Below are positions 1 to 42,995 of a stretch of DNA of 42,995 nt, piece after piece. This DNA is from a virus (lineage: Duplodnaviria > Heunggongvirae > Uroviricota > Caudoviricetes), in IMG/VR virus record IMGVR_UViG_3300029705_000072. One strand, written 5' to 3'. How positions within the stretch are numbered: the first letter of the stretch is position 1; each line of letters opens with the position of its first letter. Below the pieces are notes generated by a model. It did no database searches. It was given only the letters and a program-made list of their open reading frames with translations, and was not told where the DNA came from. A program made the translations under genes and the position numbers.

Positions 1-167
1 CCATCACCAAACTTGGTCATCACAACAGCAGGCTTGCTATCGGTCGCTTCAGAAACTAGGACGACCGCTTCTTCCCCCTCAAGTAAAACCGGATCTGCCG
101 TCATCCATTCCTCAAGGGTAGCGTACTTACTTAATACACGAACGTTGAAAGTCTTTTCATTCGGCAT
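1..167 (-). CDS. Tail fibre-like protein, N-terminal fragment (runs off window edge); Mtd_N/hyaluronidase-type anchor domain
   Basis: Not in ORF track. SD AAGGAG then ATG at 167; reads MPNEKTFNVRVLSKYATLEEWMTADPVLLEGEEAVV...KFGDG, paralogous to the N-terminus of 344..1966. Confidence 0.75.
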   Translation of the reverse strand, partial: MPNEKTFNVRVLSKYATLEEWMTADPVLLEGEEAVVLVSEATDSKPAVVMTKFGD

Positions 168-287
168 TAGTGAATCACTCCTTTACAAAAATTTTCATGT
201 ATAGAAACGAGCCTGGAACAAATGTGTCCAGGTCTATTAATTTTCAAAGTAATGGTGGCTTTCGCCATGTTTTCAAAAATGTAGAAT

Positions 288-311
288 CCCCGCCACAGTA
301 AAGTGGCGGGG
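288..311 (-). terminator. GC-rich hairpin, terminator-like (weak U tail)
   Basis: ccccgccac-agtaaa-gtggcgggg, perfect 9-bp stem just after the 344..1966 stop. Confidence 0.5.
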
Positions 312-343
312 TTCCAGACACATTATGTTAGCTTAAATTTAGC

Positions 344-1966
344 TTAGATATTCTTGGTTGCGGAACCGCAGTCCAGAACGATATAACCGGTAGCCTGAGC
401 CAGATCAGCAATGTCATGACCGTGGTCAGCTTCTGCCTTACCATCCCAAGCGGAAACCTTTTCAGCGGTAATACCGTCCAGAACGGTCTTGTTTGCGTGT
501 TCGTGAGCCTTGGAAACAGCATCATCCCAGCCGGTTACCTTATCGGCAGTAATACCGTCCAGAACGGTCTTGTTTGCATGGGTGTGTGCGCTGCCTTCCA
601 GAGTAGTCACGCGACCAGCCAGAGCGGTCAGATCAGCAGCCAGAGCATACTGACCAACATTCAGAGCGGTAATAGCGTCATCAACGTACTTCTTAACAGT
701 ACCTTCGCCTGCGGGAATATCCTTCAGCTGCTTCTGCAGAGCAACGATAGCTTCGTTCATTGCTGCTGCATCATCGGGATGGCTCTGAATCCATGCAGCG
801 ATTTCAGCCAGGGTATCCAGAGATTCCTTAGCATCTTCACCAATCAGCTGTGCGGCCAGTTCTTCGTTAGCAATAGTGCGAACGGACTTGTTAGCGTCTT
901 CGCCGATCAGGGTGTTAACCTTGCCTTCTGCGCCGGAAATACGACCTTCCAGTTCGGTCTTATCAGCTGCCTTCAGGTAATCGTCTTCAACAGCCTTTAC
1001 GCGAGCTGCGATAGCAGCATCCAGTTCAGCAGCCTTAGCTTCAGCAGCGGACTGAGCAGCAGTGATCTTGCCTTCCAGTTCGGTCTTGTCAGCTGCCTTC
1101 AGGTAGTCAGCTTCGATAGCATCGATAGCTTCTGCGTTAGCAGAAATCAGACCGCGAACTTCTTCGTCGTCATACTGAGAATCAGTGATCATCTGAACAA
1201 CGGTCTTGCCTTCGGTGGGTTCGCCAACCTTAGCAGCCAGAGCATCAACGTTGCCCTGAACGGCACTCTGTGCGTTGGAAATCTGAGTAGCAACTTCAGT
1301 CTTTACAGCCTTTTCAGCCAGAGCGGCTTCCAGACCGGTAACTTCGGTGATTTCATGACCGTGGGTCTTAGCAGCATAGGTGTTTGCCAGATCCAGAGCT
1401 TCGATGGACTTCTTGATTTCGTTCTTTACGGAACCAGCGGTAGCATCGTCGCCTTCCAGTACGTCCAGTCTGCCTTCAACGGCGTCCATTTCACCTTCCA
1501 GGGTGGTCACGCGACCAGCCAGAGCGGTGTCGTCATACTGAGTGAAGGAGAAAGCGCTGCCTTCTACGTCAACCCATTCGCCGCCCAGTTCCTTGGACTG
1601 CAGCTTGAAGCTGTTGTCAGCAACCTTAACAACCTTGTACTGGGTATTGGTGTCCTGAACCTTGCCGGAGATGTAGTCTGCCAGACCGTCGATTTCGTCA
1701 GCGGTGTATTCTGGCTTTTCGGAAGCCTTAGCCCAGTCATGAACGTCAGCAGCATATGCGGAAATGAAGTCCAGTTCGCTGTACTTCTTTTCGCCGTCGC
1801 CAACCTTTACCAGCAGGGCGGGTTCCTGATCAACAACGCCAGCTTCTGCGGGAACAACAACGATAGCCAGTTCGCCCTTCAGCAGAACGGGATCAGCTGC
1901 CAGCCATTCGGCATGGGTGTTGTACTTGTTACTTACTCTTACATTGAAAGTTTTTACATCAGCCAT
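344..1966 (-). CDS. Tail fibre protein (Mtd_N-like N-terminus, coiled-coil shaft, HxH repeats)
   Basis: W..ADPVLLKGE...KVGDG anchor motif; heptad-rich shaft; HTH/HEH/HGH motifs; SD GGAGG; strong codon bias; distal end of tail operon. Confidence 0.75.
   Translation of the reverse strand: MADVKTFNVRVSNKYNTHAEWLAADPVLLKGELAIVVVPAEAGVVDQEPALLVKVGDGEKKYSELDFISAYAADVHDWAKASEKPEYTADEIDGLADYISGKVQDTNTQYKVVKVADNSFKLQSKELGGEWVDVEGSAFSFTQYDDTALAGRVTTLEGEMDAVEGRLDVLEGDDATAGSVKNEIKKSIEALDLANTYAAKTHGHEITEVTGLEAALAEKAVKTEVATQISNAQSAVQGNVDALAAKVGEPTEGKTVVQMITDSQYDDEEVRGLISANAEAIDAIEADYLKAADKTELEGKITAAQSAAEAKAAELDAAIAARVKAVEDDYLKAADKTELEGRISGAEGKVNTLIGEDANKSVRTIANEELAAQLIGEDAKESLDTLAEIAAWIQSHPDDAAAMNEAIVALQKQLKDIPAGEGTVKKYVDDAITALNVGQYALAADLTALAGRVTTLEGSAHTHANKTVLDGITADKVTGWDDAVSKAHEHANKTVLDGITAEKVSAWDGKAEADHGHDIADLAQATGYIVLDCGSATKNI
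945..1108. repeat. 38-bp near-identical direct repeat (945-982, 1071-1108) in fibre gene
   Basis: ccttccagttcggtctt(a/g)tcagctgccttcaggta(a/g)tc twice; encodes DYLKAADKTELEG twice. Confidence 0.9.
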
Positions 1967-2019
1967 TTGGATTTATCCTCCTAAAAATGTGTAATAAAAT
2001 AGTGCCTCGCCTTATTGGC

Positions 2020-2772
2020 TTAGCACGCAAAAACGATTTCAGTGTTTTCGGGAATGAATAATTTGGTCATGTCGAGGCTATTAACCTCCATCTGACCGTC
2101 TTCATGCACGGTCACACTGTTTTCGGCCTTGCTACTGAGAACCAGGCCTGTTTGCTCTTCTGTCGCTACGGACGCAGATAAAATACCGTTTTCGTCAACG
2201 GACAGGTTTCCGCTGACACCCGTAATCGCTGGAAGAGCGTTCAGCTTTTGTAGTAATGCGTCAGGGATCAGCTGTTTGCCTTCTTCTTTATGAACGAACT
2301 TAGCATCAGCTTCCTCTTTGGTATGTGCATCCAGGATGCCGTAACCAGCAAGAGTAGTGGCGAGGTTGGCTTTGTTCTTAATTACGTTCGAAAGTTCTTC
2401 GGAAAGATCTTCGGAAGATACTTCGGATTTGTAAGCAAGACCGCCAATATCACCAGAACCAGAGGTGGATATGACTACCGGTTTAAAGTCTTTTTCTTTT
2501 GTTACTGTATAAGGCCGCCATTCACCGTCAACCTTGATAGCAATAATGTTACCAACGCAATCCCATTCTTCAGCCCACGCAAGTGCTTCTTCCATGGACT
2601 CGAACTTGTTGCGGTAAGCAACTTCTTTCATTACACCGTTCTTGTCATAGAAGAACAGCTCTGAATACTTATCGTGGTCACTAGTGAAGATAATACTATC
2701 CTTAGGAACTACGTTATTTAGGATAGCAGAATCGATTCTAGATCTGCGACCATATGCAACTCTTACGCCCAA
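2020..2772 (-). CDS. Tail-associated hypothetical protein
   Basis: 250-aa ORF, SD GGAGGTG, between baseplate and fibre genes. Confidence 0.7.
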   Translation of the reverse strand: MGVRVAYGRRSRIDSAILNNVVPKDSIIFTSDHDKYSELFFYDKNGVMKEVAYRNKFESMEEALAWAEEWDCVGNIIAIKVDGEWRPYTVTKEKDFKPVVISTSGSGDIGGLAYKSEVSSEDLSEELSNVIKNKANLATTLAGYGILDAHTKEEADAKFVHKEEGKQLIPDALLQKLNALPAITGVSGNLSVDENGILSASVATEEQTGLVLSSKAENSVTVHEDGQMEVNSLDMTKLFIPENTEIVFAC

Positions 2773-2790
2773 GCGATCACCTCCTCTCGT

Positions 2791-3519
2791 TTAGAAATGA
2801 ATGACATCGTCTGAATCGCCAGTTGAACCACCAGACGAACTGCCGCCGGAGCCGCCGGTATTGCCGGTGTCACCAGTGTCGCCGCCGGAGCCGCCGCCAG
2901 ATGAATCTTCGCCGGAGCCGCCGGAGCCGCTTCCGTCAAGAGACTCGTCGTCGAAGTCAATGACATCGTCATTGTTTTCCATAGAAGACAGGTTAACCTT
3001 GCTTCCGATAGGAGCGCCTTGTGCAGACAGTTGCAGGTACTGCTCTTCAGAGCTGTATATAATATCGTCGGCCTTCTTGGTTTCCAGATCGATCATGCGA
3101 GCCTCGAGAGACTTCAGCTGATCTGAATCCTTGTCGCACAGGAAGTCCGTAATATCCTTGGATTCGGTGATTGGTACCATAGTTGTGCCGGACTTTACGA
3201 CCACGTTGTCATACATATCGATTGCAGTCAGCCATACTTCGATATTGCCGGGTACCTTGGTGAATCTAGTTTCCACACTCAGGTGGAACTTGTAGTAGTC
3301 TTTGTTGTATGGTTCTGCGTCCATGATAAGTCCTTCGGATTTACCGCAGCCGTTAGGCAGGATATATCGCAGGAGCATATCACAGTCTGCAATGTTCTTT
3401 TCTTCGAAATATTTGGGAACGATGAAGACCAGGGTGTCAGCATTCTTTTCGCCCTGATAAATGGTCGAATGAATGGTGGTTGTCAGGCTCTTATCAGTTC
3501 CCATCTTAATAGCGTACAA
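2791..3519 (-). CDS. BppU-like baseplate/fibre adaptor with Gly/Ser-rich C-terminal tail
   Basis: IYQGEKNADTLVFIVP resembles BppU N-terminal domain; TTG start with GGAGG; low-complexity tail. Confidence 0.55.
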   Translation of the reverse strand: MYAIKMGTDKSLTTTIHSTIYQGEKNADTLVFIVPKYFEEKNIADCDMLLRYILPNGCGKSEGLIMDAEPYNKDYYKFHLSVETRFTKVPGNIEVWLTAIDMYDNVVVKSGTTMVPITESKDITDFLCDKDSDQLKSLEARMIDLETKKADDIIYSSEEQYLQLSAQGAPIGSKVNLSSMENNDDVIDFDDESLDGSGSGGSGEDSSGGGSGGDTGDTGNTGGSGGSSSGGSTGDSDDVIHF

Positions 3520-3550
3520 GTTTGTTTACCTCCTCTCTACTAAGATGTGG

Positions 3551-3784
3551 TTAGCCAGAAAAGCCGTTCTTCAGCATTCCCCATGTGAAAGGAGTGGTCT
3601 TTAGGCTCTCCGTATCTTCCTCAAGAGCATCAATGGCATCGCGATCCTCTTTTATAGCCGCGTCAATTTTCATCATGTTTGATGTCGACTGGTCACCGGC
3701 GAGTTCGGTTCTAAAGTCGATGAAGCGCTTGCTGGATTCTGATTCTGGAGTGAGTGTAAGACCAAGATTTGGAGATGTACTCAT
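3551..3784 (-). CDS. Small tail-region protein
   Basis: 77 aa, SD GGAGG; T.NLGL...NM.KID.A motif common at N-termini of phage fibre-associated proteins. Confidence 0.65.
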   Translation of the reverse strand: MSTSPNLGLTLTPESESSKRFIDFRTELAGDQSTSNMMKIDAAIKEDRDAIDALEEDTESLKTTPFTWGMLKNGFSG

Positions 3785-3794
3785 AATTGGCCTC

Positions 3795-4550
3795 CTATAA
3801 GGTTATATAATCGATTTCTGATAACGACACTGAATCCCAGGATGATAGTGATAGGTATCCGCCAGACCCCTGGTCTACTTCGGATAGTCTTCTGTATCTA
3901 ACCATGGATTCTATTGCGCTTGTATTCAGAGTGAGTGTGTTATTGCCAGCACCGGTAGTTTTGGATGTCGCCGTATTAACGCTACTGTCGAGCTTAATGA
4001 TTACAGACTCTGATAAGCTCTTTGTAGACATCCCACCTATAGTTGATGCATTCAACTCCAGTACGGCGTGTACTGGCTGGTAGACCGTCTTGCTGGCTTC
4101 TACCGATGACTGAATGACCGAAATGGTGTTGGTGCACGCTGCGTACAACGTTCTCAACGCTGACACCGTGCTTTCAAGCAGTTCGGACTCAGATGGTGCG
4201 AGCTGTGTATATTTGACCAACGAAACAGTTTCGATAACAGCGTCTAAACTTATGTCGTTAATCAAGTTCTTTACAGAAACAAGTTCGCTTACGGTACCAA
4301 GCGTGGTCGTTATTTCGAATGAGGTGTTTTCTGGCTGAATATATTTCCGAAGTGCAGCCAGGGCTTGGCTTGCATTCAGGAATATCGTCATCGATCCGGA
4401 GATGTCGGTTCGTCTTGTCAGGTATCTGATAATCAAATCGATTTCCTCAATCTTCTTATCGATAACAACCAGTAGCTCTTTAGTTTTATATCCAACTTGA
4501 ATGGAGTACTTGTGGTTGTTTTTACCTACAGTGACATCGTACTTCTGCAA
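3795..4550 (-). CDS. Hypothetical structural protein (Ser/Thr-rich)
   Basis: 251-aa ORF, TTG start with GGAGGTG, tail operon. Confidence 0.65.
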   Translation of the reverse strand: MQKYDVTVGKNNHKYSIQVGYKTKELLVVIDKKIEEIDLIIRYLTRRTDISGSMTIFLNASQALAALRKYIQPENTSFEITTTLGTVSELVSVKNLINDISLDAVIETVSLVKYTQLAPSESELLESTVSALRTLYAACTNTISVIQSSVEASKTVYQPVHAVLELNASTIGGMSTKSLSESVIIKLDSSVNTATSKTTGAGNNTLTLNTSAIESMVRYRRLSEVDQGSGGYLSLSSWDSVSLSEIDYITL

Positions 4551-4574
4551 CTTAGAACACCTCCGTTCTATTTA

Positions 4575-4982
4575 TTAAGAAGCAGCAGGGGGTTCTAAAG
4601 AAACTTTTAGTTGGTTGGCTTTGATTGTGATGACGGTATTAGGCTCTACCTTTCTGCTGATAGACAGATTGTTGTAGAACAAAAGGTTTCCGCCAGTAGC
4701 TGCGTCGAAAACAGCATAGTGTGTCATAGTACCCCAGTCGGTCTTGCTTTCGGGGAATGAAACTGCTGCTGAGTTTGTAATGACGCCGTTAGTGGGTTCG
4801 GATAAGTTGCTAAGTTGGACTCTTGCATATCCGGTCCCGATAGTTGATGGTTCGGTGCATGCGCCAGCCACGGTTGGAGTCGTACTGGAAAGACCGATAT
4901 AGTATGCGGTTGGAAGGGCAGGAGATGTCTTTGTTTTAAAAAGATTGCCCATTACCACATTCTGAAAATAAGTAGTATTCAA
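4575..4982 (-). CDS. Phage tail/baseplate protein (Gp80-like beta-sandwich)
   Basis: YIGLSSTTP...GYARV...SFP...WGTMTHYAVFDAATGGNLLFY motif typical of this family. Confidence 0.7.
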   Translation of the reverse strand: MNTTYFQNVVMGNLFKTKTSPALPTAYYIGLSSTTPTVAGACTEPSTIGTGYARVQLSNLSEPTNGVITNSAAVSFPESKTDWGTMTHYAVFDAATGGNLLFYNNLSISRKVEPNTVITIKANQLKVSLEPPAAS

Positions 4983-4995
4983 ATGTCTTCACCTC

Positions 4996-5367
4996 TTACT
5001 GTATGAATGCCTGATCAATGTTCCGCCGAATGTCGATTATGCCCTGACCGGGAATTTCGAACTCCTTGAACGTGTCGAGGATAGAAATTTGATATACATA
5101 TCGACCGTGCAGTCCAACGGTATTCTCTGACTTGATCTTCACGGACGCAACGCAAATAACACCGTCTTCGTTTTTTTCTAGCGTAGCTGGGATGACGAAT
5201 ATAGGTGAACCGTTTTTGTCGGCATAATTGACCACGGAGAACCGTACGGTACAACCGTTTGCATCAAACTCACCTCCAGAAGGAAGGACGAGATTGAAAT
5301 TGATGCTCTGTGTTTCTCCGCCGATGAACGAAAGCTCAGGTAAGTTGTAGATCGGATTACAAATCAT
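4996..5367 (-). CDS. Baseplate upper-type protein
   Basis: Start moved to ATG 5367 (SD GGAGGG); LHGRYVYQISI...QGIIDI resembles BppU-type fold; downstream of Dit. Confidence 0.55.
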   Translation of the reverse strand: MICNPIYNLPELSFIGGETQSINFNLVLPSGGEFDANGCTVRFSVVNYADKNGSPIFVIPATLEKNEDGVICVASVKIKSENTVGLHGRYVYQISILDTFKEFEIPGQGIIDIRRNIDQAFIQ

Positions 5368-5372
5368 CTTGC

Positions 5373-6179
5373 TTACCCTCCGATATTTACAGGGAATTCG
5401 CAAACAAACTTAATGGTCGCAGATGTTGCATTGATTTTCAGCACATTCTGCCCACGAACCATTCTGAAGAACTTTTTGTTAAAGCTATCGTATAGGTTCA
5501 TGCTGAGATTGTTTGTAATTACCTGGTTTTGATTGTCGATTGAAATAGAAAGGGGCGTGCCAGTCTGCAAGCCCGTGAATTTAAACTCTCTGTCGTTATC
5601 AGAAGTATTTACGATTGAAATATCGCCGCCAGCAGACGTTTCGATTACAATCTGCGGTCTGTAAAATCCGTTGTAAGTACTTCTGTTGTAAAGAACGAAG
5701 TCCGTTTCCCCAGAAACATCTACGGTCTTTACTTCCGGGAATGTGTATGCGAAAGGGGAGTCGCATGTTACGTTGCATGAAAACGCCCATGGCATATTGC
5801 CGTAAGTGATCATTTTCAGGTCGGTGATAATACACCGATATCTAAACGTTTCCATGTCGCTCTGCGAAATCTCTAGCCACTTCCATGTATCATGACCTAT
5901 CAGCCACGCAGCAATAGCCTCGACCTCAAAACGATCAAGATTTCTTGCCGCGTCCACCGACTCCATGTTTGCACCGAATACAAGTGTGTATTCAAGAGGT
6001 TGATTTTGTGTGAGCCCATACATCAGGGAGTCGTATCTACCGGCGATTCGATCTTCCTGAATCTCGCCTGGTTTAAACGATGAATCTCCCTGAGTGTTTG
6101 AACCAAAATCGTAAACCATCAGCCCGTACTCGCTGCAGGGGAGTCCATCGAACACGAATTCATATCCAAAGAAAGCCAA
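5373..6179 (-). CDS. Distal tail protein (Dit)
   Basis: F.FDG..CSEYGL N-terminus, F.CDSPFAY, FFRMVRGQNVL C-terminus; position after Tal. Confidence 0.75.
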   Translation of the reverse strand: MAFFGYEFVFDGLPCSEYGLMVYDFGSNTQGDSSFKPGEIQEDRIAGRYDSLMYGLTQNQPLEYTLVFGANMESVDAARNLDRFEVEAIAAWLIGHDTWKWLEISQSDMETFRYRCIITDLKMITYGNMPWAFSCNVTCDSPFAYTFPEVKTVDVSGETDFVLYNRSTYNGFYRPQIVIETSAGGDISIVNTSDNDREFKFTGLQTGTPLSISIDNQNQVITNNLSMNLYDSFNKKFFRMVRGQNVLKINATSATIKFVCEFPVNIGG

Positions 6180-6197
6180 TGGTTGTCCTCCTTGTTT

Positions 6198-6416
6198 TTA
6201 CTGATTTTCTTCGACGGAAGCTTCTTCGACGGCTTCTTCCTGTGTGGGAATGGGGTATTCGACAACCATAGCACTCACCATGCTGCGAATGTCGTCGAGT
6301 ACGCTCATGCATCCATACATAGAGCCAACGTCCTTGCGACCGGACACAGAGATAGTATCCATGGTCTTGATTACTGCGTCGATTCTTTCAATAATTTGCT
6401 GTTTTGCTGTATTCAT
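6198..6416 (-). CDS. Small hypothetical protein
   Basis: 72 aa, SD GGAG, co-oriented, fills gap. Confidence 0.6.
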   Translation of the reverse strand: MNTAKQQIIERIDAVIKTMDTISVSGRKDVGSMYGCMSVLDDIRSMVSAMVVEYPIPTQEEAVEEASVEENQ

Positions 6417-6439
6417 TTATTTCTCCTTTTATTCCTTAT

Positions 6440-6874
6440 TTACTTCATCTCAAACCAACTACCACTTGATCGAATAAACGTCGTCGCATTAACCCACACG
6501 CCGTTGTTTCTAACAAAAACTTCGGCAGGTCTTTGGTTTATATAGATATATCCTCCAGCAGCGGGTGGTTTTGGTGCAGTTCCGGATGTCTTAAACGTCT
6601 GAGCTCCTAGCCACGATGTGCTTTCCGTCCACTCTGTAGACGTGTTAGGGGCTACGTTCACAACATAGTCAGTACCAGCTACAAGGCCGGAAACAGTGAC
6701 AGTAAAACTTGTTGATTGGCCACCGGTTGACCATGAGTCATAAACTCCAGCCGTTTCCGTTGACTTTCTCACAAATACTCTGAAGTGTGTGTACCACGGA
6801 GTACTGCCTGCACTTTGTGATATAGTAATAGTTACGCTGTTATTTGTAACGGCAGATACTGTGAAACTAGCCAT
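6440..6874 (-). CDS. Fibronectin type III-like domain virion protein
   Basis: TVSAVTNNSVTIT...TVSGLVAGTDYVVNV matches the FN3 GL.PGT.Y.V.V signature. Confidence 0.6.
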   Translation of the reverse strand: MASFTVSAVTNNSVTITISQSAGSTPWYTHFRVFVRKSTETAGVYDSWSTGGQSTSFTVTVSGLVAGTDYVVNVAPNTSTEWTESTSWLGAQTFKTSGTAPKPPAAGGYIYINQRPAEVFVRNNGVWVNATTFIRSSGSWFEMK

Positions 6875-6889
6875 ATACCCACCGCCCTA

Positions 6890-9800
6890 TCATGATAATT
6901 TGAAATAGACCTGACCTTCGATAGCATCATCCGGCGGATCGTCGTACCCATAACCAGTACCGGGCGTTAAAGCAAAATAACCACCTATTTTTGTGTAACC
7001 GTCTGACGAGCATAACACAAACGCGGTTTCAGGTCCGTTTGCTATATATGTGTTGTACCCACTATTAGCCTTAACTCTTACGGAGTACTGGCTCTGTATA
7101 TCGAAAGCATATGTGTCGGTTTCTTTTAGAGAGATAGTGCCTACCTTACCTCCGCTTTTATCCAGCAGTGATATTTGATCGCCATATAAATTAGGGGAAT
7201 AAATATTTTGTGTATCTATATAGGTAAGGCCTTCCTTTGCGGCATCAGCGACCTCCTTTGCAACAGCGGCGTCCTTCTTTGCTTCTGAGGCTAGTGCATA
7301 TGAATCACTTCCGGTTTCGTCTATACTATCCCAGCTGATTGATGATCCAGCGCCCATATTGATGGCCCCTGTTATGGTGCCGTTGATCGTCACTTCGCCA
7401 TTAGTACTAACAACAAACGAAGGTGTATTGGTATTTTTGTTAATTATCGTCAAACCGTTTAATTCGAGATAATCAGACACAAATTTACCACCGGACATCA
7501 TATTAATACGATTCCCGTTGGAGTCGAGTGCGTAATAATTTGCACCAACAATGTCTCCTGAAAACGAGCCACTACTTGCAGTGAGATTTCCTTTGTCGTC
7601 CACGACAAACTTTCCGTCACCAATATTTATGCTACCGCCTGTGATAGTCCCGCCGCTAATTGTTCCGCCTGTGATTGTACTACTGCTAATGGATCCGGAA
7701 AACTCACTGTCAGTTGCTGTAATTTTCCCGGAAAACTCGCCGTCACAGCCCTCAAGTTTGCCTTTGATATGGATGTTGCCATCTGTATCTACCCAGAACT
7801 TAGCGTTTGCTTCGTTGAATGCGGTACCATCCGTATTGATTACTGGATATGTACCGATACCGAAGCCAAGGGTTGGATCGAGTATGATATGCCTATTATT
7901 CGAAACGATATCAAACTTAGCGTTATGAAGAACAGCGCCGTTCCCGTCTACCTTAAAAACAGAAACCCCGCCATCCTGCTTTTCGCTTTCAATAACTAGG
8001 TTCTTACCGGCTATCATCGTGCCAACAATATTTGGAGCAACCACACCCCATGAAGGAGCTACAGTAACGCCGTCGGACTTGAACTTCTTTACATTCTTAT
8101 CATAGAAGGCACCGATAGCCATCTTAGCGGTCTGCCAATTGTCGTCTGTGAAGACGATGCTGTTATTTATAATCGCAATCTGCTCGGGTTCGTATCCGCC
8201 ATTACCGTCAGACATACGGCAGTGAATGCCGCTCGAATCCCAACTGACAGCGATGTTGCTACTGGATAAAATGTTGTTTTTAGAAACATCGAGCGCAGAG
8301 GTCATAAAGTTCTTTACGTTTGTGGACGCTCCGCTGTCGATAAAACTGTTGTAACTATACCGCTCTGTGTTTACGGTTCTACCCATAGACACGCTTTGCT
8401 CGAGCAGATCTACAAGTTCAAACGATGGGTCGTTCGATTTGTAGCTATTGCTGAAGTTAAGCGATAAAGAACCTGCTTCACCGAAGTCGATTTTTGCACC
8501 AGTAAAAATAGGAGTCAGAACATTATCTCCATCTTCTGCATCGATATATATGTTATCGCCCAGCGTAAGAGCTTTCTTGAACGCCTCGAACTCCCTTAAT
8601 CTTAGGAAGTCTGCAGACGTTACGCTAAAGTTATATGACGGGTATGCCAGTCTATCCAGACATTCCTGCCCGTAATCATACAGATCCCACGCAACGGAAT
8701 GAGACTCGTATTCCGTAACATTCGTTGTAAAATAACTCTTTGCGGACGAGAAGTTGAGCGATACGGATGTACCAACCATGTATGAAACGCCAATTGTACC
8801 ATCTACTACGGTATCATCGGTAATCGATTCACACGTACCGGTTACGGTAATACAGCCGCTCTTAAACGCCTTGCCAAGAATCTCACCGTCGCCAATATAG
8901 CAGCTCAGTACGAATCTATTGGTGCTCTGGTTTCTTTCTAAAGATGCGCTGATTACCTTCGCAGAAAACGATCCGATGGGGGAGGGGACAGCAGCCTGTT
9001 CTGTAAATGTCACGGTTCCCTTTTTGATTGAGTAAGTATCTGAACCGCCGACCCTAAGAATTTTTGTTACTTCGCAACCGGAAAATGCGATGCTTTGCGA
9101 TCCTAAATCCGAGAAGATTCCTGCGTCCGAATAACTCTCTACAGGAGAGACTACAAAACTTGCCTCTTCAATTCCATCCTCGATGAAATATCTGTCAAGC
9201 GCCAAGAACTCTTCGCGTGTGAAATTGTTTTCTATGCTGACAGAGTTGATTATGGCAGTAAGTTCTTCTGTCAACGAAGATTTTTTATCCTCTATTTTTT
9301 TAATTAAAGCCTTCTGGTTGGTAATCTCTGCGTTTTTATCAGAGATCTTCGCATTCACTTCGGAAAGCTTTGTGTTAAACTCAGCGTAGTCAGCATGGTC
9401 GGATGTGATTGATGCTAGATACTGTACGTATGTTGACTTGCTGTTTTCTAAAACCGCAAGTTCCTCTTCAAGCTTCTTAAGGGCGTGCTGCTCTGTGAAT
9501 ATTTCGGAGGTCTTCAGCGTTCTGGAAACGGATGTATCGTAGAATAATTTTCTGTTATCATTGACTTTTTTCTTCCAAGCATTCCACTTATCAATCATTT
9601 CCTTCGTGAAGTAACTTTCATTCATGAAGTAATCTAGGTTGTAGATTTTATCCGTACCGAGCGGGTTTACCATTCTAATATCCAGACCATCCGCGCCTGC
9701 CACCGAAAGAACGGTTACAATATCCTCGGTGTTTTCTTCCACCTCAAATTCTTTAATCAGGTTTGATGTGGAAAGATACACAGGTTGTGTGGTTGGTTTT

Positions 9801-10390
9801 GAGGTCGTAGACCGTACGTTTACGACCCTGTTATATGTGTCAAACTCAAAAATACACCCGTATGTCTTTTGAAGGGTGGACTTTGCGAAATCGTACACAT
9901 TTACATTTCCGGACGAAAATGTGCGATACTTACCTATCAGATCGTCGTCAACACTTCCGATAGACCACGATGGCACATACGACATCATGATTCCAAGGAC
10001 GGTTGATTCAGGAGACATGAGGTTATAAAACTCGTACGTACCTTCTTCGAGGCTCATCTTTTTGCGGGTGAGCTCGTATTCGAGCGAGTACGCCTTACAA
10101 CTCTTAATCTCTGCAGGACCGGACTTGGTTATTTTGGGATTGGAAAGAATGAATCTTCCTAGATCCACTACGTCCACAACTCTCTCGCCAACAACAAGAT
10201 CATATCCCGGAGTTGGTTCGCCCTCGACCTGGGCGGGTAAGCCAAATGAAAGGGTAGAAACCTCGTTGTATTTCGGCTCTACAGAAACGTTCATTGCATA
10301 CCCGAGAGTCTGCAGGTCAGTATCGTCCGCGTTTTGAAGGACAAGCACTGGACGTTCTCTTGGATCAACCTTTGAAAAATCAATAACCAA
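6890..10390 (-). CDS. Tail spike / Tal-like minor structural protein (prophage endopeptidase-tail type N-terminus)
   Basis: Start moved to TTG 10390 (SD AAGGAGG); follows TMP; coiled-coil insert; ITGGTISGGTITGGSINIG beta-helix repeats. Confidence 0.75.
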   Translation of the reverse strand: MVIDFSKVDPRERPVLVLQNADDTDLQTLGYAMNVSVEPKYNEVSTLSFGLPAQVEGEPTPGYDLVVGERVVDVVDLGRFILSNPKITKSGPAEIKSCKAYSLEYELTRKKMSLEEGTYEFYNLMSPESTVLGIMMSYVPSWSIGSVDDDLIGKYRTFSSGNVNVYDFAKSTLQKTYGCIFEFDTYNRVVNVRSTTSKPTTQPVYLSTSNLIKEFEVEENTEDIVTVLSVAGADGLDIRMVNPLGTDKIYNLDYFMNESYFTKEMIDKWNAWKKKVNDNRKLFYDTSVSRTLKTSEIFTEQHALKKLEEELAVLENSKSTYVQYLASITSDHADYAEFNTKLSEVNAKISDKNAEITNQKALIKKIEDKKSSLTEELTAIINSVSIENNFTREEFLALDRYFIEDGIEEASFVVSPVESYSDAGIFSDLGSQSIAFSGCEVTKILRVGGSDTYSIKKGTVTFTEQAAVPSPIGSFSAKVISASLERNQSTNRFVLSCYIGDGEILGKAFKSGCITVTGTCESITDDTVVDGTIGVSYMVGTSVSLNFSSAKSYFTTNVTEYESHSVAWDLYDYGQECLDRLAYPSYNFSVTSADFLRLREFEAFKKALTLGDNIYIDAEDGDNVLTPIFTGAKIDFGEAGSLSLNFSNSYKSNDPSFELVDLLEQSVSMGRTVNTERYSYNSFIDSGASTNVKNFMTSALDVSKNNILSSSNIAVSWDSSGIHCRMSDGNGGYEPEQIAIINNSIVFTDDNWQTAKMAIGAFYDKNVKKFKSDGVTVAPSWGVVAPNIVGTMIAGKNLVIESEKQDGGVSVFKVDGNGAVLHNAKFDIVSNNRHIILDPTLGFGIGTYPVINTDGTAFNEANAKFWVDTDGNIHIKGKLEGCDGEFSGKITATDSEFSGSISSSTITGGTISGGTITGGSINIGDGKFVVDDKGNLTASSGSFSGDIVGANYYALDSNGNRINMMSGGKFVSDYLELNGLTIINKNTNTPSFVVSTNGEVTINGTITGAINMGAGSSISWDSIDETGSDSYALASEAKKDAAVAKEVADAAKEGLTYIDTQNIYSPNLYGDQISLLDKSGGKVGTISLKETDTYAFDIQSQYSVRVKANSGYNTYIANGPETAFVLCSSDGYTKIGGYFALTPGTGYGYDDPPDDAIEGQVYFKLS

Positions 10391-10417
10391 TGGTTGTACC
10401 TCCTTTGCAATATAATA

Positions 10418-10446
10418 GGGTGGGGCGGAGTAAACCGCCCACACCC
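10418..10446 (-). terminator. Hairpin between TMP and Tal
   Basis: gggtggggcgg-agtaaa-ccgcccacaccc; minus-strand tail TATTATATT. Confidence 0.5.
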
Positions 10447-10456
10447 GTGATAGTGT

Positions 10457-13400
10457 TTATTTTAAAATGGCATTTCCGATTGAGGATACGCCTCGTTTTG
10501 TGAAAGCTTCTTTCAGTTCACTTAATGCGCTGTTCGCAGCAACGCGACCATATCTCGCAGCATCTGCTTCGCTCATAGAACCATTATGGCTGATATGGAC
10601 CTCTACATGAGGACTGAACACCATGGATGTCTCTCCATTATTACCAATGCCTGGTATCAAACCAAGGCCAGGTTTGGAGTACCCACCGCGTCCTGTGACA
10701 AGTGCGTGTAGTTTGGATAGGTTGATGCTCTTACCAAACTTCTTTGAGAAGTACTCTGCAATATCGACTGCCTTGTACATATTTTCTGCACGAGACTCAT
10801 CGATTACAGATTCGCCTTCTTTCAGGATAGCAAGAACCTCATCTTGCTTCAGGGTGGAACGACCCACAGCACCACCGGAGTGGAACTTCTTGATGTCGTA
10901 CAGTTTCTGATTGCCAAGCCACCAAACACCGTTACCATCCTTTGTGATTGGTTGTCCTAGATATTCGGACAATCTATTCGCCAGTATTTGGTTGTGATCT
11001 TCTAGCTTTGCGTTATCGGCTCCGGCTGTACCCCATAGTGCGGAGTTTGCCTTCATCTGCGATACTACCGCATTGCCGACTTCATCCCTTGTAAGAGTAT
11101 ACAGAGGTTTTCCGTCGGGACCATACCAAGTGCCGTCTCTGTATTCGATCTTGTTGTCAGAAGATGCGTTGTGCTTGCTTGCAATTTCTTGGTTTGCGTT
11201 TGCGTAAACGCTTTGATCGGCAGCCGCCCACCATGAAAGCGAATTTGCCTTCATGTTATCCGCGGCTACTTGAACATTCTTGTCGGTACCACTAGGTGTG
11301 TTACCTGTTGCGAATGCACCGGTAGTATATCCTGGAGCGCCGGATGTAGCAGAGGAACCAACAGTAGTTCCATCGGCGTTCATCGCTCCGATAAACGAAC
11401 CATATCTCTGTGCGGCAGCATACGCGGAATTCCACGCAGACTCAAGATCCTTCTGCAGAGTGTTACCATAATTGGTATTCCAGTTAACCAGGTCTTGGTA
11501 AAGCGAATCCCAGCCTTCCTGTATTCTGGTAATGGTTGCTTGATACAGTTTTTCTGCGCTATTGAGTGACTCTTCAAGAGCCTCTATTTCAGCATCTTTG
11601 CCTTTTTCGTAGTTCTCGAGTTCTTTGTCGAGAGCCTCCTGCTGGATTTCAAGGCTGTGATCAGCCTGCATTTCGCCAATTTCACCGAGCAGTTCGCCTA
11701 GTTCAACTTCTAGGCCGGCTCGCTTAGCGGCTGCTTCGCGGCTGTCGTCAAGGGAGAGGAGGTCGATCTGGTTCTGAAGTTTTGAGGCTTCTTCTAGCTT
11801 TTCAGCTATGCTCTTTTCGTAATCTTCCTCTTCCTTAGTGAGATCAAGCATTTCTTTCTTTGCTTCAATGATCTCTCTGTATTTGTCAAGCTCGTCCTCG
11901 ATGGCTTTGATCTTCTGGTCTTTTTCCCATTCGACCATTTCCTGAGTGAGCTCAAATATTGTTTGGATGTTATCCTTTTGGGACTTCTGTCCGCTTGAAA
12001 GGTTTGCGTAGTACTGACCAACGGAGTTTGCAGCGGTCTTGCTGAGCGCCTCCATCTTCTTGATCTGTTCGTGCGCATCGTCAAATATTTCATGACTCCA
12101 ACCCTTGGCTAGACCGGATACCTTTGCGAGCTGCAGAACGGAGTAGACCATACCCCATGTGGTGTCTGTAGCTTCGATGGTTTGTCCGGTAAGTTCCTTG
12201 AGCAGGTTAATGTTATCTGCGTCAACGGCAGCCTGAATCTGCTTTGCGTAGGAAAGGGCAGAAGTAACCACCATTTCCTCGGTACGAGCCTTGATTAAAT
12301 CTTCTACGGCCTTCTTGTCCATGACAAGCATGCCGTTTTCATCGGTCAGATAATCAAGGTACTTCGGACCCAGTTCCAGAATTGACTGCAGAGAGTCTAC
12401 ACTTAGGAGTCCTGTTTCAGCATATTCGTTCGCAGCGTCGGACAGGGTAGAATATACATTTTGTGCTGTATCTACGAGAGAGTTGCCCTTTGAAATGACT
12501 TCATTCCACTGACTGATTATCTTGTCGCTACCATCAATTATTTGCTTTGCATACTCTTGATTTTCCTTAGCGAGCTTGTCGATGTCATCAATGATTTTCT
12601 GGTAATCATTAGCCATATCTTCAGACATACCAGAAAGCACTTCTTGATTATTTACAACGACCTGATTTGTGACGTCATCGTAAGAAACGCCAATTCCGGC
12701 TTTTGCGAGTGACGCTGACTTGGAAGCAATCTTGGCTTTGTTTGCGTTGATTATATATTCGAGGGCTTCTTTTTCTAACTCATATTGAGCAACAAGTTCT
12801 TTTGTAAGATCTACGTATCTCTCCAGATCATCTGTCTTGTTTAACTCAGACTCTATCGAAGCAATTCTAAGCTGTACAGATTCTAGCCTTTTTAGGGCGT
12901 CGTACGCACTGTCGATTTCCTTTACGACTCCGGAATAAGATGCACCGGGCCCGTCTTGTTTTTCTTTTGATGGTAAATGAGCGTCTATATATGACCTTAT
13001 AAATCCATCTAGCACACTTTGCTGAGCTTCGGTCTTGCTATTGTACCCAATATAATCCCTCACATACATCGCGAGGTTTTCCTTATCGTCTACCGTCAGG
13101 TCTCTTCCGAGCATTTTGCTCATGCGGCTTGACTGGGTTTGTATAGCGTCGAAAACATCAACCATAAGTTTATTGTTTTCTTGACTTGTGTACTCTTTTA
13201 CGTATGTGCTCAGTTCTGTATAGAAACTAGATATCTTTTTATATAAATCTGTGCTTGTTATGCTAGAATCCGATATCGCCGCTCGTTCTAGTTTGTCAAG
13301 GATAAATCTATATGACTCTAGTGCCCGTCTCGCGTCTTCAACCGACCCGTCTCCCGCTCCAAGTTGCACATTTATATTATCCGAATAAACGCTTGAAGAA

Positions 13401-16090
13401 TAGGAAGACGTATATTTTGACGACTCTATTAAGTCTTTCGCCGATCGATAGGCTGCGTCGCTTGCGCTTGTATTGACGGTTCTTTCTGACATATATGCAA
13501 ACGGATTTGGCGTATTGACAAAATCATTTAGATTTTTTTCCGCAGCATTCATACCGCTAATAGCATCGGTTCTAGCGTCGGCTATCTTGGCATTTATTAA
13601 TTCCAGTATAGCGTTTTTATAACTACCATACTTTTTAATCAGGGAATCAATCTGATTCTCTTCGACTCCTAGTTTGTCGATTAAGTCTTGAGTGCTATCG
13701 ATTAAGGCACGCTGAGACTCATCACTTACATCAAGTTGTTGATCGTATAAACTTATTGCTTCCTTTGATTCATTATACGCACTAACTACATCGCCAAGGC
13801 TCTTTGCGGACTCATTGCTCTCATTTATGGCTTCCTGTCTTGCTTCCTTAACACTGTTTCTATACGCACTCCACGCAGCAACAGCCAGTGTTATAGCAAT
13901 AATGACTCCGCCGAGTACCAGTTTTGTCGCAGACAGAGATGCGTTTAGTGTATTCACTCCGGTGGCCGTTGTTGTAGAAGCCGCTCCTAATGCCTGTGTA
14001 GCTGCCGCTCCTTGAGCTGCGTACGCAGAAACACCACTAACGGATGTAATTAAGTCATCGGACGCGTCTGCTACATCAGATATGCTGTTAGCGATAGCTG
14101 CTGCTCCGTTAGCAGCATTCGAAGCCGAAAATAATCCTTTTATTGCATCTATAACTGATGATACTGACGAAAATCCGTTTAGCGCATTCTTGACAGACAG
14201 TGCACCTATTACTCCGGTGATTATTGTCGGTAGTCCGCCAAGTTTATTTGTGAACTCGGCGATCGAGTTTGCTAAATTCAGTAATTCAGTTCCGAAATCT
14301 ACTACTGCTTTTACAAGATCGGAGTTTATAAGTGTCGTAGACAGTTCCTGATATGATGCCTTGAATTTAGATATCTTACCTTCGATGCTATCTAAGTACT
14401 TTTCGTTTTCAGCCAGAGCAGATCCGGTGGCATTTGCTGCTGTCTTCAAGACATTTTCAGCGACGTCAAAGTTAGATAGCAAAGACGTAATTACATTTGC
14501 GTTTCTCTTACCGCCAATGAGTTCAATTATTGCAGACTGATCGATATTGGATAGTTCGTCCCATACATCAGAAAGTTCTTTTAATACCTGATATGTAGAC
14601 TTGAATGTACTGTCGTTAATCTGAATATCTACTTTATTTCCGGTAAGTGCTAGTATCGATTCACGTAGTTCCGATACACTATTTGCCATTCCGTCAGTAC
14701 TTTCGCCAGCCTCTTCGGCCTCTACTTTGGCAGCACGAATAAACATGGAAATAGTCTTCAGTGCAGTGCCTACGGTTTCCGGGTTTTGAATGACGCTGTT
14801 TGCTGCGGTTACCAACGCAATACTTTCATTCAACTCATTGTTTGCAGACGCAAGAGCTGAAGCAGATTTCTTTAGTGCTTCGCCAATGCCTACGGACGAA
14901 ATAGCGAAATTATTGCCTACTTCGTTGAATTTATCAACAATCATCATGGCGTTCTCGGCTTCAATTCCGAATGCCTTCATGGTCGAAATGATACTCTCGG
15001 TTGCCTCGGTAATGTTATTGATGCCATCGCCTACATTTTTATAGATAATGGCCGCATCTGCTAACGAAGATGCTTCGTCTAGAGAATATCCAAGCCGAGC
15101 GAAGTCTGCGGTGGCCGTTACGACATCTGATATTGTAGTACCTAGTTGTTTAGCTCTATTCGCTGCGTTTGATAAGAACGTATCGTATGTGCTTGCTGTT
15201 TCGTCGGTAACTTTACGAAGCTCTGTCATTGCGGTGTCGATTTGACGTACCGCATCGACCATCTTTTTTACTTCTTTATATAAAAATGTAACGAGTTTTC
15301 TAGCTGTATCCCATAACGTGAATTTCTCAGCAAGCTCTGTGAGGCGATCCTTTATGGATTTCGTGTTCTTTCCAGCGGCAATAATCGCTCTGTCATACTC
15401 TCTTATATTATGTGACGCCTTTTTAATTTCATTGGAAATCCTATTGAAATCCTTTGTTGTTGTCGTCGTAGGATCCAATTCATTGAGAAGACTACTCATC
15501 TTCTCAATTTCTCTTCCTCTGGCTGCGTACATTTCTCTAGTAGACCCAAAAGCCGCTGCAGTCCAACTATTTTGCTGCTTTTGAGCCTTTTCTATTTTCT
15601 TGCTAATCCTATCATACTCACGATAGTATAGATCCATAGATACTAATTCTTGCTCCATACTATCATTCGTAGAGGATACTGCTGCACTTGTTCTGCTAGC
15701 GCTAGAGGTTTTGCCGGAAGAACTTTTCGTTCCAGAACTTACATCTCCGGCAACAATTTTACCCTCAAGAACAGAAGCAACCTGCTCTTGAAGTTTCTTT
15801 AAAGCGGGCTTAGCATTAAACTCTGAAATGGTTATCTTAAGCCCTTTTGAAATATCTTTTTTGCTATTTAGCTCGGTTAATAAATTAGTAAGGTCTAATT
15901 TGAGCCTTCTTCGCGTTTCGGCGATGTTTAGACTAAAAACTAGGCCTCTTTTTGCAACTCGCTTATCCTCGTTTAATTTCTTGACGAGTTCAGTGAGCTG
16001 ATCTTGAATAAGTTTACCGGTCTTACCGCTAAGGGCGCCACCGCCCTCCATGCCGAAAAGCAAACCTACGTCTTGCTTTCTTGTGGCCAT
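10457..16090 (-). CDS. Tail tape measure protein
   Basis: 1877 aa; TP901-type core (IDTAMTELRKVTDET...FARLGYS...NNFAISS); hydrophobic Ala/Gly segment; long helices; KKFHSGG near C-terminus. Confidence 0.95.
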   Translation of the reverse strand: MATRKQDVGLLFGMEGGGALSGKTGKLIQDQLTELVKKLNEDKRVAKRGLVFSLNIAETRRRLKLDLTNLLTELNSKKDISKGLKITISEFNAKPALKKLQEQVASVLEGKIVAGDVSSGTKSSSGKTSSASRTSAAVSSTNDSMEQELVSMDLYYREYDRISKKIEKAQKQQNSWTAAAFGSTREMYAARGREIEKMSSLLNELDPTTTTTKDFNRISNEIKKASHNIREYDRAIIAAGKNTKSIKDRLTELAEKFTLWDTARKLVTFLYKEVKKMVDAVRQIDTAMTELRKVTDETASTYDTFLSNAANRAKQLGTTISDVVTATADFARLGYSLDEASSLADAAIIYKNVGDGINNITEATESIISTMKAFGIEAENAMMIVDKFNEVGNNFAISSVGIGEALKKSASALASANNELNESIALVTAANSVIQNPETVGTALKTISMFIRAAKVEAEEAGESTDGMANSVSELRESILALTGNKVDIQINDSTFKSTYQVLKELSDVWDELSNIDQSAIIELIGGKRNANVITSLLSNFDVAENVLKTAANATGSALAENEKYLDSIEGKISKFKASYQELSTTLINSDLVKAVVDFGTELLNLANSIAEFTNKLGGLPTIITGVIGALSVKNALNGFSSVSSVIDAIKGLFSASNAANGAAAIANSISDVADASDDLITSVSGVSAYAAQGAAATQALGAASTTTATGVNTLNASLSATKLVLGGVIIAITLAVAAWSAYRNSVKEARQEAINESNESAKSLGDVVSAYNESKEAISLYDQQLDVSDESQRALIDSTQDLIDKLGVEENQIDSLIKKYGSYKNAILELINAKIADARTDAISGMNAAEKNLNDFVNTPNPFAYMSERTVNTSASDAAYRSAKDLIESSKYTSSYSSSVYSDNINVQLGAGDGSVEDARRALESYRFILDKLERAAISDSSITSTDLYKKISSFYTELSTYVKEYTSQENNKLMVDVFDAIQTQSSRMSKMLGRDLTVDDKENLAMYVRDYIGYNSKTEAQQSVLDGFIRSYIDAHLPSKEKQDGPGASYSGVVKEIDSAYDALKRLESVQLRIASIESELNKTDDLERYVDLTKELVAQYELEKEALEYIINANKAKIASKSASLAKAGIGVSYDDVTNQVVVNNQEVLSGMSEDMANDYQKIIDDIDKLAKENQEYAKQIIDGSDKIISQWNEVISKGNSLVDTAQNVYSTLSDAANEYAETGLLSVDSLQSILELGPKYLDYLTDENGMLVMDKKAVEDLIKARTEEMVVTSALSYAKQIQAAVDADNINLLKELTGQTIEATDTTWGMVYSVLQLAKVSGLAKGWSHEIFDDAHEQIKKMEALSKTAANSVGQYYANLSSGQKSQKDNIQTIFELTQEMVEWEKDQKIKAIEDELDKYREIIEAKKEMLDLTKEEEDYEKSIAEKLEEASKLQNQIDLLSLDDSREAAAKRAGLEVELGELLGEIGEMQADHSLEIQQEALDKELENYEKGKDAEIEALEESLNSAEKLYQATITRIQEGWDSLYQDLVNWNTNYGNTLQKDLESAWNSAYAAAQRYGSFIGAMNADGTTVGSSATSGAPGYTTGAFATGNTPSGTDKNVQVAADNMKANSLSWWAAADQSVYANANQEIASKHNASSDNKIEYRDGTWYGPDGKPLYTLTRDEVGNAVVSQMKANSALWGTAGADNAKLEDHNQILANRLSEYLGQPITKDGNGVWWLGNQKLYDIKKFHSGGAVGRSTLKQDEVLAILKEGESVIDESRAENMYKAVDIAEYFSKKFGKSINLSKLHALVTGRGGYSKPGLGLIPGIGNNGETSMVFSPHVEVHISHNGSMSEADAARYGRVAANSALSELKEAFTKRGVSSIGNAILK

Positions 16091-16106
16091 ATTTTCACCG
16101 CCTTAT

Positions 16107-16136
16107 AAAAAGAGACATAGCGAAAAGCTACGTCTC
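16107..16136 (-). terminator. Intrinsic terminator just upstream of TMP
   Basis: Minus strand GAGACGTAGC-TTTTC-GCTATGTCTC-TTTTT. Confidence 0.7.
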
Positions 16137-16150
16137 AGTTGTTTTTTTGA

Positions 16151-16765
16151 TTAGTTTTTAAAATGATGGGCGTTCGTATAATCACTTCCGATTACAACAG
16201 ATACATTCCCTTTATTTTTTGTGAGAAATTCAATTACTGATTTCTGGATAAATAGAAGAGCTTCTCGCTTAGGACGGCTCTTCATAATGACATTACCGTC
16301 ATCGTCTTCGTGCATCTTCCACATGCCACCAGAGGCACCCGTGATATCTTCGTGTCCAGCCCACGGCCCGTACACGCTTCCACTAGCGTCGGTACCGTTG
16401 TTTAGAAGCGCTACTATATTATCGACACCTTGTGGGTACTTTTTTTCATACAACGAACTTCGTCTGATTGCGCTTGGATCAAAATGAATCTGTATCTCAA
16501 AAGTACCATTACTATTCATAGTAACTGGACCCCTGGTTATAGATGATCCGACATCTCGTATTGAAGCGGGCAGGGAGCTTCGAATTATTTCAATCAGCTC
16601 ATCTGCCTGCGCTTCCATATCTTTTATGGTACGAACCTTACCACCGCCACGAAGCCTTTTGTTCCCTTTAATAGCATCTAACACGGCCTTATTGGATGCT
16701 TCTTTGATATGATTGAGATTTTGCGCCTTTGATACTTTCTTCATTAGGTCGCTTGTTGAAATCAT
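16151..16765 (-). CDS. Putative tail completion (HK97 gp10-like) or hypothetical protein
   Basis: 204 aa, NIVALLNNG...VYGPW; TAATG-coupled to upstream gene; family call tentative. Confidence 0.45.
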   Translation of the reverse strand: MISTSDLMKKVSKAQNLNHIKEASNKAVLDAIKGNKRLRGGGKVRTIKDMEAQADELIEIIRSSLPASIRDVGSSITRGPVTMNSNGTFEIQIHFDPSAIRRSSLYEKKYPQGVDNIVALLNNGTDASGSVYGPWAGHEDITGASGGMWKMHEDDDGNVIMKSRPKREALLFIQKSVIEFLTKNKGNVSVVIGSDYTNAHHFKN

Positions 16766-17370
16766 TATTTTGTCTTCCCAACTCTTTTAATTTCTTTGCG
16801 TTCGGACTTGGTCTGATCCATATACGCTTGCACGATTTTCTCCTCAGAGAATCCGCCAGAGATAACCATGCCTAACATCTTGTTCAGATCCTCTGCGTTA
16901 AAACCGTCAAGTGCGTCCGTTAGCTTATCTTGTGCGTCTACAAACTTCTGCATACTTGCCTTAATGCTGTTTGCCATGGTGTCTTTCTCAAAGGCAATTC
17001 TTTCTTCGACGGCATATTCAATATCCCAGACATCCTTGATGATATCCTTTGTAATACATTCGTACAGGCTATTGTTCATGCAGATCTCGTAAGATTCTGC
17101 AATATCTTTGGGCATGGTTAGATTAGTGTAATGAGAAATCACACCTTCTCTGACCAAAAACTTGACCAGTTCTGGTACATATGTTCCGTCTTCCAGGAAG
17201 CACGAACCAACCACATCGTTAACCAGTTCAATAAGTTCGTTCACGGTAAGCATGTTCTTGACAGTAATCTCAAGCCCGTTCCAGTTAACGGTGTGGGTGC
17301 TTTCTGGTGAATTTTCCTTGATAGCCTTTTTAAGAGCAGCAAGTGTAACCGCATTATTTTTCTTTGCCAT
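16765..17370 (-). CDS. Hypothetical protein, possible tail assembly chaperone
   Basis: 201 aa, SD AAGGAGG, upstream of TMP. Confidence 0.5.
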   Translation of the reverse strand: MAKKNNAVTLAALKKAIKENSPESTHTVNWNGLEITVKNMLTVNELIELVNDVVGSCFLEDGTYVPELVKFLVREGVISHYTNLTMPKDIAESYEICMNNSLYECITKDIIKDVWDIEYAVEERIAFEKDTMANSIKASMQKFVDAQDKLTDALDGFNAEDLNKMLGMVISGGFSEEKIVQAYMDQTKSERKEIKRVGKTK

Positions 17371-17372
17371 AT

Positions 17373-17828
17373 TTATTTTCCTCCTTTAATCCGTGCGCGC
17401 TTTTCAGCGCGTCTTAACCGCTGAGCCTCTTCGTGTTCAATCCATCCTCCATATTTGAGGACACGCACGACCCAGTAGTGTTTTATGTCAGGGTAGTTAT
17501 ACCAAAACAGCTTTCTCTTTATAGGAGCCTTCTGGTCTGGCATACCCTTTACTTCAACGACAGCCTCGGTGCCGTCGGTGTATTCAATGTAAAAATCAGC
17601 AACGTATGTAATTGGTAGAACCTTTTTACCGTTACGAACGAATTCCGGCTGAAGAATATATTTCTTCTGCATTTCGTAATTCTTTATCTCACCGCTTTCG
17701 ACGCCCGGGAGGATAACCTCCTTGTAATAATCCATTTCCATCTTGCTGTCGAAAACAACGCCGTTAAACTCACGTTGCTTGCCGTCTTTCGAGACGTTAT
17801 ACTTTGATCTTTCTTCGTTTTTATCCAT
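17373..17828 (-). CDS. DUF1064 PD-(D/E)XK nuclease family protein
   Basis: SKYN...FDSKME...Q..Y.LQ...YVADF...VEVKG...KRKLF pattern. Confidence 0.8.
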   Translation of the reverse strand: MDKNEERSKYNVSKDGKQREFNGVVFDSKMEMDYYKEVILPGVESGEIKNYEMQKKYILQPEFVRNGKKVLPITYVADFYIEYTDGTEAVVEVKGMPDQKAPIKRKLFWYNYPDIKHYWVVRVLKYGGWIEHEEAQRLRRAEKRARIKGGK

Positions 17829-17846
17829 ATCAATAGAGTAGAATAG

Positions 17847-17868
17847 GGGAGGGCGTAAACCCTCCCCG
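17847..17868 (-). terminator. Hairpin after 93-aa gene
   Basis: ggggaggg-cgtaaa-ccctcccc. Confidence 0.5.
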
Positions 17869-17886
17869 ACATCTTACATATCCGGT

Positions 17887-18168
17887 TTATTCCTCGTAGG
17901 ATTCAACTACGGGATCAACTGTTTCTTCTACAGGAATATCCTTGATTTCAGTGATAGTATCTACAACTACCTCTACATCCTTTTTCTTTTTGCTCTTCTT
18001 CTGAGCTTCAGCGGGCTTTCTGGAATCGAGAATTCTCTGCAGATAAATCTGTCCGCACTCAGGTGAACAAGAAACTTCCTGCCATCTGAACACACCGGGA
18101 GTACGTACTGCGCTTCTGCATGCTTCGTACTCCTTGCCGCAGACTCTACAAATTTTCTTTGGTGCCAT
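17887..18168 (-). CDS. Small zinc-ribbon protein
   Basis: CRVC...CSPEC; SD GGAGGTG; basic then acidic tail. Confidence 0.7.
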   Translation of the reverse strand: MAPKKICRVCGKEYEACRSAVRTPGVFRWQEVSCSPECGQIYLQRILDSRKPAEAQKKSKKKKDVEVVVDTITEIKDIPVEETVDPVVESYEE

Positions 18169-18184
18169 TATAGGTCACCTCCAA

Positions 18185-18982
18185 TTATGCAACGTCTTCG
18201 GTGTTTTCTGCGAATACGATGTAGGTCCACAGGGATCCGTTTGCACCGCAAGCACCAGCCAGGGATTCTGCAGTGAAACCATGAACGGTCTGGTCGCCGC
18301 CCATATCCAGAGAGAATTCGCCGCTGAAGTCAGCCTTAGGAATGAAGAACTGAACTCTGTACAGGTTGCTGCATACGTCTTCACCGAATGCGTCTACATA
18401 CAGAACAGCCTTCTTGGAATACTTGTCGCTGATGTTTTCCAGAACACTTGCGTTGATCTGTCTGGTGTAATATACAACCAGTTCGGTGCCGTCTTCCAGT
18501 TCGCCAGCGTTGAATTCGATGGTCTTGGTGCTGGGGGTGTAGGTGAACTTGCCAGCAGCAGTAGCATCAGCCTGGGTCATTGCAATGCTGGTAGCAACGC
18601 CGTCCTTCTTCACAACGATGTTTTCGATTTCATTGCCGGTGGTGCCAACAGCCTTGAAGCTGGTGATTGCCTTGTTTTCGGCAACGGTCAGATAATCGGT
18701 CCACAGAACAGTGGTCTTCTTATTTTCGAAAGAACCACCGGTCTGAGCTTCCATCAGGCCACCAGAAACCAGACCATTGGTGCCGGTGATGGTGACAGCC
18801 TTGTTTCTCTTCAGAGAGTTCAGTTTTCTGCCGGACTTACCGGTAATGTCAACCTTTTCTTCGGTGTTGGCGATGTTTGCATTCTGCAGTTCGTCCAGAA
18901 CGAACATCAGGTCGCCGGTCAGCACGTCGAATGCGGTGATGGTTTCAAGGCTAGTGATGGCAATATCATTTACATTTACCAT
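18185..18982 (-). CDS. Major tail (tube) protein
   Basis: 265 aa; high-expression codon bias; DELQNANIANTEEKVDITG...FIPKADFSGEFSL; follows neck genes. Confidence 0.8.
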   Translation of the reverse strand: MVNVNDIAITSLETITAFDVLTGDLMFVLDELQNANIANTEEKVDITGKSGRKLNSLKRNKAVTITGTNGLVSGGLMEAQTGGSFENKKTTVLWTDYLTVAENKAITSFKAVGTTGNEIENIVVKKDGVATSIAMTQADATAAGKFTYTPSTKTIEFNAGELEDGTELVVYYTRQINASVLENISDKYSKKAVLYVDAFGEDVCSNLYRVQFFIPKADFSGEFSLDMGGDQTVHGFTAESLAGACGANGSLWTYIVFAENTEDVA

Positions 18983-18994
18983 GATCTTTTCCTC

Positions 18995-19705
18995 CTATTT
19001 ATTTGAGAGCCAGTTCAATTCGTTCTGGCTCAGCTTTTGTGCGTCAACTGTGCCAAAATAGACGCCACGCATCTTGTTGTCATAGTCGACCTTTTTAATG
19101 ACTTGTCGAACGCTCGCGTTAAACTGATAGATTGAGAGTTCTCGTGTCCCCTCGAACCCATATTTGTATTGCTCTGCGTTTACCATTGCGACAATCAATT
19201 CTTCGAGCTGCGAGTCTCTGCGTCGGTTTTTATTCCGTTTCATCTTTGTTCTCGCTCGCTCAATCATGAAGTTACGCGCAGCCGCATTGGCTGGCTTTTT
19301 TGTGTTCTTTTCAAAATGATGTATCTTCCGCAGGGTATCAGCGATTGCGGCGTGAACCGCTCTGTTTATCTGAACCCCTGTGGATTTATTAAGCAAATAA
19401 GGCTTTCCGTCTTCTTCTACCAGCTCAAAGCCTTTTAGATCAAGGTCTCCGAAAATCATAGAGGTGTCGCTTTCTCTAAGCTCGCCGAAGAGCATTAAAA
19501 AAAGCTCATACTCATTGATTTCGGAAAAATCAATTCCGATATCATCGAGCTGAACCATTAGGTCTATGGGCATCGCGGTAATAAGGGTAACGGTTTGATA
19601 GTAAGCATCCTCATTGTCTAGGATTTCACCGACTGTAGGGATCATTATGCTAATCTGTTCTGTTACCGGGACGGAGCTCTTGTACAGGATGTTTGTCGTC
19701 TTCAT
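18995..19705 (-). CDS. Tail assembly/neck-associated protein
   Basis: 236 aa, conserved position before tail tube; LSIYQF...YFGTVD. Confidence 0.55.
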   Translation of the reverse strand: MKTTNILYKSSVPVTEQISIMIPTVGEILDNEDAYYQTVTLITAMPIDLMVQLDDIGIDFSEINEYELFLMLFGELRESDTSMIFGDLDLKGFELVEEDGKPYLLNKSTGVQINRAVHAAIADTLRKIHHFEKNTKKPANAAARNFMIERARTKMKRNKNRRRDSQLEELIVAMVNAEQYKYGFEGTRELSIYQFNASVRQVIKKVDYDNKMRGVYFGTVDAQKLSQNELNWLSNK

Positions 19706-20214
19706 ACGCCTTTCTTCCTGTTGCTTGGAATTTCTTTGCTATTCGGACCCGGTCTGTTAAACTCGCTGGCCGTAAATGTGAGCACCTTGCCCTGATAATC
19801 TGCAATTGGAGCGAATCTCCGAGATGATTTTAAGTCAAGGGTTCCCAAACCGTACACACGGCTACCGTTGATTAGTTTACTGATTTCGCTTACTATCTTG
19901 TCCACACGGACACCGCCTTCTGGAAGGCGCATTTTGCTTTTATGCGTAAACACCCAAATATAAAGAATTGGGTTGAGATACGTTTTACTTAGAACTCTTT
20001 CCACATCCACGTCACAGCAAATGTATGTCTGCGCGTGTTCTGTGGTTTCTGGTATGTACTCATACGGAAAAACTTGTGAGTACATTAACTCACCCGGATC
20101 TGCAATATCTCTACCGTCATCGTTCAGTAGACGAACGATGATTGGACTGGTAAGCAGGTCTTCGGCGAGTTGGTTTTTATAATCGAAAAAATCTCCGAGG
20201 TGCATTAGATCCAC
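19702..20214 (-). CDS. Putative tail terminator protein
   Basis: 170 aa; position after head-closure gene. Confidence 0.5.
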   Translation of the reverse strand: MDLMHLGDFFDYKNQLAEDLLTSPIIVRLLNDDGRDIADPGELMYSQVFPYEYIPETTEHAQTYICCDVDVERVLSKTYLNPILYIWVFTHKSKMRLPEGGVRVDKIVSEISKLINGSRVYGLGTLDLKSSRRFAPIADYQGKVLTFTASEFNRPGPNSKEIPSNRKKGV

Positions 20215-20966
20215 ACCTTCTTCCCGCCCTGGGTATCAGGGGTTGTTTCTTGTTCTGGCTCGGATTCGCCCGTACCTTCTTTTGGGAAGTACTTATAGTA
20301 GTCCGCAATATGGAGTTCGAAGTTGTCATCCGATTCTGTATTGCATTCAGCCAGAACGAACTTGAATACACCAGCGTTATTGAAAACACCATTTAACTTA
20401 AACGGCTTCGTAAGGCGATAGGAGAGAACGTGGTCTGATCCGTAGTCGCCAATTAAGAAGCGGCTGTTTCTGTCAAAATGCAGTGTGTATTCGTCACGCG
20501 GAATGGTCATAGCTACACGCGAGTCACCGCGTCTCATGATGAAGTCGTTGTTGGTGTATTCGCCGATCATGTACTTAGTACCATCCTCGATGATGCACCA
20601 TCGCTCCTGAATGGTACCGTCTTTTGCAATCCAACGAAGATAGTAGTTACACTGCTGCATTTTTGCCTTTGTGTATACTTCGTTGTTAGCATCAAGCTCT
20701 GTAATAATCCAGTAGCTGTCCATCCAATGAACAAGTCCGCCGTGAGGTAATGTTTCTCCTGGCATGCTACACAGCGTTTTGATATCAAGATTGTCACTGT
20801 TTATAATAGCCAGTTCGCGTTCCTCTCCGTCAATCACCGCGTGGTGATAGGAGAGATGTCTGGGAAGTTGTGCTTCTAAAAACCGCTGCTCTCTTCTAAG
20901 CACCGATTCTCTGCCGGATCCACCTCGCGTTCTCATACGAGAAGAGTAGGTGTCCCATACATTCAC
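20205..20966 (-). CDS. Putative head closure / head-tail adaptor
   Basis: 253 aa beta-rich; synteny. Confidence 0.5.
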   Translation of the reverse strand: MNVWDTYSSRMRTRGGSGRESVLRREQRFLEAQLPRHLSYHHAVIDGEERELAIINSDNLDIKTLCSMPGETLPHGGLVHWMDSYWIITELDANNEVYTKAKMQQCNYYLRWIAKDGTIQERWCIIEDGTKYMIGEYTNNDFIMRRGDSRVAMTIPRDEYTLHFDRNSRFLIGDYGSDHVLSYRLTKPFKLNGVFNNAGVFKFVLAECNTESDDNFELHIADYYKYFPKEGTGESEPEQETTPDTQGGKKVWI

Positions 20967-20971
20967 TTGCT

Positions 20972-21310
20972 CTATACCTCCGAAGAAGAGGCGTACTTAG
21001 CACGCAGTTTATTTAGGATAGAGATTGATCTAAACACCTTTCGTCTAACAACAATTACTTCGCAGTCGGGGTTTTGGATAAGGTATTCTAGTGACGAAAT
21101 TAACTGAAGAACCAGTGGCTCGTTTTCGGCTAAGTCGATAAGCGCGTCACATCCAATTAGATCATCTCTTAGGTCTGTCATGTAGGTAACCAATGAGTCC
21201 TCGCCGCTCTCCTTGATCGGTAAGATCTTGAAGAAGAGGTCTATGAGGGATTTAAAGTAGACCGAAAGTACGACGGGCTTTGGTTTAAAACCTGTTGGCG
21301 TAGAACCCAT
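20972..21310 (-). CDS. Hypothetical protein
   Basis: 112 aa, TAATG-coupled to upstream gene. Confidence 0.6.
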   Translation of the reverse strand: MGSTPTGFKPKPVVLSVYFKSLIDLFFKILPIKESGEDSLVTYMTDLRDDLIGCDALIDLAENEPLVLQLISSLEYLIQNPDCEVIVVRRKVFRSISILNKLRAKYASSSEV

Positions 21311-21759
21311 TAAAAATGTAAGTCCTCTAGGTCATTATGAATATACGAGTATTCCCTCATCATGCTCGTAAATCTATGACCGGCCATTTCATGTGTTTCG
21401 CGTATCCGCAGGACAAGTTTTTCAGGAGAGAAGGTAGTAAAATCTCTTGTGTTTAAAAGATTCTCAAGACCATCCTGCTTGTACACGTATGGCTTAAGCC
21501 ACTGTACCAGCATGCCTTCGGATACAATATCGGCAATCTCATCAAGATCGCCGTCATCTATGTCGACGTCAAACTCGCGGATGATATCATCGCCGGTGGT
21601 AGAAAAATCATACTTGCAGATGCTTCGGAATGCAGCGATTGCTCGCTTCATATAACCGTCCACAACGCTGTTTCTTTCGAAATCAAGCATACCTGCAAGA
21701 TCATATTCTGTGACCTTTGATAGGAATGCTCCCGTGAATACGTCATATGATACACTCAC
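21310..21759 (-). CDS. Putative head-tail connector (adaptor)
   Basis: 149 aa helical; EI.DIVSEGMLVQWL...LENLL.T.DF..FSP pattern; synteny. Confidence 0.55.
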   Translation of the reverse strand: MSVSYDVFTGAFLSKVTEYDLAGMLDFERNSVVDGYMKRAIAAFRSICKYDFSTTGDDIIREFDVDIDDGDLDEIADIVSEGMLVQWLKPYVYKQDGLENLLNTRDFTTFSPEKLVLRIRETHEMAGHRFTSMMREYSYIHNDLEDLHF

Positions 21760-21773
21760 GAAATCATCCTCCT

Positions 21774-22337
21774 TTACCGCTCGACGAGCTCAACGCCTAA
21801 GCATTTTTCTAAGGTGGCAATTACCTTATTAGAATCGATATCTCCTGAAGCAATCAGTTGCTTTGCTCTATACGATACGGACTTCTTCTGTCCTGCGGAC
21901 ATAGGTTCGATAGTCGCTTCGAGCTGAGAAGGGGACATTGAAAACAGTTTGTCGAAGTCATCGATTTTAACCGCATGCTTGTAGAACTGGGATACGCCTA
22001 AATAGTCGACAACCCACTCATCGTCAAACATGAACCAGTTATTGATGAAATACTTCTTATTGGAATTACGAGCGCTCTTTAGTTCGCTCAGTTCCATATC
22101 CTGTTCTGCACCAAACTCATCCCACTTCCAGCGTTCGCCTGTGCGCTTGCTCTTGTAATTTAATTCGCCCTGGAATCCATTGCGAACGGTGATGATTTGG
22201 TTCAAATCTATTTCTTTAGGTACAAAAATCTCCTTATGTTCAGCCACTTCCTGAACAACGGTTTCGACCACCTTTTCTTCAGACACGGGCTTTTCTTTTG
22301 CGGGTGCCTTTTTCTTAGTTGTAGTTTGATTTGACAT
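21774..22337 (-). CDS. Hypothetical protein downstream of MCP
   Basis: Start moved to ATG 22337 (SD GAAAGGA); 187 aa. Confidence 0.7.
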   Translation of the reverse strand: MSNQTTTKKKAPAKEKPVSEEKVVETVVQEVAEHKEIFVPKEIDLNQIITVRNGFQGELNYKSKRTGERWKWDEFGAEQDMELSELKSARNSNKKYFINNWFMFDDEWVVDYLGVSQFYKHAVKIDDFDKLFSMSPSQLEATIEPMSAGQKKSVSYRAKQLIASGDIDSNKVIATLEKCLGVELVER

Positions 22338-22357
22338 TTTTCTTCCTTTCATACATA

Positions 22358-22383
22358 GGGTGGGGCGCTTACACACCCCACCC
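22358..22383 (-). terminator. Hairpin after major capsid gene (GTAA tetraloop)
   Basis: Minus strand GGGTGGGGTGT-GTAA-GCGCCCCACCC. Confidence 0.55.
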
Positions 22384-22408
22384 AAAATTCACTCCGTATA
22401 GAACTGAA

Positions 22409-22556
22409 TTAAGCCAGTTCGTAGCGGCCAACACCGGAGTTGCCGCCTGCCAGTACGATACCGCAACCAAATTTTTCTGCGTAGAAATATTCCTGAGTCA
22501 GATCGCCATTGGTCAGAGGATCGCCCATGATTACCAGGGGATCGCCTTCGTAAACT
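22409..22556 (-). CDS. Major capsid protein, exon 2
   Basis: Not in ORF track. A-GTT-TAC-GAA... gives VYEGDPLVIMGDPLTNGDLTQEYFYAEKFGCGIVLAGGNSGVGRYELA*; same codon bias as exon 1; 866+148 nt = 338 codons. Confidence 0.9.
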
Positions 22557-22942
22557 CTGTTTTGTTTGCTATAGAGTCGCTAACTCTTGCGGGTCATGCC
22601 CCTCCATCTTTCGATAGAGCACAGACTATATCTTCACCCTCACGGGTGTCCACCACTTCGGACGCCAAACGCTTGCGTCCTACTCCCTCGAAGGGATAGT
22701 CGTTGAACCTTCCTCTGTTAGAGGCTTGGCTGCTGATTGCCCATTGTGAACCAGTGCTTAGGGTTTAACCTTACACCATCCCACTATTTCTTTCTGCTTT
22801 CGCAACCATCGCGTATAGTCCTGCTAGGACTTGCGCTGTGGTATAGTAGGCTTTAGGGTTTTCCAGCAATTCGATGGATATTTTTTCGAACACCTTTCGG
22901 TGAACGAAGGCTATTTACGCCGCGCACATGCGCAGGGATTTA
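22557..22942 (-). ncRNA. Group I intron (386 nt, no ORF) in major capsid gene
   Basis: P AAUUGCUGGAAA (22860-71), Q AAUCAGCAG (22730-38), R GUUCAACGACUA (22697-708), S AAGAUAUAGUCU (22623-34); P3 UCCAUC/GGUGGA; P1 AAGGU|UA with UAGCCUU (U.G at splice site); terminal G 22557. Confidence 0.93.
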
Positions 22943-23808
22943 ACCTTAATGGGCTTGTCATCACCGGCAATTACGGTCAGGACTTCGTCGTCCATAACGA
23001 ATTCGGTGGAGCCCAGCTTGTGTCTCTGGGGAGTCATTACTACAGGGGTGCCGAAGAACTTGCCAACATAACCCATGTTGTACATGTCGTTCATAGCAGC
23101 ATCGCTCTGTACAGAGGGCATCAGAGCTCTCAGAGCCTTCTTGGTACCCAGAATGGTTGCAGTCTTGCCGCCTGCAGCAGCTTCAACATGAGAAACCAGA
23201 TCCAGCAGGGCTTCTTCGTCATAAGCACCAGCGGTGGGGAAGAAGGTTACGCCGCCCAGCTGTTCAGCGGTAGCGCCGTTCCATACTGCATGGATTTCAT
23301 CCAGCAGGGACTTGCGGAAGGATTCAGCAACCTTGTTGATCATTTCGTTGAAGTCTACACGACCAGACAGAACTCTGTTCAGTTCTTCGTAGATCTTTAC
23401 AACCTTCAGCTTTGTGGGGATGGAAACTTCGGTGGAACCACCCAGACGCTGTCTGCGGATACCCTGAGTACCATCAGCTGCTTCAGCAACGAAGAACAGA
23501 GTGCTGTCTTCTACTCTGAAAACATTCTGATCGCCTTCAGCAACGTTTCTGAAGTCTACCAGAGACATGAAGAATTCGTCGCCCTGCAGACCTTCGATTA
23601 CGGTGCGGCTCAGAACTTCTTCGATCAGAGCGAACAGACCCTGGCACTTGCCGTCACGGATGTCCTTGTAGTTCAGCTTGGTGCTGCCGCCGTTCAGTTC
23701 GACCAGTGCCTGACGCAGGGTTTCGGTGGTTTCGCTCTTGGAGTATTTTTCTACTCTGCCGTGATAGTTATCTACGGCGAGTCTTACGATGTCTTTCATA
23801 TCAGCCAT
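22943..23808 (-). CDS. Major capsid protein, exon 1 (SPbeta YonB-like, HK97 fold)
   Basis: Strongest codon bias in window; follows protease and decoration genes; spliced junction KPIKV-VYEGD; 337-aa product. Confidence 0.9.
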
Positions 23809-23827
23809 TTCGATTCTCTCCTTTCAA

Positions 23828-24325
23828 TTAGTTTTCGGTCTTGCCGATTTCGATGGTGTAGTAGGTGTATCTACCAGCAACTTCGGAAGCTACGCACTTA
23901 CCAAAGCCAGTACCTGCAGCATCCAGCTTGCCGCCTTCGCCGATACCAACTTCTGCGCCAACTTCAGGAACAGTGCCGCCTACGAAACCTTCCTTGGTCA
24001 GAGAGAACATGTTTCTGCTTCTGGGAACGTAGCCACGAACAGCCTTGCCCTTTTCATTGATGTATTCGTCCAGGTTTACCTTTCTTTCGTCATACATCAC
24101 TTCAACGCCAGCTACGATTGCGCAGGAATTCAGATCGGAAGAAGAAGTAGCGGCAACAGCCTTTCTAACTTCTCTCTGGTCTTCTTCGAAGCCCTGCAGT
24201 TCAACGATAACACCGTTTTCGATCTCTGCCATTTCGCCTTCTGCGTTATAGAAGCGCAGGGAAACGAGGTCAGCTGCGTTGTTAACAGCGCTCATGAGAT
24301 CGGTGCGAATTACACAGTAACTCAT
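23828..24325 (-). CDS. Head decoration / capsid cement protein (YonC-like)
   Basis: 165 aa between protease and MCP; ENG.IV...KGKAVRGY. Confidence 0.7.
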   Translation of the reverse strand: MSYCVIRTDLMSAVNNAADLVSLRFYNAEGEMAEIENGVIVELQGFEEDQREVRKAVAATSSSDLNSCAIVAGVEVMYDERKVNLDEYINEKGKAVRGYVPRSRNMFSLTKEGFVGGTVPEVGAEVGIGEGGKLDAAGTGFGKCVASEVAGRYTYYTIEIGKTEN

Positions 24326-24350
24326 ACTTGTTTACCTCCTAATTTTTTGT

Positions 24351-24384
24351 AAAATAAAACAGCGGTGCGAGACGCTTGCCGCTG
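24351..24384 (-). terminator. Intrinsic terminator after protease gene
   Basis: Minus strand CAGCGG...CCGCTG-TTTTATTTT. Confidence 0.65.
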
Positions 24385-24420
24385 GTTGCACTCGGTTTTC
24401 CGAGGACTATTCAGTTGTTA

Positions 24421-26001
24421 CTATCTGAAGCCGTACTTCTGGAACAGACCACCATACAGTTCTGTTTCAGCAGGGACATCAGCCTGTTCCACCTTAATCT
24501 TAGGTGCTCCGCCAGAGAGACTAAACTTTTCAATAGAAGTCTGTCTTCCACGGATTGCATAGCATTTTTCTTCCAGCTCTTCGACGGAATATTCTTTGTG
24601 GTCTTCCTTCAGCTTATCAAATGCTTCTACGCCACTTAAGGATTCGAATCTATCCAGCACTTCCATGCGTTGTTCTTCGACCTTTGCATTTTCGGTTTCA
24701 GCCTTAAAATCACGCAGAGATTCTACTTCATCAGACAATGCCTGATATTTTTGGGACAGATCTTTAAACACGTCTTCGAAAGCAGCGGTTTCATCTCCTT
24801 CGTCGAAGTCGACGATTTCGTACTTCTTGCGCTTCTTGCTTTCGAAGTCGATGATAACTCTGTCACCGTTCATGGAGTACTTGAAGCCATACAGCTTCCA
24901 GTCTTCTACGTCGTGGCAGTATACCTCGGACAGCTCGTAGTCATAATTTACGTAGTAGTACTTGAACATTTCACCAAAGCAAGTTTCTACTGTGATCTGG
25001 TGGAGTGCGTCAAGAAGTTCCATTTCAAATTCACTTGAAAGTGTAAACCTTTCCTCTACGACTTCGTCTTCGGGTTCTTCGGCGGGTTCGTCGACAGGAT
25101 CCTCTTCTTCAGATTCTTCGTCTTCCGCGCCGCCATCTTCCTCAGACCCTTCTACGGGTTCTTCTTCAGGTTCCTGAACGGGTTCTTCCTCGGTCTGGTC
25201 TTCAACGACTTCAAACTTCTTACGTAGTTCTTCAACGGTTACATCTTCCAGATTAAAGTCCAGGCTTTCCTGAGAAATGCCGAGTTCTGCTAACAGTGCA
25301 ATTTTTTCATCCAATGCCTTTTCTCCTCCTTCCATCGAAATTTGGGTATGGACAACCTCAGTGGAGGGTTGTTCTTTTGAAAATTCTTCCTTAAATTCCC
25401 GCATCATTTCAGCAAGTTCTTGCTTAAAGCTATCATGTGAGAACAGTTGAACCGAAGCCGACTCGTAGCACGGCTCTGCTGATCCTAGAAGGCAGAATGC
25501 TGTAAACTCAAAGTCGCTTATATGATAAACGCCGTCTACCATTCCGCCGCTTTTCACTGTAATCTCCATGCTTTCGTCTACGATGCCGTCAGCCTCGATT
25601 TTTCTGTATGCCTCCTGACGCTTCCAAAGGATTACATCAGTGCAAAGATACTCGTGGATGCCAGATTCGTCTTCGATTTCCTCCCACCATGTGCGTGCGC
25701 TTTCTGGAACTACGCCAACAGGGTGGGTGATGTTTGCTAGATACATACCTCCATCCGCAGAGGTTACTAACTCTACGTCATGTGAGCCTATCATATCTGT
25801 ATCTCTGTCGTATCTACATACAACAGGGCAGTTATATATGGACGGCATGCATCTTTCAAAAGTCTCCTTGCTGATGAAGCTGTTATTGCGGTTCTTACCT
25901 ACATACGCAACCCGAAGGACGCCCGAGTCGAATGACTTGTTTCGCTCAACCAGGTTCGTAATGCCGGAGGAGAACACAATACTCATATTTCTTTTACTCA
26001 T
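24421..26001 (-). CDS. Prohead protease-scaffold fusion (YonD-like)
   Basis: DESMEI...FEFTAFCLLG..EPCYESA protease motif, acidic linker, C-terminal helical scaffold. Confidence 0.85.
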   Translation of the reverse strand: MSKRNMSIVFSSGITNLVERNKSFDSGVLRVAYVGKNRNNSFISKETFERCMPSIYNCPVVCRYDRDTDMIGSHDVELVTSADGGMYLANITHPVGVVPESARTWWEEIEDESGIHEYLCTDVILWKRQEAYRKIEADGIVDESMEITVKSGGMVDGVYHISDFEFTAFCLLGSAEPCYESASVQLFSHDSFKQELAEMMREFKEEFSKEQPSTEVVHTQISMEGGEKALDEKIALLAELGISQESLDFNLEDVTVEELRKKFEVVEDQTEEEPVQEPEEEPVEGSEEDGGAEDEESEEEDPVDEPAEEPEDEVVEERFTLSSEFEMELLDALHQITVETCFGEMFKYYYVNYDYELSEVYCHDVEDWKLYGFKYSMNGDRVIIDFESKKRKKYEIVDFDEGDETAAFEDVFKDLSQKYQALSDEVESLRDFKAETENAKVEEQRMEVLDRFESLSGVEAFDKLKEDHKEYSVEELEEKCYAIRGRQTSIEKFSLSGGAPKIKVEQADVPAETELYGGLFQKYGFR

Positions 26002-26020
26002 ATGAACAGTTCACCATCCA

Positions 26021-26050
26021 AAAATTAAAATAACCCGTGGGGTGCACGGG
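26021..26050 (-). terminator. Terminator-like hairpin after 58-aa gene
   Basis: Minus strand CCCGTG-CACCC-CACGGG-TTATTTTAATTTTT. Confidence 0.55.
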
Positions 26051-26051
26051 G

Positions 26052-26228
26052 TTAAAACGTAAGTGTATCGGTCACAACGTAAGGGCTGCTAGCCAATGCG
26101 AAGTCAAGCCGATCTTTATTTATGAACACATGAATTCCTTTTTCCTCGTTGGACTTTAGGAGTTCATATCCCATCGACATAAGTTTTTCTTTGCCTTCTT
26201 GGTCGAATACGTAAATGAAGTTTCCCAT
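26052..26228 (-). CDS. Small conserved-position protein between portal and protease (58 aa)
   Basis: Below ORF-track cutoff. SD GGAGG, ATG 26228; MGNFIYVFDQEGKEKLMSMGYELLKSNEEKGIHVFINKDRLDFALASSPYVVTDTLTF*. Confidence 0.8.
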   Translation of the reverse strand: MGNFIYVFDQEGKEKLMSMGYELLKSNEEKGIHVFINKDRLDFALASSPYVVTDTLTF

Positions 26229-26237
26229 ACGAACCTC

Positions 26238-27800
26238 CTATGCATCTTCGCGGTTTTGTTCGCCGCTTTCGCTAAGGTCGCCAACGTCCTTTTGTGGGGC
26301 ACCACCTTCGTCTGTTGCTCCCTTTGAATCGTTTTTGCTTAACGTACTAGAACTCTTCAGCGGCTTAAACTTATCTGTCAAGCCGAGTACATCGTTTTCA
26401 AGGAAGTTCATGCTATCGAGCTCGGCTTGTCCAAGACCCTGAGACGCAGCGTACATCGAAAGGGTTGGGAAGCCGTGCTGTGCTGCCTTCAAATACATGT
26501 CACCCATTTCTTTGCGGTTGAATGGGCTGCAGTCTAAGAACGTTACCTTCCAATTCTTACCGTACGGCTGAGACTGGATGAACCGATTGACCATGTCTTC
26601 GATGCTCTTCACGATACCATATGTAATCGCTTGGTCCGCCTTGATAGAAAGCACAAGTGCGTTTGCGGAAGCTTTTTCGTTATTGAACAGAAGGGAGGAT
26701 ACGCCTGCTGCAGAGAACAAATTCTGCTCGGCATCCGCTACAGTGTTCGTATCGCCGGTATTCGTGCGCTCGAAACTGATCTTGCTGATATCCATTGGGG
26801 ATAATACAGAGCCAATTTCTTCTGGGAGGACAGAGTCTAGGTTCTTCCAGAACTTCTTGGCCTTATCATAGTCGATCAGCCACTCACCCTTGTCGTTTAC
26901 CTTCAGGCTCATTACCACCATTGCGTAGTTTTCAAGAGCGGTCTTAGTCATCTTTAAAGACTTGTAGTCTTCGATGTCGTATACCTCTCTTAAGATGCCG
27001 GCAAACGGTGGCATGGCGTATGTAAGGATGTCATTATTGCATTTGATCGCCCAGGAATTGGGTGAGGAGAGTTCCTGATATCTTGGTGCAACGCCGTTTT
27101 TGTATGAATCGTACTTGATTCTAAACTCTTCCGGATAGTAATCCAGATACGTTCTATTCGAATCAAAATAAGAGAAGTCAAATGTGACATTGGCGACATT
27201 GTTTTCTATAGTGTCTATCTTGCAATACTGTGACGGTAATTGCTGCACTGTAATATTGTCGTTGTTCACCCAAAACGTGCCATAAAACACATCTTCTCGC
27301 AGAACCACCGTAAGGACCTTTCTAAACTGTGTCACGACGTTCATGGACGACATGGCATTTAGGACCTTACGGTAGTTGCGATTAACAGATTTCAGATTCG
27401 CTGATTTCGGATCTGTTTTATACGGCGATACCACGTACGCTAGGTCAGATAGACCAGCAAAATACTGGATGAGTCTTCTGAAATGAGAGCTTGCACCATA
27501 CATATAAACCACAGCATCCCGCAAACTTCTTTCGTTAGCAGCGGGGTTCTGTAAGTAATTTGAAATGTTATCCTTGGTGTAACGAGATAGTGCGCCAGAA
27601 GTCTTTTTCTGGTCGATATCTCTCAGGATCAGTCTGTTTATGGCAGCAAATCTTTCCGAGATACCAATCATACCTGCTTCGTCGATCTTTGGAGATCTGA
27701 CTGTGACCGGTCTTTCTTCGGAAGAGCGTGAGCTTTGTGAATTAAAGGAGGAACTAGGAGGAGACTTTGGTGCTACAGATCTTGATTTCTTTTTGCCCAT
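26238..27800 (-). CDS. Portal protein (YonE-like)
   Basis: 520 aa directly after TerL; LPEEIGSVLSP, LFSAAGVS..LF pattern. Confidence 0.85.
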   Translation of the reverse strand: MGKKKSRSVAPKSPPSSSFNSQSSRSSEERPVTVRSPKIDEAGMIGISERFAAINRLILRDIDQKKTSGALSRYTKDNISNYLQNPAANERSLRDAVVYMYGASSHFRRLIQYFAGLSDLAYVVSPYKTDPKSANLKSVNRNYRKVLNAMSSMNVVTQFRKVLTVVLREDVFYGTFWVNNDNITVQQLPSQYCKIDTIENNVANVTFDFSYFDSNRTYLDYYPEEFRIKYDSYKNGVAPRYQELSSPNSWAIKCNNDILTYAMPPFAGILREVYDIEDYKSLKMTKTALENYAMVVMSLKVNDKGEWLIDYDKAKKFWKNLDSVLPEEIGSVLSPMDISKISFERTNTGDTNTVADAEQNLFSAAGVSSLLFNNEKASANALVLSIKADQAITYGIVKSIEDMVNRFIQSQPYGKNWKVTFLDCSPFNRKEMGDMYLKAAQHGFPTLSMYAASQGLGQAELDSMNFLENDVLGLTDKFKPLKSSSTLSKNDSKGATDEGGAPQKDVGDLSESGEQNREDA

Positions 27801-27817
27801 CTGATATCACCACCTTT

Positions 27818-29572
27818 CTATTTTATTTTTGGTGCCCGGAACATGAATTCGTCTTCATCTTTCGAGCCGAAATTTCTTGCTCTGCCCAGTTTGTTTTCTA
27901 GCAGAGTCGCTACATAGTAGTTGTAGCTCAAGCTGGAGAAGCGGTCTTTTCGCGCTCCAGACTTTTCAAAAACACGCACTCTACCGCCGGACTTTTCATG
28001 CTGTAACTTCACAAGTTCGTCGACAAGCAGGGTAGTGTGTATATATGGTAGCTGCATGCGCAGCCGTGATTGTGGATCGAGTGAGTTAAATCCCTTTATT
28101 TCAGACAGGATTTGTTCACCGTCATACTCAGTCACCAGTAATCTCAGCTTTCCGCTTCTAAACCCTTCGCGTAGCGCAAGTGCACACTCAGAGTTCATTG
28201 CAGGAGAACCCTTGATTGCCCAGATTACCTTTTCGGCACCCTGAACAGAGCATCTATCCGCCATCTCTTCGTTATTGCAACAAGAAATTGCAGGATAAAC
28301 CTCGCCGCTATCAGGGTCTACCATATCTCTGACCAGGGCATCATATACACCCAGGCCAATACCGGTACAGTCAAGGACGATGTAGTCGCAGTAATACTCT
28401 TCGTACAGTCTACGTATTTCGAGAGCCTGGTCTTCCGTATGGAGACCTTCGCTTGTGTGGCAGTAGACTATATTACTGGTATAGCGACCTGATCTTGATG
28501 GAATCATCTGGTTGATGAATATCGCCGTTGCGTCGTTCTTATACTTTTTACTTGCCATAAGCGCGATGTCGGCGGATATAATTCTTATTTCTCCTGGAGC
28601 CTTGTTTTGGATTCGGATATTCGAATTATTATTGAGCATGCCGGACAAGTTGTCTGGCAGCATGGGGTACTTTATCTTTCTGTTTTTGGAGATAGAGTTG
28701 AAATCATAGAACGAATCAGCTGAATCTCCGTAGAACAGTGCTTCGTACTCCATGCCGAATTTGATTTCGTTAAAGTCCGATTCTGCCATTTCGTCAGCAA
28801 CGGTGTTTGGCGACAACAGGCCTTCGTGTATAGACAGCTGGTATGGGAGGCCACAAACAAATTGCCTATGCTTATCGCTAAGCATGGCCTTGCATGTATC
28901 AAGACACTTCGTATAGCTCCAGTTGTCGGTGAAGTAAGCGGACGTAAGTGAAATCGTTTTATTCTGTTCCTTACCCCATTCGGCCTTGCGTTCTTCCTTT
29001 GTTAATTCGTAATACTTTGGTTCGCGCTGCTGGGTTAGGAATTTCTTTAGAATCGTATCAACGACGTCCTTCGCAATCATTCTGAACTCATCAAGCAGCA
29101 GTATGTTGCATCGGTTGCCTCGAGCGGTGTCGCTTGCGGTAACAACCTTTATATATGATGAGTTCTTAAAAACAATCTTTGCGTCAGTGCCGTTAATTTT
29201 AGTCTGCTTTTCGTCGATCTCGTTTGCCAACTCGATCGATCGCGGTTTCAGTTCGAGCATGATTTTTTCAAGCACGATTGCGCCCTGACCTCTGGTGCCG
29301 GACGCAATACATATTTTCGTACCCGGATACAGAATGCATCTTATTACGCAGAAAATAGCGCTTAGGAATGTTTTACCTATTCCTCGAGAACCGATAAACA
29401 CTGTATTCGTGCATAGATTCATCAAGCATATCAATATTTTTTGGAAGAGACGTAGGTCTAGATGAAGATAGTCGGCGGCAAATCGCGTTGGGTTCGCTCT
29501 GTAATAGGCGCACCACGCCGCAACACCCTCCATTATCCTGTCGTATCTAGTCTGCGGGTCTTGTGTTGGCAT
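27818..29572 (-). CDS. terL: Terminase large subunit
   Basis: Walker A GSRGIGKT, Walker B LLLDEFR, RNase H-like ISADIA / IVLDCTGIG / KDRFSS. Confidence 0.95.
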   Translation of the reverse strand: MPTQDPQTRYDRIMEGVAAWCAYYRANPTRFAADYLHLDLRLFQKILICLMNLCTNTVFIGSRGIGKTFLSAIFCVIRCILYPGTKICIASGTRGQGAIVLEKIMLELKPRSIELANEIDEKQTKINGTDAKIVFKNSSYIKVVTASDTARGNRCNILLLDEFRMIAKDVVDTILKKFLTQQREPKYYELTKEERKAEWGKEQNKTISLTSAYFTDNWSYTKCLDTCKAMLSDKHRQFVCGLPYQLSIHEGLLSPNTVADEMAESDFNEIKFGMEYEALFYGDSADSFYDFNSISKNRKIKYPMLPDNLSGMLNNNSNIRIQNKAPGEIRIISADIALMASKKYKNDATAIFINQMIPSRSGRYTSNIVYCHTSEGLHTEDQALEIRRLYEEYYCDYIVLDCTGIGLGVYDALVRDMVDPDSGEVYPAISCCNNEEMADRCSVQGAEKVIWAIKGSPAMNSECALALREGFRSGKLRLLVTEYDGEQILSEIKGFNSLDPQSRLRMQLPYIHTTLLVDELVKLQHEKSGGRVRVFEKSGARKDRFSSLSYNYYVATLLENKLGRARNFGSKDEDEFMFRAPKIK

Positions 29573-30645
29573 TAGTTGTCGCTAACCCCGCCAAAGATAT
29601 TATCGAAGAATGATTCGTCGTCTTCGTCTGCGTATTCGGGACGCTCGACTCTAAGACGCTCGATTTCTCTTTCGTAGGCAGCACTATATGTGTTGTTTAT
29701 CTTAAGCATCTTACAAAGATGTCCTAAAAACCAAACGGATATGTAATGAATGATTCCGTCCACATCCTTCAGTTCTGGATCGGGTTCTGGGATAGGACGA
29801 AGATTTTCCCATCTTCGTACCCATTCACCAAATGGAGTGTTGTCATACACACCATCAGCATCCGAACGTTTCTGATTTGGCTTTAGATTCAAACTGCCAA
29901 GCAGGTTATTTAGCATAGAGATGTTTTTATCAACAGCCTTTCCAGCTGCGGCGTCTCTAGCAATCGTCACTTCCAAAAGGCAGATATTCTTATAGAGTGT
30001 TTTCTGAGCCAGGTCGAGACCGTCAGATTCCTTTGTCCACTCTTCGTATCTGCGTTCAAGGTCTACATAGACATCTGGGGCGAAACCGGATCCCCAGAAA
30101 TCTACTGTTTTTGGATCTATTTCGGCAGACTTTCTGGCGATTTCTGCAGCCTCATCACTCAGTCCAATAAATTGAGCGGAGTTGATGGCATCGGCTCCGA
30201 GGGAAGCAGCGGCCTCTGCGGCAGCAACAGCTTCCTCTTTTAGGGTGTCGTCATATGTCTTGTCGATAAACTTATTTATGTTAAGCTTAGAAATATAGTT
30301 GCGAACCTTTGAGTTCACACCGGCTGAACGCATTGCCGATTCAAATAACGTATCAGACCAGTATAGGTCTAACTTCATACACACGCGCTTCATCGCATCT
30401 CTTTGCGATCCGAGGATGCGGGTGTAGTTTTCAAATAGTTCGTCCACGCAGTTTGCACAAAAGGGTATATAACCAGAGCCTCGATACATTGGGCTATGGC
30501 TCACAGGAAAGTAACCCTTTTGGCGACTGAAACCGGCTCCACACCTGCAGCAGTAAAACCGAGTGGTGGACTTTGGTCTATCAGTAACTACGTCGACGGG
30601 TACCTCTCTGACCTTCGATAGTGTTTTCTTGCGCGTGGTACCCAT
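29572..30645 (-). CDS. Terminase small subunit-like (YonG-like, Zn finger)
   Basis: CCRC...CANC; TAATG-type coupling to terL; synteny. Confidence 0.65.
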   Translation of the reverse strand: MGTTRKKTLSKVREVPVDVVTDRPKSTTRFYCCRCGAGFSRQKGYFPVSHSPMYRGSGYIPFCANCVDELFENYTRILGSQRDAMKRVCMKLDLYWSDTLFESAMRSAGVNSKVRNYISKLNINKFIDKTYDDTLKEEAVAAAEAAASLGADAINSAQFIGLSDEAAEIARKSAEIDPKTVDFWGSGFAPDVYVDLERRYEEWTKESDGLDLAQKTLYKNICLLEVTIARDAAAGKAVDKNISMLNNLLGSLNLKPNQKRSDADGVYDNTPFGEWVRRWENLRPIPEPDPELKDVDGIIHYISVWFLGHLCKMLKINNTYSAAYEREIERLRVERPEYADEDDESFFDNIFGGVSDN

Positions 30646-30646
30646 A

Positions 30647-31000
30647 CTAGATCACCGCATCTTCTTCGTCATCGATGATTCCTGCAACTTCTGCGTCGTA
30701 TTTATTCAGATCGCCTTCAAACATCTTTACTTCTCTCTTCATCTGAGTGAAGGGGTAGAAGCGGGGGACATAGTGGGGTGGAATCTGAATAGGCTCACCG
30801 GTAATGGGGTGGGGGCAGCTTCTTGCAGCCCTTTCGACGATTTCAAAACTACCGAAGCCGGAGAGATGTACGGCGTTTCCTTTGCGCAGATTCTCCAGAA
30901 TAATGGTTGTGAAGTCATCAATCAGTTCAATGGCACTTTTCTTGGTGTACCCAAAGCGTTCGCGCATCTGATCAACTAAAATGTCTTTTGTAACTTTCAT
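30647..31000 (-). CDS. hup: HU family DNA-binding protein (YonN-like)
   Basis: V.LSGFGSFEIVERAAR..HPITGE.IQIP...PRF.P; extra acidic tail. Confidence 0.9.
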   Translation of the reverse strand: MKVTKDILVDQMRERFGYTKKSAIELIDDFTTIILENLRKGNAVHLSGFGSFEIVERAARSCPHPITGEPIQIPPHYVPRFYPFTQMKREVKMFEGDLNKYDAEVAGIIDDEEDAVI

Positions 31001-31023
31001 CCTTTTATACCGTCCTTTTAATC

Positions 31024-32052
31024 CTATAGGTCTGATAGACCTTTCTTTTCCGGAGTACTAATGTCTCCGTCCTTAAAATACATGCTGATTTGCTCGTCAG
31101 CGTCGATATCTGTATACACCTTGACCATATCAACGCTATCCCAGGCTACTATCTGTGCGATTACGCTATCTGGGATTCCTGCGCGAACAAGGTTTGATGT
31201 ATAAAAATGTCTGAGACTGTGTGCGTAAAAGTCTCTGCCTGTCATTCGGCTAAAGGTCTCTGCCCAACTATTGAAGGTGGAGATAGGAACTTGCTCAGAA
31301 GGGGAGTCCTTCTTAAAGAACAACCACTCGCTTTCAATACCTAGTTCTTTTCGTTGTTCCATCCATCTATCAAAATAAGGCTTAAATCTTTTGGCAAGCG
31401 TATAGCACGGCACGAACTTACCGCCACCGCGCCCCTTTGTCTGAATGGGATCGCTCTTATACAAAGCTCCGTCGCACACAAGCTTATCTTCACCAAAGTC
31501 AGACACTCTGAATCTGGATAGTTCAGATTTTCTTCTGCCGCTATACATAGCAAGTGCTACGTAGCACGCCTTCTCATGCTCACCACGTTCGGCAAGTTTG
31601 TTCAGAAGTTCGTTTAGCTCGTCTTCCTCCCAAACGGTCTTTTCTCTTACAGCGCGTAGCGCAGGATTCTCTATCTTTCTTACGATAGATCTGAACCCCT
31701 CGAACTCTGGTTCGGAATCCAGAATATTTTCGATGTAGTTAGAGAGGCTTGATATTGCAGACTTAATGCGTCTGATTCTGGCCGGTGAGTTTTCGTTTTC
31801 GTTCACGAGCCATGTTTGGAAAGAAACGAGATCTCTTTTGGTTACCTTCGCAAAATCCTTGTTGCCTAACTTTTAGAGGCAGAAAACAAAGAAAATATCA
31901 AGGTCATTAGAGTAGCCGACAATTGTTCCTTGGCTACGCTGAAGTGATTTTAAGTAGTCAAGAAAGTCGTTTTTCAGCCGTACATTCTCCGGGTTGATTT
32001 GTGCAATAAGCTCCGGAGATGTCAGTGTGTTCATCTTAGTTTTTCTTGGCAC
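31024..32052 (-). pseudogene. Tyrosine recombinase (342 codons) with in-frame TAA at codon 60 (31873-31875)
   Basis: SD GAAAGGA + GTG 32052; same frame continues past TAA (FCL*KLGNK); catalytic GRRKSE, HSLRH, VKVY intact; real mutation vs sequence error unresolved. Confidence 0.75.
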
Positions 32053-32073
32053 AAAAAATCTTCCTTTCGTTTA

Positions 32074-32148
32074 TGGTGAGGATAGCGGGGATCGAACCCG
32101 CGCCGCCGCCGTGAAAGAGCGGTGTCTTAGCCACTTGACTATATCCTC
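32074..32148 (-). tRNA. trnE: tRNA-Glu (UUC), 75 nt, CCA encoded
   Basis: Acceptor GAGGATA/TATCCTC; D GTC/GAC; anticodon arm CCGCT-CTTTCAC-GGCGG; T arm GCGGG-TTCGATC-CCCGC. Confidence 0.95.
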
Positions 32149-32153
32149 AAATT

Positions 32154-32180
32154 AAAAAAGGGCCCTCATCAAGAGAGCCC
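32154..32180 (-). terminator. Intrinsic terminator after phosphoesterase gene
   Basis: GGGCTCTC-TTGAT-GAGGGCCC-TTTTTT. Confidence 0.8.
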
Positions 32181-32187
32181 ATAGGCT

Positions 32188-33399
32188 TTATTCGCATTTT
32201 AAATGATATTCGGCATCTACGCCGCGTCCGTAATCCATGATTAGCAGTAGCTGCTCAGGATCGGAAAACAGTCTTTTGTCGTTAGCATAATCATCCGAGC
32301 CGCAAAGAGACCCACAGATCATGCTGGTGATTCCGAACTCTTCGTAAACTTCTCTGTGGTGTTTGTCCGCCAGAAGAATGTAGTCTATCTTCTTGCCGAA
32401 TTTACGCTGGAATAGTGTAGGGAGGACTCTTGCAGATACCCTTACGTTGTCATTATCTCCGTGACTTGCGCAAATCCCGCTTCCGCAAATATCCATCTGC
32501 AGGAACTCATTATCACTTTCATCCATTACAACTATTGAAGGAATACCCGCCAGTCTCCACTTAAGCCACCAGGGAATAAGTCTTTCGATATTGTCTCTAT
32601 GAATACTATCCTTCTTGTTCTGGACCGTTCTTCCGTGGTTACCGTATGTCATATGTACTTGTACGCTTCCGACGCTTCTGCTAAGTTCCGCTATTGCCTG
32701 TGCGAGCAGCTCGGACACTTGCATGATTTGGTCGGCAACCAGTTCCTCTGATGCTACTCTTGCACTGGTGTGAATTGATCCGTGGAATAAATCTCCGAGA
32801 ACGACAATATGCAGCGTCGAGCATTCATGCAGCTTGATACGAGCTGACGCATCTGCCACAATCTGGTTTACTCTGCGCTTGCATATATCTGTGTCGAATG
32901 AGTTCCAGGCGTTGTCTACGACCATGCCATAATGCCAGTCGCACAGTACGAGCACGGCCTCTTTGTCATCATCCCACGAGTGTACACAATCTGAATCTAT
33001 TGCCAAGCCAATTGTCTCGTTCAGGTTTGTGGCTGCCTCGTATAGTCTGTCAGCGATATGCTCAAATCGTCCCTCACTCGCAACTAGTTTATTAAACTCT
33101 CTGCGCTGGTCGAAGAATTTCTGCTTTTCTTTCCGCAGTCCGATGATTTGGTTTTCGATTTCAGAACGCATATCTCCTTCGGGAATGCCTTTCTGAAACT
33201 CTTTGTCGAGTGCCTGCATTGTTTTACAGCTACCGTACATCATTTTTCTTGCCGCATCAGAGCTGTAGGGTTGTCCGTAGATAATCTCAGCAATCTCTGA
33301 GTAATCTACGTCCTGAAGTGTTTTATCTAAAAGCTTGCCGTAAACCAGTCTCTTGTGATAAGCCAGGTCGGTTTCGCCTTGCAGTTTTTGTAGTGACAT
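32188..33399 (-). CDS. Calcineurin-like metallophosphoesterase (YonJ-like)
   Basis: DWH, GDLFHG, GNHG, SHGD, ADKHH motifs; N-terminal helical region. Confidence 0.85.
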   Translation of the reverse strand: MSLQKLQGETDLAYHKRLVYGKLLDKTLQDVDYSEIAEIIYGQPYSSDAARKMMYGSCKTMQALDKEFQKGIPEGDMRSEIENQIIGLRKEKQKFFDQRREFNKLVASEGRFEHIADRLYEAATNLNETIGLAIDSDCVHSWDDDKEAVLVLCDWHYGMVVDNAWNSFDTDICKRRVNQIVADASARIKLHECSTLHIVVLGDLFHGSIHTSARVASEELVADQIMQVSELLAQAIAELSRSVGSVQVHMTYGNHGRTVQNKKDSIHRDNIERLIPWWLKWRLAGIPSIVVMDESDNEFLQMDICGSGICASHGDNDNVRVSARVLPTLFQRKFGKKIDYILLADKHHREVYEEFGITSMICGSLCGSDDYANDKRLFSDPEQLLLIMDYGRGVDAEYHLKCE

Positions 33400-33497
33400 A
33401 ATAATCTCCTTTTATTCCTGCTCGAAAATACCGACGCCTATGGCTGAAAAATGATCGAGCGTATTATACTTCATTCATTACTACACCACATCAAACA

Positions 33498-33532
33498 CCC
33501 CTCAAACCGTTGCAATTACTGGGTTTGAGGGG
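33498..33532. terminator. 11-bp inverted repeat, terminator (strong T tail on + strand)
   Basis: cccctcaaacc-N13-ggtttgagggg then tttatttttttt. Confidence 0.6.
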
Positions 33533-33551
33533 GTTTATTTTTTTCAACAGT

Positions 33552-34322
33552 TTAGTTTTTTAAAAGTTCACGATGTCGCATAACCGAGTTGATTCTCTGC
33601 TTTGTTCCGACTTCGACGGCGCAAGCCGGGCAGTACTTCTGGTGTCTACCCTTTGATTGATCACGTCTCTTCAATGTTATACCGCAGTTCTCACACTCAA
33701 AATACTCACCAAGTCCGTAATACTTGTGGTACTGGTGACCCAGGTTTCGGAAGTCGCTTATATGTAATTCGGTTTCATCGTCGCCCATGAAGAGCACCTG
33801 CACATTAAGGTTGTCAATCTTCTTGGAGAACTTTATGAAACCCAGTTCTCTCAGCTCGTTAAACATGAGCCCCTGACGCTTGATTGACGTGTTGATGTTT
33901 GCCATCTGCATGATTTCGTTATCCGGAGTGTTTACCCAGTGGTTGTTTTTCTCGGACGCAGCGTCCCAATACTTCGCCACACACAGCAGCGTAAACGCAA
34001 GCCTGCGGAGCTGAATGCCATCCAACATGCTTATCTTTTCCAGTTCACTCTTGGTAATGTTCACTCCGTCCAACTGAATGCACGGGTACTTTATTGAATT
34101 CTTTGCAATACGGTCTAGCGTATCGGACCAATGCACTAGTGATGCATTCGGATCGCATTGAAGTAGGAAGGAATCCAAAAGGCTTCTAACTTCTTTCTTG
34201 CTGTACTGATTCTCGTAGTAGTATTTAGCAACACGATTAAGTGTCTCTGTTGGTTTGCGACCAAGGTCGCGATTGTCTATCATGGCTTCCGCCCATTCAT
34301 ATTCGTTAAGAACTATACTCAT
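33552..34322 (-). CDS. Hypothetical protein with winged-helix-like segment and C-terminal Zn finger
   Basis: CENC...YCPAC; TAATG-coupled to RNAP stop. Confidence 0.75.
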   Translation of the reverse strand: MSIVLNEYEWAEAMIDNRDLGRKPTETLNRVAKYYYENQYSKKEVRSLLDSFLLQCDPNASLVHWSDTLDRIAKNSIKYPCIQLDGVNITKSELEKISMLDGIQLRRLAFTLLCVAKYWDAASEKNNHWVNTPDNEIMQMANINTSIKRQGLMFNELRELGFIKFSKKIDNLNVQVLFMGDDETELHISDFRNLGHQYHKYYGLGEYFECENCGITLKRRDQSKGRHQKYCPACAVEVGTKQRINSVMRHRELLKN

Positions 34323-35425
34323 TAAATCTCTCCCATTTTTACCGTCTTTAGACTAAATCTTTCGCCACCAAAGTAAATGTCTCCGTCTGGATCCATGGTG
34401 GGGAAGGTTATCTCGTTGTTATTTCTATCAAGCAGCGCTTCGATGATTTCATCTCCACAAATCTCCCAGGCAAAACGCTTTGTGCCGTTGCGTCCGTAGC
34501 AGAGATCAAGAATTATGTTACAAAGAGCATATCTATTGGTGCAAATTTTGTTACACTCCTGTATGAACTCGTTTCGCATATCCACTAACTTCTGATAGGA
34601 TTCGTCGGCTTCCAAGCGTTCGTAATTGGCGAACACCGCATAGCTTCTAAGTCTCTTACTATACCCCTCGTACAAACGCATTATGGCGCTGTACTGACTC
34701 TTGCTATATTCGGCGTCGTTCTTCATGATTGTGTAATCGAACTCAACAGATGCATTTCTGCGTCCAAGATATCTATCGAACTCTCTTTCAAACCGTCGGC
34801 ATATGCGGTTCATAACACAATTGTTTGTGCTTACCGGCATACTGCTGTTGTAATACCGTATAAACTCGCGCTGTCTTTCGGTTAAATTCTCTGGCGGAAT
34901 CGCCATCAGCTCTTCCACGTTCATCTGGAATTCTCTGATTGCGTTCTTGTTCGTGTTCTTTATGTATGTGTTGTACTGCTTCATGAGAGCAGGGTATATG
35001 ATTCGCATAAAGTACGGCTTCTTATCCGCAACAATCTTTTGATAGAAATGTCGTTTCTCTGGATCTTCGATTTTGTTTGCTGCATGACGGTCGTGCCATT
35101 CCTTTGGCATGGGCTGTGCTATAATGCCTTTTGCCTTGTCGATCGCGTTCTGCTGAAAAAGCTGACCGCATTTAATTCTGTAATCCAGCTCGTTATACTC
35201 AGGGCTTCCTTTTTCGTACTGTGCTTGCACGTCGAACATGGAAGTGATCCAATTTGTTGTCTTGCCGATATCGTCACCGAAACTTGCCATATTCGAGGAG
35301 ATCAAATGGTCTTCGGTTACGATTACTTTCTTTGCTTTGCGCTGAACGCACATGATTGCGGGTAGTTCTTTTAGATTTCTCACCAAAACATCATTGTCGG
35401 TGAGCATAACTAGATCCCCGTCTTT
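34322..35425 (-). CDS. yonO: YonO-like single-chain RNA polymerase, exon 2
   Basis: Starts AAA GAC GGG GAT (KDGD) right after intron terminal G; 367 aa to stop. Confidence 0.88.
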   Translation of the reverse strand, partial: KDGDLVMLTDNDVLVRNLKELPAIMCVQRKAKKVIVTEDHLISSNMASFGDDIGKTTNWITSMFDVQAQYEKGSPEYNELDYRIKCGQLFQQNAIDKAKGIIAQPMPKEWHDRHAANKIEDPEKRHFYQKIVADKKPYFMRIIYPALMKQYNTYIKNTNKNAIREFQMNVEELMAIPPENLTERQREFIRYYNSSMPVSTNNCVMNRICRRFEREFDRYLGRRNASVEFDYTIMKNDAEYSKSQYSAIMRLYEGYSKRLRSYAVFANYERLEADESYQKLVDMRNEFIQECNKICTNRYALCNIILDLCYGRNGTKRFAWEICGDEIIEALLDRNNNEITFPTMDPDGDIYFGGERFSLKTVKMGEI

Positions 35426-36443
35426 CCTTAATACCACATGTCACCATGTGGAGTAGACTATCTCATAACGTCACTATGTGACGTCCTGGGCGCTTCCCGC
35501 CCTGGAATCTCACCAGGACAGTACCCGGTTCATCGGCGTGCCATTCGGTTTAGCCTGTATCCGGTAGTCGTTACACCTTACCACTAGTTTCCCAGCGGTC
35601 TTGGCACGGTATTGTCTGTATTATGTCTATTCAAAACGAAATCTGTATCCAAGATACATTGTGTTGTTTTTAGCGGCTCTTGAAATATGAGCAGATACAT
35701 TATATGGGTGCCTAGACATAGTTGCCCCAGAAGAAATAAGGTGCTCTGCACACTCTTTTATGTACCCGAAACTTATTTCGGTACCGTCGCTAGTTATCAT
35801 TGTAACTGGAGTAGATCGTCCGTTCTTGATTCCTGGCCTTGATTGCTTCTGAATGGACAGTTCGCGGTTCTCTGCGTACTTTTTATGTAGAACGCTATTG
35901 CCGTAATTTGGATTATTCTTGCCAGCCATCGGCCTTGTTTGTGTTACATGTCTTTGATGTGACATTGTATGGTGGATATTTTCAATGCGCGTTGTCCACT
36001 CTAGATTACTCGGCGTATTGTTTAGTCTATTGAAATCTATGTGATTGACTTCTGCGCCGCAAAAATATCCGTCGAGGTAAGTAAGCGCAACGAGCCTATG
36101 AACAAAAAATTCCTTGCGATGGCCATTTTTTGAAAGGCGAACTTTTGCATATCCGTCGTCATTGATTACTTGCTTAATAATACGACCTTTTCTTACGGCA
36201 CTCTGTCCGTCCGATCTTGTTACGAGTCGATCAACGCCAGATACTACTCCAGTGTCGCTTATCTGATACCACCCCTCGTATCCGGGTATATCTTTCCAGA
36301 CCATACCAACACCTCCTTTCTATAATAGTTGAATAGATTGTTGTTTACAGATTTTTACCGTTAGCGGCCTCGCGGCCACACCCTGCATGTGCAAGTTCAC
36401 CCAGTTTTCACTACGCCATCACTGGCGTAGGCGACAAATGTTT
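35426..36443 (-). mobile_element. Group I intron (1018 nt) with homing endonuclease, in RNAP active-site codons
   Basis: P1 CGAU|AA with UUGUCG; P3 CUGGGUG/CGCCCAG; P4 ACGGU/ACCGU flanking the ORF; P7 GACUA/UAGUC; P9 CCACAUG-GUGA-CAUGUGG; terminal G 35426. Confidence 0.92.
35627..36304 (-). CDS. Intron-encoded NUMOD4-HNH homing endonuclease
   Basis: WKDIPGYEGWYQIS (NUMOD4); VHRLVA...VNHIDFNRLNN..NLEWTT..EN (HNH); NUMOD1-like C-terminus; SD AAGGAGGTG. Confidence 0.92.
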   Translation of the reverse strand: MVWKDIPGYEGWYQISDTGVVSGVDRLVTRSDGQSAVRKGRIIKQVINDDGYAKVRLSKNGHRKEFFVHRLVALTYLDGYFCGAEVNHIDFNRLNNTPSNLEWTTRIENIHHTMSHQRHVTQTRPMAGKNNPNYGNSVLHKKYAENRELSIQKQSRPGIKNGRSTPVTMITSDGTEISFGYIKECAEHLISSGATMSRHPYNVSAHISRAAKNNTMYLGYRFRFE

Positions 36444-38069
36444 ATCGGCTCCATTCAGCGCGTGGGCGGCAGTATCCCACGAATTCATAATCGTACACGT
36501 ATTCATGTACTGATACCACTTGCTTGCCTCGTCGCTTCTGTGCGGACGAACAAGCCTAATATTATTGTGGCAGGTCATTGGAGCACGGTAGCACGCGAGC
36601 TTCTCCGCGTTACCCGAGCACCAGTATTCGTTGTAGATTTCTCCCGCCTTCAAAAGTCCGGTAACCTCTAGCCCGAAAATGCTCTGGCAAAGAGAGTAGG
36701 GGTCTCCGGATATGATCGAATAGTTGCCGTGGACTTTAAGTACCCCCACCTTAGCTTCGTCTATTCGATTGCGGATCATATGGAATATCTTTTCCTGTAC
36801 GAAAGAGTCGTTCATCATCTCCGGCTCTATCATGATCGCCTTGATGAAGTCGTTCTGCAGACGGTCTATATTATCCTCGGTCATCCCGAACCCGCGAAGG
36901 AATAGGGCGGTCTTGTTGATGTCCGCGTAGAGCACATCCTTGATTTCGTCCATGGTGGGAGCAATAAGCTCTTCGATATCGTCATCGGTAAGGTCGTAAC
37001 TCTGAATGAACTGGTAGTTTAGAGCACGTTCTTTTTCAAGTTCCTTCGGGCAGGTCTTGGCGACGCCGAACGAATAACCGTTCTCGTGGCAGTTTCTCAG
37101 GTAATCGTCGCAGCTCTCGTAACTATCCCATAACTTCAACATGGAAGTGGTTAGAATCATTTCAACATTTCTAATGTCTACCTCGTTGCCCCAGGCGTCT
37201 CGCACAATATACTCTCCGGCAACCTCTTCGGCAAAGCGGTGGAAGTCAAAGGTGAACACCATTCCTTTTTCCCATGAATTTCTGGTGTTCGCTCCGGCGA
37301 TCATGTAGTCCAGATTAAGTTCACGGCTCCAACGTTCGGCTAGGGCAGGGGCGATAAGTCCATATCCGTCTGATTCATCCAATTCGATATCGTAGTCCTT
37401 CATCTCCTTCATGATTGGTTCGTATGTGCCTTCGTCGTTCAGATAAATAACGTCTGATTTAAATGAGGTCTCACAGTCGTTCACCACCAGAATCCCGTTG
37501 GGATCTGATACCGGTATGGACGCGCTGCAGGTAAGTGCCTTATACGCTTCGAGCTTGGCTGGTACCAGTTCTTTGGAAAGGTCTCTTCCGTTATCTATCC
37601 GCCGTCTGATTTCATCTATATGTCGCTCGCTCACAAACACTATCGTTCTGGTCTTTACACCGCCGTTAGTGCCGAGCAGCCTCTTGTACTTGATGCCGTT
37701 TACGAAGAAACCCAGACACGCTCTCGCGTAGTCCTTATCCTTGTCCATGATTACGCACATATAATCCGGCTTGAACTGCAGTTCATCCAGCTTGGTATAC
37801 AGCGCCTTGACCTGCTTGCGGTTCTTTGGGCTATTGGGTTCCTTACGCAGTCTTTTGATTTCGGACTTGATTTCCCTGGCGGCTTCATCCGCGTCGGTAA
37901 TTCCGTTCAGCTCGTCTAACCATCTTAAAACCTGGCTGTCGGCGAGAGATATAACCTCGTCGTTCTTTCTGGCCTCCGCGATAGGGAGGGTAAGTCTCCA
38001 CTTGGCTTTGCGTAGCCGGCTGCTGTGGAGTTTGAATATATACTTTTGGCACGCTAGTTGTTTAGCCAG
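36444..38069 (-). CDS. yonO: YonO-like single-chain RNA polymerase, exon 1
   Basis: Double-psi-barrel motifs SDGYGLI, R...KG, YRAP; ends NGAD; start placed at CTG 38069 (SD GAGGTG); alternative GTG 38168. Confidence 0.85.
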
Positions 38070-38118
38070 TGCAACCACCTCGCTTTCTTGTTGCACAAAA
38101 AATAAAAAAGACGCGTTT

Positions 38119-38310
38119 TTACTGGTAGATTCCTTCTTGGTATTGGAACCATTCTCTGTAAAATTCACGTCTTTGTGTTTCTATGTAATCGTCCTCGTCG
38201 AATTCTTCGCTCAGCGGACTGAGATATTTACACTCTTCTGCGACCCGGCATAGGTATTCTTCGGGGCAGTCGTAGCATTTACGGCCTCTTGGCTTAATTG
38301 ATTTTCTCAT
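38119..38310 (-). CDS. Small Cys-rich protein (63 aa)
   Basis: SD AAGGAGG, TAATG-coupled to helicase; CYDC...C...C. Confidence 0.75.
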   Translation of the reverse strand: MRKSIKPRGRKCYDCPEEYLCRVAEECKYLSPLSEEFDEDDYIETQRREFYREWFQYQEGIYQ

Positions 38311-39521
38311 TACTCGTTTGTTCCTCCTTGTTTCATTTCTTCGATCCAGTTCAGCAGCAGGGTTCTCATGCGCTTACTGGGTATGTAGATGTTAATTGGT
38401 TTCTCGTCTCGAATGGCACTTCGCCAGATCCACTGGAGCATTTCGCCCAGGGCGAACTTATCCGGATCTATCTTAATTCCTCTGGCTCCAAAGAACTTGG
38501 TGAGGTTTGGGTCTGCGAACCGATTAGCCATATAGGCAAGATCTCTTTTGTCCCGAAATTCATTAGTTGCGCGACTGGCGATTTGTAAAAAGTTTTGCCG
38601 GTATCTTCCGCTTTCATAAAGAAGCTTGTCACGGTGGTCGATGAAGCACGTCCACATTCTGGAGTTGGAAGTAGATTCAGTAAGACGGTGGAAGTAGTTA
38701 TCGAGATTGCTTCGCAACTTTTTAATATCCGAATGATTCTTACCGCGTCTTAAGTACCATGCCTTTGAAAGAGCTGTTCGACTGTCACCAATTGAATTCA
38801 TGTTCTTGCTATCGAGAATATTGATCAGCTTGCTGTAGTCGATCGGTGGCGGGCAATCTGGTTTGTCCGAGAACTTATATCCCTTTTCGTCCGTTTCAAT
38901 TCCAACGATACGGTAGTCGAATCCGAAGTACTCAAGGTACCCCTTTTGGTACTGACCGTCAAAGAGGTAAGTTAGCATAAACACATCCTCAAACGATCTT
39001 ATGATCGCCGGATTGAGTACTTGCAGCAGAGCGCTATCTCTTATATAAAGGCTACCAGTCATGGCAATATCACGATAGGTCGCCAGAGCACCAAAGAACT
39101 CTGGGTCGTCCCAGGTTACGCGTCCTTCTTCGTCAAGTGTGGCAAACTCATTCTGTACGACTTCCACCTCTCTCTTACAAGCCTGGATCTTTCGGATGGC
39201 GCTAATAGACTCATCCAGTATTAATGTGTAGTTCTTCTTGCGGATAAGTTCGACCGCTTCTTCGTCAATCAGATTAAACAGTGAATGTGACGCAGCGATG
39301 TTTTGTCCGTACCGCAGGTAGAACTTTAGTTTGGATGACTTGCTGTAACTTTCGTCATCCGGCTGGTCGAAGTCGCAGTATTCGCAGATGCGATCCACCT
39401 CGGTGAGAAAGGGGGTAATGTAGAGAAACCGTTTCTCGCTCTTATGCTCATTCATGTACCGTATGGCCGCAGAGGACTTGCCGCGTCCCATGCGAGCATC
39501 TACTACGGTGATTTGATTCAT
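38310..39521 (-). CDS. SF2 (DEAD-like) helicase / P-loop NTPase
   Basis: Start moved to ATG 39521 (SD AAGGAGG); DARMGRGKS, LILDES, QWIWRSAIR. Confidence 0.75.
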   Translation of the reverse strand: MNQITVVDARMGRGKSSAAIRYMNEHKSEKRFLYITPFLTEVDRICEYCDFDQPDDESYSKSSKLKFYLRYGQNIAASHSLFNLIDEEAVELIRKKNYTLILDESISAIRKIQACKREVEVVQNEFATLDEEGRVTWDDPEFFGALATYRDIAMTGSLYIRDSALLQVLNPAIIRSFEDVFMLTYLFDGQYQKGYLEYFGFDYRIVGIETDEKGYKFSDKPDCPPPIDYSKLINILDSKNMNSIGDSRTALSKAWYLRRGKNHSDIKKLRSNLDNYFHRLTESTSNSRMWTCFIDHRDKLLYESGRYRQNFLQIASRATNEFRDKRDLAYMANRFADPNLTKFFGARGIKIDPDKFALGEMLQWIWRSAIRDEKPINIYIPSKRMRTLLLNWIEEMKQGGTNE

Positions 39522-39566
39522 ATATTTAATTCCTCCTTTCAAATGGAAACTAATGGTAAATTTAAG

Positions 39567-39835
39567 GTGGCATAATATGAAAAGTGGGTATTTTAGCCAC
39601 CAAAAATGGTTGAAAAGTGGGTTTTCGTAAAAATGCCACAAAATTTTTGCACGCTAAGGAGTCCAGTCTGTAACCTACAACATTTTCAGTCTTGCTATGA
39701 ACAGACTGTCTTACGAAAAAGAGGAAGAAGATTAAAGAAAAATATCTTGTTCTCTTTTATATAATAGAATTTCAAGCTGTGGCATTGAAATTTCAACGTT
39801 TCCCGGTGGGGTATGCCACAAAAGTACTGTGGCAT
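39567..39835. repeat. Cluster of ATGCCACA motifs (4 perfect, 1 partial) plus tgaaaagtgggt x2
   Basis: 39633-40, 39778-85(rc), 39813-20, 39828-35(rc), partial 39567-73; tgaaaagtgggt at 39578-89 and 39611-22. Confidence 0.85.
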
Positions 39836-39881
39836 TTTTGTTTTTATCGTCACCAAAAAGAGGAGTTAAACGAGCTGTATT

Positions 39882-39900
39882 TATTCAGTTGTCAAGGTAC
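39882..39900 (-). promoter_or_regulatory. boxA-like element GTACCTTGACAACTGAATA
   Basis: 18/19 identical to 41321-41339 on the opposite strand; no -10 box at sigma-A spacing; function inferred. Confidence 0.55.
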
Positions 39901-39914
39901 GAGAGGGTGAGGTC

Positions 39915-40742
39915 TTACTGCGCTACAACTGCTTCAGCCTCATATAAATTACTATCTAACAAGTAGTTACAAGTTGTACTACCAAGATTCAGTTTACGGT
40001 ACGCTTCATCAATTTCTTCACTGGTGATACCAATATAGTCAAGGGTTTGACCGGAAGATGAATGACCAAATATCTTTTGCAGCAACAGAAGCTTTCGAGG
40101 ATCGTTACCACTCATTACCATCTGGTGATAACCGAAGGTTTTACGAAGAGTATGAGTAGATACTTTAGCACCGATACCTAACTCTTCGGCAATGCCTTTC
40201 AAGATACGATCGATAGAGTTACGATGAATCGGTTCGTTACCGGTGGCGTTAACACTTTCGGAACGGAACAGGTAATCATCAAGTCTCACACCAGGAGTAT
40301 TCTCCAGGTAAAGAGTAACTGCTTCGACTACAGCATTATTTATAGTAATGTAACGATTACGCTTTGTCTTTCTGGTGTTACTTGTTTTTTTCTCCAAAAT
40401 GGGGAAGGACTGCCGAAAGGCAAAATGTTCATTGATCAGCTGGGAGAAGCGAAGTGTTCTAAGGTCACTTACACGAAGACCGAAGTTGATTCCTACAATG
40501 AACAGCATATTGTCACGGTATCTCTTGTTGTCGATCAGGTATTTGGAGATGCGTAAAATATCTTCCATACTCTTGATCGGTTCAGCTTTGTGCTCAGTTA
40601 CTACATCGATATGAACTTCCGAAGCAGCAGGAGCTATGATACCGGATCTCAGTTTTCTGTTGTTTTCTTTTAGACTGGAGATGTCGATGGCGCCAGAAGC
40701 GGCTGTACGATTACTGAAGTCTACACGAATGACGTTTGTCAT
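39915..40742 (-). CDS. Tyrosine recombinase (catalytic-domain type)
   Basis: GINFGLRVSDL, EKKT, HTLRKTFGYH, FGHSS...TLDYIG; SD GGAGGTG. Confidence 0.92.
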   Translation of the reverse strand: MTNVIRVDFSNRTAASGAIDISSLKENNRKLRSGIIAPAASEVHIDVVTEHKAEPIKSMEDILRISKYLIDNKRYRDNMLFIVGINFGLRVSDLRTLRFSQLINEHFAFRQSFPILEKKTSNTRKTKRNRYITINNAVVEAVTLYLENTPGVRLDDYLFRSESVNATGNEPIHRNSIDRILKGIAEELGIGAKVSTHTLRKTFGYHQMVMSGNDPRKLLLLQKIFGHSSSGQTLDYIGITSEEIDEAYRKLNLGSTTCNYLLDSNLYEAEAVVAQ

Positions 40743-40781
40743 GTGAACACCTCCAATATTTAACTATCTTTCGTTGAGTAT

Positions 40782-40810
40782 AGTATATCAAATTAGGGTA
40801 TCCGTGTCAA
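40782..40810 (-). promoter_or_regulatory. Sigma-A promoter for the leftward arm
   Basis: TTGACA (40810-05), 17 bp, TATACT (40787-82). Confidence 0.85.
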
Positions 40811-41207
40811 GCGATTTTTAAAAATAAATTAAAAAATAGGGTACTGACAAAATACAACCAAAATAACACGTCTGACGCAAAGCTTTTAGCGCTGTTATCG
40901 AATATTTAAAACAAAATAAAGAGAAGCAAAAAATAAAAATCACCGGATCCGATGCTTGATGATGGGATTTCTGGTGATCTTTTTTACACGTGGAAAAAGC
41001 GTTGAAATTTGAACGAGTTTGAAAAAGGGGGAGGCTTGGGAGATGGAGTCACTACGGAGCAGTAAGACGGGATAAGGGTGGCCGCAGACCATAACCACCC
41101 CCATCTGTGTTGCATTCCGCAGAATTGCACACCAACGGAACGGCGAAAAGGTGGGCAAGATGGCGAAAAAAGTTCCGTGCGGCATGGCTTGAATTGAAAT
41201 CAGGGTA

Positions 41208-41236
41208 TTGACGGAACATGGCGGCTATGGTAGTGT
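41208..41236 (+). promoter_or_regulatory. Candidate sigma-A promoter for the rightward arm
   Basis: TTGACG, 17 bp, extended -10 TGgTAGTGT. Confidence 0.5.
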
Positions 41237-41320
41237 ATGAAGTGAGAAAAGGCCACTCACCCACCCACCCACCACAGCCGCTCACCACGGCAAGGGCAAG
41301 GCTCACAGCCACAGGCCACC

Positions 41321-41339
41321 GTACTTTGACAACTGAATA
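41321..41339 (+). promoter_or_regulatory. boxA-like element GTACTTTGACAACTGAATA
   Basis: Partner of 39882-39900; lies between candidate promoter and first gene. Confidence 0.55.
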
Positions 41340-41350
41340 CAGAAGTTAAA

Positions 41351-41389
41351 ACACAAGAAAAGCCCGTCAAGACACCACCATGACGGGCT
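41351..41389 (-). terminator. Hairpin in leader; terminator for antisense (minus) transcription
   Basis: agcccgtca-N11-tgacgggct preceded on + by an A-rich run. Confidence 0.55.
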
Positions 41390-41423
41390 AAGGTCCACGG
41401 ACCACCACAGAAAGGAAAAGACC

Positions 41424-42803
41424 ATGAACAACAACAGAGTAACACAGAACACTACCACCGTCAACCGCTTTGAAGAGGCAAAGGCCGCCTTTGAAAAGGC
41501 TTACAGCCGCTTTGTAAAGGATGGCACGGATTGCACGGCCGAATTGATGACACTTGCCGAAGCCGTGGCCCGTTCCGTTGTAAACAAGTGTATCGACCCA
41601 CAGCGCAAGACCGCCGCACAGCGCGACACCATCAGCAACAACGGACACAGCCCGGCTCTGGTGGCCATCCGCCGCGACATCCGCAATGACCTCGCCGCGC
41701 TCGAAACCGTGGCAAGACTTGCCGAAGAAGAGGCCGAAGCCGTAGCCGCAGACTCCGCCGCCGCCGCTGTACATAGAGGAGCCAAGAAAGCCCTTGCCAA
41801 GGCAAAGGAAGAAGCCGAAGCCGCCGCCAAAGCCGCCATTGATGGCAAGACGGACAAGGGCAAGACCGCCGCCCTAAAGCGCGCCAAAGCCGCCGAAGCC
41901 CTTGCCGCTAAGCGTGCCGCCGCCGCACACGCCGAAGCCGTACGCAAGACCGAAGCCATGACCAAGGCCATGCGAGAACGGCTTGGGGATGGTATCGACC
42001 TTGTAAACGAAGCCGCCGCCGCCCTGTGGGAATTGGCCGCGGAACACGCGGGCCGCAGAGGATGGCTCGACCGCGATTATCTTGTACGCGTACTTTCTCG
42101 CCGCGTGTTCGTCAGCATGGACACACAGCCCGAATGGAAAGAGCGCGAAACCTGTGCCATGACCGAAGCAACTCGCGCCGTTCGCAGACTCGTAAGCAAC
42201 ACCGCCGCCGTGCATACCGACCCGAAAAATTCCTACTCTTATATCGAAGACCTTGCCGACGATGAAGAGGGAAACGGGCTTGAAGTCATTTACAGAAGAC
42301 TCGGCAAATTCTCCGACCTTGGCGGCACGGATTCCAACGGGAATTATACCGCCGACGAAGCAAGCGCGCGTCTTGTCGATTCCGTTGTTGCTTCCATCGG
42401 TATGACCGCCACCGAAGCCCGCGCTTTGGCTCTCCGCCTTGCCGGGTGTGGCGTAGAAGAAACCGCCCGCCGCATGGGAGTTAATTCGCGAACTACCCGT
42501 TTCCATCTGCAGAACATCGGCCGCAAACTGGTAGCATGGGCAAAGGCCGGAGAAACCGCCGAAGCCGAAACTATCATTTCCGCACTCGAATCCGCACACC
42601 TTGACGAACTTGACACCGCCGAAGCGCAGGGCAAGGCTCGCCCCGTTGTTCAGTACACCATGGATGGGAAAGAAGTAGCCGCGTACGGCTCTGCCGCCGC
42701 CGCCGCTTTTGATACTGGAATCAACAAAGGCAGTATTTCCGCCGCCGCAAGCGGCAAGCGCGAAAGCGCGGGCGGCTTCCGTTGGAAGTACATGGAATTT
42801 TAG
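41424..42803 (+). CDS. Sigma-factor-like HTH protein with Ala/Lys/Glu-rich insert and C-terminal NUMOD1 domain
   Basis: SD GAAAGGA; TEARALALRLAGCGVEETARRMGVNSRTTRFHL (region-4/LuxR-type HTH); RPVVQYTMDG...ISAAASGKRESAGGFRWKY (NUMOD1). Confidence 0.65.
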   Translation: MNNNRVTQNTTTVNRFEEAKAAFEKAYSRFVKDGTDCTAELMTLAEAVARSVVNKCIDPQRKTAAQRDTISNNGHSPALVAIRRDIRNDLAALETVARLAEEEAEAVAADSAAAAVHRGAKKALAKAKEEAEAAAKAAIDGKTDKGKTAALKRAKAAEALAAKRAAAAHAEAVRKTEAMTKAMRERLGDGIDLVNEAAAALWELAAEHAGRRGWLDRDYLVRVLSRRVFVSMDTQPEWKERETCAMTEATRAVRRLVSNTAAVHTDPKNSYSYIEDLADDEEGNGLEVIYRRLGKFSDLGGTDSNGNYTADEASARLVDSVVASIGMTATEARALALRLAGCGVEETARRMGVNSRTTRFHLQNIGRKLVAWAKAGETAEAETIISALESAHLDELDTAEAQGKARPVVQYTMDGKEVAAYGSAAAAAFDTGINKGSISAAASGKRESAGGFRWKYMEF

Positions 42804-42810
42804 AACATCG

Positions 42811-42842
42811 AAAAACAGCCCTTTGCGGGGCTGTTTTTTTTA
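42811..42842 (+). terminator. Bidirectional intrinsic terminator
   Basis: aaaaacagccc-tttgcg-gggctgttttttttt. Confidence 0.9.
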
Positions 42843-42995
42843 TTGCCGTGTAAATTCTTGTCCGTGCCCGTTTCGTCGCTCTGCGGGGAGATTTTAGGGC
42901 TTTACGGACACCAAACACCGACCCACACGGGCAAGCACAGCCACACAGCAGGGCTTCCCCCCGGGTTGCACGGTACACGGTGGAAACACCGACCC

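Follow-up and report, generated by a model that had tools for sequence, protein, structure and literature searches.

An ORF-less group I intron in codon 289 of a YonB-family major capsid gene of a tailed phage

The interrupted capsid gene and its product

The major capsid gene in a 42,995-nt stretch of a Caudoviricetes genome (IMG/VR record IMGVR_UViG_3300029705_000072, hereafter the window) raises a simple question: how can a full-length capsid protein be made from a reading frame that closes after 297 codons? The gene occupies positions 22409-23808 and its coding strand is the minus strand. A previous reading made from the sequence only proposed that the gene is split by a self-splicing group I intron, and that its removal joins 866 and 148 nt into a frame of 337 aa. 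Both the frame and its collinearity with 104 full-length homologues agree with this proposal. Exon 1 (22943-23808, minus strand, 866 nt) carries codons 1-288 and two bases of codon 289, the intron (22557-22942, minus strand, 386 nt) lacks an ORF and ends in G at 22557, and exon 2 (22409-22556, minus strand, 148 nt including the stop codon) encodes residues 290-337, the two exons contributing 2+1 bases to the Val289 codon. The unspliced frame has 297 aa, as had also been claimed, and is closed by an in-frame TAA (22915-22917, minus strand) at intron position +26, which lies in the P1 loop and overlaps the P10 guide.

The sequence-only reading had singled out the continuation of intronless homologues past the junction as the comparison on which it would stand or fall. 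All 104 homologues run through the exon junction ungapped. They all have K288, V290, E292 and G293, and residue 289 is V in 64 and C in 36. Their mean identity to the spliced protein is 72% in exon 2 and 75% in exon 1. Exon 1 is 73-78% identical to intronless homologues, and our searches found no intronless allele more than 78% identical to the window gene. An open frame would also result from joining many other U/G pairs in the gene; hence, an open frame alone is no proof and the boundaries are fixed by homology. Alternative splice pairs were rejected because only the pair 866/1252 is collinear with the homologues and has P1, P10 and P9.0. A frameshift or an assembly error was rejected as well, since independent assemblies share the insert and the insert scores as a ribozyme: two other assemblies of the same phage differ from the window intron by 0 and 1 bases, the single difference being in P6a. 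We also discarded hidden core-less mini-introns in exon 1, which is collinear with the homologues (288 aa over 864 nt). We consider it confirmed at the sequence level, by the Rfam match, homologue collinearity and P1/P10/P9.0, that a 386-nt group I intron with these boundaries splits the capsid gene, and we infer that it is spliced out.

The identity of the product is in line with the claim that this is the major capsid gene. The gene order is terminase, portal, YonD-like protease/scaffold, a 165-aa protein and then the capsid gene. The closest known capsids are the YonB-family (PF27364) proteins of large siphophages, SPbeta-like and Tsamsa-like. In Bacillus phage Izhevsk, the protein annotated as major capsid is about 35% identical and the genes follow the same order (terminase-portal-protease/scaffold-small protein-capsid). 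The YonB assignment comes from precomputed Pfam hits; a local Pfam copy and NCBIfam gave no match for the protein, and sequence searches of PDB chains returned no solved relative. For the structure, we modeled the intronless P0012, a homologue with 77% identity to exon 1, in place of the spliced window protein; a first fold with 20 close sequences was discarded (pLDDT 52), and the retained model has a pLDDT of 74.6. All its top Foldseek and VIA matches are HK97-fold shells, encapsulins and phage capsids, and its alignment with HK97 (1ohg; Z 9.6, rmsd 4.7, 230 residues aligned) runs to residue 337.

Residues 287-336 form four predicted strands in this model, which align to the C-termini of solved HK97-fold capsids. 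A product truncated at 297 aa would thus lack core strands carried by exon 2 and would probably be useless; from the model, we expect it to be unable to assemble. The 57-kb record, at about 48% completeness, contains no second capsid gene. As previously claimed, full-length capsid protein would then depend on ribozyme splicing, given where the unspliced frame ends. It had also been anticipated that annotation pipelines would truncate the protein, and this is what gene callers did: each of the 19 contigs with exactly this protein has the 297-aa call, and exon 2 is either missed or given as a 39-aa ORF. The same seems to have happened in 15 of the 120 nearest protein clusters, which are truncated at two positions. 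Capsid-based phylogenies of the clade would therefore be distorted.

The ribozyme core

Searching the Rfam group I model, a check that the earlier reading had proposed, gave a match to RF00028 on the minus strand (22952-22602; 88.1 bits, E 2.7e-21, model positions 1-253), well above the cut-off of 50 bits. The canonical elements that had been recognized in the sequence are in place, including P1 with a U.G pair at the splice site, P10 and the terminal G. In P1 (22907-22947), the end of exon 1 together with intron bases 1 and 2 (22947-22941) forms 7 bp with the guide sequence (22913-22907), and the U.G pair marks the 5' splice site. The P10 guide strand (22913-22919) forms 7 bp with exon 2 bases 22555-22549. 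P2 was also mapped, beside the helices from P3 to P9. The P3 pseudoknot helix (22649-22878) pairs 22878-22873 with 22654-22649. The P4-P5-P6 domain (22708-22869) comprises P4 (22869-22863/22736-22730), P5 with a large branched extension (22858-22740) and P6/P6a (22729-22708). P7, with the guanosine-binding G-C pair (22624-22701; strands 22701-22697/22628-22624), encloses P7.1 (22696-22684), P7.2 (22680-22660) and P8 (22648-22635). The 3' part (22557-22623) contains P9.0 (22623-22621/22560-22558), P9 (22619-22602) and a tail hairpin (22586-22574). P9.0, which the earlier reading had not listed, has 3 bp next to the terminal G and is identical in the four tabulated complete introns at this site. 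All these elements lie on the minus strand.

The intron region folds better than 100 of 100 shuffled sequences (z -3.6). In a small alignment of 11 related introns (69-79% pairwise core identity), scored on a structure taken from the window copy, the share of paired cells is 91% and both bases have changed in 34 of the 76 pairs; slid controls give 34-42% paired cells and 6-13 doubly changed pairs. Both core domains, P3-P7-P8-P9 and P4-P5-P6, are present and the helices covary: in P3, all cells are paired and two of its six pairs change on both sides, while P4 and P7 are invariant across the 11 introns and match the family exactly in the window. Of the features examined with subgroup IA (IA2/IA3) in mind, P7.1 and P7.2, between P7 and P3, are present and covary, but the intron also has a large P5 extension. 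Since MAFFT had shifted P1 by one column (64% paired), this helix was tabulated by script instead. This revealed a compensatory change in two introns at the same site (in loci L148 and L210), where exon base -2 is U for G and its partner in the guide is A for C. The introns at a second site carry their own guides, which match their exon. A guide that tracks its exon is the pattern expected, on these sequences, if selection keeps splicing working.

In group I splicing, guanosine attacks at the U.G site and the exons are then ligated. Here, the P1-loop TAA would halt a ribosome translating exon 1, a free guanosine docked in P7 would cut after the U of the U.G pair, P9.0 and P10 would align the terminal G and exon 2, and the joined exons would give an mRNA for the 337-aa capsid protein. 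An in-frame stop just inside the intron is described as usual in group I introns and as keeping ribosomes off the folded core (PMC3073962; PMC3984707). Within the window intron, 10 nt (22773-22764, minus strand) are an exact copy of the sequence around the 5' splice site (22948-22939); they lie in a hairpin that is conserved throughout the intron family. This copy is probably a coincidence, and it could be a cryptic site.

Homing, decay or regulation

The introns are rare among related loci. The gene is uninterrupted in 79 of the 80 viral loci (the remaining one is cut off), in 74 of the 80 metagenomic ones (2 have introns, the rest are cut off or frameshifted) and in 34 of the 40 genomic ones (4 have introns). 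Carriers therefore make up about 3% of the complete loci. We inspected the DNA of six truncated clusters besides that of the window and found an intron each time, several contigs ending inside it. The insertions occupy three sites. Site A, in codon 289, has ORF-less introns in the window and in L148 (429 nt), and HNH-bearing ones in L085 (1076 nt), L175 (1082 nt) and L210. Site B, in codon 312, has HNH-bearing introns in L090, L165, L203 and L211, and an ORF-less one in L202. Site C, near codon 248, was found in L211, whose capsid gene holds two related introns (L211:3231-3575 and 3920-4253), ORF-less in the codon 248 region and with HNH at codon 312. The intronless L167 is 96.7% identical to L165 over exon 1 and displays the site-B junction directly, and there are capsid pairs with 98-100% identity over exon 1 of which only one member has an intron. 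A tree built from 196 capsid proteins requires 8 changes to account for the 9 carriers at site A and 9 changes for the 9 carriers at site B, the same as with shuffled labels (6 of the 18 carriers were called from truncated C-termini rather than from DNA). Most intronless viral alleles (L001-L080) have a Cys codon at 289, and all site-A carriers have Val or Phe. A Cys codon places G rather than U before the insertion point, which would prevent the U.G pair from forming, and from sequence it is possibly a natural immunity to the intron.

Related introns also occur in neighboring loci, in the portal gene (four sites), a YomX-like gene, a 149-aa head gene and the tail tube gene. In one locus (L077, 585-8447), head genes spanning 8 kb contain four group I introns, of which two are in the portal; another (L175, 3881-4523) has two tandem introns in the YomX-like gene on top of its capsid intron. 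In a third (L088:444-563) the gene of the terminase large subunit seems split or frameshifted, with no Rfam intron match. Within the window, we observed a second probable group I intron (36443-35426, minus strand, 1018 nt, within 38069-34322), whose RF00028 score of 25.4 bits is below the cut-off. It holds an HNH/NUMOD4 ORF (35627-36304) and splits a 909-aa gene within a D-x-D-G-D motif, the two halves matching consecutive parts of phrog_8308; one relative of the product is annotated as an RNA polymerase. We take the product to be, probably, a YonO-like RNA polymerase, and the split motif to be the catalytic one.

In the relatives, the HNH gene follows both P9 and a small conserved hairpin on their 3' side. 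FastTree places the three site-A endonucleases on a branch of their own (support 0.99), separate from that of the four site-B ones, and family match and co-distribution suggest that the site-A HNH is a site-specific homing endonuclease. The window intron has neither an endonuclease ORF nor a coding remnant, its tail after P7 being only 67 nt; the 57-kb record contains no homologue of the site-A endonuclease, and the window's own HNH is of another family with no similarity to it. The most plausible view of the window copy is that it is an ORF-less intron from a homing family whose members also occupy two other capsid sites and portal, head and tail genes. We infer that its endonuclease was most likely lost, original absence being the alternative. 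Taken together, the data on sequence, structure, covariation, boundaries and distribution lead us to favor, with a probability of about 0.87, a splicing-competent group I ribozyme in codon 289 that is a selfish mobile intron; it would have spread by endonuclease-driven homing, and we propose that its ORF-less copy persists because it removes itself efficiently by splicing.

How such a copy could still move is a separate matter, and one answer is compatible with a selfish intron: it may home in trans, using an endonuclease from elsewhere in the genome or from a co-infecting phage. ORF-less introns of T4-like phages do so (PMC3984707) and site-A endonucleases occur in related phages, but the record, about half of the genome, contains no such homologue and the window's own HNH is of another family, which makes this rather unlikely here. 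The absence of an endonuclease from the window copy could also be taken as a sign of decay, with an intron that splices poorly and a phage that is defective or uses the 297-aa product. Yet all core helices are intact, with P4 and P7 exactly as in the family, exon 2 is conserved like exon 1 in an open frame, its predicted strands align to the C-termini of solved capsids, no second capsid gene is available in the record, and the two other assemblies are identical or one base apart; we regard decay as the least probable of the readings considered.

The sequence-only reading had gone further and suggested that splicing gates capsid output through GTP and Mg, i.e. that the intron is a domesticated regulator, kept since low GTP, Mg or translation slows its splicing and throttles the capsid. 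Every group I intron needs a guanosine cofactor and Mg, which gives the idea its chemical basis, and the 19 truncated calls on 19 contigs and the lack of a closer intronless allele count in its favor. Splicing of T4 introns depends on growth state, according to the passage of PMC10914365 that cites Sandegren and Sjoberg 2007, which also speaks for a gate. Yet the intron is missing from about 97% of the related loci, genes that are nearly identical occur both with and without one, the carriers are scattered on the tree and include HNH versions at the same site, and related introns lie at at least three capsid sites and in many other late genes, as homing predicts. Among described aptamers, no riboswitch was found, only the intron and a tRNA reaching Rfam cut-offs in the window. 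The capsid intron of mycobacteriophage LittleE was, moreover, judged a very efficient splicer (PMC3706429). A gate predicts either clade-wide retention or a sensor element, and neither is seen; the proposal is thus unsupported and, in our view, very unlikely. That the introns of the capsid and RNA-polymerase-like genes together act as a selected checkpoint, cutting late transcription and capsid output at low host GTP or translation and turning the ORF-less capsid intron into a retained regulator, strikes us as very improbable too, if anything more so. A passive effect of growth state on splicing, as cited for T4, is possible by analogy and would not be special to this intron.

Relation to known introns and other features of the window

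The sequence-only reading had placed phage group I introns mostly in DNA-metabolism genes, but introns in capsid genes are already published (PMC3706429, PMC7886860). Pope et al. (2013) reported one in the major capsid gene of the Cluster J mycobacteriophage LittleE, with splicing demonstrated by RT-PCR and N-terminal sequencing, and described a tail gene of BAKA that is split by an ORF-less intron; they also cite a capsid-gene intron in the lactococcal phage Tuc2009 (PMC3706429). As in LittleE, the window intron lies in the major capsid gene, exon 1 ends in U and the intron ends in G. The LittleE intron, however, has 820 bp and an endonuclease ORF, is "most likely" group I and comes from a phage of a mycobacterial host, whereas the window intron has 386 nt, no ORF, a full core that scores in Rfam and a YonB-family host gene; the two are set apart by description. 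Group I introns are typical of the major capsid genes of Delta-group crAss-like phages (Yutin et al. 2021, PMC7886860). The Delta and Zeta groups resemble our case: these gut phages have group I introns in core genes, the capsid gene among them, and their annotation is broken as a result. They differ in belonging to another phage group and in having introns found via endonuclease domains, up to 14 per genome, against two in the 57 kb of the present record. In Jug gut phages, 37 of 76 predicted introns are supported by metatranscriptomes (PMC12880540).

The closest introns of cultured phages are those of the Staphylococcus Silviavirus phages Remus and Romulus, of the Enterocloster phages CB457 and CB473 and of Alicyclobacillus phage KKP_3916, which align to at most 69% of the intron at 70-75% identity; in the collection searched, no intron of a cultured phage matches at least 80% of it. 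The introns of Firmicutes phages and those of the T4 td/nrdB/nrdD type share with it the helices between P7 and P3 and the stop codon just inside, and differ in lying in other host genes and in mostly having an endonuclease (with a GIY-YIG-type annotation in CB457P1). Among the relatives of the Izhevsk capsid, none of the 120 nearest proteins is truncated, and the introns were seen only in a clade mostly binned with metagenome-assembled genomes (MAGs) of gut Clostridia. The reference case of a regulated element is the group I intron of Clostridioides difficile that is controlled by a c-di-GMP riboswitch (PMC3984707); the window intron differs from it by the lack of any riboswitch found and by a distribution that is patchy rather than fixed.

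Our literature searches found no YonB-type capsid gene with this intron family, and searches for YonB gave nothing. The site in YonB-type capsid genes is thus probably unreported, while elements of this kind, and in this kind of place, are already published, and the main value of the observation lies in the annotation and in the map of homing sites. The clade offers a natural series (empty site, HNH intron, ORF-less intron), with three capsid sites and site-specific endonucleases, that suits the study of the homing cycle in virion genes. KKP_3916 provides a culturable test case for the intron family: this cultured phage has an unannotated group I intron (L179:5944-6262, 70 bits), placed by gene order in the tail tube gene and followed by a 208-aa ORF. 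A scan for promoters and terminators gave results at chance level. Finally, on its minus strand, the window carries the tRNA mentioned above (32077-32148), two tyrosine-recombinase genes (31024-31806 and 39915-40742) and a gene for an HU-like protein (30647-31000).

Follow-up and report, generated by a model that had tools for sequence, protein, structure and literature searches.

A predicted homing group I intron inside the catalytic DxDGD motif of a YonO-type phage RNA polymerase gene

In the window analysed here, a 42,995-nt stretch of DNA from a Caudoviricetes virus (IMG/VR record IMGVR_UViG_3300029705_000072), the RNA polymerase gene of this gut phage breaks off within its catalytic motif and continues beyond an HNH endonuclease gene. 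Is this polymerase gene defunct or spliced, and what might the nuclease between its halves do? An earlier sequence-only reading had placed an HNH-carrying group I intron inside the DxDGD motif (NGAD^KDGD) of a YonO-type gene. Our analysis of the DNA confirms that a group I intron cuts the gene after the first Asp of the motif (Table 1). The 12-mers at the junctions (AAT GGA GCC GAT at the end of exon 1, AAA GAC GGG GAT at the start of exon 2) are each unique on the minus strand. Once joined, the exons form an open 909-codon frame containing NGADKDGD, and the 909-aa product aligns with intact homologues at 74-75% identity over about 900 aa with zero gaps; each exon is itself stop-free and about 70-78% identical to them. 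The unique junctions, the gap-free restored frame and the terminal G of the intron thus bear out the proposed position. In this clade the x residue of the motif is usually Lys: of 107 intronless loci, 46 read NGMDKDGD. Exon 1 may begin at the CTG at 38069, behind a GAGGTG box, or at an in-frame GTG 9 nt upstream.

Table 1. Features of the interrupted polymerase locus (window coordinates)
Feature	Position	Strand	Remarks
Exon 1, YonO-type single-chain RNA polymerase	36444..38069	-	542 codons; last codon is the first Asp of DxDGD; start codon uncertain
Group I intron, IA-type	35426..36443	-	1018 nt; terminal G at 35426; P7.1/P7.2 and P3.1 present
P1 helix	36432..36447	-	U.G pair at 5' splice site (36444 U)
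P2	36411..36430	-	In-frame TAG (36413-36411) closes the unspliced reading frame
5' strands of P3, P4 and P5, with P3.1 hairpin	36347..36404	-	
NUMOD4 + HNH_3 endonuclease gene	35627..36304	-	225 aa; in loop L5; own AAGGAGGT ribosome-binding site (36318-36311)
3' half of ribozyme: P5', P4', P6a, P7, P7.1, P7.2, P3', P8, P7', P9	35434..35619	-	
Exon 2, YonO-type RNA polymerase	34322..35425	-	367 codons; KDGD at start

The YonO identity of the gene was also upheld. Exon 1 shares about 30% identity with SPbeta YonO (E 2e-28, exon-1 residues 120-519) and 46% with CST179 of phage c-st, and an intact close homologue of the polymerase matches the Pfam RdRP family PF05183. Compared by sequence, an intact homologue had no match among solved structures. 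Homology to the YonO/RdRP two-barrel core and an intact DxDGD in one chain place the protein among the YonO-type single-chain polymerases. The assembly (48% of the genome) contains no other polymerase of this type, and the gene precedes the terminase, portal and tail genes, which share its strand. The probable capsid gene of the window holds a second group I intron.

Helices P1, P2, P3, P3.1, P4, P5, P6a, P7, P7.1, P7.2, P8 and P9 were all located in the intron, and in P1 the last exon U faces a G. P7.1 and P7.2 between P7 and P3, together with a short P5 lacking P5abc, assign it to subgroup IA (IA2-like), and its core without the ORF folds with a z of -6.3. Across 11 related introns, 677 of 777 cells are paired, and two-sided changes are seen in 53 of 72 pairs. 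With the partners shifted by 1-3 columns as a control, the figures are 272-327 cells and 25-30 pairs, a comparison biased towards the proposed structure because the window's own intron served to define it. In the core helices P3, P4 and P7 every cell is paired in these introns (P3 77/77, P4 55/55, P7 55/55), with compensatory changes in each. Such changes support P1 to P9, of which the earlier reading had called P1, P3, P4, P7 and P9 readable. All 17 related introns examined end in a terminal G and restore an open frame, and in 16 of them the U at -1 pairs with G in the minimum-energy fold. Other positions for the 3' splice site were discarded, as the terminal G is fixed in relatives whose first exon-2 codons differ (AAA, TTT, TAT).

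The Infernal check suggested with the original reading succeeded in part: Rfam RF00028 matches only the 3' half of the window's intron (E 5e-4), but at 25.4 bits the match falls under the gathering threshold of 50. The model is split by a 730-nt loop. Standard annotation therefore overlooks this intron, and RF00028 is known to miss phage introns (PMC11878797). The 3' half of the intron has no blastn match among GenBank phages. The three-ORF layout of split polymerase and HNH gene is repeated in several other assemblies and is thus not an assembly artefact.

The unspliced polymerase frame stops 10 codons into the intron. YonO requires its Asp triad and transcribes the late genes of SPbeta (PMC5467207). 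Given this early stop and no second such polymerase in the assembly, late transcription would depend on splicing, as the sequence-only reading had proposed. The pre-mRNA is expected to fold into an IA-type ribozyme and to splice at GAU^ and after the terminal G, giving D-K-D-G-D; otherwise a truncated protein with one catalytic Asp would result.

The ORF, described earlier as looped out beyond P4, indeed lies in the loop of P5, and would be translated from its own ribosome-binding site. Its product aligns with I-HmuI (PDB 1U3E; E 1e-19, residues 1-124), including the His and both Asn. With NUMOD4 and HNH_3 domains, the catalytic His and the two Asn, it is a member of the I-HmuI-like family and a predicted nicking enzyme; H88, N96 and N109 are conserved in relatives of 37-52% identity. 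Asp74 of I-HmuI, which precedes the catalytic His, is a metal ligand, and Asn87 stands in its place here. Since Asn occupies this position in 10 of 10 aligned family members, it does not reflect recent decay.

We consider it highly probable, from these features of the DNA, that the element is a mobile (homing) group I intron. By analogy with I-HmuI-type enzymes, the most likely role of the HNH protein is to nick alleles that lack the intron, close to the motif, after which recombination repair would copy the intron into the nicked allele. The conserved motif would offer a target common to many phages, and imprecise loss would be lethal. Phage introns habitually insert in functionally critical codons (PMC2988022), in agreement with the suggestion that homing elements favour conserved active-site codons. 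Such an element would cycle: it is gained, loses its nuclease gene and disappears again.

In the proposed survey of YonO homologues, 3 of 110 sampled close-homologue loci (about 3%) have this site occupied by an intron, and they are scattered on the tree; the other 107 are intronless, a count that leaves out L045 because of its overlapping alignment. Nine intron-bearing rows on a 104-row tree need 8 changes against a shuffled mean of 8.8, but this is a quick tree in which 41 of 101 inner branches have weak support, and repeated gain and repeated loss would leave the same kind of scatter. A bovine-gut DNA contig of a relative joins the exons across exactly 1018 nt, and in a second run the near-identical 5' part of the intron continues directly into P5'-P4'-P6 without the ORF (a single low-depth contig in each case). 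The four runs compared consisted of contigs; no RNA run was listed as containing this DNA, which counts neither for nor against splicing. ORF-less versions of 298-344 nt occur at L102, L112, L190 and L191, and about half of the introns at this site have no ORF. Near relatives of two kinds, intronless and carrying an intron that lacks the ORF, are what the homing cycle predicts. When viral contigs were scanned for the junction pattern, one of 53 matches was a true intron and the others were chance.

Could the nuclease also be a weapon? It might nick the polymerase gene of intronless co-infecting or resident phages too divergent for repair and so block their late transcription, which by analogy we regard as possible but rather improbable. 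The precedent, also named in the sequence-only reading, is the group I intron of PhiPA3 gp210, whose nuclease nicks DNA and interferes with PhiKZ (Birkholz et al. 2024, PMC11620839). It shares with our locus an I-HmuI-related HNH at conserved Asp codons of a two-barrel RNA polymerase; however, it follows a DD pair in the beta subunit of a multi-subunit virion polymerase, whereas the window's intron lies inside DxDGD, so the precedent serves as an analogy only. The sampled intronless relatives are mostly 66-70% identical in DNA with a median longest exact run of 14 nt near the site, while conservation at codon positions 1 and 2 of the motif is 96-100%, which makes these relatives plausible targets and poor repair partners. 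Against this, the rarity of intron alleles and the frequent lack of an ORF are expected of a selfish cycle and not of a strongly beneficial weapon, intronless relatives 85% or more alike give ordinary homing its substrates, and of 27 positions surrounding the site, 5-16 in the window's allele do not match the intronless alleles sampled. All the data can be accounted for by plain homing.

The same HNH lineage is found in introns at four motif positions of distant YonO-type genes, several independent introns lying within 12 nt of the catalytic motif with one nuclease lineage in different loops. That it tracks the motif across very distant polymerases also favours interference. A broader version, somewhat more doubtful still, would have this lineage specialised for DxDGD-encoding DNA (four positions, two loops, different resident introns) and serving phages and prophages of gut and soil Bacillota as a broad weapon against competitors, with most targets too divergent for repair. 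SPbeta phages infect Bacillus and differ upstream of the site (QFDNDGD), so the candidate targets are likely clostridial phages of the NGxDxDGD clade.

It is unlikely that the intron splices with a dead or targetless nuclease and is simply inherited. The Asn at the Asp74 position and the common ORF-less versions would fit this, but the ORF is full length behind a strong ribosome-binding site and retains all residues conserved among nine relatives. Less probable still is a regulatory gate, in which the timing of late transcription would follow GTP or Mg levels through the efficiency of splicing: splicing appears obligatory for an active polymerase and the probable capsid gene is also interrupted, yet the intron is absent from about 97% of sampled homologues, with scattered presence, the sequence gives no indication of a sensor, and a promoter/terminator scan gave no signal above shuffles. 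That the halves are translated separately, or form a pseudogene, can be practically dismissed: gene callers do give separate ORFs, and GenBank has the c-st gene in separate pieces, but the break lies inside the catalytic loop, the sole exon 2 start before KDGD is an intronic GTG, the ribozyme shows covariation and no damage, and both exons remain stop-free and similar to intact homologues.

The homing intron preferred here has several known counterparts. Its ORF lies in L5, whereas that of the SPO1 intron lies in L8, and its host is an RNA polymerase gene; a literature search found no paper on a group I intron ORF in loop L5. The DNA polymerase introns of SPO1 and SP82 (I-HmuI/I-HmuII; PDB 1U3E; PMC2988022) share the IA-type phage ribozyme, the NUMOD4-HNH nicking-type nuclease and an essential polymerase gene of a Bacillota phage as host, although beyond the Asn for Asp74 the C-terminal 100 residues of the window's HNH have no significant alignment to I-HmuI. 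SPbeta YonO (Forrest et al. 2017, PMC5467207) is likewise a single-chain two-barrel polymerase with an Asp triad, in the motif context QFDNDGD as against NGxDKDGD in the window's clade, and an intron is not mentioned in that paper. AR9 and MarsHill-like jumbo phages also have intron-disrupted RNA polymerase genes (10.1101/2020.12.14.422802; PMC12350094), but these polymerases are multi-subunit, unlike the window's single chain, and no statement of an insertion inside DxDGD was found in that literature. Unexplained frameshifts and stops inside DxDxD have been described in zeta crAss-like phages (PMC7886860).

The element is of a familiar selfish kind, recurring unannotated in the YonO-type gene family. 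We found no paper on introns in YonO genes (subscription papers were mostly outside the coverage of the search), in line with the earlier statement that none was known. As these introns escape Rfam, public genomes (c-st, Goe11, Goe14 and many gut phages) have their YonO-type genes annotated as fragments, which makes the polymerase look broken. Several introns within a few codons of one motif, with one nuclease lineage, offer a natural system in which to test the collaborative-homing model of mobile intron origin (PMC3984707), and allow asking whether PhiPA3-type interference is general; no new principle follows unless interference is demonstrated. In Clostridium phage c-st (CST179/CST178, AP008983), the YonO-type gene is broken in DxDGD by an unannotated 317-nt group I-like intron, where Rfam reports nothing even at E 1, and GenBank annotates the pieces as separate proteins. 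This intron shares the motif and P1 type with the window's, but lies two codons downstream (after the second Asp), is ORF-less and differs in core sequence. In the SPbeta-like phages Goe11 and Goe14, an unannotated group I intron of the GIY-YIG type interrupts yonO at a point about 95 codons 3' of the motif.

The two exons of the window's polymerase gene, when joined, form 909 codons in which the catalytic DxDGD motif reads NGADKDGD, in agreement with the YonO-type frame proposed by the sequence-only reading. The joined product aligns without gaps over ~900 residues to intact homologues of 911-917 amino acids (74-75% identity; the nearest has NGMDKDGD), and the unspliced frame meets a stop after 10 intron codons, a TAG within P2. 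Several other assemblies show the same three-ORF layout. Exon 1 is 46% identical to Clostridium phage c-st, 40% to Enterocloster phages and ~30% (E 2e-28) to YonO, the single-chain RNA polymerase of Bacillus prophage SPbeta, and an intact close homologue matches Pfam RdRP (PF05183). An intron in this gene is well supported. In SPbeta, YonO transcribes the late genes and its Asp triad is essential (PMC5467207). No second polymerase copy was found in the window's record (57 kb, ~48% complete). It is sound to infer that late transcription in this phage depends on splicing.

Coordinates of features in the window and in related loci (L numbers; motif, DxDGD; Asp1 and Asp2, its first and second Asp)
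Feature	Position	Strand	Remark
Polymerase exon 1 (YonO-type)	38069-36444	minus	ends AAT GGA GCC GAT
Polymerase exon 2 (YonO-type)	35425-34322	minus	starts AAA GAC GGG GAT
YonV-like gene	38310-39641		
HU gene	30647-31000		
Tyrosine recombinase	39915-40742	minus	
Tyrosine recombinase	31024-31806	minus	
tRNA-Glu(TTC)	32074-32148	minus	between metallophosphoesterase-like ORF and a tyrosine recombinase
Ala-rich ORF	41424-42803	plus	459 aa
Probable major capsid ORF	23808-22915		
Second group I intron	22942 to ~22555	minus	ORF-less
Phage c-st intron	L001:7672-7988		after Asp2
Group I intron	L088:3615-4785		QQN-x-IDKAK
Group I intron	L105:6911-7224		QQN-x-IDKAK
Group I intron	L112 ~3640-4745		QQN-x-IDKAK
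Goe14/Goe11 intron	L231/L232 ~3980-5270		group I
Intron with HNH relative	L169		directly after Asp1
Intron with HNH relative	L170		5 nt upstream, QFDNDGD-type gene
Intron with HNH relative	L199		1 nt downstream, Asp1 = GAC
Intron with HNH relative	L196		after Asp2
Shorter HNH relative	L181:2400-3400		group I intron of another phage gene

The intron is 1018 nt long and its last base is G. The covariance-model check proposed earlier matched only its 3' half in Rfam (25.4 bits). By hand we located P1, P2, P3, P3.1, P4, P5, P6a, P7, P7.1, P7.2, P8 and P9, among them all the helices read at first, and the ORF, described then as looped out beyond P4, lies entirely within the P5 loop. Across 11 related introns (49-70% identical), 677 of 777 cells are paired and two-sided changes occur in 53 of 72 pairs, against 272-327 cells and 25-30 pairs in slid-partner controls, a comparison biased towards the proposed structure, which was defined on the window's intron. 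P3, P4 and P7 are paired in every cell; for P3 and P4, whose strands are separated by a 730-nt loop, such complete pairing is beyond what this bias explains. The ORF-less core has a folding z of -6.3, and P7.1/P7.2 place the intron in subgroup IA. In a bovine-gut run, one DNA contig carries the exons joined with exactly 1018 nt skipped, independent evidence that locates the boundaries to within 3 nt.

The intron does carry an HNH gene, as first read: the ORF, with a strong ribosome-binding site, encodes 225 amino acids with NUMOD4 and HNH_3 domains and matches I-HmuI, an HNH nuclease from a phage intron (E 1e-19). Its H88, N96 and N109 align with I-HmuI H75, N83 and N96; N87 occupies the D74 position, which is Asn in 10 of 10 aligned family members.

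A survey of YonO homologues, suggested at the outset, found an intron directly after Asp1 in three of 110 related loci spanning the motif (L045 with an ORF, L102 and L112 without) and none there in 107. Five of the 120 best protein clusters, the window's own included, stop at the motif, and the DNA of the other four confirms an intron. Asp1 is GAT in all site-matched intron alleles, in keeping with the requirement of the U.G pair, and GAC in 63 of the 107 intronless alleles. On a 104-row exon-1 tree, many of whose branches are weakly supported, nine intron-bearing alleles require eight changes, not fewer than shuffled labels do (mean 8.8). Near relatives, each a single low-depth contig, include introns with the ORF, introns without it and intronless alleles.

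The element is most likely an ordinary homing intron: the ribozyme would excise itself from the transcript, the HNH protein would nick intronless alleles, repair would copy the intron into them, and both ORF and intron could later be lost. By analogy with the PhiPA3 intron, whose HNH interferes with co-infecting PhiKZ, the nuclease may possibly act against other phages. That precedent holds for an intron in a phage RNA polymerase gene, but the PhiPA3 intron follows a DD pair in a beta-subunit gene rather than lying within DxDGD. Such interference is conceivable, since the sampled relatives are mostly just 66-70% identical in DNA but conserve codon positions one and two of the motif; the rarity of the intron and frequent loss of the ORF disfavour a strong benefit. 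SPbeta itself is an unlikely target, since its host is different and so is the DNA upstream of the site.

That introns occupy critical codons of essential phage genes is established (PMC2988022), as is their presence in phage RNA polymerase genes (PMC11620839; 10.1101/2020.12.14.422802). For YonO-type genes, of which the first reading knew no such description, we found no publication on introns in literature that excluded most subscription journals, and their DxDGD motif is apparently an unpublished recurrent intron site. The full-length HNH relatives from two scans (35-42% identity) all lie in a group I intron at the motif of a YonO-type gene, and shorter matches mostly lie elsewhere. Judged by eye, the ORF sits in L5 in most introns of this lineage, but L170, L183 and L220 have it past P5, in the P6 region. 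This suggests that a single nuclease lineage moved into different resident introns more than once, which fits the collaborative-homing model, where such entry was proposed (PMC3984707). The L181 relative, in a capsid-like neighbourhood, shows that partial HNH matches are not tied to YonO. DxDSD and DxDAD occur as variant motifs in some YonO-type genes (L169 and a few intronless loci).

Phage c-st (AP008983) has an unannotated 317-nt, ORF-less group I-like intron between CST179 and CST178, presented in GenBank as a split gene; CST177 was rejected as the C-terminal part, since tblastn gives CST178. A second cluster of intron sites lies ~95 codons downstream of the motif, at QQN-x-I-D-x-A-K; ~11 of 120 protein clusters end at QQN-x-IDKAK (protein level), and L112 has two introns in its polymerase gene. 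In Goe14 and Goe11, both Bacillus phages, a 1290-nt intron within this site cluster separates yonO_1 from yonO_2, the two exons of one gene (835 aa joined); a GIY-YIG-type ORF of 300 aa lies in its L5.

The window belongs to a tailed phage and has terminase, portal and tail genes downstream of the polymerase on the same strand; most close relatives come from contigs that were binned with gut Clostridia. The polymerase module lies between two tyrosine-recombinase genes and is accompanied by YonV-like and HU genes, as in SPbeta-like phages. The window's second intron (Rfam 88 bits) lies towards the 3' end of what is probably the major capsid gene, whose exons join into an open frame of ~336 aa. 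The Ala-rich ORF, oriented opposite to the window's other genes, has weak matches to sigma-70 region 4/GerE and NUMOD1.

Follow-up and report, generated by a model that had tools for sequence, protein, structure and literature searches.

The stretch of DNA analyzed here, 42,995 nt long and referred to below as the window, corresponds to positions 14226–57220 of a 57,238-nt IMG/VR virus record that is rated 48% complete. Two divergent early transcripts are predicted on it. Leftward, a predicted promoter is followed by genes for a tyrosine recombinase, a YonV-like protein, and a YonO-type RNA polymerase; rightward, a putative promoter and an untranslated leader precede a gene for a protein with sigma-like features. 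Each transcript carries one copy of a short element that resembles boxA, the two copies being designated boxA-L and boxA-R. From left to right, the features are as follows:

34322–38168, minus strand: gene for a YonO-type phage RNA polymerase, interrupted by an HNH-carrying intron; lies farther along the leftward transcript.
38310–39521, minus strand: yonV-like gene (403 aa; 36–38% identity to SPbeta YonV; phrog_2467), the next gene past boxA-L.
39813–39835, minus strand: palindromic hairpin, 46 nt past boxA-L, with a 9-bp stem and a 5-nt loop.
39882–39901, minus strand: boxA-L, CGTACCTTGACAACTGAATA, on the leftward early transcript; begins 14 nt past the recombinase stop codon, upstream of the yonV-like gene.
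39915–40742, minus strand: tyrosine recombinase gene (275 aa; PF00589 at 3.7e-18; phrog_216), the first leftward gene, between the promoter and boxA-L.
40782–40810, minus strand: predicted sigma-70-type promoter, TTGACA-17-TGnTATACT (11 of 12 matches in the promoter scan), which would drive the recombinase gene and then boxA-L.
41208–41236, plus strand: putative rightward promoter, TTGACG-17-(TGg)TAGTGT, read by eye; under the threshold of the promoter scanner and weaker than the leftward one.
41243–41319, plus strand: C-rich, G-poor, nearly T-free leader of 77 nt (C 44%, G 21%, T 5%), from the predicted start site to boxA-R.
41320–41339, plus strand: boxA-R, CGTACTTTGACAACTGAATA, within the 5' leader that precedes the first rightward gene; the predicted start site is ≈77 nt upstream and the ATG (41424) 85 nt downstream.
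41361–41389, plus strand: GC-rich hairpin with no U-tract, 22 nt past boxA-R, with a 9-bp stem and an 11-nt loop.
41424–42803, plus strand: first rightward gene, encoding a 459-aa sigma-region-4-like/NUMOD1 protein.

An AT-rich spacer also lies between the two copies, along with the recombinase gene and both promoters.

A 585-aa ORF corresponds to the N-terminal part of the YonO-type RNA polymerase, and its nearest annotated relatives occur in Clostridium phage c-st and in the Enterocloster bolteae phages PMBT24 and CB473P*. With homologues of both YonV and YonO encoded, the label "SPbeta-like" given to this DNA in the first-pass annotation holds if taken broadly, and the host probably belongs to, or is closely related to, the Lachnospiraceae. 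[quoted passage not shown] The window has no close DNA relatives among GenBank phages, and querying viral contigs with the yonV-like protein alone gave no match; the 51 related viral loci used below were gathered via alignment of homologues of the 459-aa first rightward protein. A protein identical to this sigma-like product is also encoded on a contig of ≈107 kb.

The two copies were returned by a repeat finder as a 20-nt inverted repeat, CGTACYTTGACAACTGAATA, at 39882–39901 (minus) and 41320–41339 (plus), with arms that are complementary at 19 of 20 positions (95%). Written as the 19-nt pattern GTACYTTGACAACTGAATA, in which the two copies differ at a single base (Y), the element has two exact matches in the window, 39882–39900 on the minus strand and 41321–41339 on the plus strand, where shuffled sequences give a chance expectation of 0.01 matches. 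Tolerating up to three mismatches across the whole window added no further match, and the full 57-kb virus record holds no third copy. When the arms were aligned locally together with 60-nt flanks, the similarity was confined to the 20 nt. Each copy lies on the sense strand of one of the two divergent early transcripts and is followed by a hairpin, which bears out the paired arrangement originally described in its positions, strands, and trailing hairpins. We rejected the TTGACA within the motif as a −35 box: as had been reported, both occurrences lack a suitably spaced −10 box, as judged by eye and by their absence from the promoter-scan list. Searches against Rfam matched neither site to any family.

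Comparison with bacterial genomes links the element to rRNA operons, in which boxA, present in the leader and in the 16S–23S spacer, is bound by NusB–NusE within the rrn antitermination complex (PMC3177189, PMC4807359, PMC6614797). The 16-nt core, CTTTGACAACTGAATA, occurs exactly in at least 120 bacterial genome contigs from many phyla. Among the matches listed, 108 of 117 have G at position −3 and 96 of 117 have T at position −1, which yields the classic boxA, GNUCUUUGA.AA. The bacterial sites form two classes, one located 92–210 nt upstream of the 16S start and the other in the 16S–23S spacer (confirmed with Rfam in L215 and L230). Both phage copies read G-U-A-C-Y-U-U-G-A-C-A-A and satisfy the boxA consensus at G2, C5, Y6, U7, U8, R9, A10, A12, and A13. 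In the boxA of lambda, transversions at positions 2, 5, and 6 abolish NusB/E binding, and U8 is the pocket base (PMC3177189). All of these positions, including the U8 pocket base, are preserved in both phage copies.

The exception is position 4, which is U in E. coli and in the consensus of most bacteria, so that the phage copies have G-T-A-C where most bacterial boxA sequences have G-N-T-C. This A counts against an rrn-type reading, though the rrn copies of the Lachnospiraceae share it. In rrn operons taken for comparison from genomes of this family, boxA reads G(T/C)A-CCTTGATAACTGAACA in the leader and GTA-CCTTGAAAAC(C/T)GCATA in the spacer; leader and spacer both carry G(T/C)A-CCTTGA(T/A)AAC..., and both CCTTGA and CATTGA cores occur. 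Because A at position 4 is common to both phage copies and the Lachnospiraceae rrn operons, the odd A of the phage would represent a host-lineage variant. The phage and Lachnospiraceae rrn sequences share the pattern of the first 13 nt, GYACCTTGAnAAC, and have different 3' halves, a comparison made at the level of the probable host family. The resemblance to rrn boxA noted in the first-pass annotation is thus exact over 16 nt in many phyla and includes the prefix specific to the Lachnospiraceae. That the two copies are boxA-type sequences is well supported by this comparison. Lachnospiraceae genomes also encode NusB and Rho.

Across the related phages, the leftward copy keeps its position: 37 of the 51 loci (33 distinct sequences) retain it on the minus strand as G(C/A)ACCTTGAnAA...; two further loci (L294 and L296) have a one-base variant of the element. 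When 14 diverse members are aligned, the columns that never vary are precisely those of G.ACCTTGA.AA, amid variable non-coding flanks, and the left copies vary among relatives in the 3' half. Where relatives possess the recombinase gene, the element lies 12–25 nt past its stop codon, which is the position of boxA-L. Four relatives (L306, L324, L326, and L330) lack the recombinase gene and retain the element. In the first three of these, the element sits between a promoter, TTGACA-17-TGTTATAAT being an example, and the yonV-like gene, 40–75 nt past the promoter; in the recombinase-less relatives overall, 40–110 nt separate a consensus sigma-70 promoter from the element. The cultured Enterocloster phage PMBT24, which has no recombinase gene either, carries the L330-type variant at 98005–98023 of its record, on the minus strand, ≈110 nt past a TTGACG-17-TATTAT promoter, where it precedes the first gene of a leftward operon. 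Since the recombinase-less relatives keep the element, it is part of the leftward early leader, independent of the recombinase gene. Scans of SPbeta and PMBT24 with the 16-mer and a degenerate boxA pattern remained at control level except for this positional analogue in PMBT24; more distant relatives (yonV identity 33–39%), like SPbeta, have no such element above control level.

The same distribution bears on another explanation of the repeat, namely that the inverted 20-mers are crossover sites of the enclosed tyrosine recombinase and that the 1.4-kb segment with the recombinase gene and promoter region is invertible. The geometry of the locus suits such a switch, with inverted repeats flanking the PF00589 recombinase gene and its promoter, but the relatives that encode the recombinase carry one copy only, making inversion impossible there, and the four relatives named above and PMBT24 keep the element without the recombinase gene. 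We also saw no consistent dyad-symmetric core, consisting of two arms and a spacer, around the element, and a sequence identical to a host rrn signal is unexpected of a private recombination site. A search of metagenome and viral contigs with junction patterns returned no contig containing either flank plus the repeat and no near-identical contigs. We consider an inversion switch unlikely and put its chances very low.

The rightward copy has no counterpart in any of the 51 relatives, and the pairing therefore does not hold as a trait of the family. The relatives conserve the rightward promoter, in the matching arrangement TTGACA-17-TGgTAGTCT in L308, as well as the T-poor leader, which is ≈100 nt shorter in them (e.g., in L308). 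In the window, we infer from composition only that the leader at 41243–41319 resembles a Rho-loading (rut) site. The 126-nt leader that holds the hairpin at 41361–41389 has a z of −4.5.

Being unconserved, boxA-R could be a recent functionless duplicate. On this account, the leftward copy alone is functional, and the rightward one arose by recent neutral duplication or gene conversion in an inserted leader segment. Its absence from 51 of 51 relatives and its location within the ≈100 nt of extra leader fit such an origin, as does the fact that it is identical to the left copy at 19 of 20 positions while the left copies of the relatives differ in the 3' half. A plain duplication should bring flanking homology with it, however, and the similarity between the arms spans exactly 20 nt. 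The copy moreover lies on the sense strand downstream of a conserved promoter, and its 19-mer is found unchanged at other Lachnospiraceae loci. A non-functional rightward copy is a fair possibility; the complete account, with one working copy and one neutral product, we regard as unlikely.

Beyond this phage family, the 16-mer is present in at least 116 viral contigs, compared with 23 for a reversed-letter control. We assessed orientation on the viral matches with G at position −3, taking as genes ORFs of at least 200 aa. Among those listed, 45 matches are upstream of a co-oriented gene, 5 are opposed, and 2 are genic; for the reversed control, 13 of 16 matches are genic. Strand independence, singled out beforehand as the observation that would speak against the proposed system, is therefore not seen in the viral contigs. 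None of the viral 16-mer matches listed adjoins rRNA, and several are located directly upstream of phage tRNA genes. Allowing no more than one mismatch, we found the 19-mer in 78 of 401 Lachnospiraceae genomes and the reversed control in none. Reading 30 of these loci revealed recurrent leader types and no rrn operon. Some core matches precede the Rfam pemK RNA motif by 135–160 nt; the window itself lacks this motif. One Lachnospiraceae genome harbors a multicopy IS4-like element, encoding a 428-aa DDE transposase, whose two terminal inverted repeats (≈70 nt) each include the exact 19-mer. Judging from these matches, boxA-like leaders seem common on Lachnospiraceae mobile elements.

A generalization of this pattern would be that Lachnospiraceae mobile elements share a leader signal specific to them, the boxA variant GTAC(C/T)TTGACAACTGAATA, through which foreign DNA loads host Nus factors and escapes Rho silencing, specifically that of untranslated or poorly translated transcripts. 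The carriers would comprise phages, the IS4-like element with its copies in both terminal repeats, and conjugative-element-like leaders with the pemK RNA motif. The variant would be distinguished by a 3' half unlike that of the family's own rrn copies, and the phage pair would constitute one instance of a shared strategy. We offer this extension tentatively and think it doubtful.

The IS4-like element also raises the question of whether the motif acts as DNA, either as an operator, bound by a host DNA-binding protein or by a phage regulator such as the sigma-like/NUMOD1 protein, or as a remnant of an IS terminal repeat. The exact 19-mer in both of its terminal repeats is not obviously predicted by an RNA-signal reading, and the phage region is itself rich in palindromes and repeats (TGCCACA repeats; CGTTGAAATTTCAACG twice). 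The hairpin at 39813–39835, for example, is one of several TGCCACA repeats in a cluster, and its palindrome is followed by a T-run on the plus strand, making it terminator-like for the opposite direction. At the same position, the relatives have GGACAC-N5-GTGTCC, and these symmetric substitutions fit an operator as well as an RNA hairpin. Against action as DNA, the element itself is non-palindromic, and a DNA site need not stay on the sense strand, yet the 37 relatives with the element all show one orientation, and unrelated viral contigs favor co-orientation by 45:5. Its identity with the rrn leader and spacer boxA would, in addition, have to be coincidence. We rejected an IS terminal-repeat remnant, as the identity covers only 19–23 nt and the orientation is inward in the IS and outward in the phage. 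Altogether, we hold a DNA-level role to be very unlikely.

Two additional recurrences had been proposed within the window, at 24408 and 16135; the letters are real in both cases, but neither stands up as a boxA copy. The first (24408–24421, minus strand) matches the 3' 11-mer ACAACTGAATA only and lies ahead of a terminator. We rejected it as a third boxA, given that the CYUUGA core, a conserved feature in relatives, is missing and that only the 3' half, which is variable among them, is shared; the cassette is missing at the same gene junction in 27 relatives. The second was rejected as well, since it shares just an 8-mer, of which ≈1.3 occurrences are expected by chance in the window. The "many terminators" that the phage was thought to read through fared no better: we count 27 terminator-like sites, with 19.2 ± 4.1 in shuffled sequences, which is no clear enrichment. 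Strong intrinsic terminators are few in the first 7 kb downstream, and the first one on the minus strand beyond boxA-L is located at 32180–32160, 7.7 kb away. With so few strong terminators downstream, the target of antitermination is not evident.

The explanation that we favor, with a probability of roughly 0.65, is that both copies serve as Nus-factor loading sites of the rrn type, independent of N, on early transcripts made by the host RNA polymerase, one of which leads to the YonO-type polymerase gene. The host enzyme would start at the divergent sigma-70-type early promoters and transcribe each boxA, and host NusB–NusE(S10) would bind the nascent boxA RNA. Together with NusG and NusA, NusB–NusE would then render the elongation complex resistant to termination, especially Rho-dependent termination. 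On the leftward side, transcription could in this way be carried from the recombinase gene over the hairpin-bearing, untranslated stretch of 393 nt that separates boxA-L from the yonV-like gene, and would go on to reach that gene and then the intron-interrupted YonO-type polymerase gene. On the rightward side, the C-rich untranslated leader and the first regulator gene would be protected. An rrn-type mechanism would make a phage N-like protein unnecessary. Nus factor binding, antitermination, and a role for Rho are what we infer here from sequence comparison, and on the same basis, the borrowing of host machinery by the phage is believable.

The closest parallels to the proposed system are the rrn operons and the early boxA of T7. 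The phage element is letter-identical to rrn boxA over the 16-nt core and has the prefix of the Lachnospiraceae rrn variant, and like rrn boxA, it is single-stranded, lies on the sense strand downstream of sigma-70-type promoters, and would require no phage factor. Unlike in rrn operons, the element resides in a phage with protein-coding genes downstream, and neither the boxB–boxA–boxC order nor a leader–trailer helix was found at the phage sites. To our knowledge, rrn antitermination has been little studied in Firmicutes, and the element would offer a defined, testable handle on this poorly characterized process.

For T7, PMC3709561, citing Savalia et al. 2010, describes a genetically defined boxA downstream of the early host promoters A0–A3. 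T7 resembles the present phage in encoding its own polymerase and in having a host-type boxA on the host-RNA polymerase early transcript toward the polymerase gene. T7 differs in being a virulent coliphage with a single-subunit T7-type RNA polymerase and one early direction, whereas ours is an SPbeta-like Clostridia phage with a YonO-type RNA polymerase and divergent transcripts.

In lambda, nutL and nutR each consist of boxA, a spacer, and boxB, and act with N protein and NusA/B/E/G; boxB has a 5-bp stem with a GNRA-like pentaloop and lies 8–9 nt past boxA. The comparison with nutL/nutR made in the first-pass annotation holds for the layout, with a boxA on each of two divergent early transcripts, the left one past the first gene, and a hairpin after each. 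For boxB and an N-like factor, it finds no support. The hairpins here are 22 and 46 nt away, with 9-bp stems and loops of 11 and 5 nt, and are not boxB-like; the left one is a palindrome that resembles an operator or an opposite-strand terminator. Among annotated neighbor genes, we noticed no N-like arginine-rich antiterminator. Furthermore, lambda boxA is a weakened variant, whereas the copies described here are of the full rrn type. Non-rRNA targets of boxA in cells include suhB, rpsJ, and others (Baniulyte et al. 2017, PMC5725501), and suhB and rpsJ are similar to the phage case in having boxA within the 5' UTR of protein-coding genes. The suhB boxA has a repressive effect, blocking translation with subsequent termination by Rho, and the phage element could act with either sign.

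In the literature that we searched, no paper describes boxA in Firmicutes or in SPbeta-like phages. The novelty that this implies is reduced because a T7 boxA behind early host promoters has already been published (PMC3709561, citing Savalia 2010). Borrowing of a host boxA by a phage is not a new principle but of a kind known from lambda and T7. If the element is functional, host-boxA hijacking would reach beyond the E. coli phages lambda and T7 and include large SPbeta-like phages that infect gut Clostridia, and the logic would be that of T7, in which a termination-resistant early transcript made by host RNA polymerase delivers the phage's polymerase gene. The lineage variants of boxA (GYA-C in the Lachnospiraceae and GNU-C elsewhere) suggest that a phage boxA could mark the hosts of uncultured phages.

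Because none of the three frames of the motif's reverse complement contains a stop codon, crude gene calling yields spurious antisense ORFs; recognizing the element can help to flag false gene calls in leaders of this kind, PMBT24 being an example.

Beyond the leftward boxA element of the window, the hairpin that follows is conserved as a palindrome, reading GGACAC-N5-GTGTCC in the relatives (loci L295-L343, retrieved via homologues of the first rightward protein) and ATGCCACA...TGTGGCAT in the window, with its symmetry preserved by substitutions. Further downstream come another palindrome, CCTTGTG.CACAAGG, and then a TATAAA box. The conserved hairpin could be an operator, a terminator for the opposite strand or an RNA hairpin. 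The boxA pair is not the only repeat here: the near-palindrome CGTTGAAATTTCAACG has one copy on either side of the recombinase gene (88% match), and these copies show no mirror symmetry to the boxA pair.

Palindromic elements in the window and its relatives
39560-39850: palindromic hairpin region of the window
L295-L343, ~15-35 nt past boxA: palindromic hairpin region of the relatives
39785-39801: near-palindrome, one copy
40997-41015: near-palindrome, other copy

The rightward arm of the window (40960-42995) has a GC content of 57%, as compared to 42-47% elsewhere, and its coding strand is strongly T-poor. We considered an assembly chimera as the source of this composition and ruled it out because the relatives show the same contrast (for example, locus L308, positions 4600-5000); the GC-rich, T-poor arm is therefore a family trait.

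The boxA 16-mer, the core shared with rrn leaders, was also observed in other leaders. In six Clostridia and Enterococcus genome loci, the Rfam pemK RNA motif (RF02913) lies 135-160 nt downstream of it, and this leader type is seen again in viral contigs L051, L091, and L107, which suggests that pemK RNA is a component of a boxA-led mobile-element leader. In unrelated phage contigs (L009, L012/L097, and L035), apparent tRNA genes follow the 16-mer by a few tens of nucleotides, resembling cellular rRNA and tRNA operons. A recurrent leader type on Lachnospiraceae chromosomes runs from a GC hairpin (GCCGC..GCGGC) to GTACCTTGA(A/C)AACTGAATA and then to a ribosome-binding site and ATG within ~25 nt; it has the rrn-like order, hairpin first and boxA second, and directly precedes a gene.

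Loci with boxA-bearing leaders
L120, L153, L175, L180, L182, L191: genome contigs, boxA 16-mer and pemK RNA motif
L408, L411, L415, L417, L422: Lachnospiraceae chromosomes, hairpin-boxA leader
OQ326496.2 97986-98189 (L398 4487-4690): Enterocloster phage PMBT24, annotated 67-aa hypothetical CDS

The PMBT24 CDS runs across both a consensus promoter and the leader that carries boxA, and it is unlikely to be a real gene.

Finally, the exact 19-mer GTACTTTGACAACTGAATA sits, oriented inward, inside both ~70-nt terminal inverted repeats of a multicopy IS4-like element in Lachnospiraceae genome G001, with a 428-aa transposase (DDE_Tnp_1). Copies are found on contig C72 (loci L283/L284) and at the ends of C14 and C29. 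Judged by sequence, the signal in these ends is boxA-like.

Follow-up and report, generated by a model that had tools for sequence, protein, structure and literature searches.

Our analysis of a 42,995-nt stretch of DNA from a tailed phage (hereafter the window) revealed an island at its right end, at positions 40980-42995, that lacks five short palindromic words present throughout the rest of the window. The depletion is independent of codon usage, symmetric between the strands, conserved among relatives and local in extent, and it coincides with a promoter of host type. We give roughly an even chance to the explanation that the island is an immediate-early launch module, which would have been selected to be free of the 4-5 bp palindromes targeted by Type II restriction-modification systems of the hosts.

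Within these 2016 nt, GATC, AGCT, CTAG, GCWGC and CCWGG each occur zero times, while the whole window contains 164 GATC, 150 AGCT, 113 GCWGC, 53 CCWGG and 66 CTAG sites. The 57-kb record of this phage stops 18 nt beyond the window, so that the island is cut short by the contig end. Outside the island this record holds 209 GATC, 192 AGCT, 144 GCWGC, 70 CCWGG and 90 CTAG sites, which are thus tolerated there. Across the record the five motifs have a mean spacing of 81 nt; no site-free gap exceeds the island itself, which spans at least 2038 nt up to the interrupting contig end, and the runner-up measures 422 nt. The island is also the longest site-free gap in two complete relatives (G001 and G004). 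Six of the 256 tetramers are missing from it, among them CCAG (13 expected) as well as AGCT, CTAG and GATC (7.1 expected each). The GC content rises to 0.57-0.65 from about 0.45 in the surroundings, and the AT skew reaches up to +0.3 to +0.6, with a T-poor top strand. A sequence-only reading had noticed by manual scan that GATC, AGCT, GCWGC and CCWGG are absent from the last ~2 kb; our recount agrees and adds CTAG to the list. The words GGCC, CCGG, GCGC and TCGA, which it had seen in the same region, occur 13, 4, 13 and 8 times, both of its spot GC values (39/60 and 18/60) are exact, and its remark that Ala-Ala pairs in the Ala-rich gene begin with GCC applies to all 28 pairs. This gene still uses GCA (13) and GCT (9) outside the first position of Ala-Ala pairs, and in the 1877-aa structural gene such pairs begin with GCA (12), GCT (11), GCG (6) or GCC (4).

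Codon usage does not account for the depletion. Synonymous-codon shuffling of the 459-aa ORF predicts 3.7 GATC, 4.1 AGCT, 1.6 CTAG, 7.7 GCWGC and 3.0 CCWGG, which sum to 20.1, while none is observed and the minimum over 5000 shuffles is nine. Codon usage as the full cause, which the sequence-only reading had named as fatal to its proposal, is therefore ruled out, and codon or amino-acid bias is rejected by the shuffles in this ORF and family-wide. Together with mono-, di- and maximal-order Markov models, and a dinucleotide null for comparing the island with its flank, these shuffles reveal an avoidance beyond base, dinucleotide and codon composition. The avoided words are short palindromes of the Type II kind, affected on both strands, and GGWCC joins them in relatives. 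Loss of palindromes on both strands is what one would expect of selection against Type II restriction sites. Several other readings of the composition were discarded. Decay by 5-methylcytosine deamination would act genome-wide, cannot remove GATC and should enrich the coding strand in T, a base in which it is actually poor. A broad island-specific loss of 6-bp palindromes was hinted at by the dinucleotide null and vanished under the codon shuffle (observed/expected 0.63 in the island gene vs 0.61 in a control gene), which left CTGCAG and AAGCTT as the sole weak island-specific cases. Finally, enrichment of GGCAAG/CTTGCC and TTGCAA is best understood as a by-product of avoiding words that contain CTG or CAG rather than as a Chi-like or binding motif; for example, the island gene spells Leu-Gln as TTG-CAA and Leu-Ala as CTT-GCC.

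The comparison with 25 non-redundant relatives showed that the position of the gene and the purge are both kept. These relatives are SPbeta-like phages of Oscillospiraceae of ~115-130 kb, whose proteins are only 27-42 % identical. Summed over the gene in the 25 relatives, observed versus expected counts under the codon shuffle are 1/49 for GATC, 2/54 for GCAGC, 1/20 for GCTGC, 4/33 for CCTGG and 2/25 for CCAGG. Since both strand forms are depleted (GCAGC and GCTGC, CCAGG and CCTGG), the constraint acts on duplex DNA. The purge extends from about -300 to +2500 relative to the start codon (~3 kb) and fades across the next gene. Under the dinucleotide null, observed/expected ratios in the island and the upstream flank are 0.05 vs 1.18 for GCWGC, 0.10 vs 0.66 for CCWGG and 0.53 vs 1.17 for AGCT. 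The depletion thus reaches beyond the Ala-rich gene: the non-coding leader and spacer of the relatives are likewise purged, and their next gene is half-purged (GCWGC 7/20 under the codon shuffle). Three leftward control genes have ratios of 1.0-1.2 for GCWGC and AGCT under the codon shuffle, which argues for an island of ~3 kb rather than an entire arm; the sequence-only reading, which had spoken of a purged rightward arm, was correct about the depletion and overstated its extent. Most relatives entirely lack GATC, CTAG and GGWCC and have many 6-bp palindromes at a ratio of ~0.6, and relatives that retain GATC genome-wide (~2-4 per kb) have none in the island. As judged from these counts, there is a second, local tier of avoidance, which comprises GCWGC, CCWGG, AGCT and words that the genome otherwise retains and is limited to ~3 kb. 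A "memory" of a GCWGC-avoiding ancestor, acquired by module exchange, was rejected, since genome-wide avoidance of GCWGC occurs in none of the lineages. More than 3000 sequences belong to one homologue cluster; a DNA search against phage GenBank records gave no match, a single-protein search of IMG/VR did not retrieve close relatives, and a literature search for a name of this phage family found nothing.

The island begins beside a divergent junction. To its left, a gene of the tyrosine-recombinase fold (275 aa; 39915-40742, minus strand; Pfam PF00589, 3.7e-18; phrog_216) is the first of the leftward late operon; it is unpurged, its family carries GCWGC and AGCT at expectation, and a promoter scan placed a strong promoter for it at 40810-40782. 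The Ala-rich gene, which heads the rightward genes, diverges from this operon. Upstream of its promoter and within the purged zone, an alignment of eight relatives revealed conserved non-coding elements on the plus strand (41040-41102), with invariant columns at GAGATGGAGTCACTAC (41040-41055) and a hairpin with ACCATAACCACCCCC (41076-41102); these could be operator or packaging signals. A promoter of the host sigma-A/sigma-70 type is predicted at 41208-41236 (plus strand), with the -35 box TTGACG (41208-41213), a 17-nt spacer and the extended -10 element TGgTAGTGT (41228-41236). Although the window's own copy scores under the threshold of a simple promoter scanner, TTGAC and TG-n-TA are present in all eight aligned relatives, in the family form TTGACA-N14-TGnTAnnnT (for example, TTGACA-N14-TGCTATAAT in L033). 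The promoter is followed by a C/A-rich, U-poor 5′ leader (41245-41423, plus strand) with two small hairpins ahead of the ribosome-binding site. A 20-nt inverted repeat has one arm in this leader (41320-41339) and the other (39882-39901) just past the recombinase-like gene. The 459-aa Ala-rich regulator gene, predicted from Pfam, PHROGs, a homologue alignment, an AF2 model and Foldseek, spans 41424-42803 (plus strand) and is followed in the sequence by an intrinsic terminator (42816-42841, plus strand; stem CAGCCC...GGGCTG and then T8), whose equivalent, a hairpin and T-run 3′ of the gene, also exists in L009. With its conserved promoter and intrinsic terminator, the unit would probably be transcribed by unmodified host RNA polymerase. 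At 42913-42995 (plus strand) a perfect tandem array of 71-nt units starts, with the second unit from 42984. It has at least 2.5 units in another assembly and is the breakpoint of this contig and of many related ones; arrays of relatives consist of two to three 58-nt or four 92-nt units. In relatives the island also contains a spacer with repeats and non-coding RNAs, including RAGATH-16 and RAGATH-4 motifs, and one more gene (gene B). An Rfam search of the window's own island gave no hits.

Judging by its sequence, the 459-aa protein is a fast-evolving putative helix-turn-helix regulator. Its N-terminal domain is helical and conserved; this is followed by an Ala/Glu/Lys coiled-coil insert specific to the lineage (~aa 98-185), a predicted helix-turn-helix of the sigma-70 region 4 or LuxR type (aa 327-370) and a predicted C-terminal DNA-binding tail of the NUMOD1 type (aa 406-441). 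The Pfam scores stay below the family cut-offs for Sigma70_r4_2 (17.8 bits vs 25.7), GerE (17.9 vs 23.5) and NUMOD1 PF07453 (21.7 vs 22.8), and Pfam gave no match to sigma-70 region 2. In PHROGs, the protein matches phrog_3512, "sigma factor" (E 1e-4), and phrog_20162 over aa 400-458 (E 7.8e-10). Its model (pLDDT 70) has I-HmuI (1u3e) as best Foldseek match (E 0.027) and matches many sigma chains weakly (E 0.1-1, TM ~0.1-0.2). Phages are known to encode sigma-like early regulators such as SPO1 gp28, and, like these, an early product with a helix-turn-helix of the region 4 type could redirect host RNA polymerase; the protein described here differs in its sub-threshold Pfam scores, the absence of a region 2 match and the weakness of its structural matches to sigma factors. 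Gene B was modelled confidently (pLDDT 84), with no structural relatives found, and a protein atlas search returned no result. Pfam and PHROG assigned no function to the genes downstream of the regulator.

How could such an island arise? According to our preferred explanation, the island unites a promoter for host RNA polymerase, the leader, the helix-turn-helix regulator gene and, in relatives, the spacer and one further gene, and its DNA would have to survive uncut and be transcribed, still unmodified, right after infection of a new host. Because the island would be needed intact immediately, any cut there would always be fatal, while sites elsewhere would be tolerated because they are exposed later, or are protected or repaired once the program is running. 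The same rationale applies to the first-step-transfer region of T5 and to the leading region of T7 and Murciavirus. Restriction as the selective agent is the probable reading of the palindrome pattern; the promoter points to first expression of the module, which may also be the first DNA to enter, or the later DNA may be protected. As an alternative to early expression, the prophage might express the regulator gene. It is scarcely conceivable that the island is a chimeric assembly, a flank of host DNA or DNA recently inserted by horizontal transfer, or that codon and amino-acid bias alone produced it. A metagenomic contig that ends with an abrupt GC jump beside an integrase-family gene would fit such an origin, as would short contigs that hold the Ala-rich gene alone, but separate assemblies from JGI, ENA and Logan share the identical junction, synteny is kept across more than 50 loci, the real prophage-host junction in a host MAG lies ~53 kb away and the codon-shuffle null is rejected, so that this explanation is already refuted. 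The Oscillospiraceae host chromosome carries the avoided sites at 3-10 per kb; hence the host cannot have been the source of the island. The codon usage of the Ala-rich gene speaks against a host origin too, as it is no more than intermediate between those of phage and host; its shift toward the host is the strongest among the long genes of the window, which, like the conserved promoter, speaks for the launch module. A foreign insertion, which the sequence-only reading had allowed for, is contradicted by this site-rich chromosome and by the synteny and purge shared among 25 diverged relatives. We also consider it improbable that the switch region was freed of words for host methyltransferases (Dam-, Dcm- and TseI-like) to make regulator binding, promoter activity and packaging signals independent of methylation by the previous or current host. 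In favour of this, methyltransferases also target these palindromes, the hosts have several C5-methyltransferases, and a promoter, repeat arrays and conserved non-coding elements all lie within the island; the purge, however, spans 1.0-1.4 kb of coding sequence and the next gene, well past any binding site, and many unrelated specificities are avoided simultaneously. Even less credit is due to avoidance at the RNA level, by which the early transcript would lack words cut by a sequence-specific endoribonuclease. The top strand, including the leader, is strongly U-poor and A/C-rich, and CCAG in the window (0 observed, 6.0 expected) fares worse than its complement CTGG (3 observed, 5.9 expected). 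Yet the near-complete losses concern palindromes, with GCAGC and GCTGC as well as CCAGG and CCTGG all depleted, and the purge begins ~230 nt 5′ of the promoter, presumably outside the transcript.

A stronger competitor, although still an unlikely one, is a race at the top of the regulatory cascade that requires no order of entry. Here, the whole genome would enter together. Once the phage program is active, cuts elsewhere could be survived, or mended through ligation, recombination or inhibition of nucleases, whereas a cut in the gene of the first regulator would block any program and thereby limit the purge to that module. Such a race is compatible with every sequence observation and works without a fixed genome end, in line with the circular assemblies and headful packaging as in SPbeta; moreover, the phage encodes replication genes of its own and an exonuclease of the SbcD/Mre11 type. 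Repair of a genome shredded at 144 GCWGC and 209 GATC sites in 57 kb nevertheless seems unlikely without a protector, of which none was found, and a purge that fades with distance is more naturally positional. With respect to entry order, where the sequence-only reading had inferred a first-entering leading region, relatives assemble as circles or prophages in which no fixed end was seen, and the "DTR" relatives represent circular assemblies whose overlaps measure 44 and 55 nt. The idea that contigs stop where the genome physically ends was rejected: among 52 related loci, 20 end within 300 nt past the gene, and perfect 58-92-nt tandem repeats, together with an N-gap in L009 and a 44-nt "terminal repeat" in G010, account for these breaks. 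The one pointer to the island entering first is positional, by analogy with the packaging start of SPbeta, which is found at the corresponding divergent junction next to the RNA polymerase gene (10.1101/2021.11.22.469490, AF020713). Headful packaging of the SPbeta type would yield redundant, partly permuted ends and so fits staged entry poorly; by the same analogy, the packaging site would be a few kb away and the first-entering terminal redundancy would still contain sites.

How the rest of the genome might be protected is a related question. The sequence-only reading had advised a search for phage methyltransferases and anti-restriction genes: the methyltransferase families PF00145, PF01555 and PF02086 were not found in four complete relatives, which suggests that these phages depend on site avoidance, and neither Pfam nor PHROG gave a recognisable match to an anti-restriction gene. 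The host MAGs contain between one and ~10 C5-methyltransferase genes each, and no DpnII-family enzyme was found in them. Tentatively, and with less confidence than in the launch module, we propose a two-tier anti-restriction strategy in which some words are purged genome-wide and a broader set from the ~3-kb module, which would enter or act first and switch on broad-spectrum protection. If so, staged infection as in T5 would also occur in a temperate phage family, one whose model relative, SPbeta, uses headful packaging. Candidate protectors of the remaining 110+ kb are the fast-evolving sigma-like protein, the conserved orphan-fold gene B and the RAGATH-16 and RAGATH-4 RNAs.

Local avoidance of restriction sites marks DNA that a phage must keep uncut and may thus reveal, from sequence only, which part of an uncultured phage acts first. 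The 3-kb module flagged here belongs to a large and common phage family of human and animal gut Clostridia, and in relatives it includes a regulator, an orphan-fold protein and RAGATH-16 and RAGATH-4 RNA motifs; if our explanation is true, it would provide a biological context for these orphan RNAs. It also implies that restriction-site counts over whole genomes can mispredict host range.

Among known systems, SPbeta shares with these phages an operon of a single-chain RNA polymerase, genes of the YonV, YonG and YonJ types and an HU-like gene. As at yonP/yonR, the divergent junction adjoins the polymerase gene and a helix-turn-helix regulator is the first rightward gene, but yonR has no site-free island and YonV lies on the opposite side of the junction. 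The SPbeta group is known to carry a multispecific methyltransferase for self-methylation, whereas none was found in the four complete relatives analysed here. Avoidance of palindromes across whole phage genomes is matched by relatives that lack GATC, CTAG and GGWCC and are low in 6-bp palindromes, to which the phages described here add an extra tier confined to the module. In Murciavirus, a T7-like member of the Autographiviridae, the leading region sets restriction sensitivity (PMC12455610). That work is experimental and concerns a Type I system and a genome end pulled in by transcription, whereas our evidence, all of it comparative, concerns the avoidance of Type II-like palindromes; in both cases the location of motifs matters over their total count, and the region is highly variable among relatives (PMC12455610). 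Another close parallel is T5, which escapes restriction if its first-step-transfer region, bordered by a repeat-rich non-coding region, is site-free (PMC10644984, 10.1101/866236). T5 is virulent, with its block inside a 10-kb terminal repeat located at a defined physical end, and its two-step injection is proven, while the phage studied here, known from its sequence, is temperate, with an island in the middle of the map by the divergent junction and with circular assemblies. Nevertheless, as in T5 and other Tequintavirus phages, a fast-evolving early block of a few kb, driven by host promoters and followed by a repeat-rich non-coding region, is free of sites that are numerous elsewhere (PMC10644984; 10.1101/866236).

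The five motifs GATC, AGCT, CTAG, GCWGC and CCWGG, which occur with a mean spacing of 81 nt across the whole record, are missing from window 40980–42995, leaving a site-free gap of at least 2038 nt; the runner-up spans 422 nt. A sequence-only reading had described the last ~2 kb as purged of restriction motifs: our recount matches its motif counts, its spot GC values were exact, and GCC does open the Ala-Ala pairs (28 of 28). The depletion also goes beyond codon usage. Shuffling the codons of the Ala-rich regulator gene (41424–42803) in 5000 trials that left the encoded protein and the codon usage of the gene unchanged gave about 20 expected sites for the five motifs and a minimum of 9, whereas none is observed. 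The gene uses GCA and GCT codons 22 times, never ahead of a GC-starting codon, and CAG never follows a C-ending codon, although C ends 46 % of codons. Only six tetramers are absent from the 2016 nt of the island, including the palindromes GATC, AGCT and CTAG as well as CCAG, for which 13 occurrences are expected.

The window covers bases 14226–57220 of a linear 57,238-nt IMG/VR record (CheckV completeness 48 %) that ends 18 nt further on. Its minus-strand late operon encodes the large terminase, portal, virion proteins, an SbcD-like exonuclease and two tyrosine-recombinase-fold genes, and the regulator gene is the sole rightward gene, diverging from the 275-aa recombinase-fold gene (39915–40742). 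A predicted plus-strand, host-type promoter, TTGACA-N14-TGnTAnnnT (in the window, −35 at 41208–41213 and −10 at 41231–41236), is invariant in an alignment of eight relatives; conserved elements upstream of it already fall inside the purge, and downstream is a C/A-rich leader. The top strand is T-poor and A/C-rich at 40980–41423 and 41424–42803 (−250 to +1250 in relatives; AT skew +0.3 to +0.6), and this extends to the non-coding leader, where relatives show CACCAACACC-type runs. This T-poverty lies outside what restriction avoidance explains and possibly reflects an unstructured, U-poor early mRNA. Three inverted-repeat pairs flank the recombinase-fold gene and its promoter region (39495–39514/40937–40956, 39785–39801/40997–41013 and, best, 39882–39901/41320–41339, 20 nt and 95 % complementary, with arms just 3′ of the gene and in the rightward leader). 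They might be boxA-like, as the sequence-only reading had it, or form an invertible switch.

An assembly artefact, host flank or insertion was ruled out by independent contigs, shared synteny and site-rich host DNA. The identical regulator protein with the same recombinase neighbour is present on independent JGI, ENA and Logan contigs, and homologues (31–46 % identity, mostly about 317 aa) keep the synteny in Logan/ENA contigs and 56 IMG/VR loci. Eight loci are in MAGs, chiefly of Oscillospiraceae and other Clostridia. One MAG contig of 187 kb has a phage part (GC 0.48) lacking GATC, GGWCC and CTAG, and its host DNA begins about 53 kb from the gene with a GC of 0.60–0.67 and GATC, GCWGC, CCWGG and AGCT at 3–10 per kb. 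Thus, the high GC of the island is host-like, yet its lack of sites is not host-derived. Relatives also carry an HU-like gene, Pfam domains named for SPbeta proteins (YonV_C, YonG, YonJ) and large tRNA arrays on both sides of the junction (L025:1234–1721 and 16711–20376; L040:1386–1741 and 13541–14687; L011), which fit a phage of GC ~0.48 (GC3 0.5–0.6) growing in hosts of GC 0.60–0.67 (GC3 0.79).

The purge is conserved. Summed over regulator homologues from 25 non-redundant representatives, codon shuffles gave observed versus expected counts of 1 versus 49 for GATC, 2 versus 54 for GCAGC, 1 versus 20 for GCTGC, 4 versus 33 for CCTGG, 2 versus 25 for CCAGG and 3 versus 29 for GGACC; the strongest, near-complete losses concern palindromic words, with both strand forms gone. 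Between positions of about −300 and +2500 relative to the start codon, GCWGC, CCWGG and GATC are nearly absent, GC is raised by 8–10 % and AT skew is about +0.3, with a sharp left and a fading right edge. Against a dinucleotide null, observed/expected ratios in the island and the 8.7-kb upstream flank were 0.05 and 1.18 for GCWGC, 0.10 and 0.66 for CCWGG, 0.53 and 1.17 for AGCT, and 0.50 and 1.24 for CCGG, while GATC, GGWCC and CTAG were low in both. By codon shuffle, GCWGC and AGCT reach 1.0–1.2 of expectation in three leftward control genes, and the next rightward gene (249 aa, 54–93 % conserved), here gene B, is intermediate (GCWGC 7/20, GATC 8/60 observed/expected). What is conserved is therefore a ~3-kb island and not the whole rightward arm initially proposed; in two complete relatives, too, no site-free gap is longer. 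Depletion of 6-bp palindromes is equal in the island gene and a control gene, so we make no claim on them. GATC, CTAG and GGWCC are wholly absent over 50–120 kb from most relatives (G001, 123 kb; G006:C39:1–53000; L009; most IMG/VR records), as is CCWGG from some, whereas this phage has 209 GATC, 90 CTAG and 25 GGWCC in 57 kb. Which words are avoided genome-wide varies by lineage, and the island is purged in every case; seven lineages that retain GATC elsewhere still have none there.

An intrinsic terminator closes the regulator gene and is followed by a perfect tandem array of 71-nt units (42913–42995). Arrays in relatives consist of two to three 58-nt or four 92-nt units (L005:1497–1780; L009:11033–11262; L025:11010–11139; L040:11027–11452), with a single core copy (ACAGGGTACACCCCTTGCGG-like) about 150–200 nt upstream of the start codon; they are possibly iterons, terminase-binding sites or an injection stop. 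Such arrays disrupt short-read assemblies and mimic terminal repeats: because of them, this contig ends less than 300 nt after the regulator gene, as do 20 of 52 related loci, scaffold L009 has an N-gap, and the "terminal repeat" of relative G010 is a mere 44-nt overlap of the unit. Four JGI contigs of 1.6–1.8 kb from separate assemblies (L004–L007) carry the regulator gene alone, begin within the leader (two of them at the identical base, 41307 of the window) and run out in the repeats, suggesting that the island is common to co-occurring strains with differing flanks or differs in coverage. Between the regulator gene and gene B, relatives carry the Rfam motifs RAGATH-16 and RAGATH-4 (L009:11351–11422 and 11598–11728; L025:11228–11299 and 11475–11605; also L011 and L040), with RAGATH-36 ~2 kb beyond (L025:13886–14042), all far over gathering thresholds. 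Their positions place these orphan RNAs in the early region of the family, within or adjoining the island.

The 459-aa protein is a putative sigma-like helix-turn-helix regulator. Its Pfam matches to sigma-70 region 4/LuxR and NUMOD1 are all sub-threshold, so that family membership is not claimed; PHROG matches to "sigma factor" and an HNH-endonuclease DNA-binding tail concur, and an AF2 model (pLDDT 70) weakly matches mostly sigma factors and I-HmuI in Foldseek. Judged by identity (27–42 % versus 65–70 % for the recombinase-fold gene and 57–77 % for RNA polymerase, 34322–38168), it is evolving much faster than its neighbours. An Ala/Glu/Lys coiled-coil insert (about aa 98–185) is restricted to this lineage, and a NUMOD1 tail occurs in just a subset of the relatives. 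Gene B has a confidently predicted fold (pLDDT 84) matching only uncharacterised gut-phage proteins.

Whatever selects against these words reads double-stranded DNA and targets many short palindromes with no relation to one another; restriction-modification is the ordinary explanation. Palindromic, strand-symmetric losses that set in upstream of the promoter make avoidance at the RNA level unlikely, and insulation of a switch region from methylation does not explain a purge spanning two coding regions. We rejected deamination decay, ancestral memory and composition as explanations. Site avoidance appears to be what these phages rely on. In four complete relatives, methyltransferases of the three main Pfam families are missing, whereas several C5-methyltransferases occur in host MAGs.

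Losing ~20 of several hundred sites helps only if sites in this segment weigh more than those elsewhere. The island would be exposed before the rest in the manner of T5 or T7, or transcription of the top regulator would have to outpace cutting, with damage elsewhere survivable. T5 is restriction-resistant provided that its first-step-transfer region, bordered by a repeat-rich non-coding stretch, lacks sites (PMC10644984; 10.1101/866236), and the sensitivity of Murciavirus is set by its leading region (PMC12455610). SPbeta packaging starts, with little permutation, in the divergent yonP|yonR junction beside the polymerase gene (10.1101/2021.11.22.469490), the counterpart of the junction beside the island; there (AF020713, 64110–65061), the minus-strand late operon (yonP, yonO onward) and plus-strand yonR-yop diverge across a 950-bp gap. 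By analogy, this may hint at staged exposure rather than a race. However, sites would persist in a terminal redundancy, the assemblies of relatives are circular, and the SPbeta junction, unlike that of these phages, has neither a compositional nor a site-free island. We therefore put the chances of a restriction-proof immediate-early launch module at about even, and consider it rather doubtful that the island enters the cell first.

We found no description of the island of this phage family in the literature searched. First-acting DNA that locally avoids sites is already known from T5 (PMC10644984; 10.1101/866236), T7-like phages (PMC12455610) and plasmid leading regions. New are the setting in a temperate, SPbeta-like and very common gut phage family, the mid-map position at a divergent junction, the clear two-tier pattern of genome-wide and island-only words kept over deep divergence, and the association with orphan RNAs and orphan proteins.
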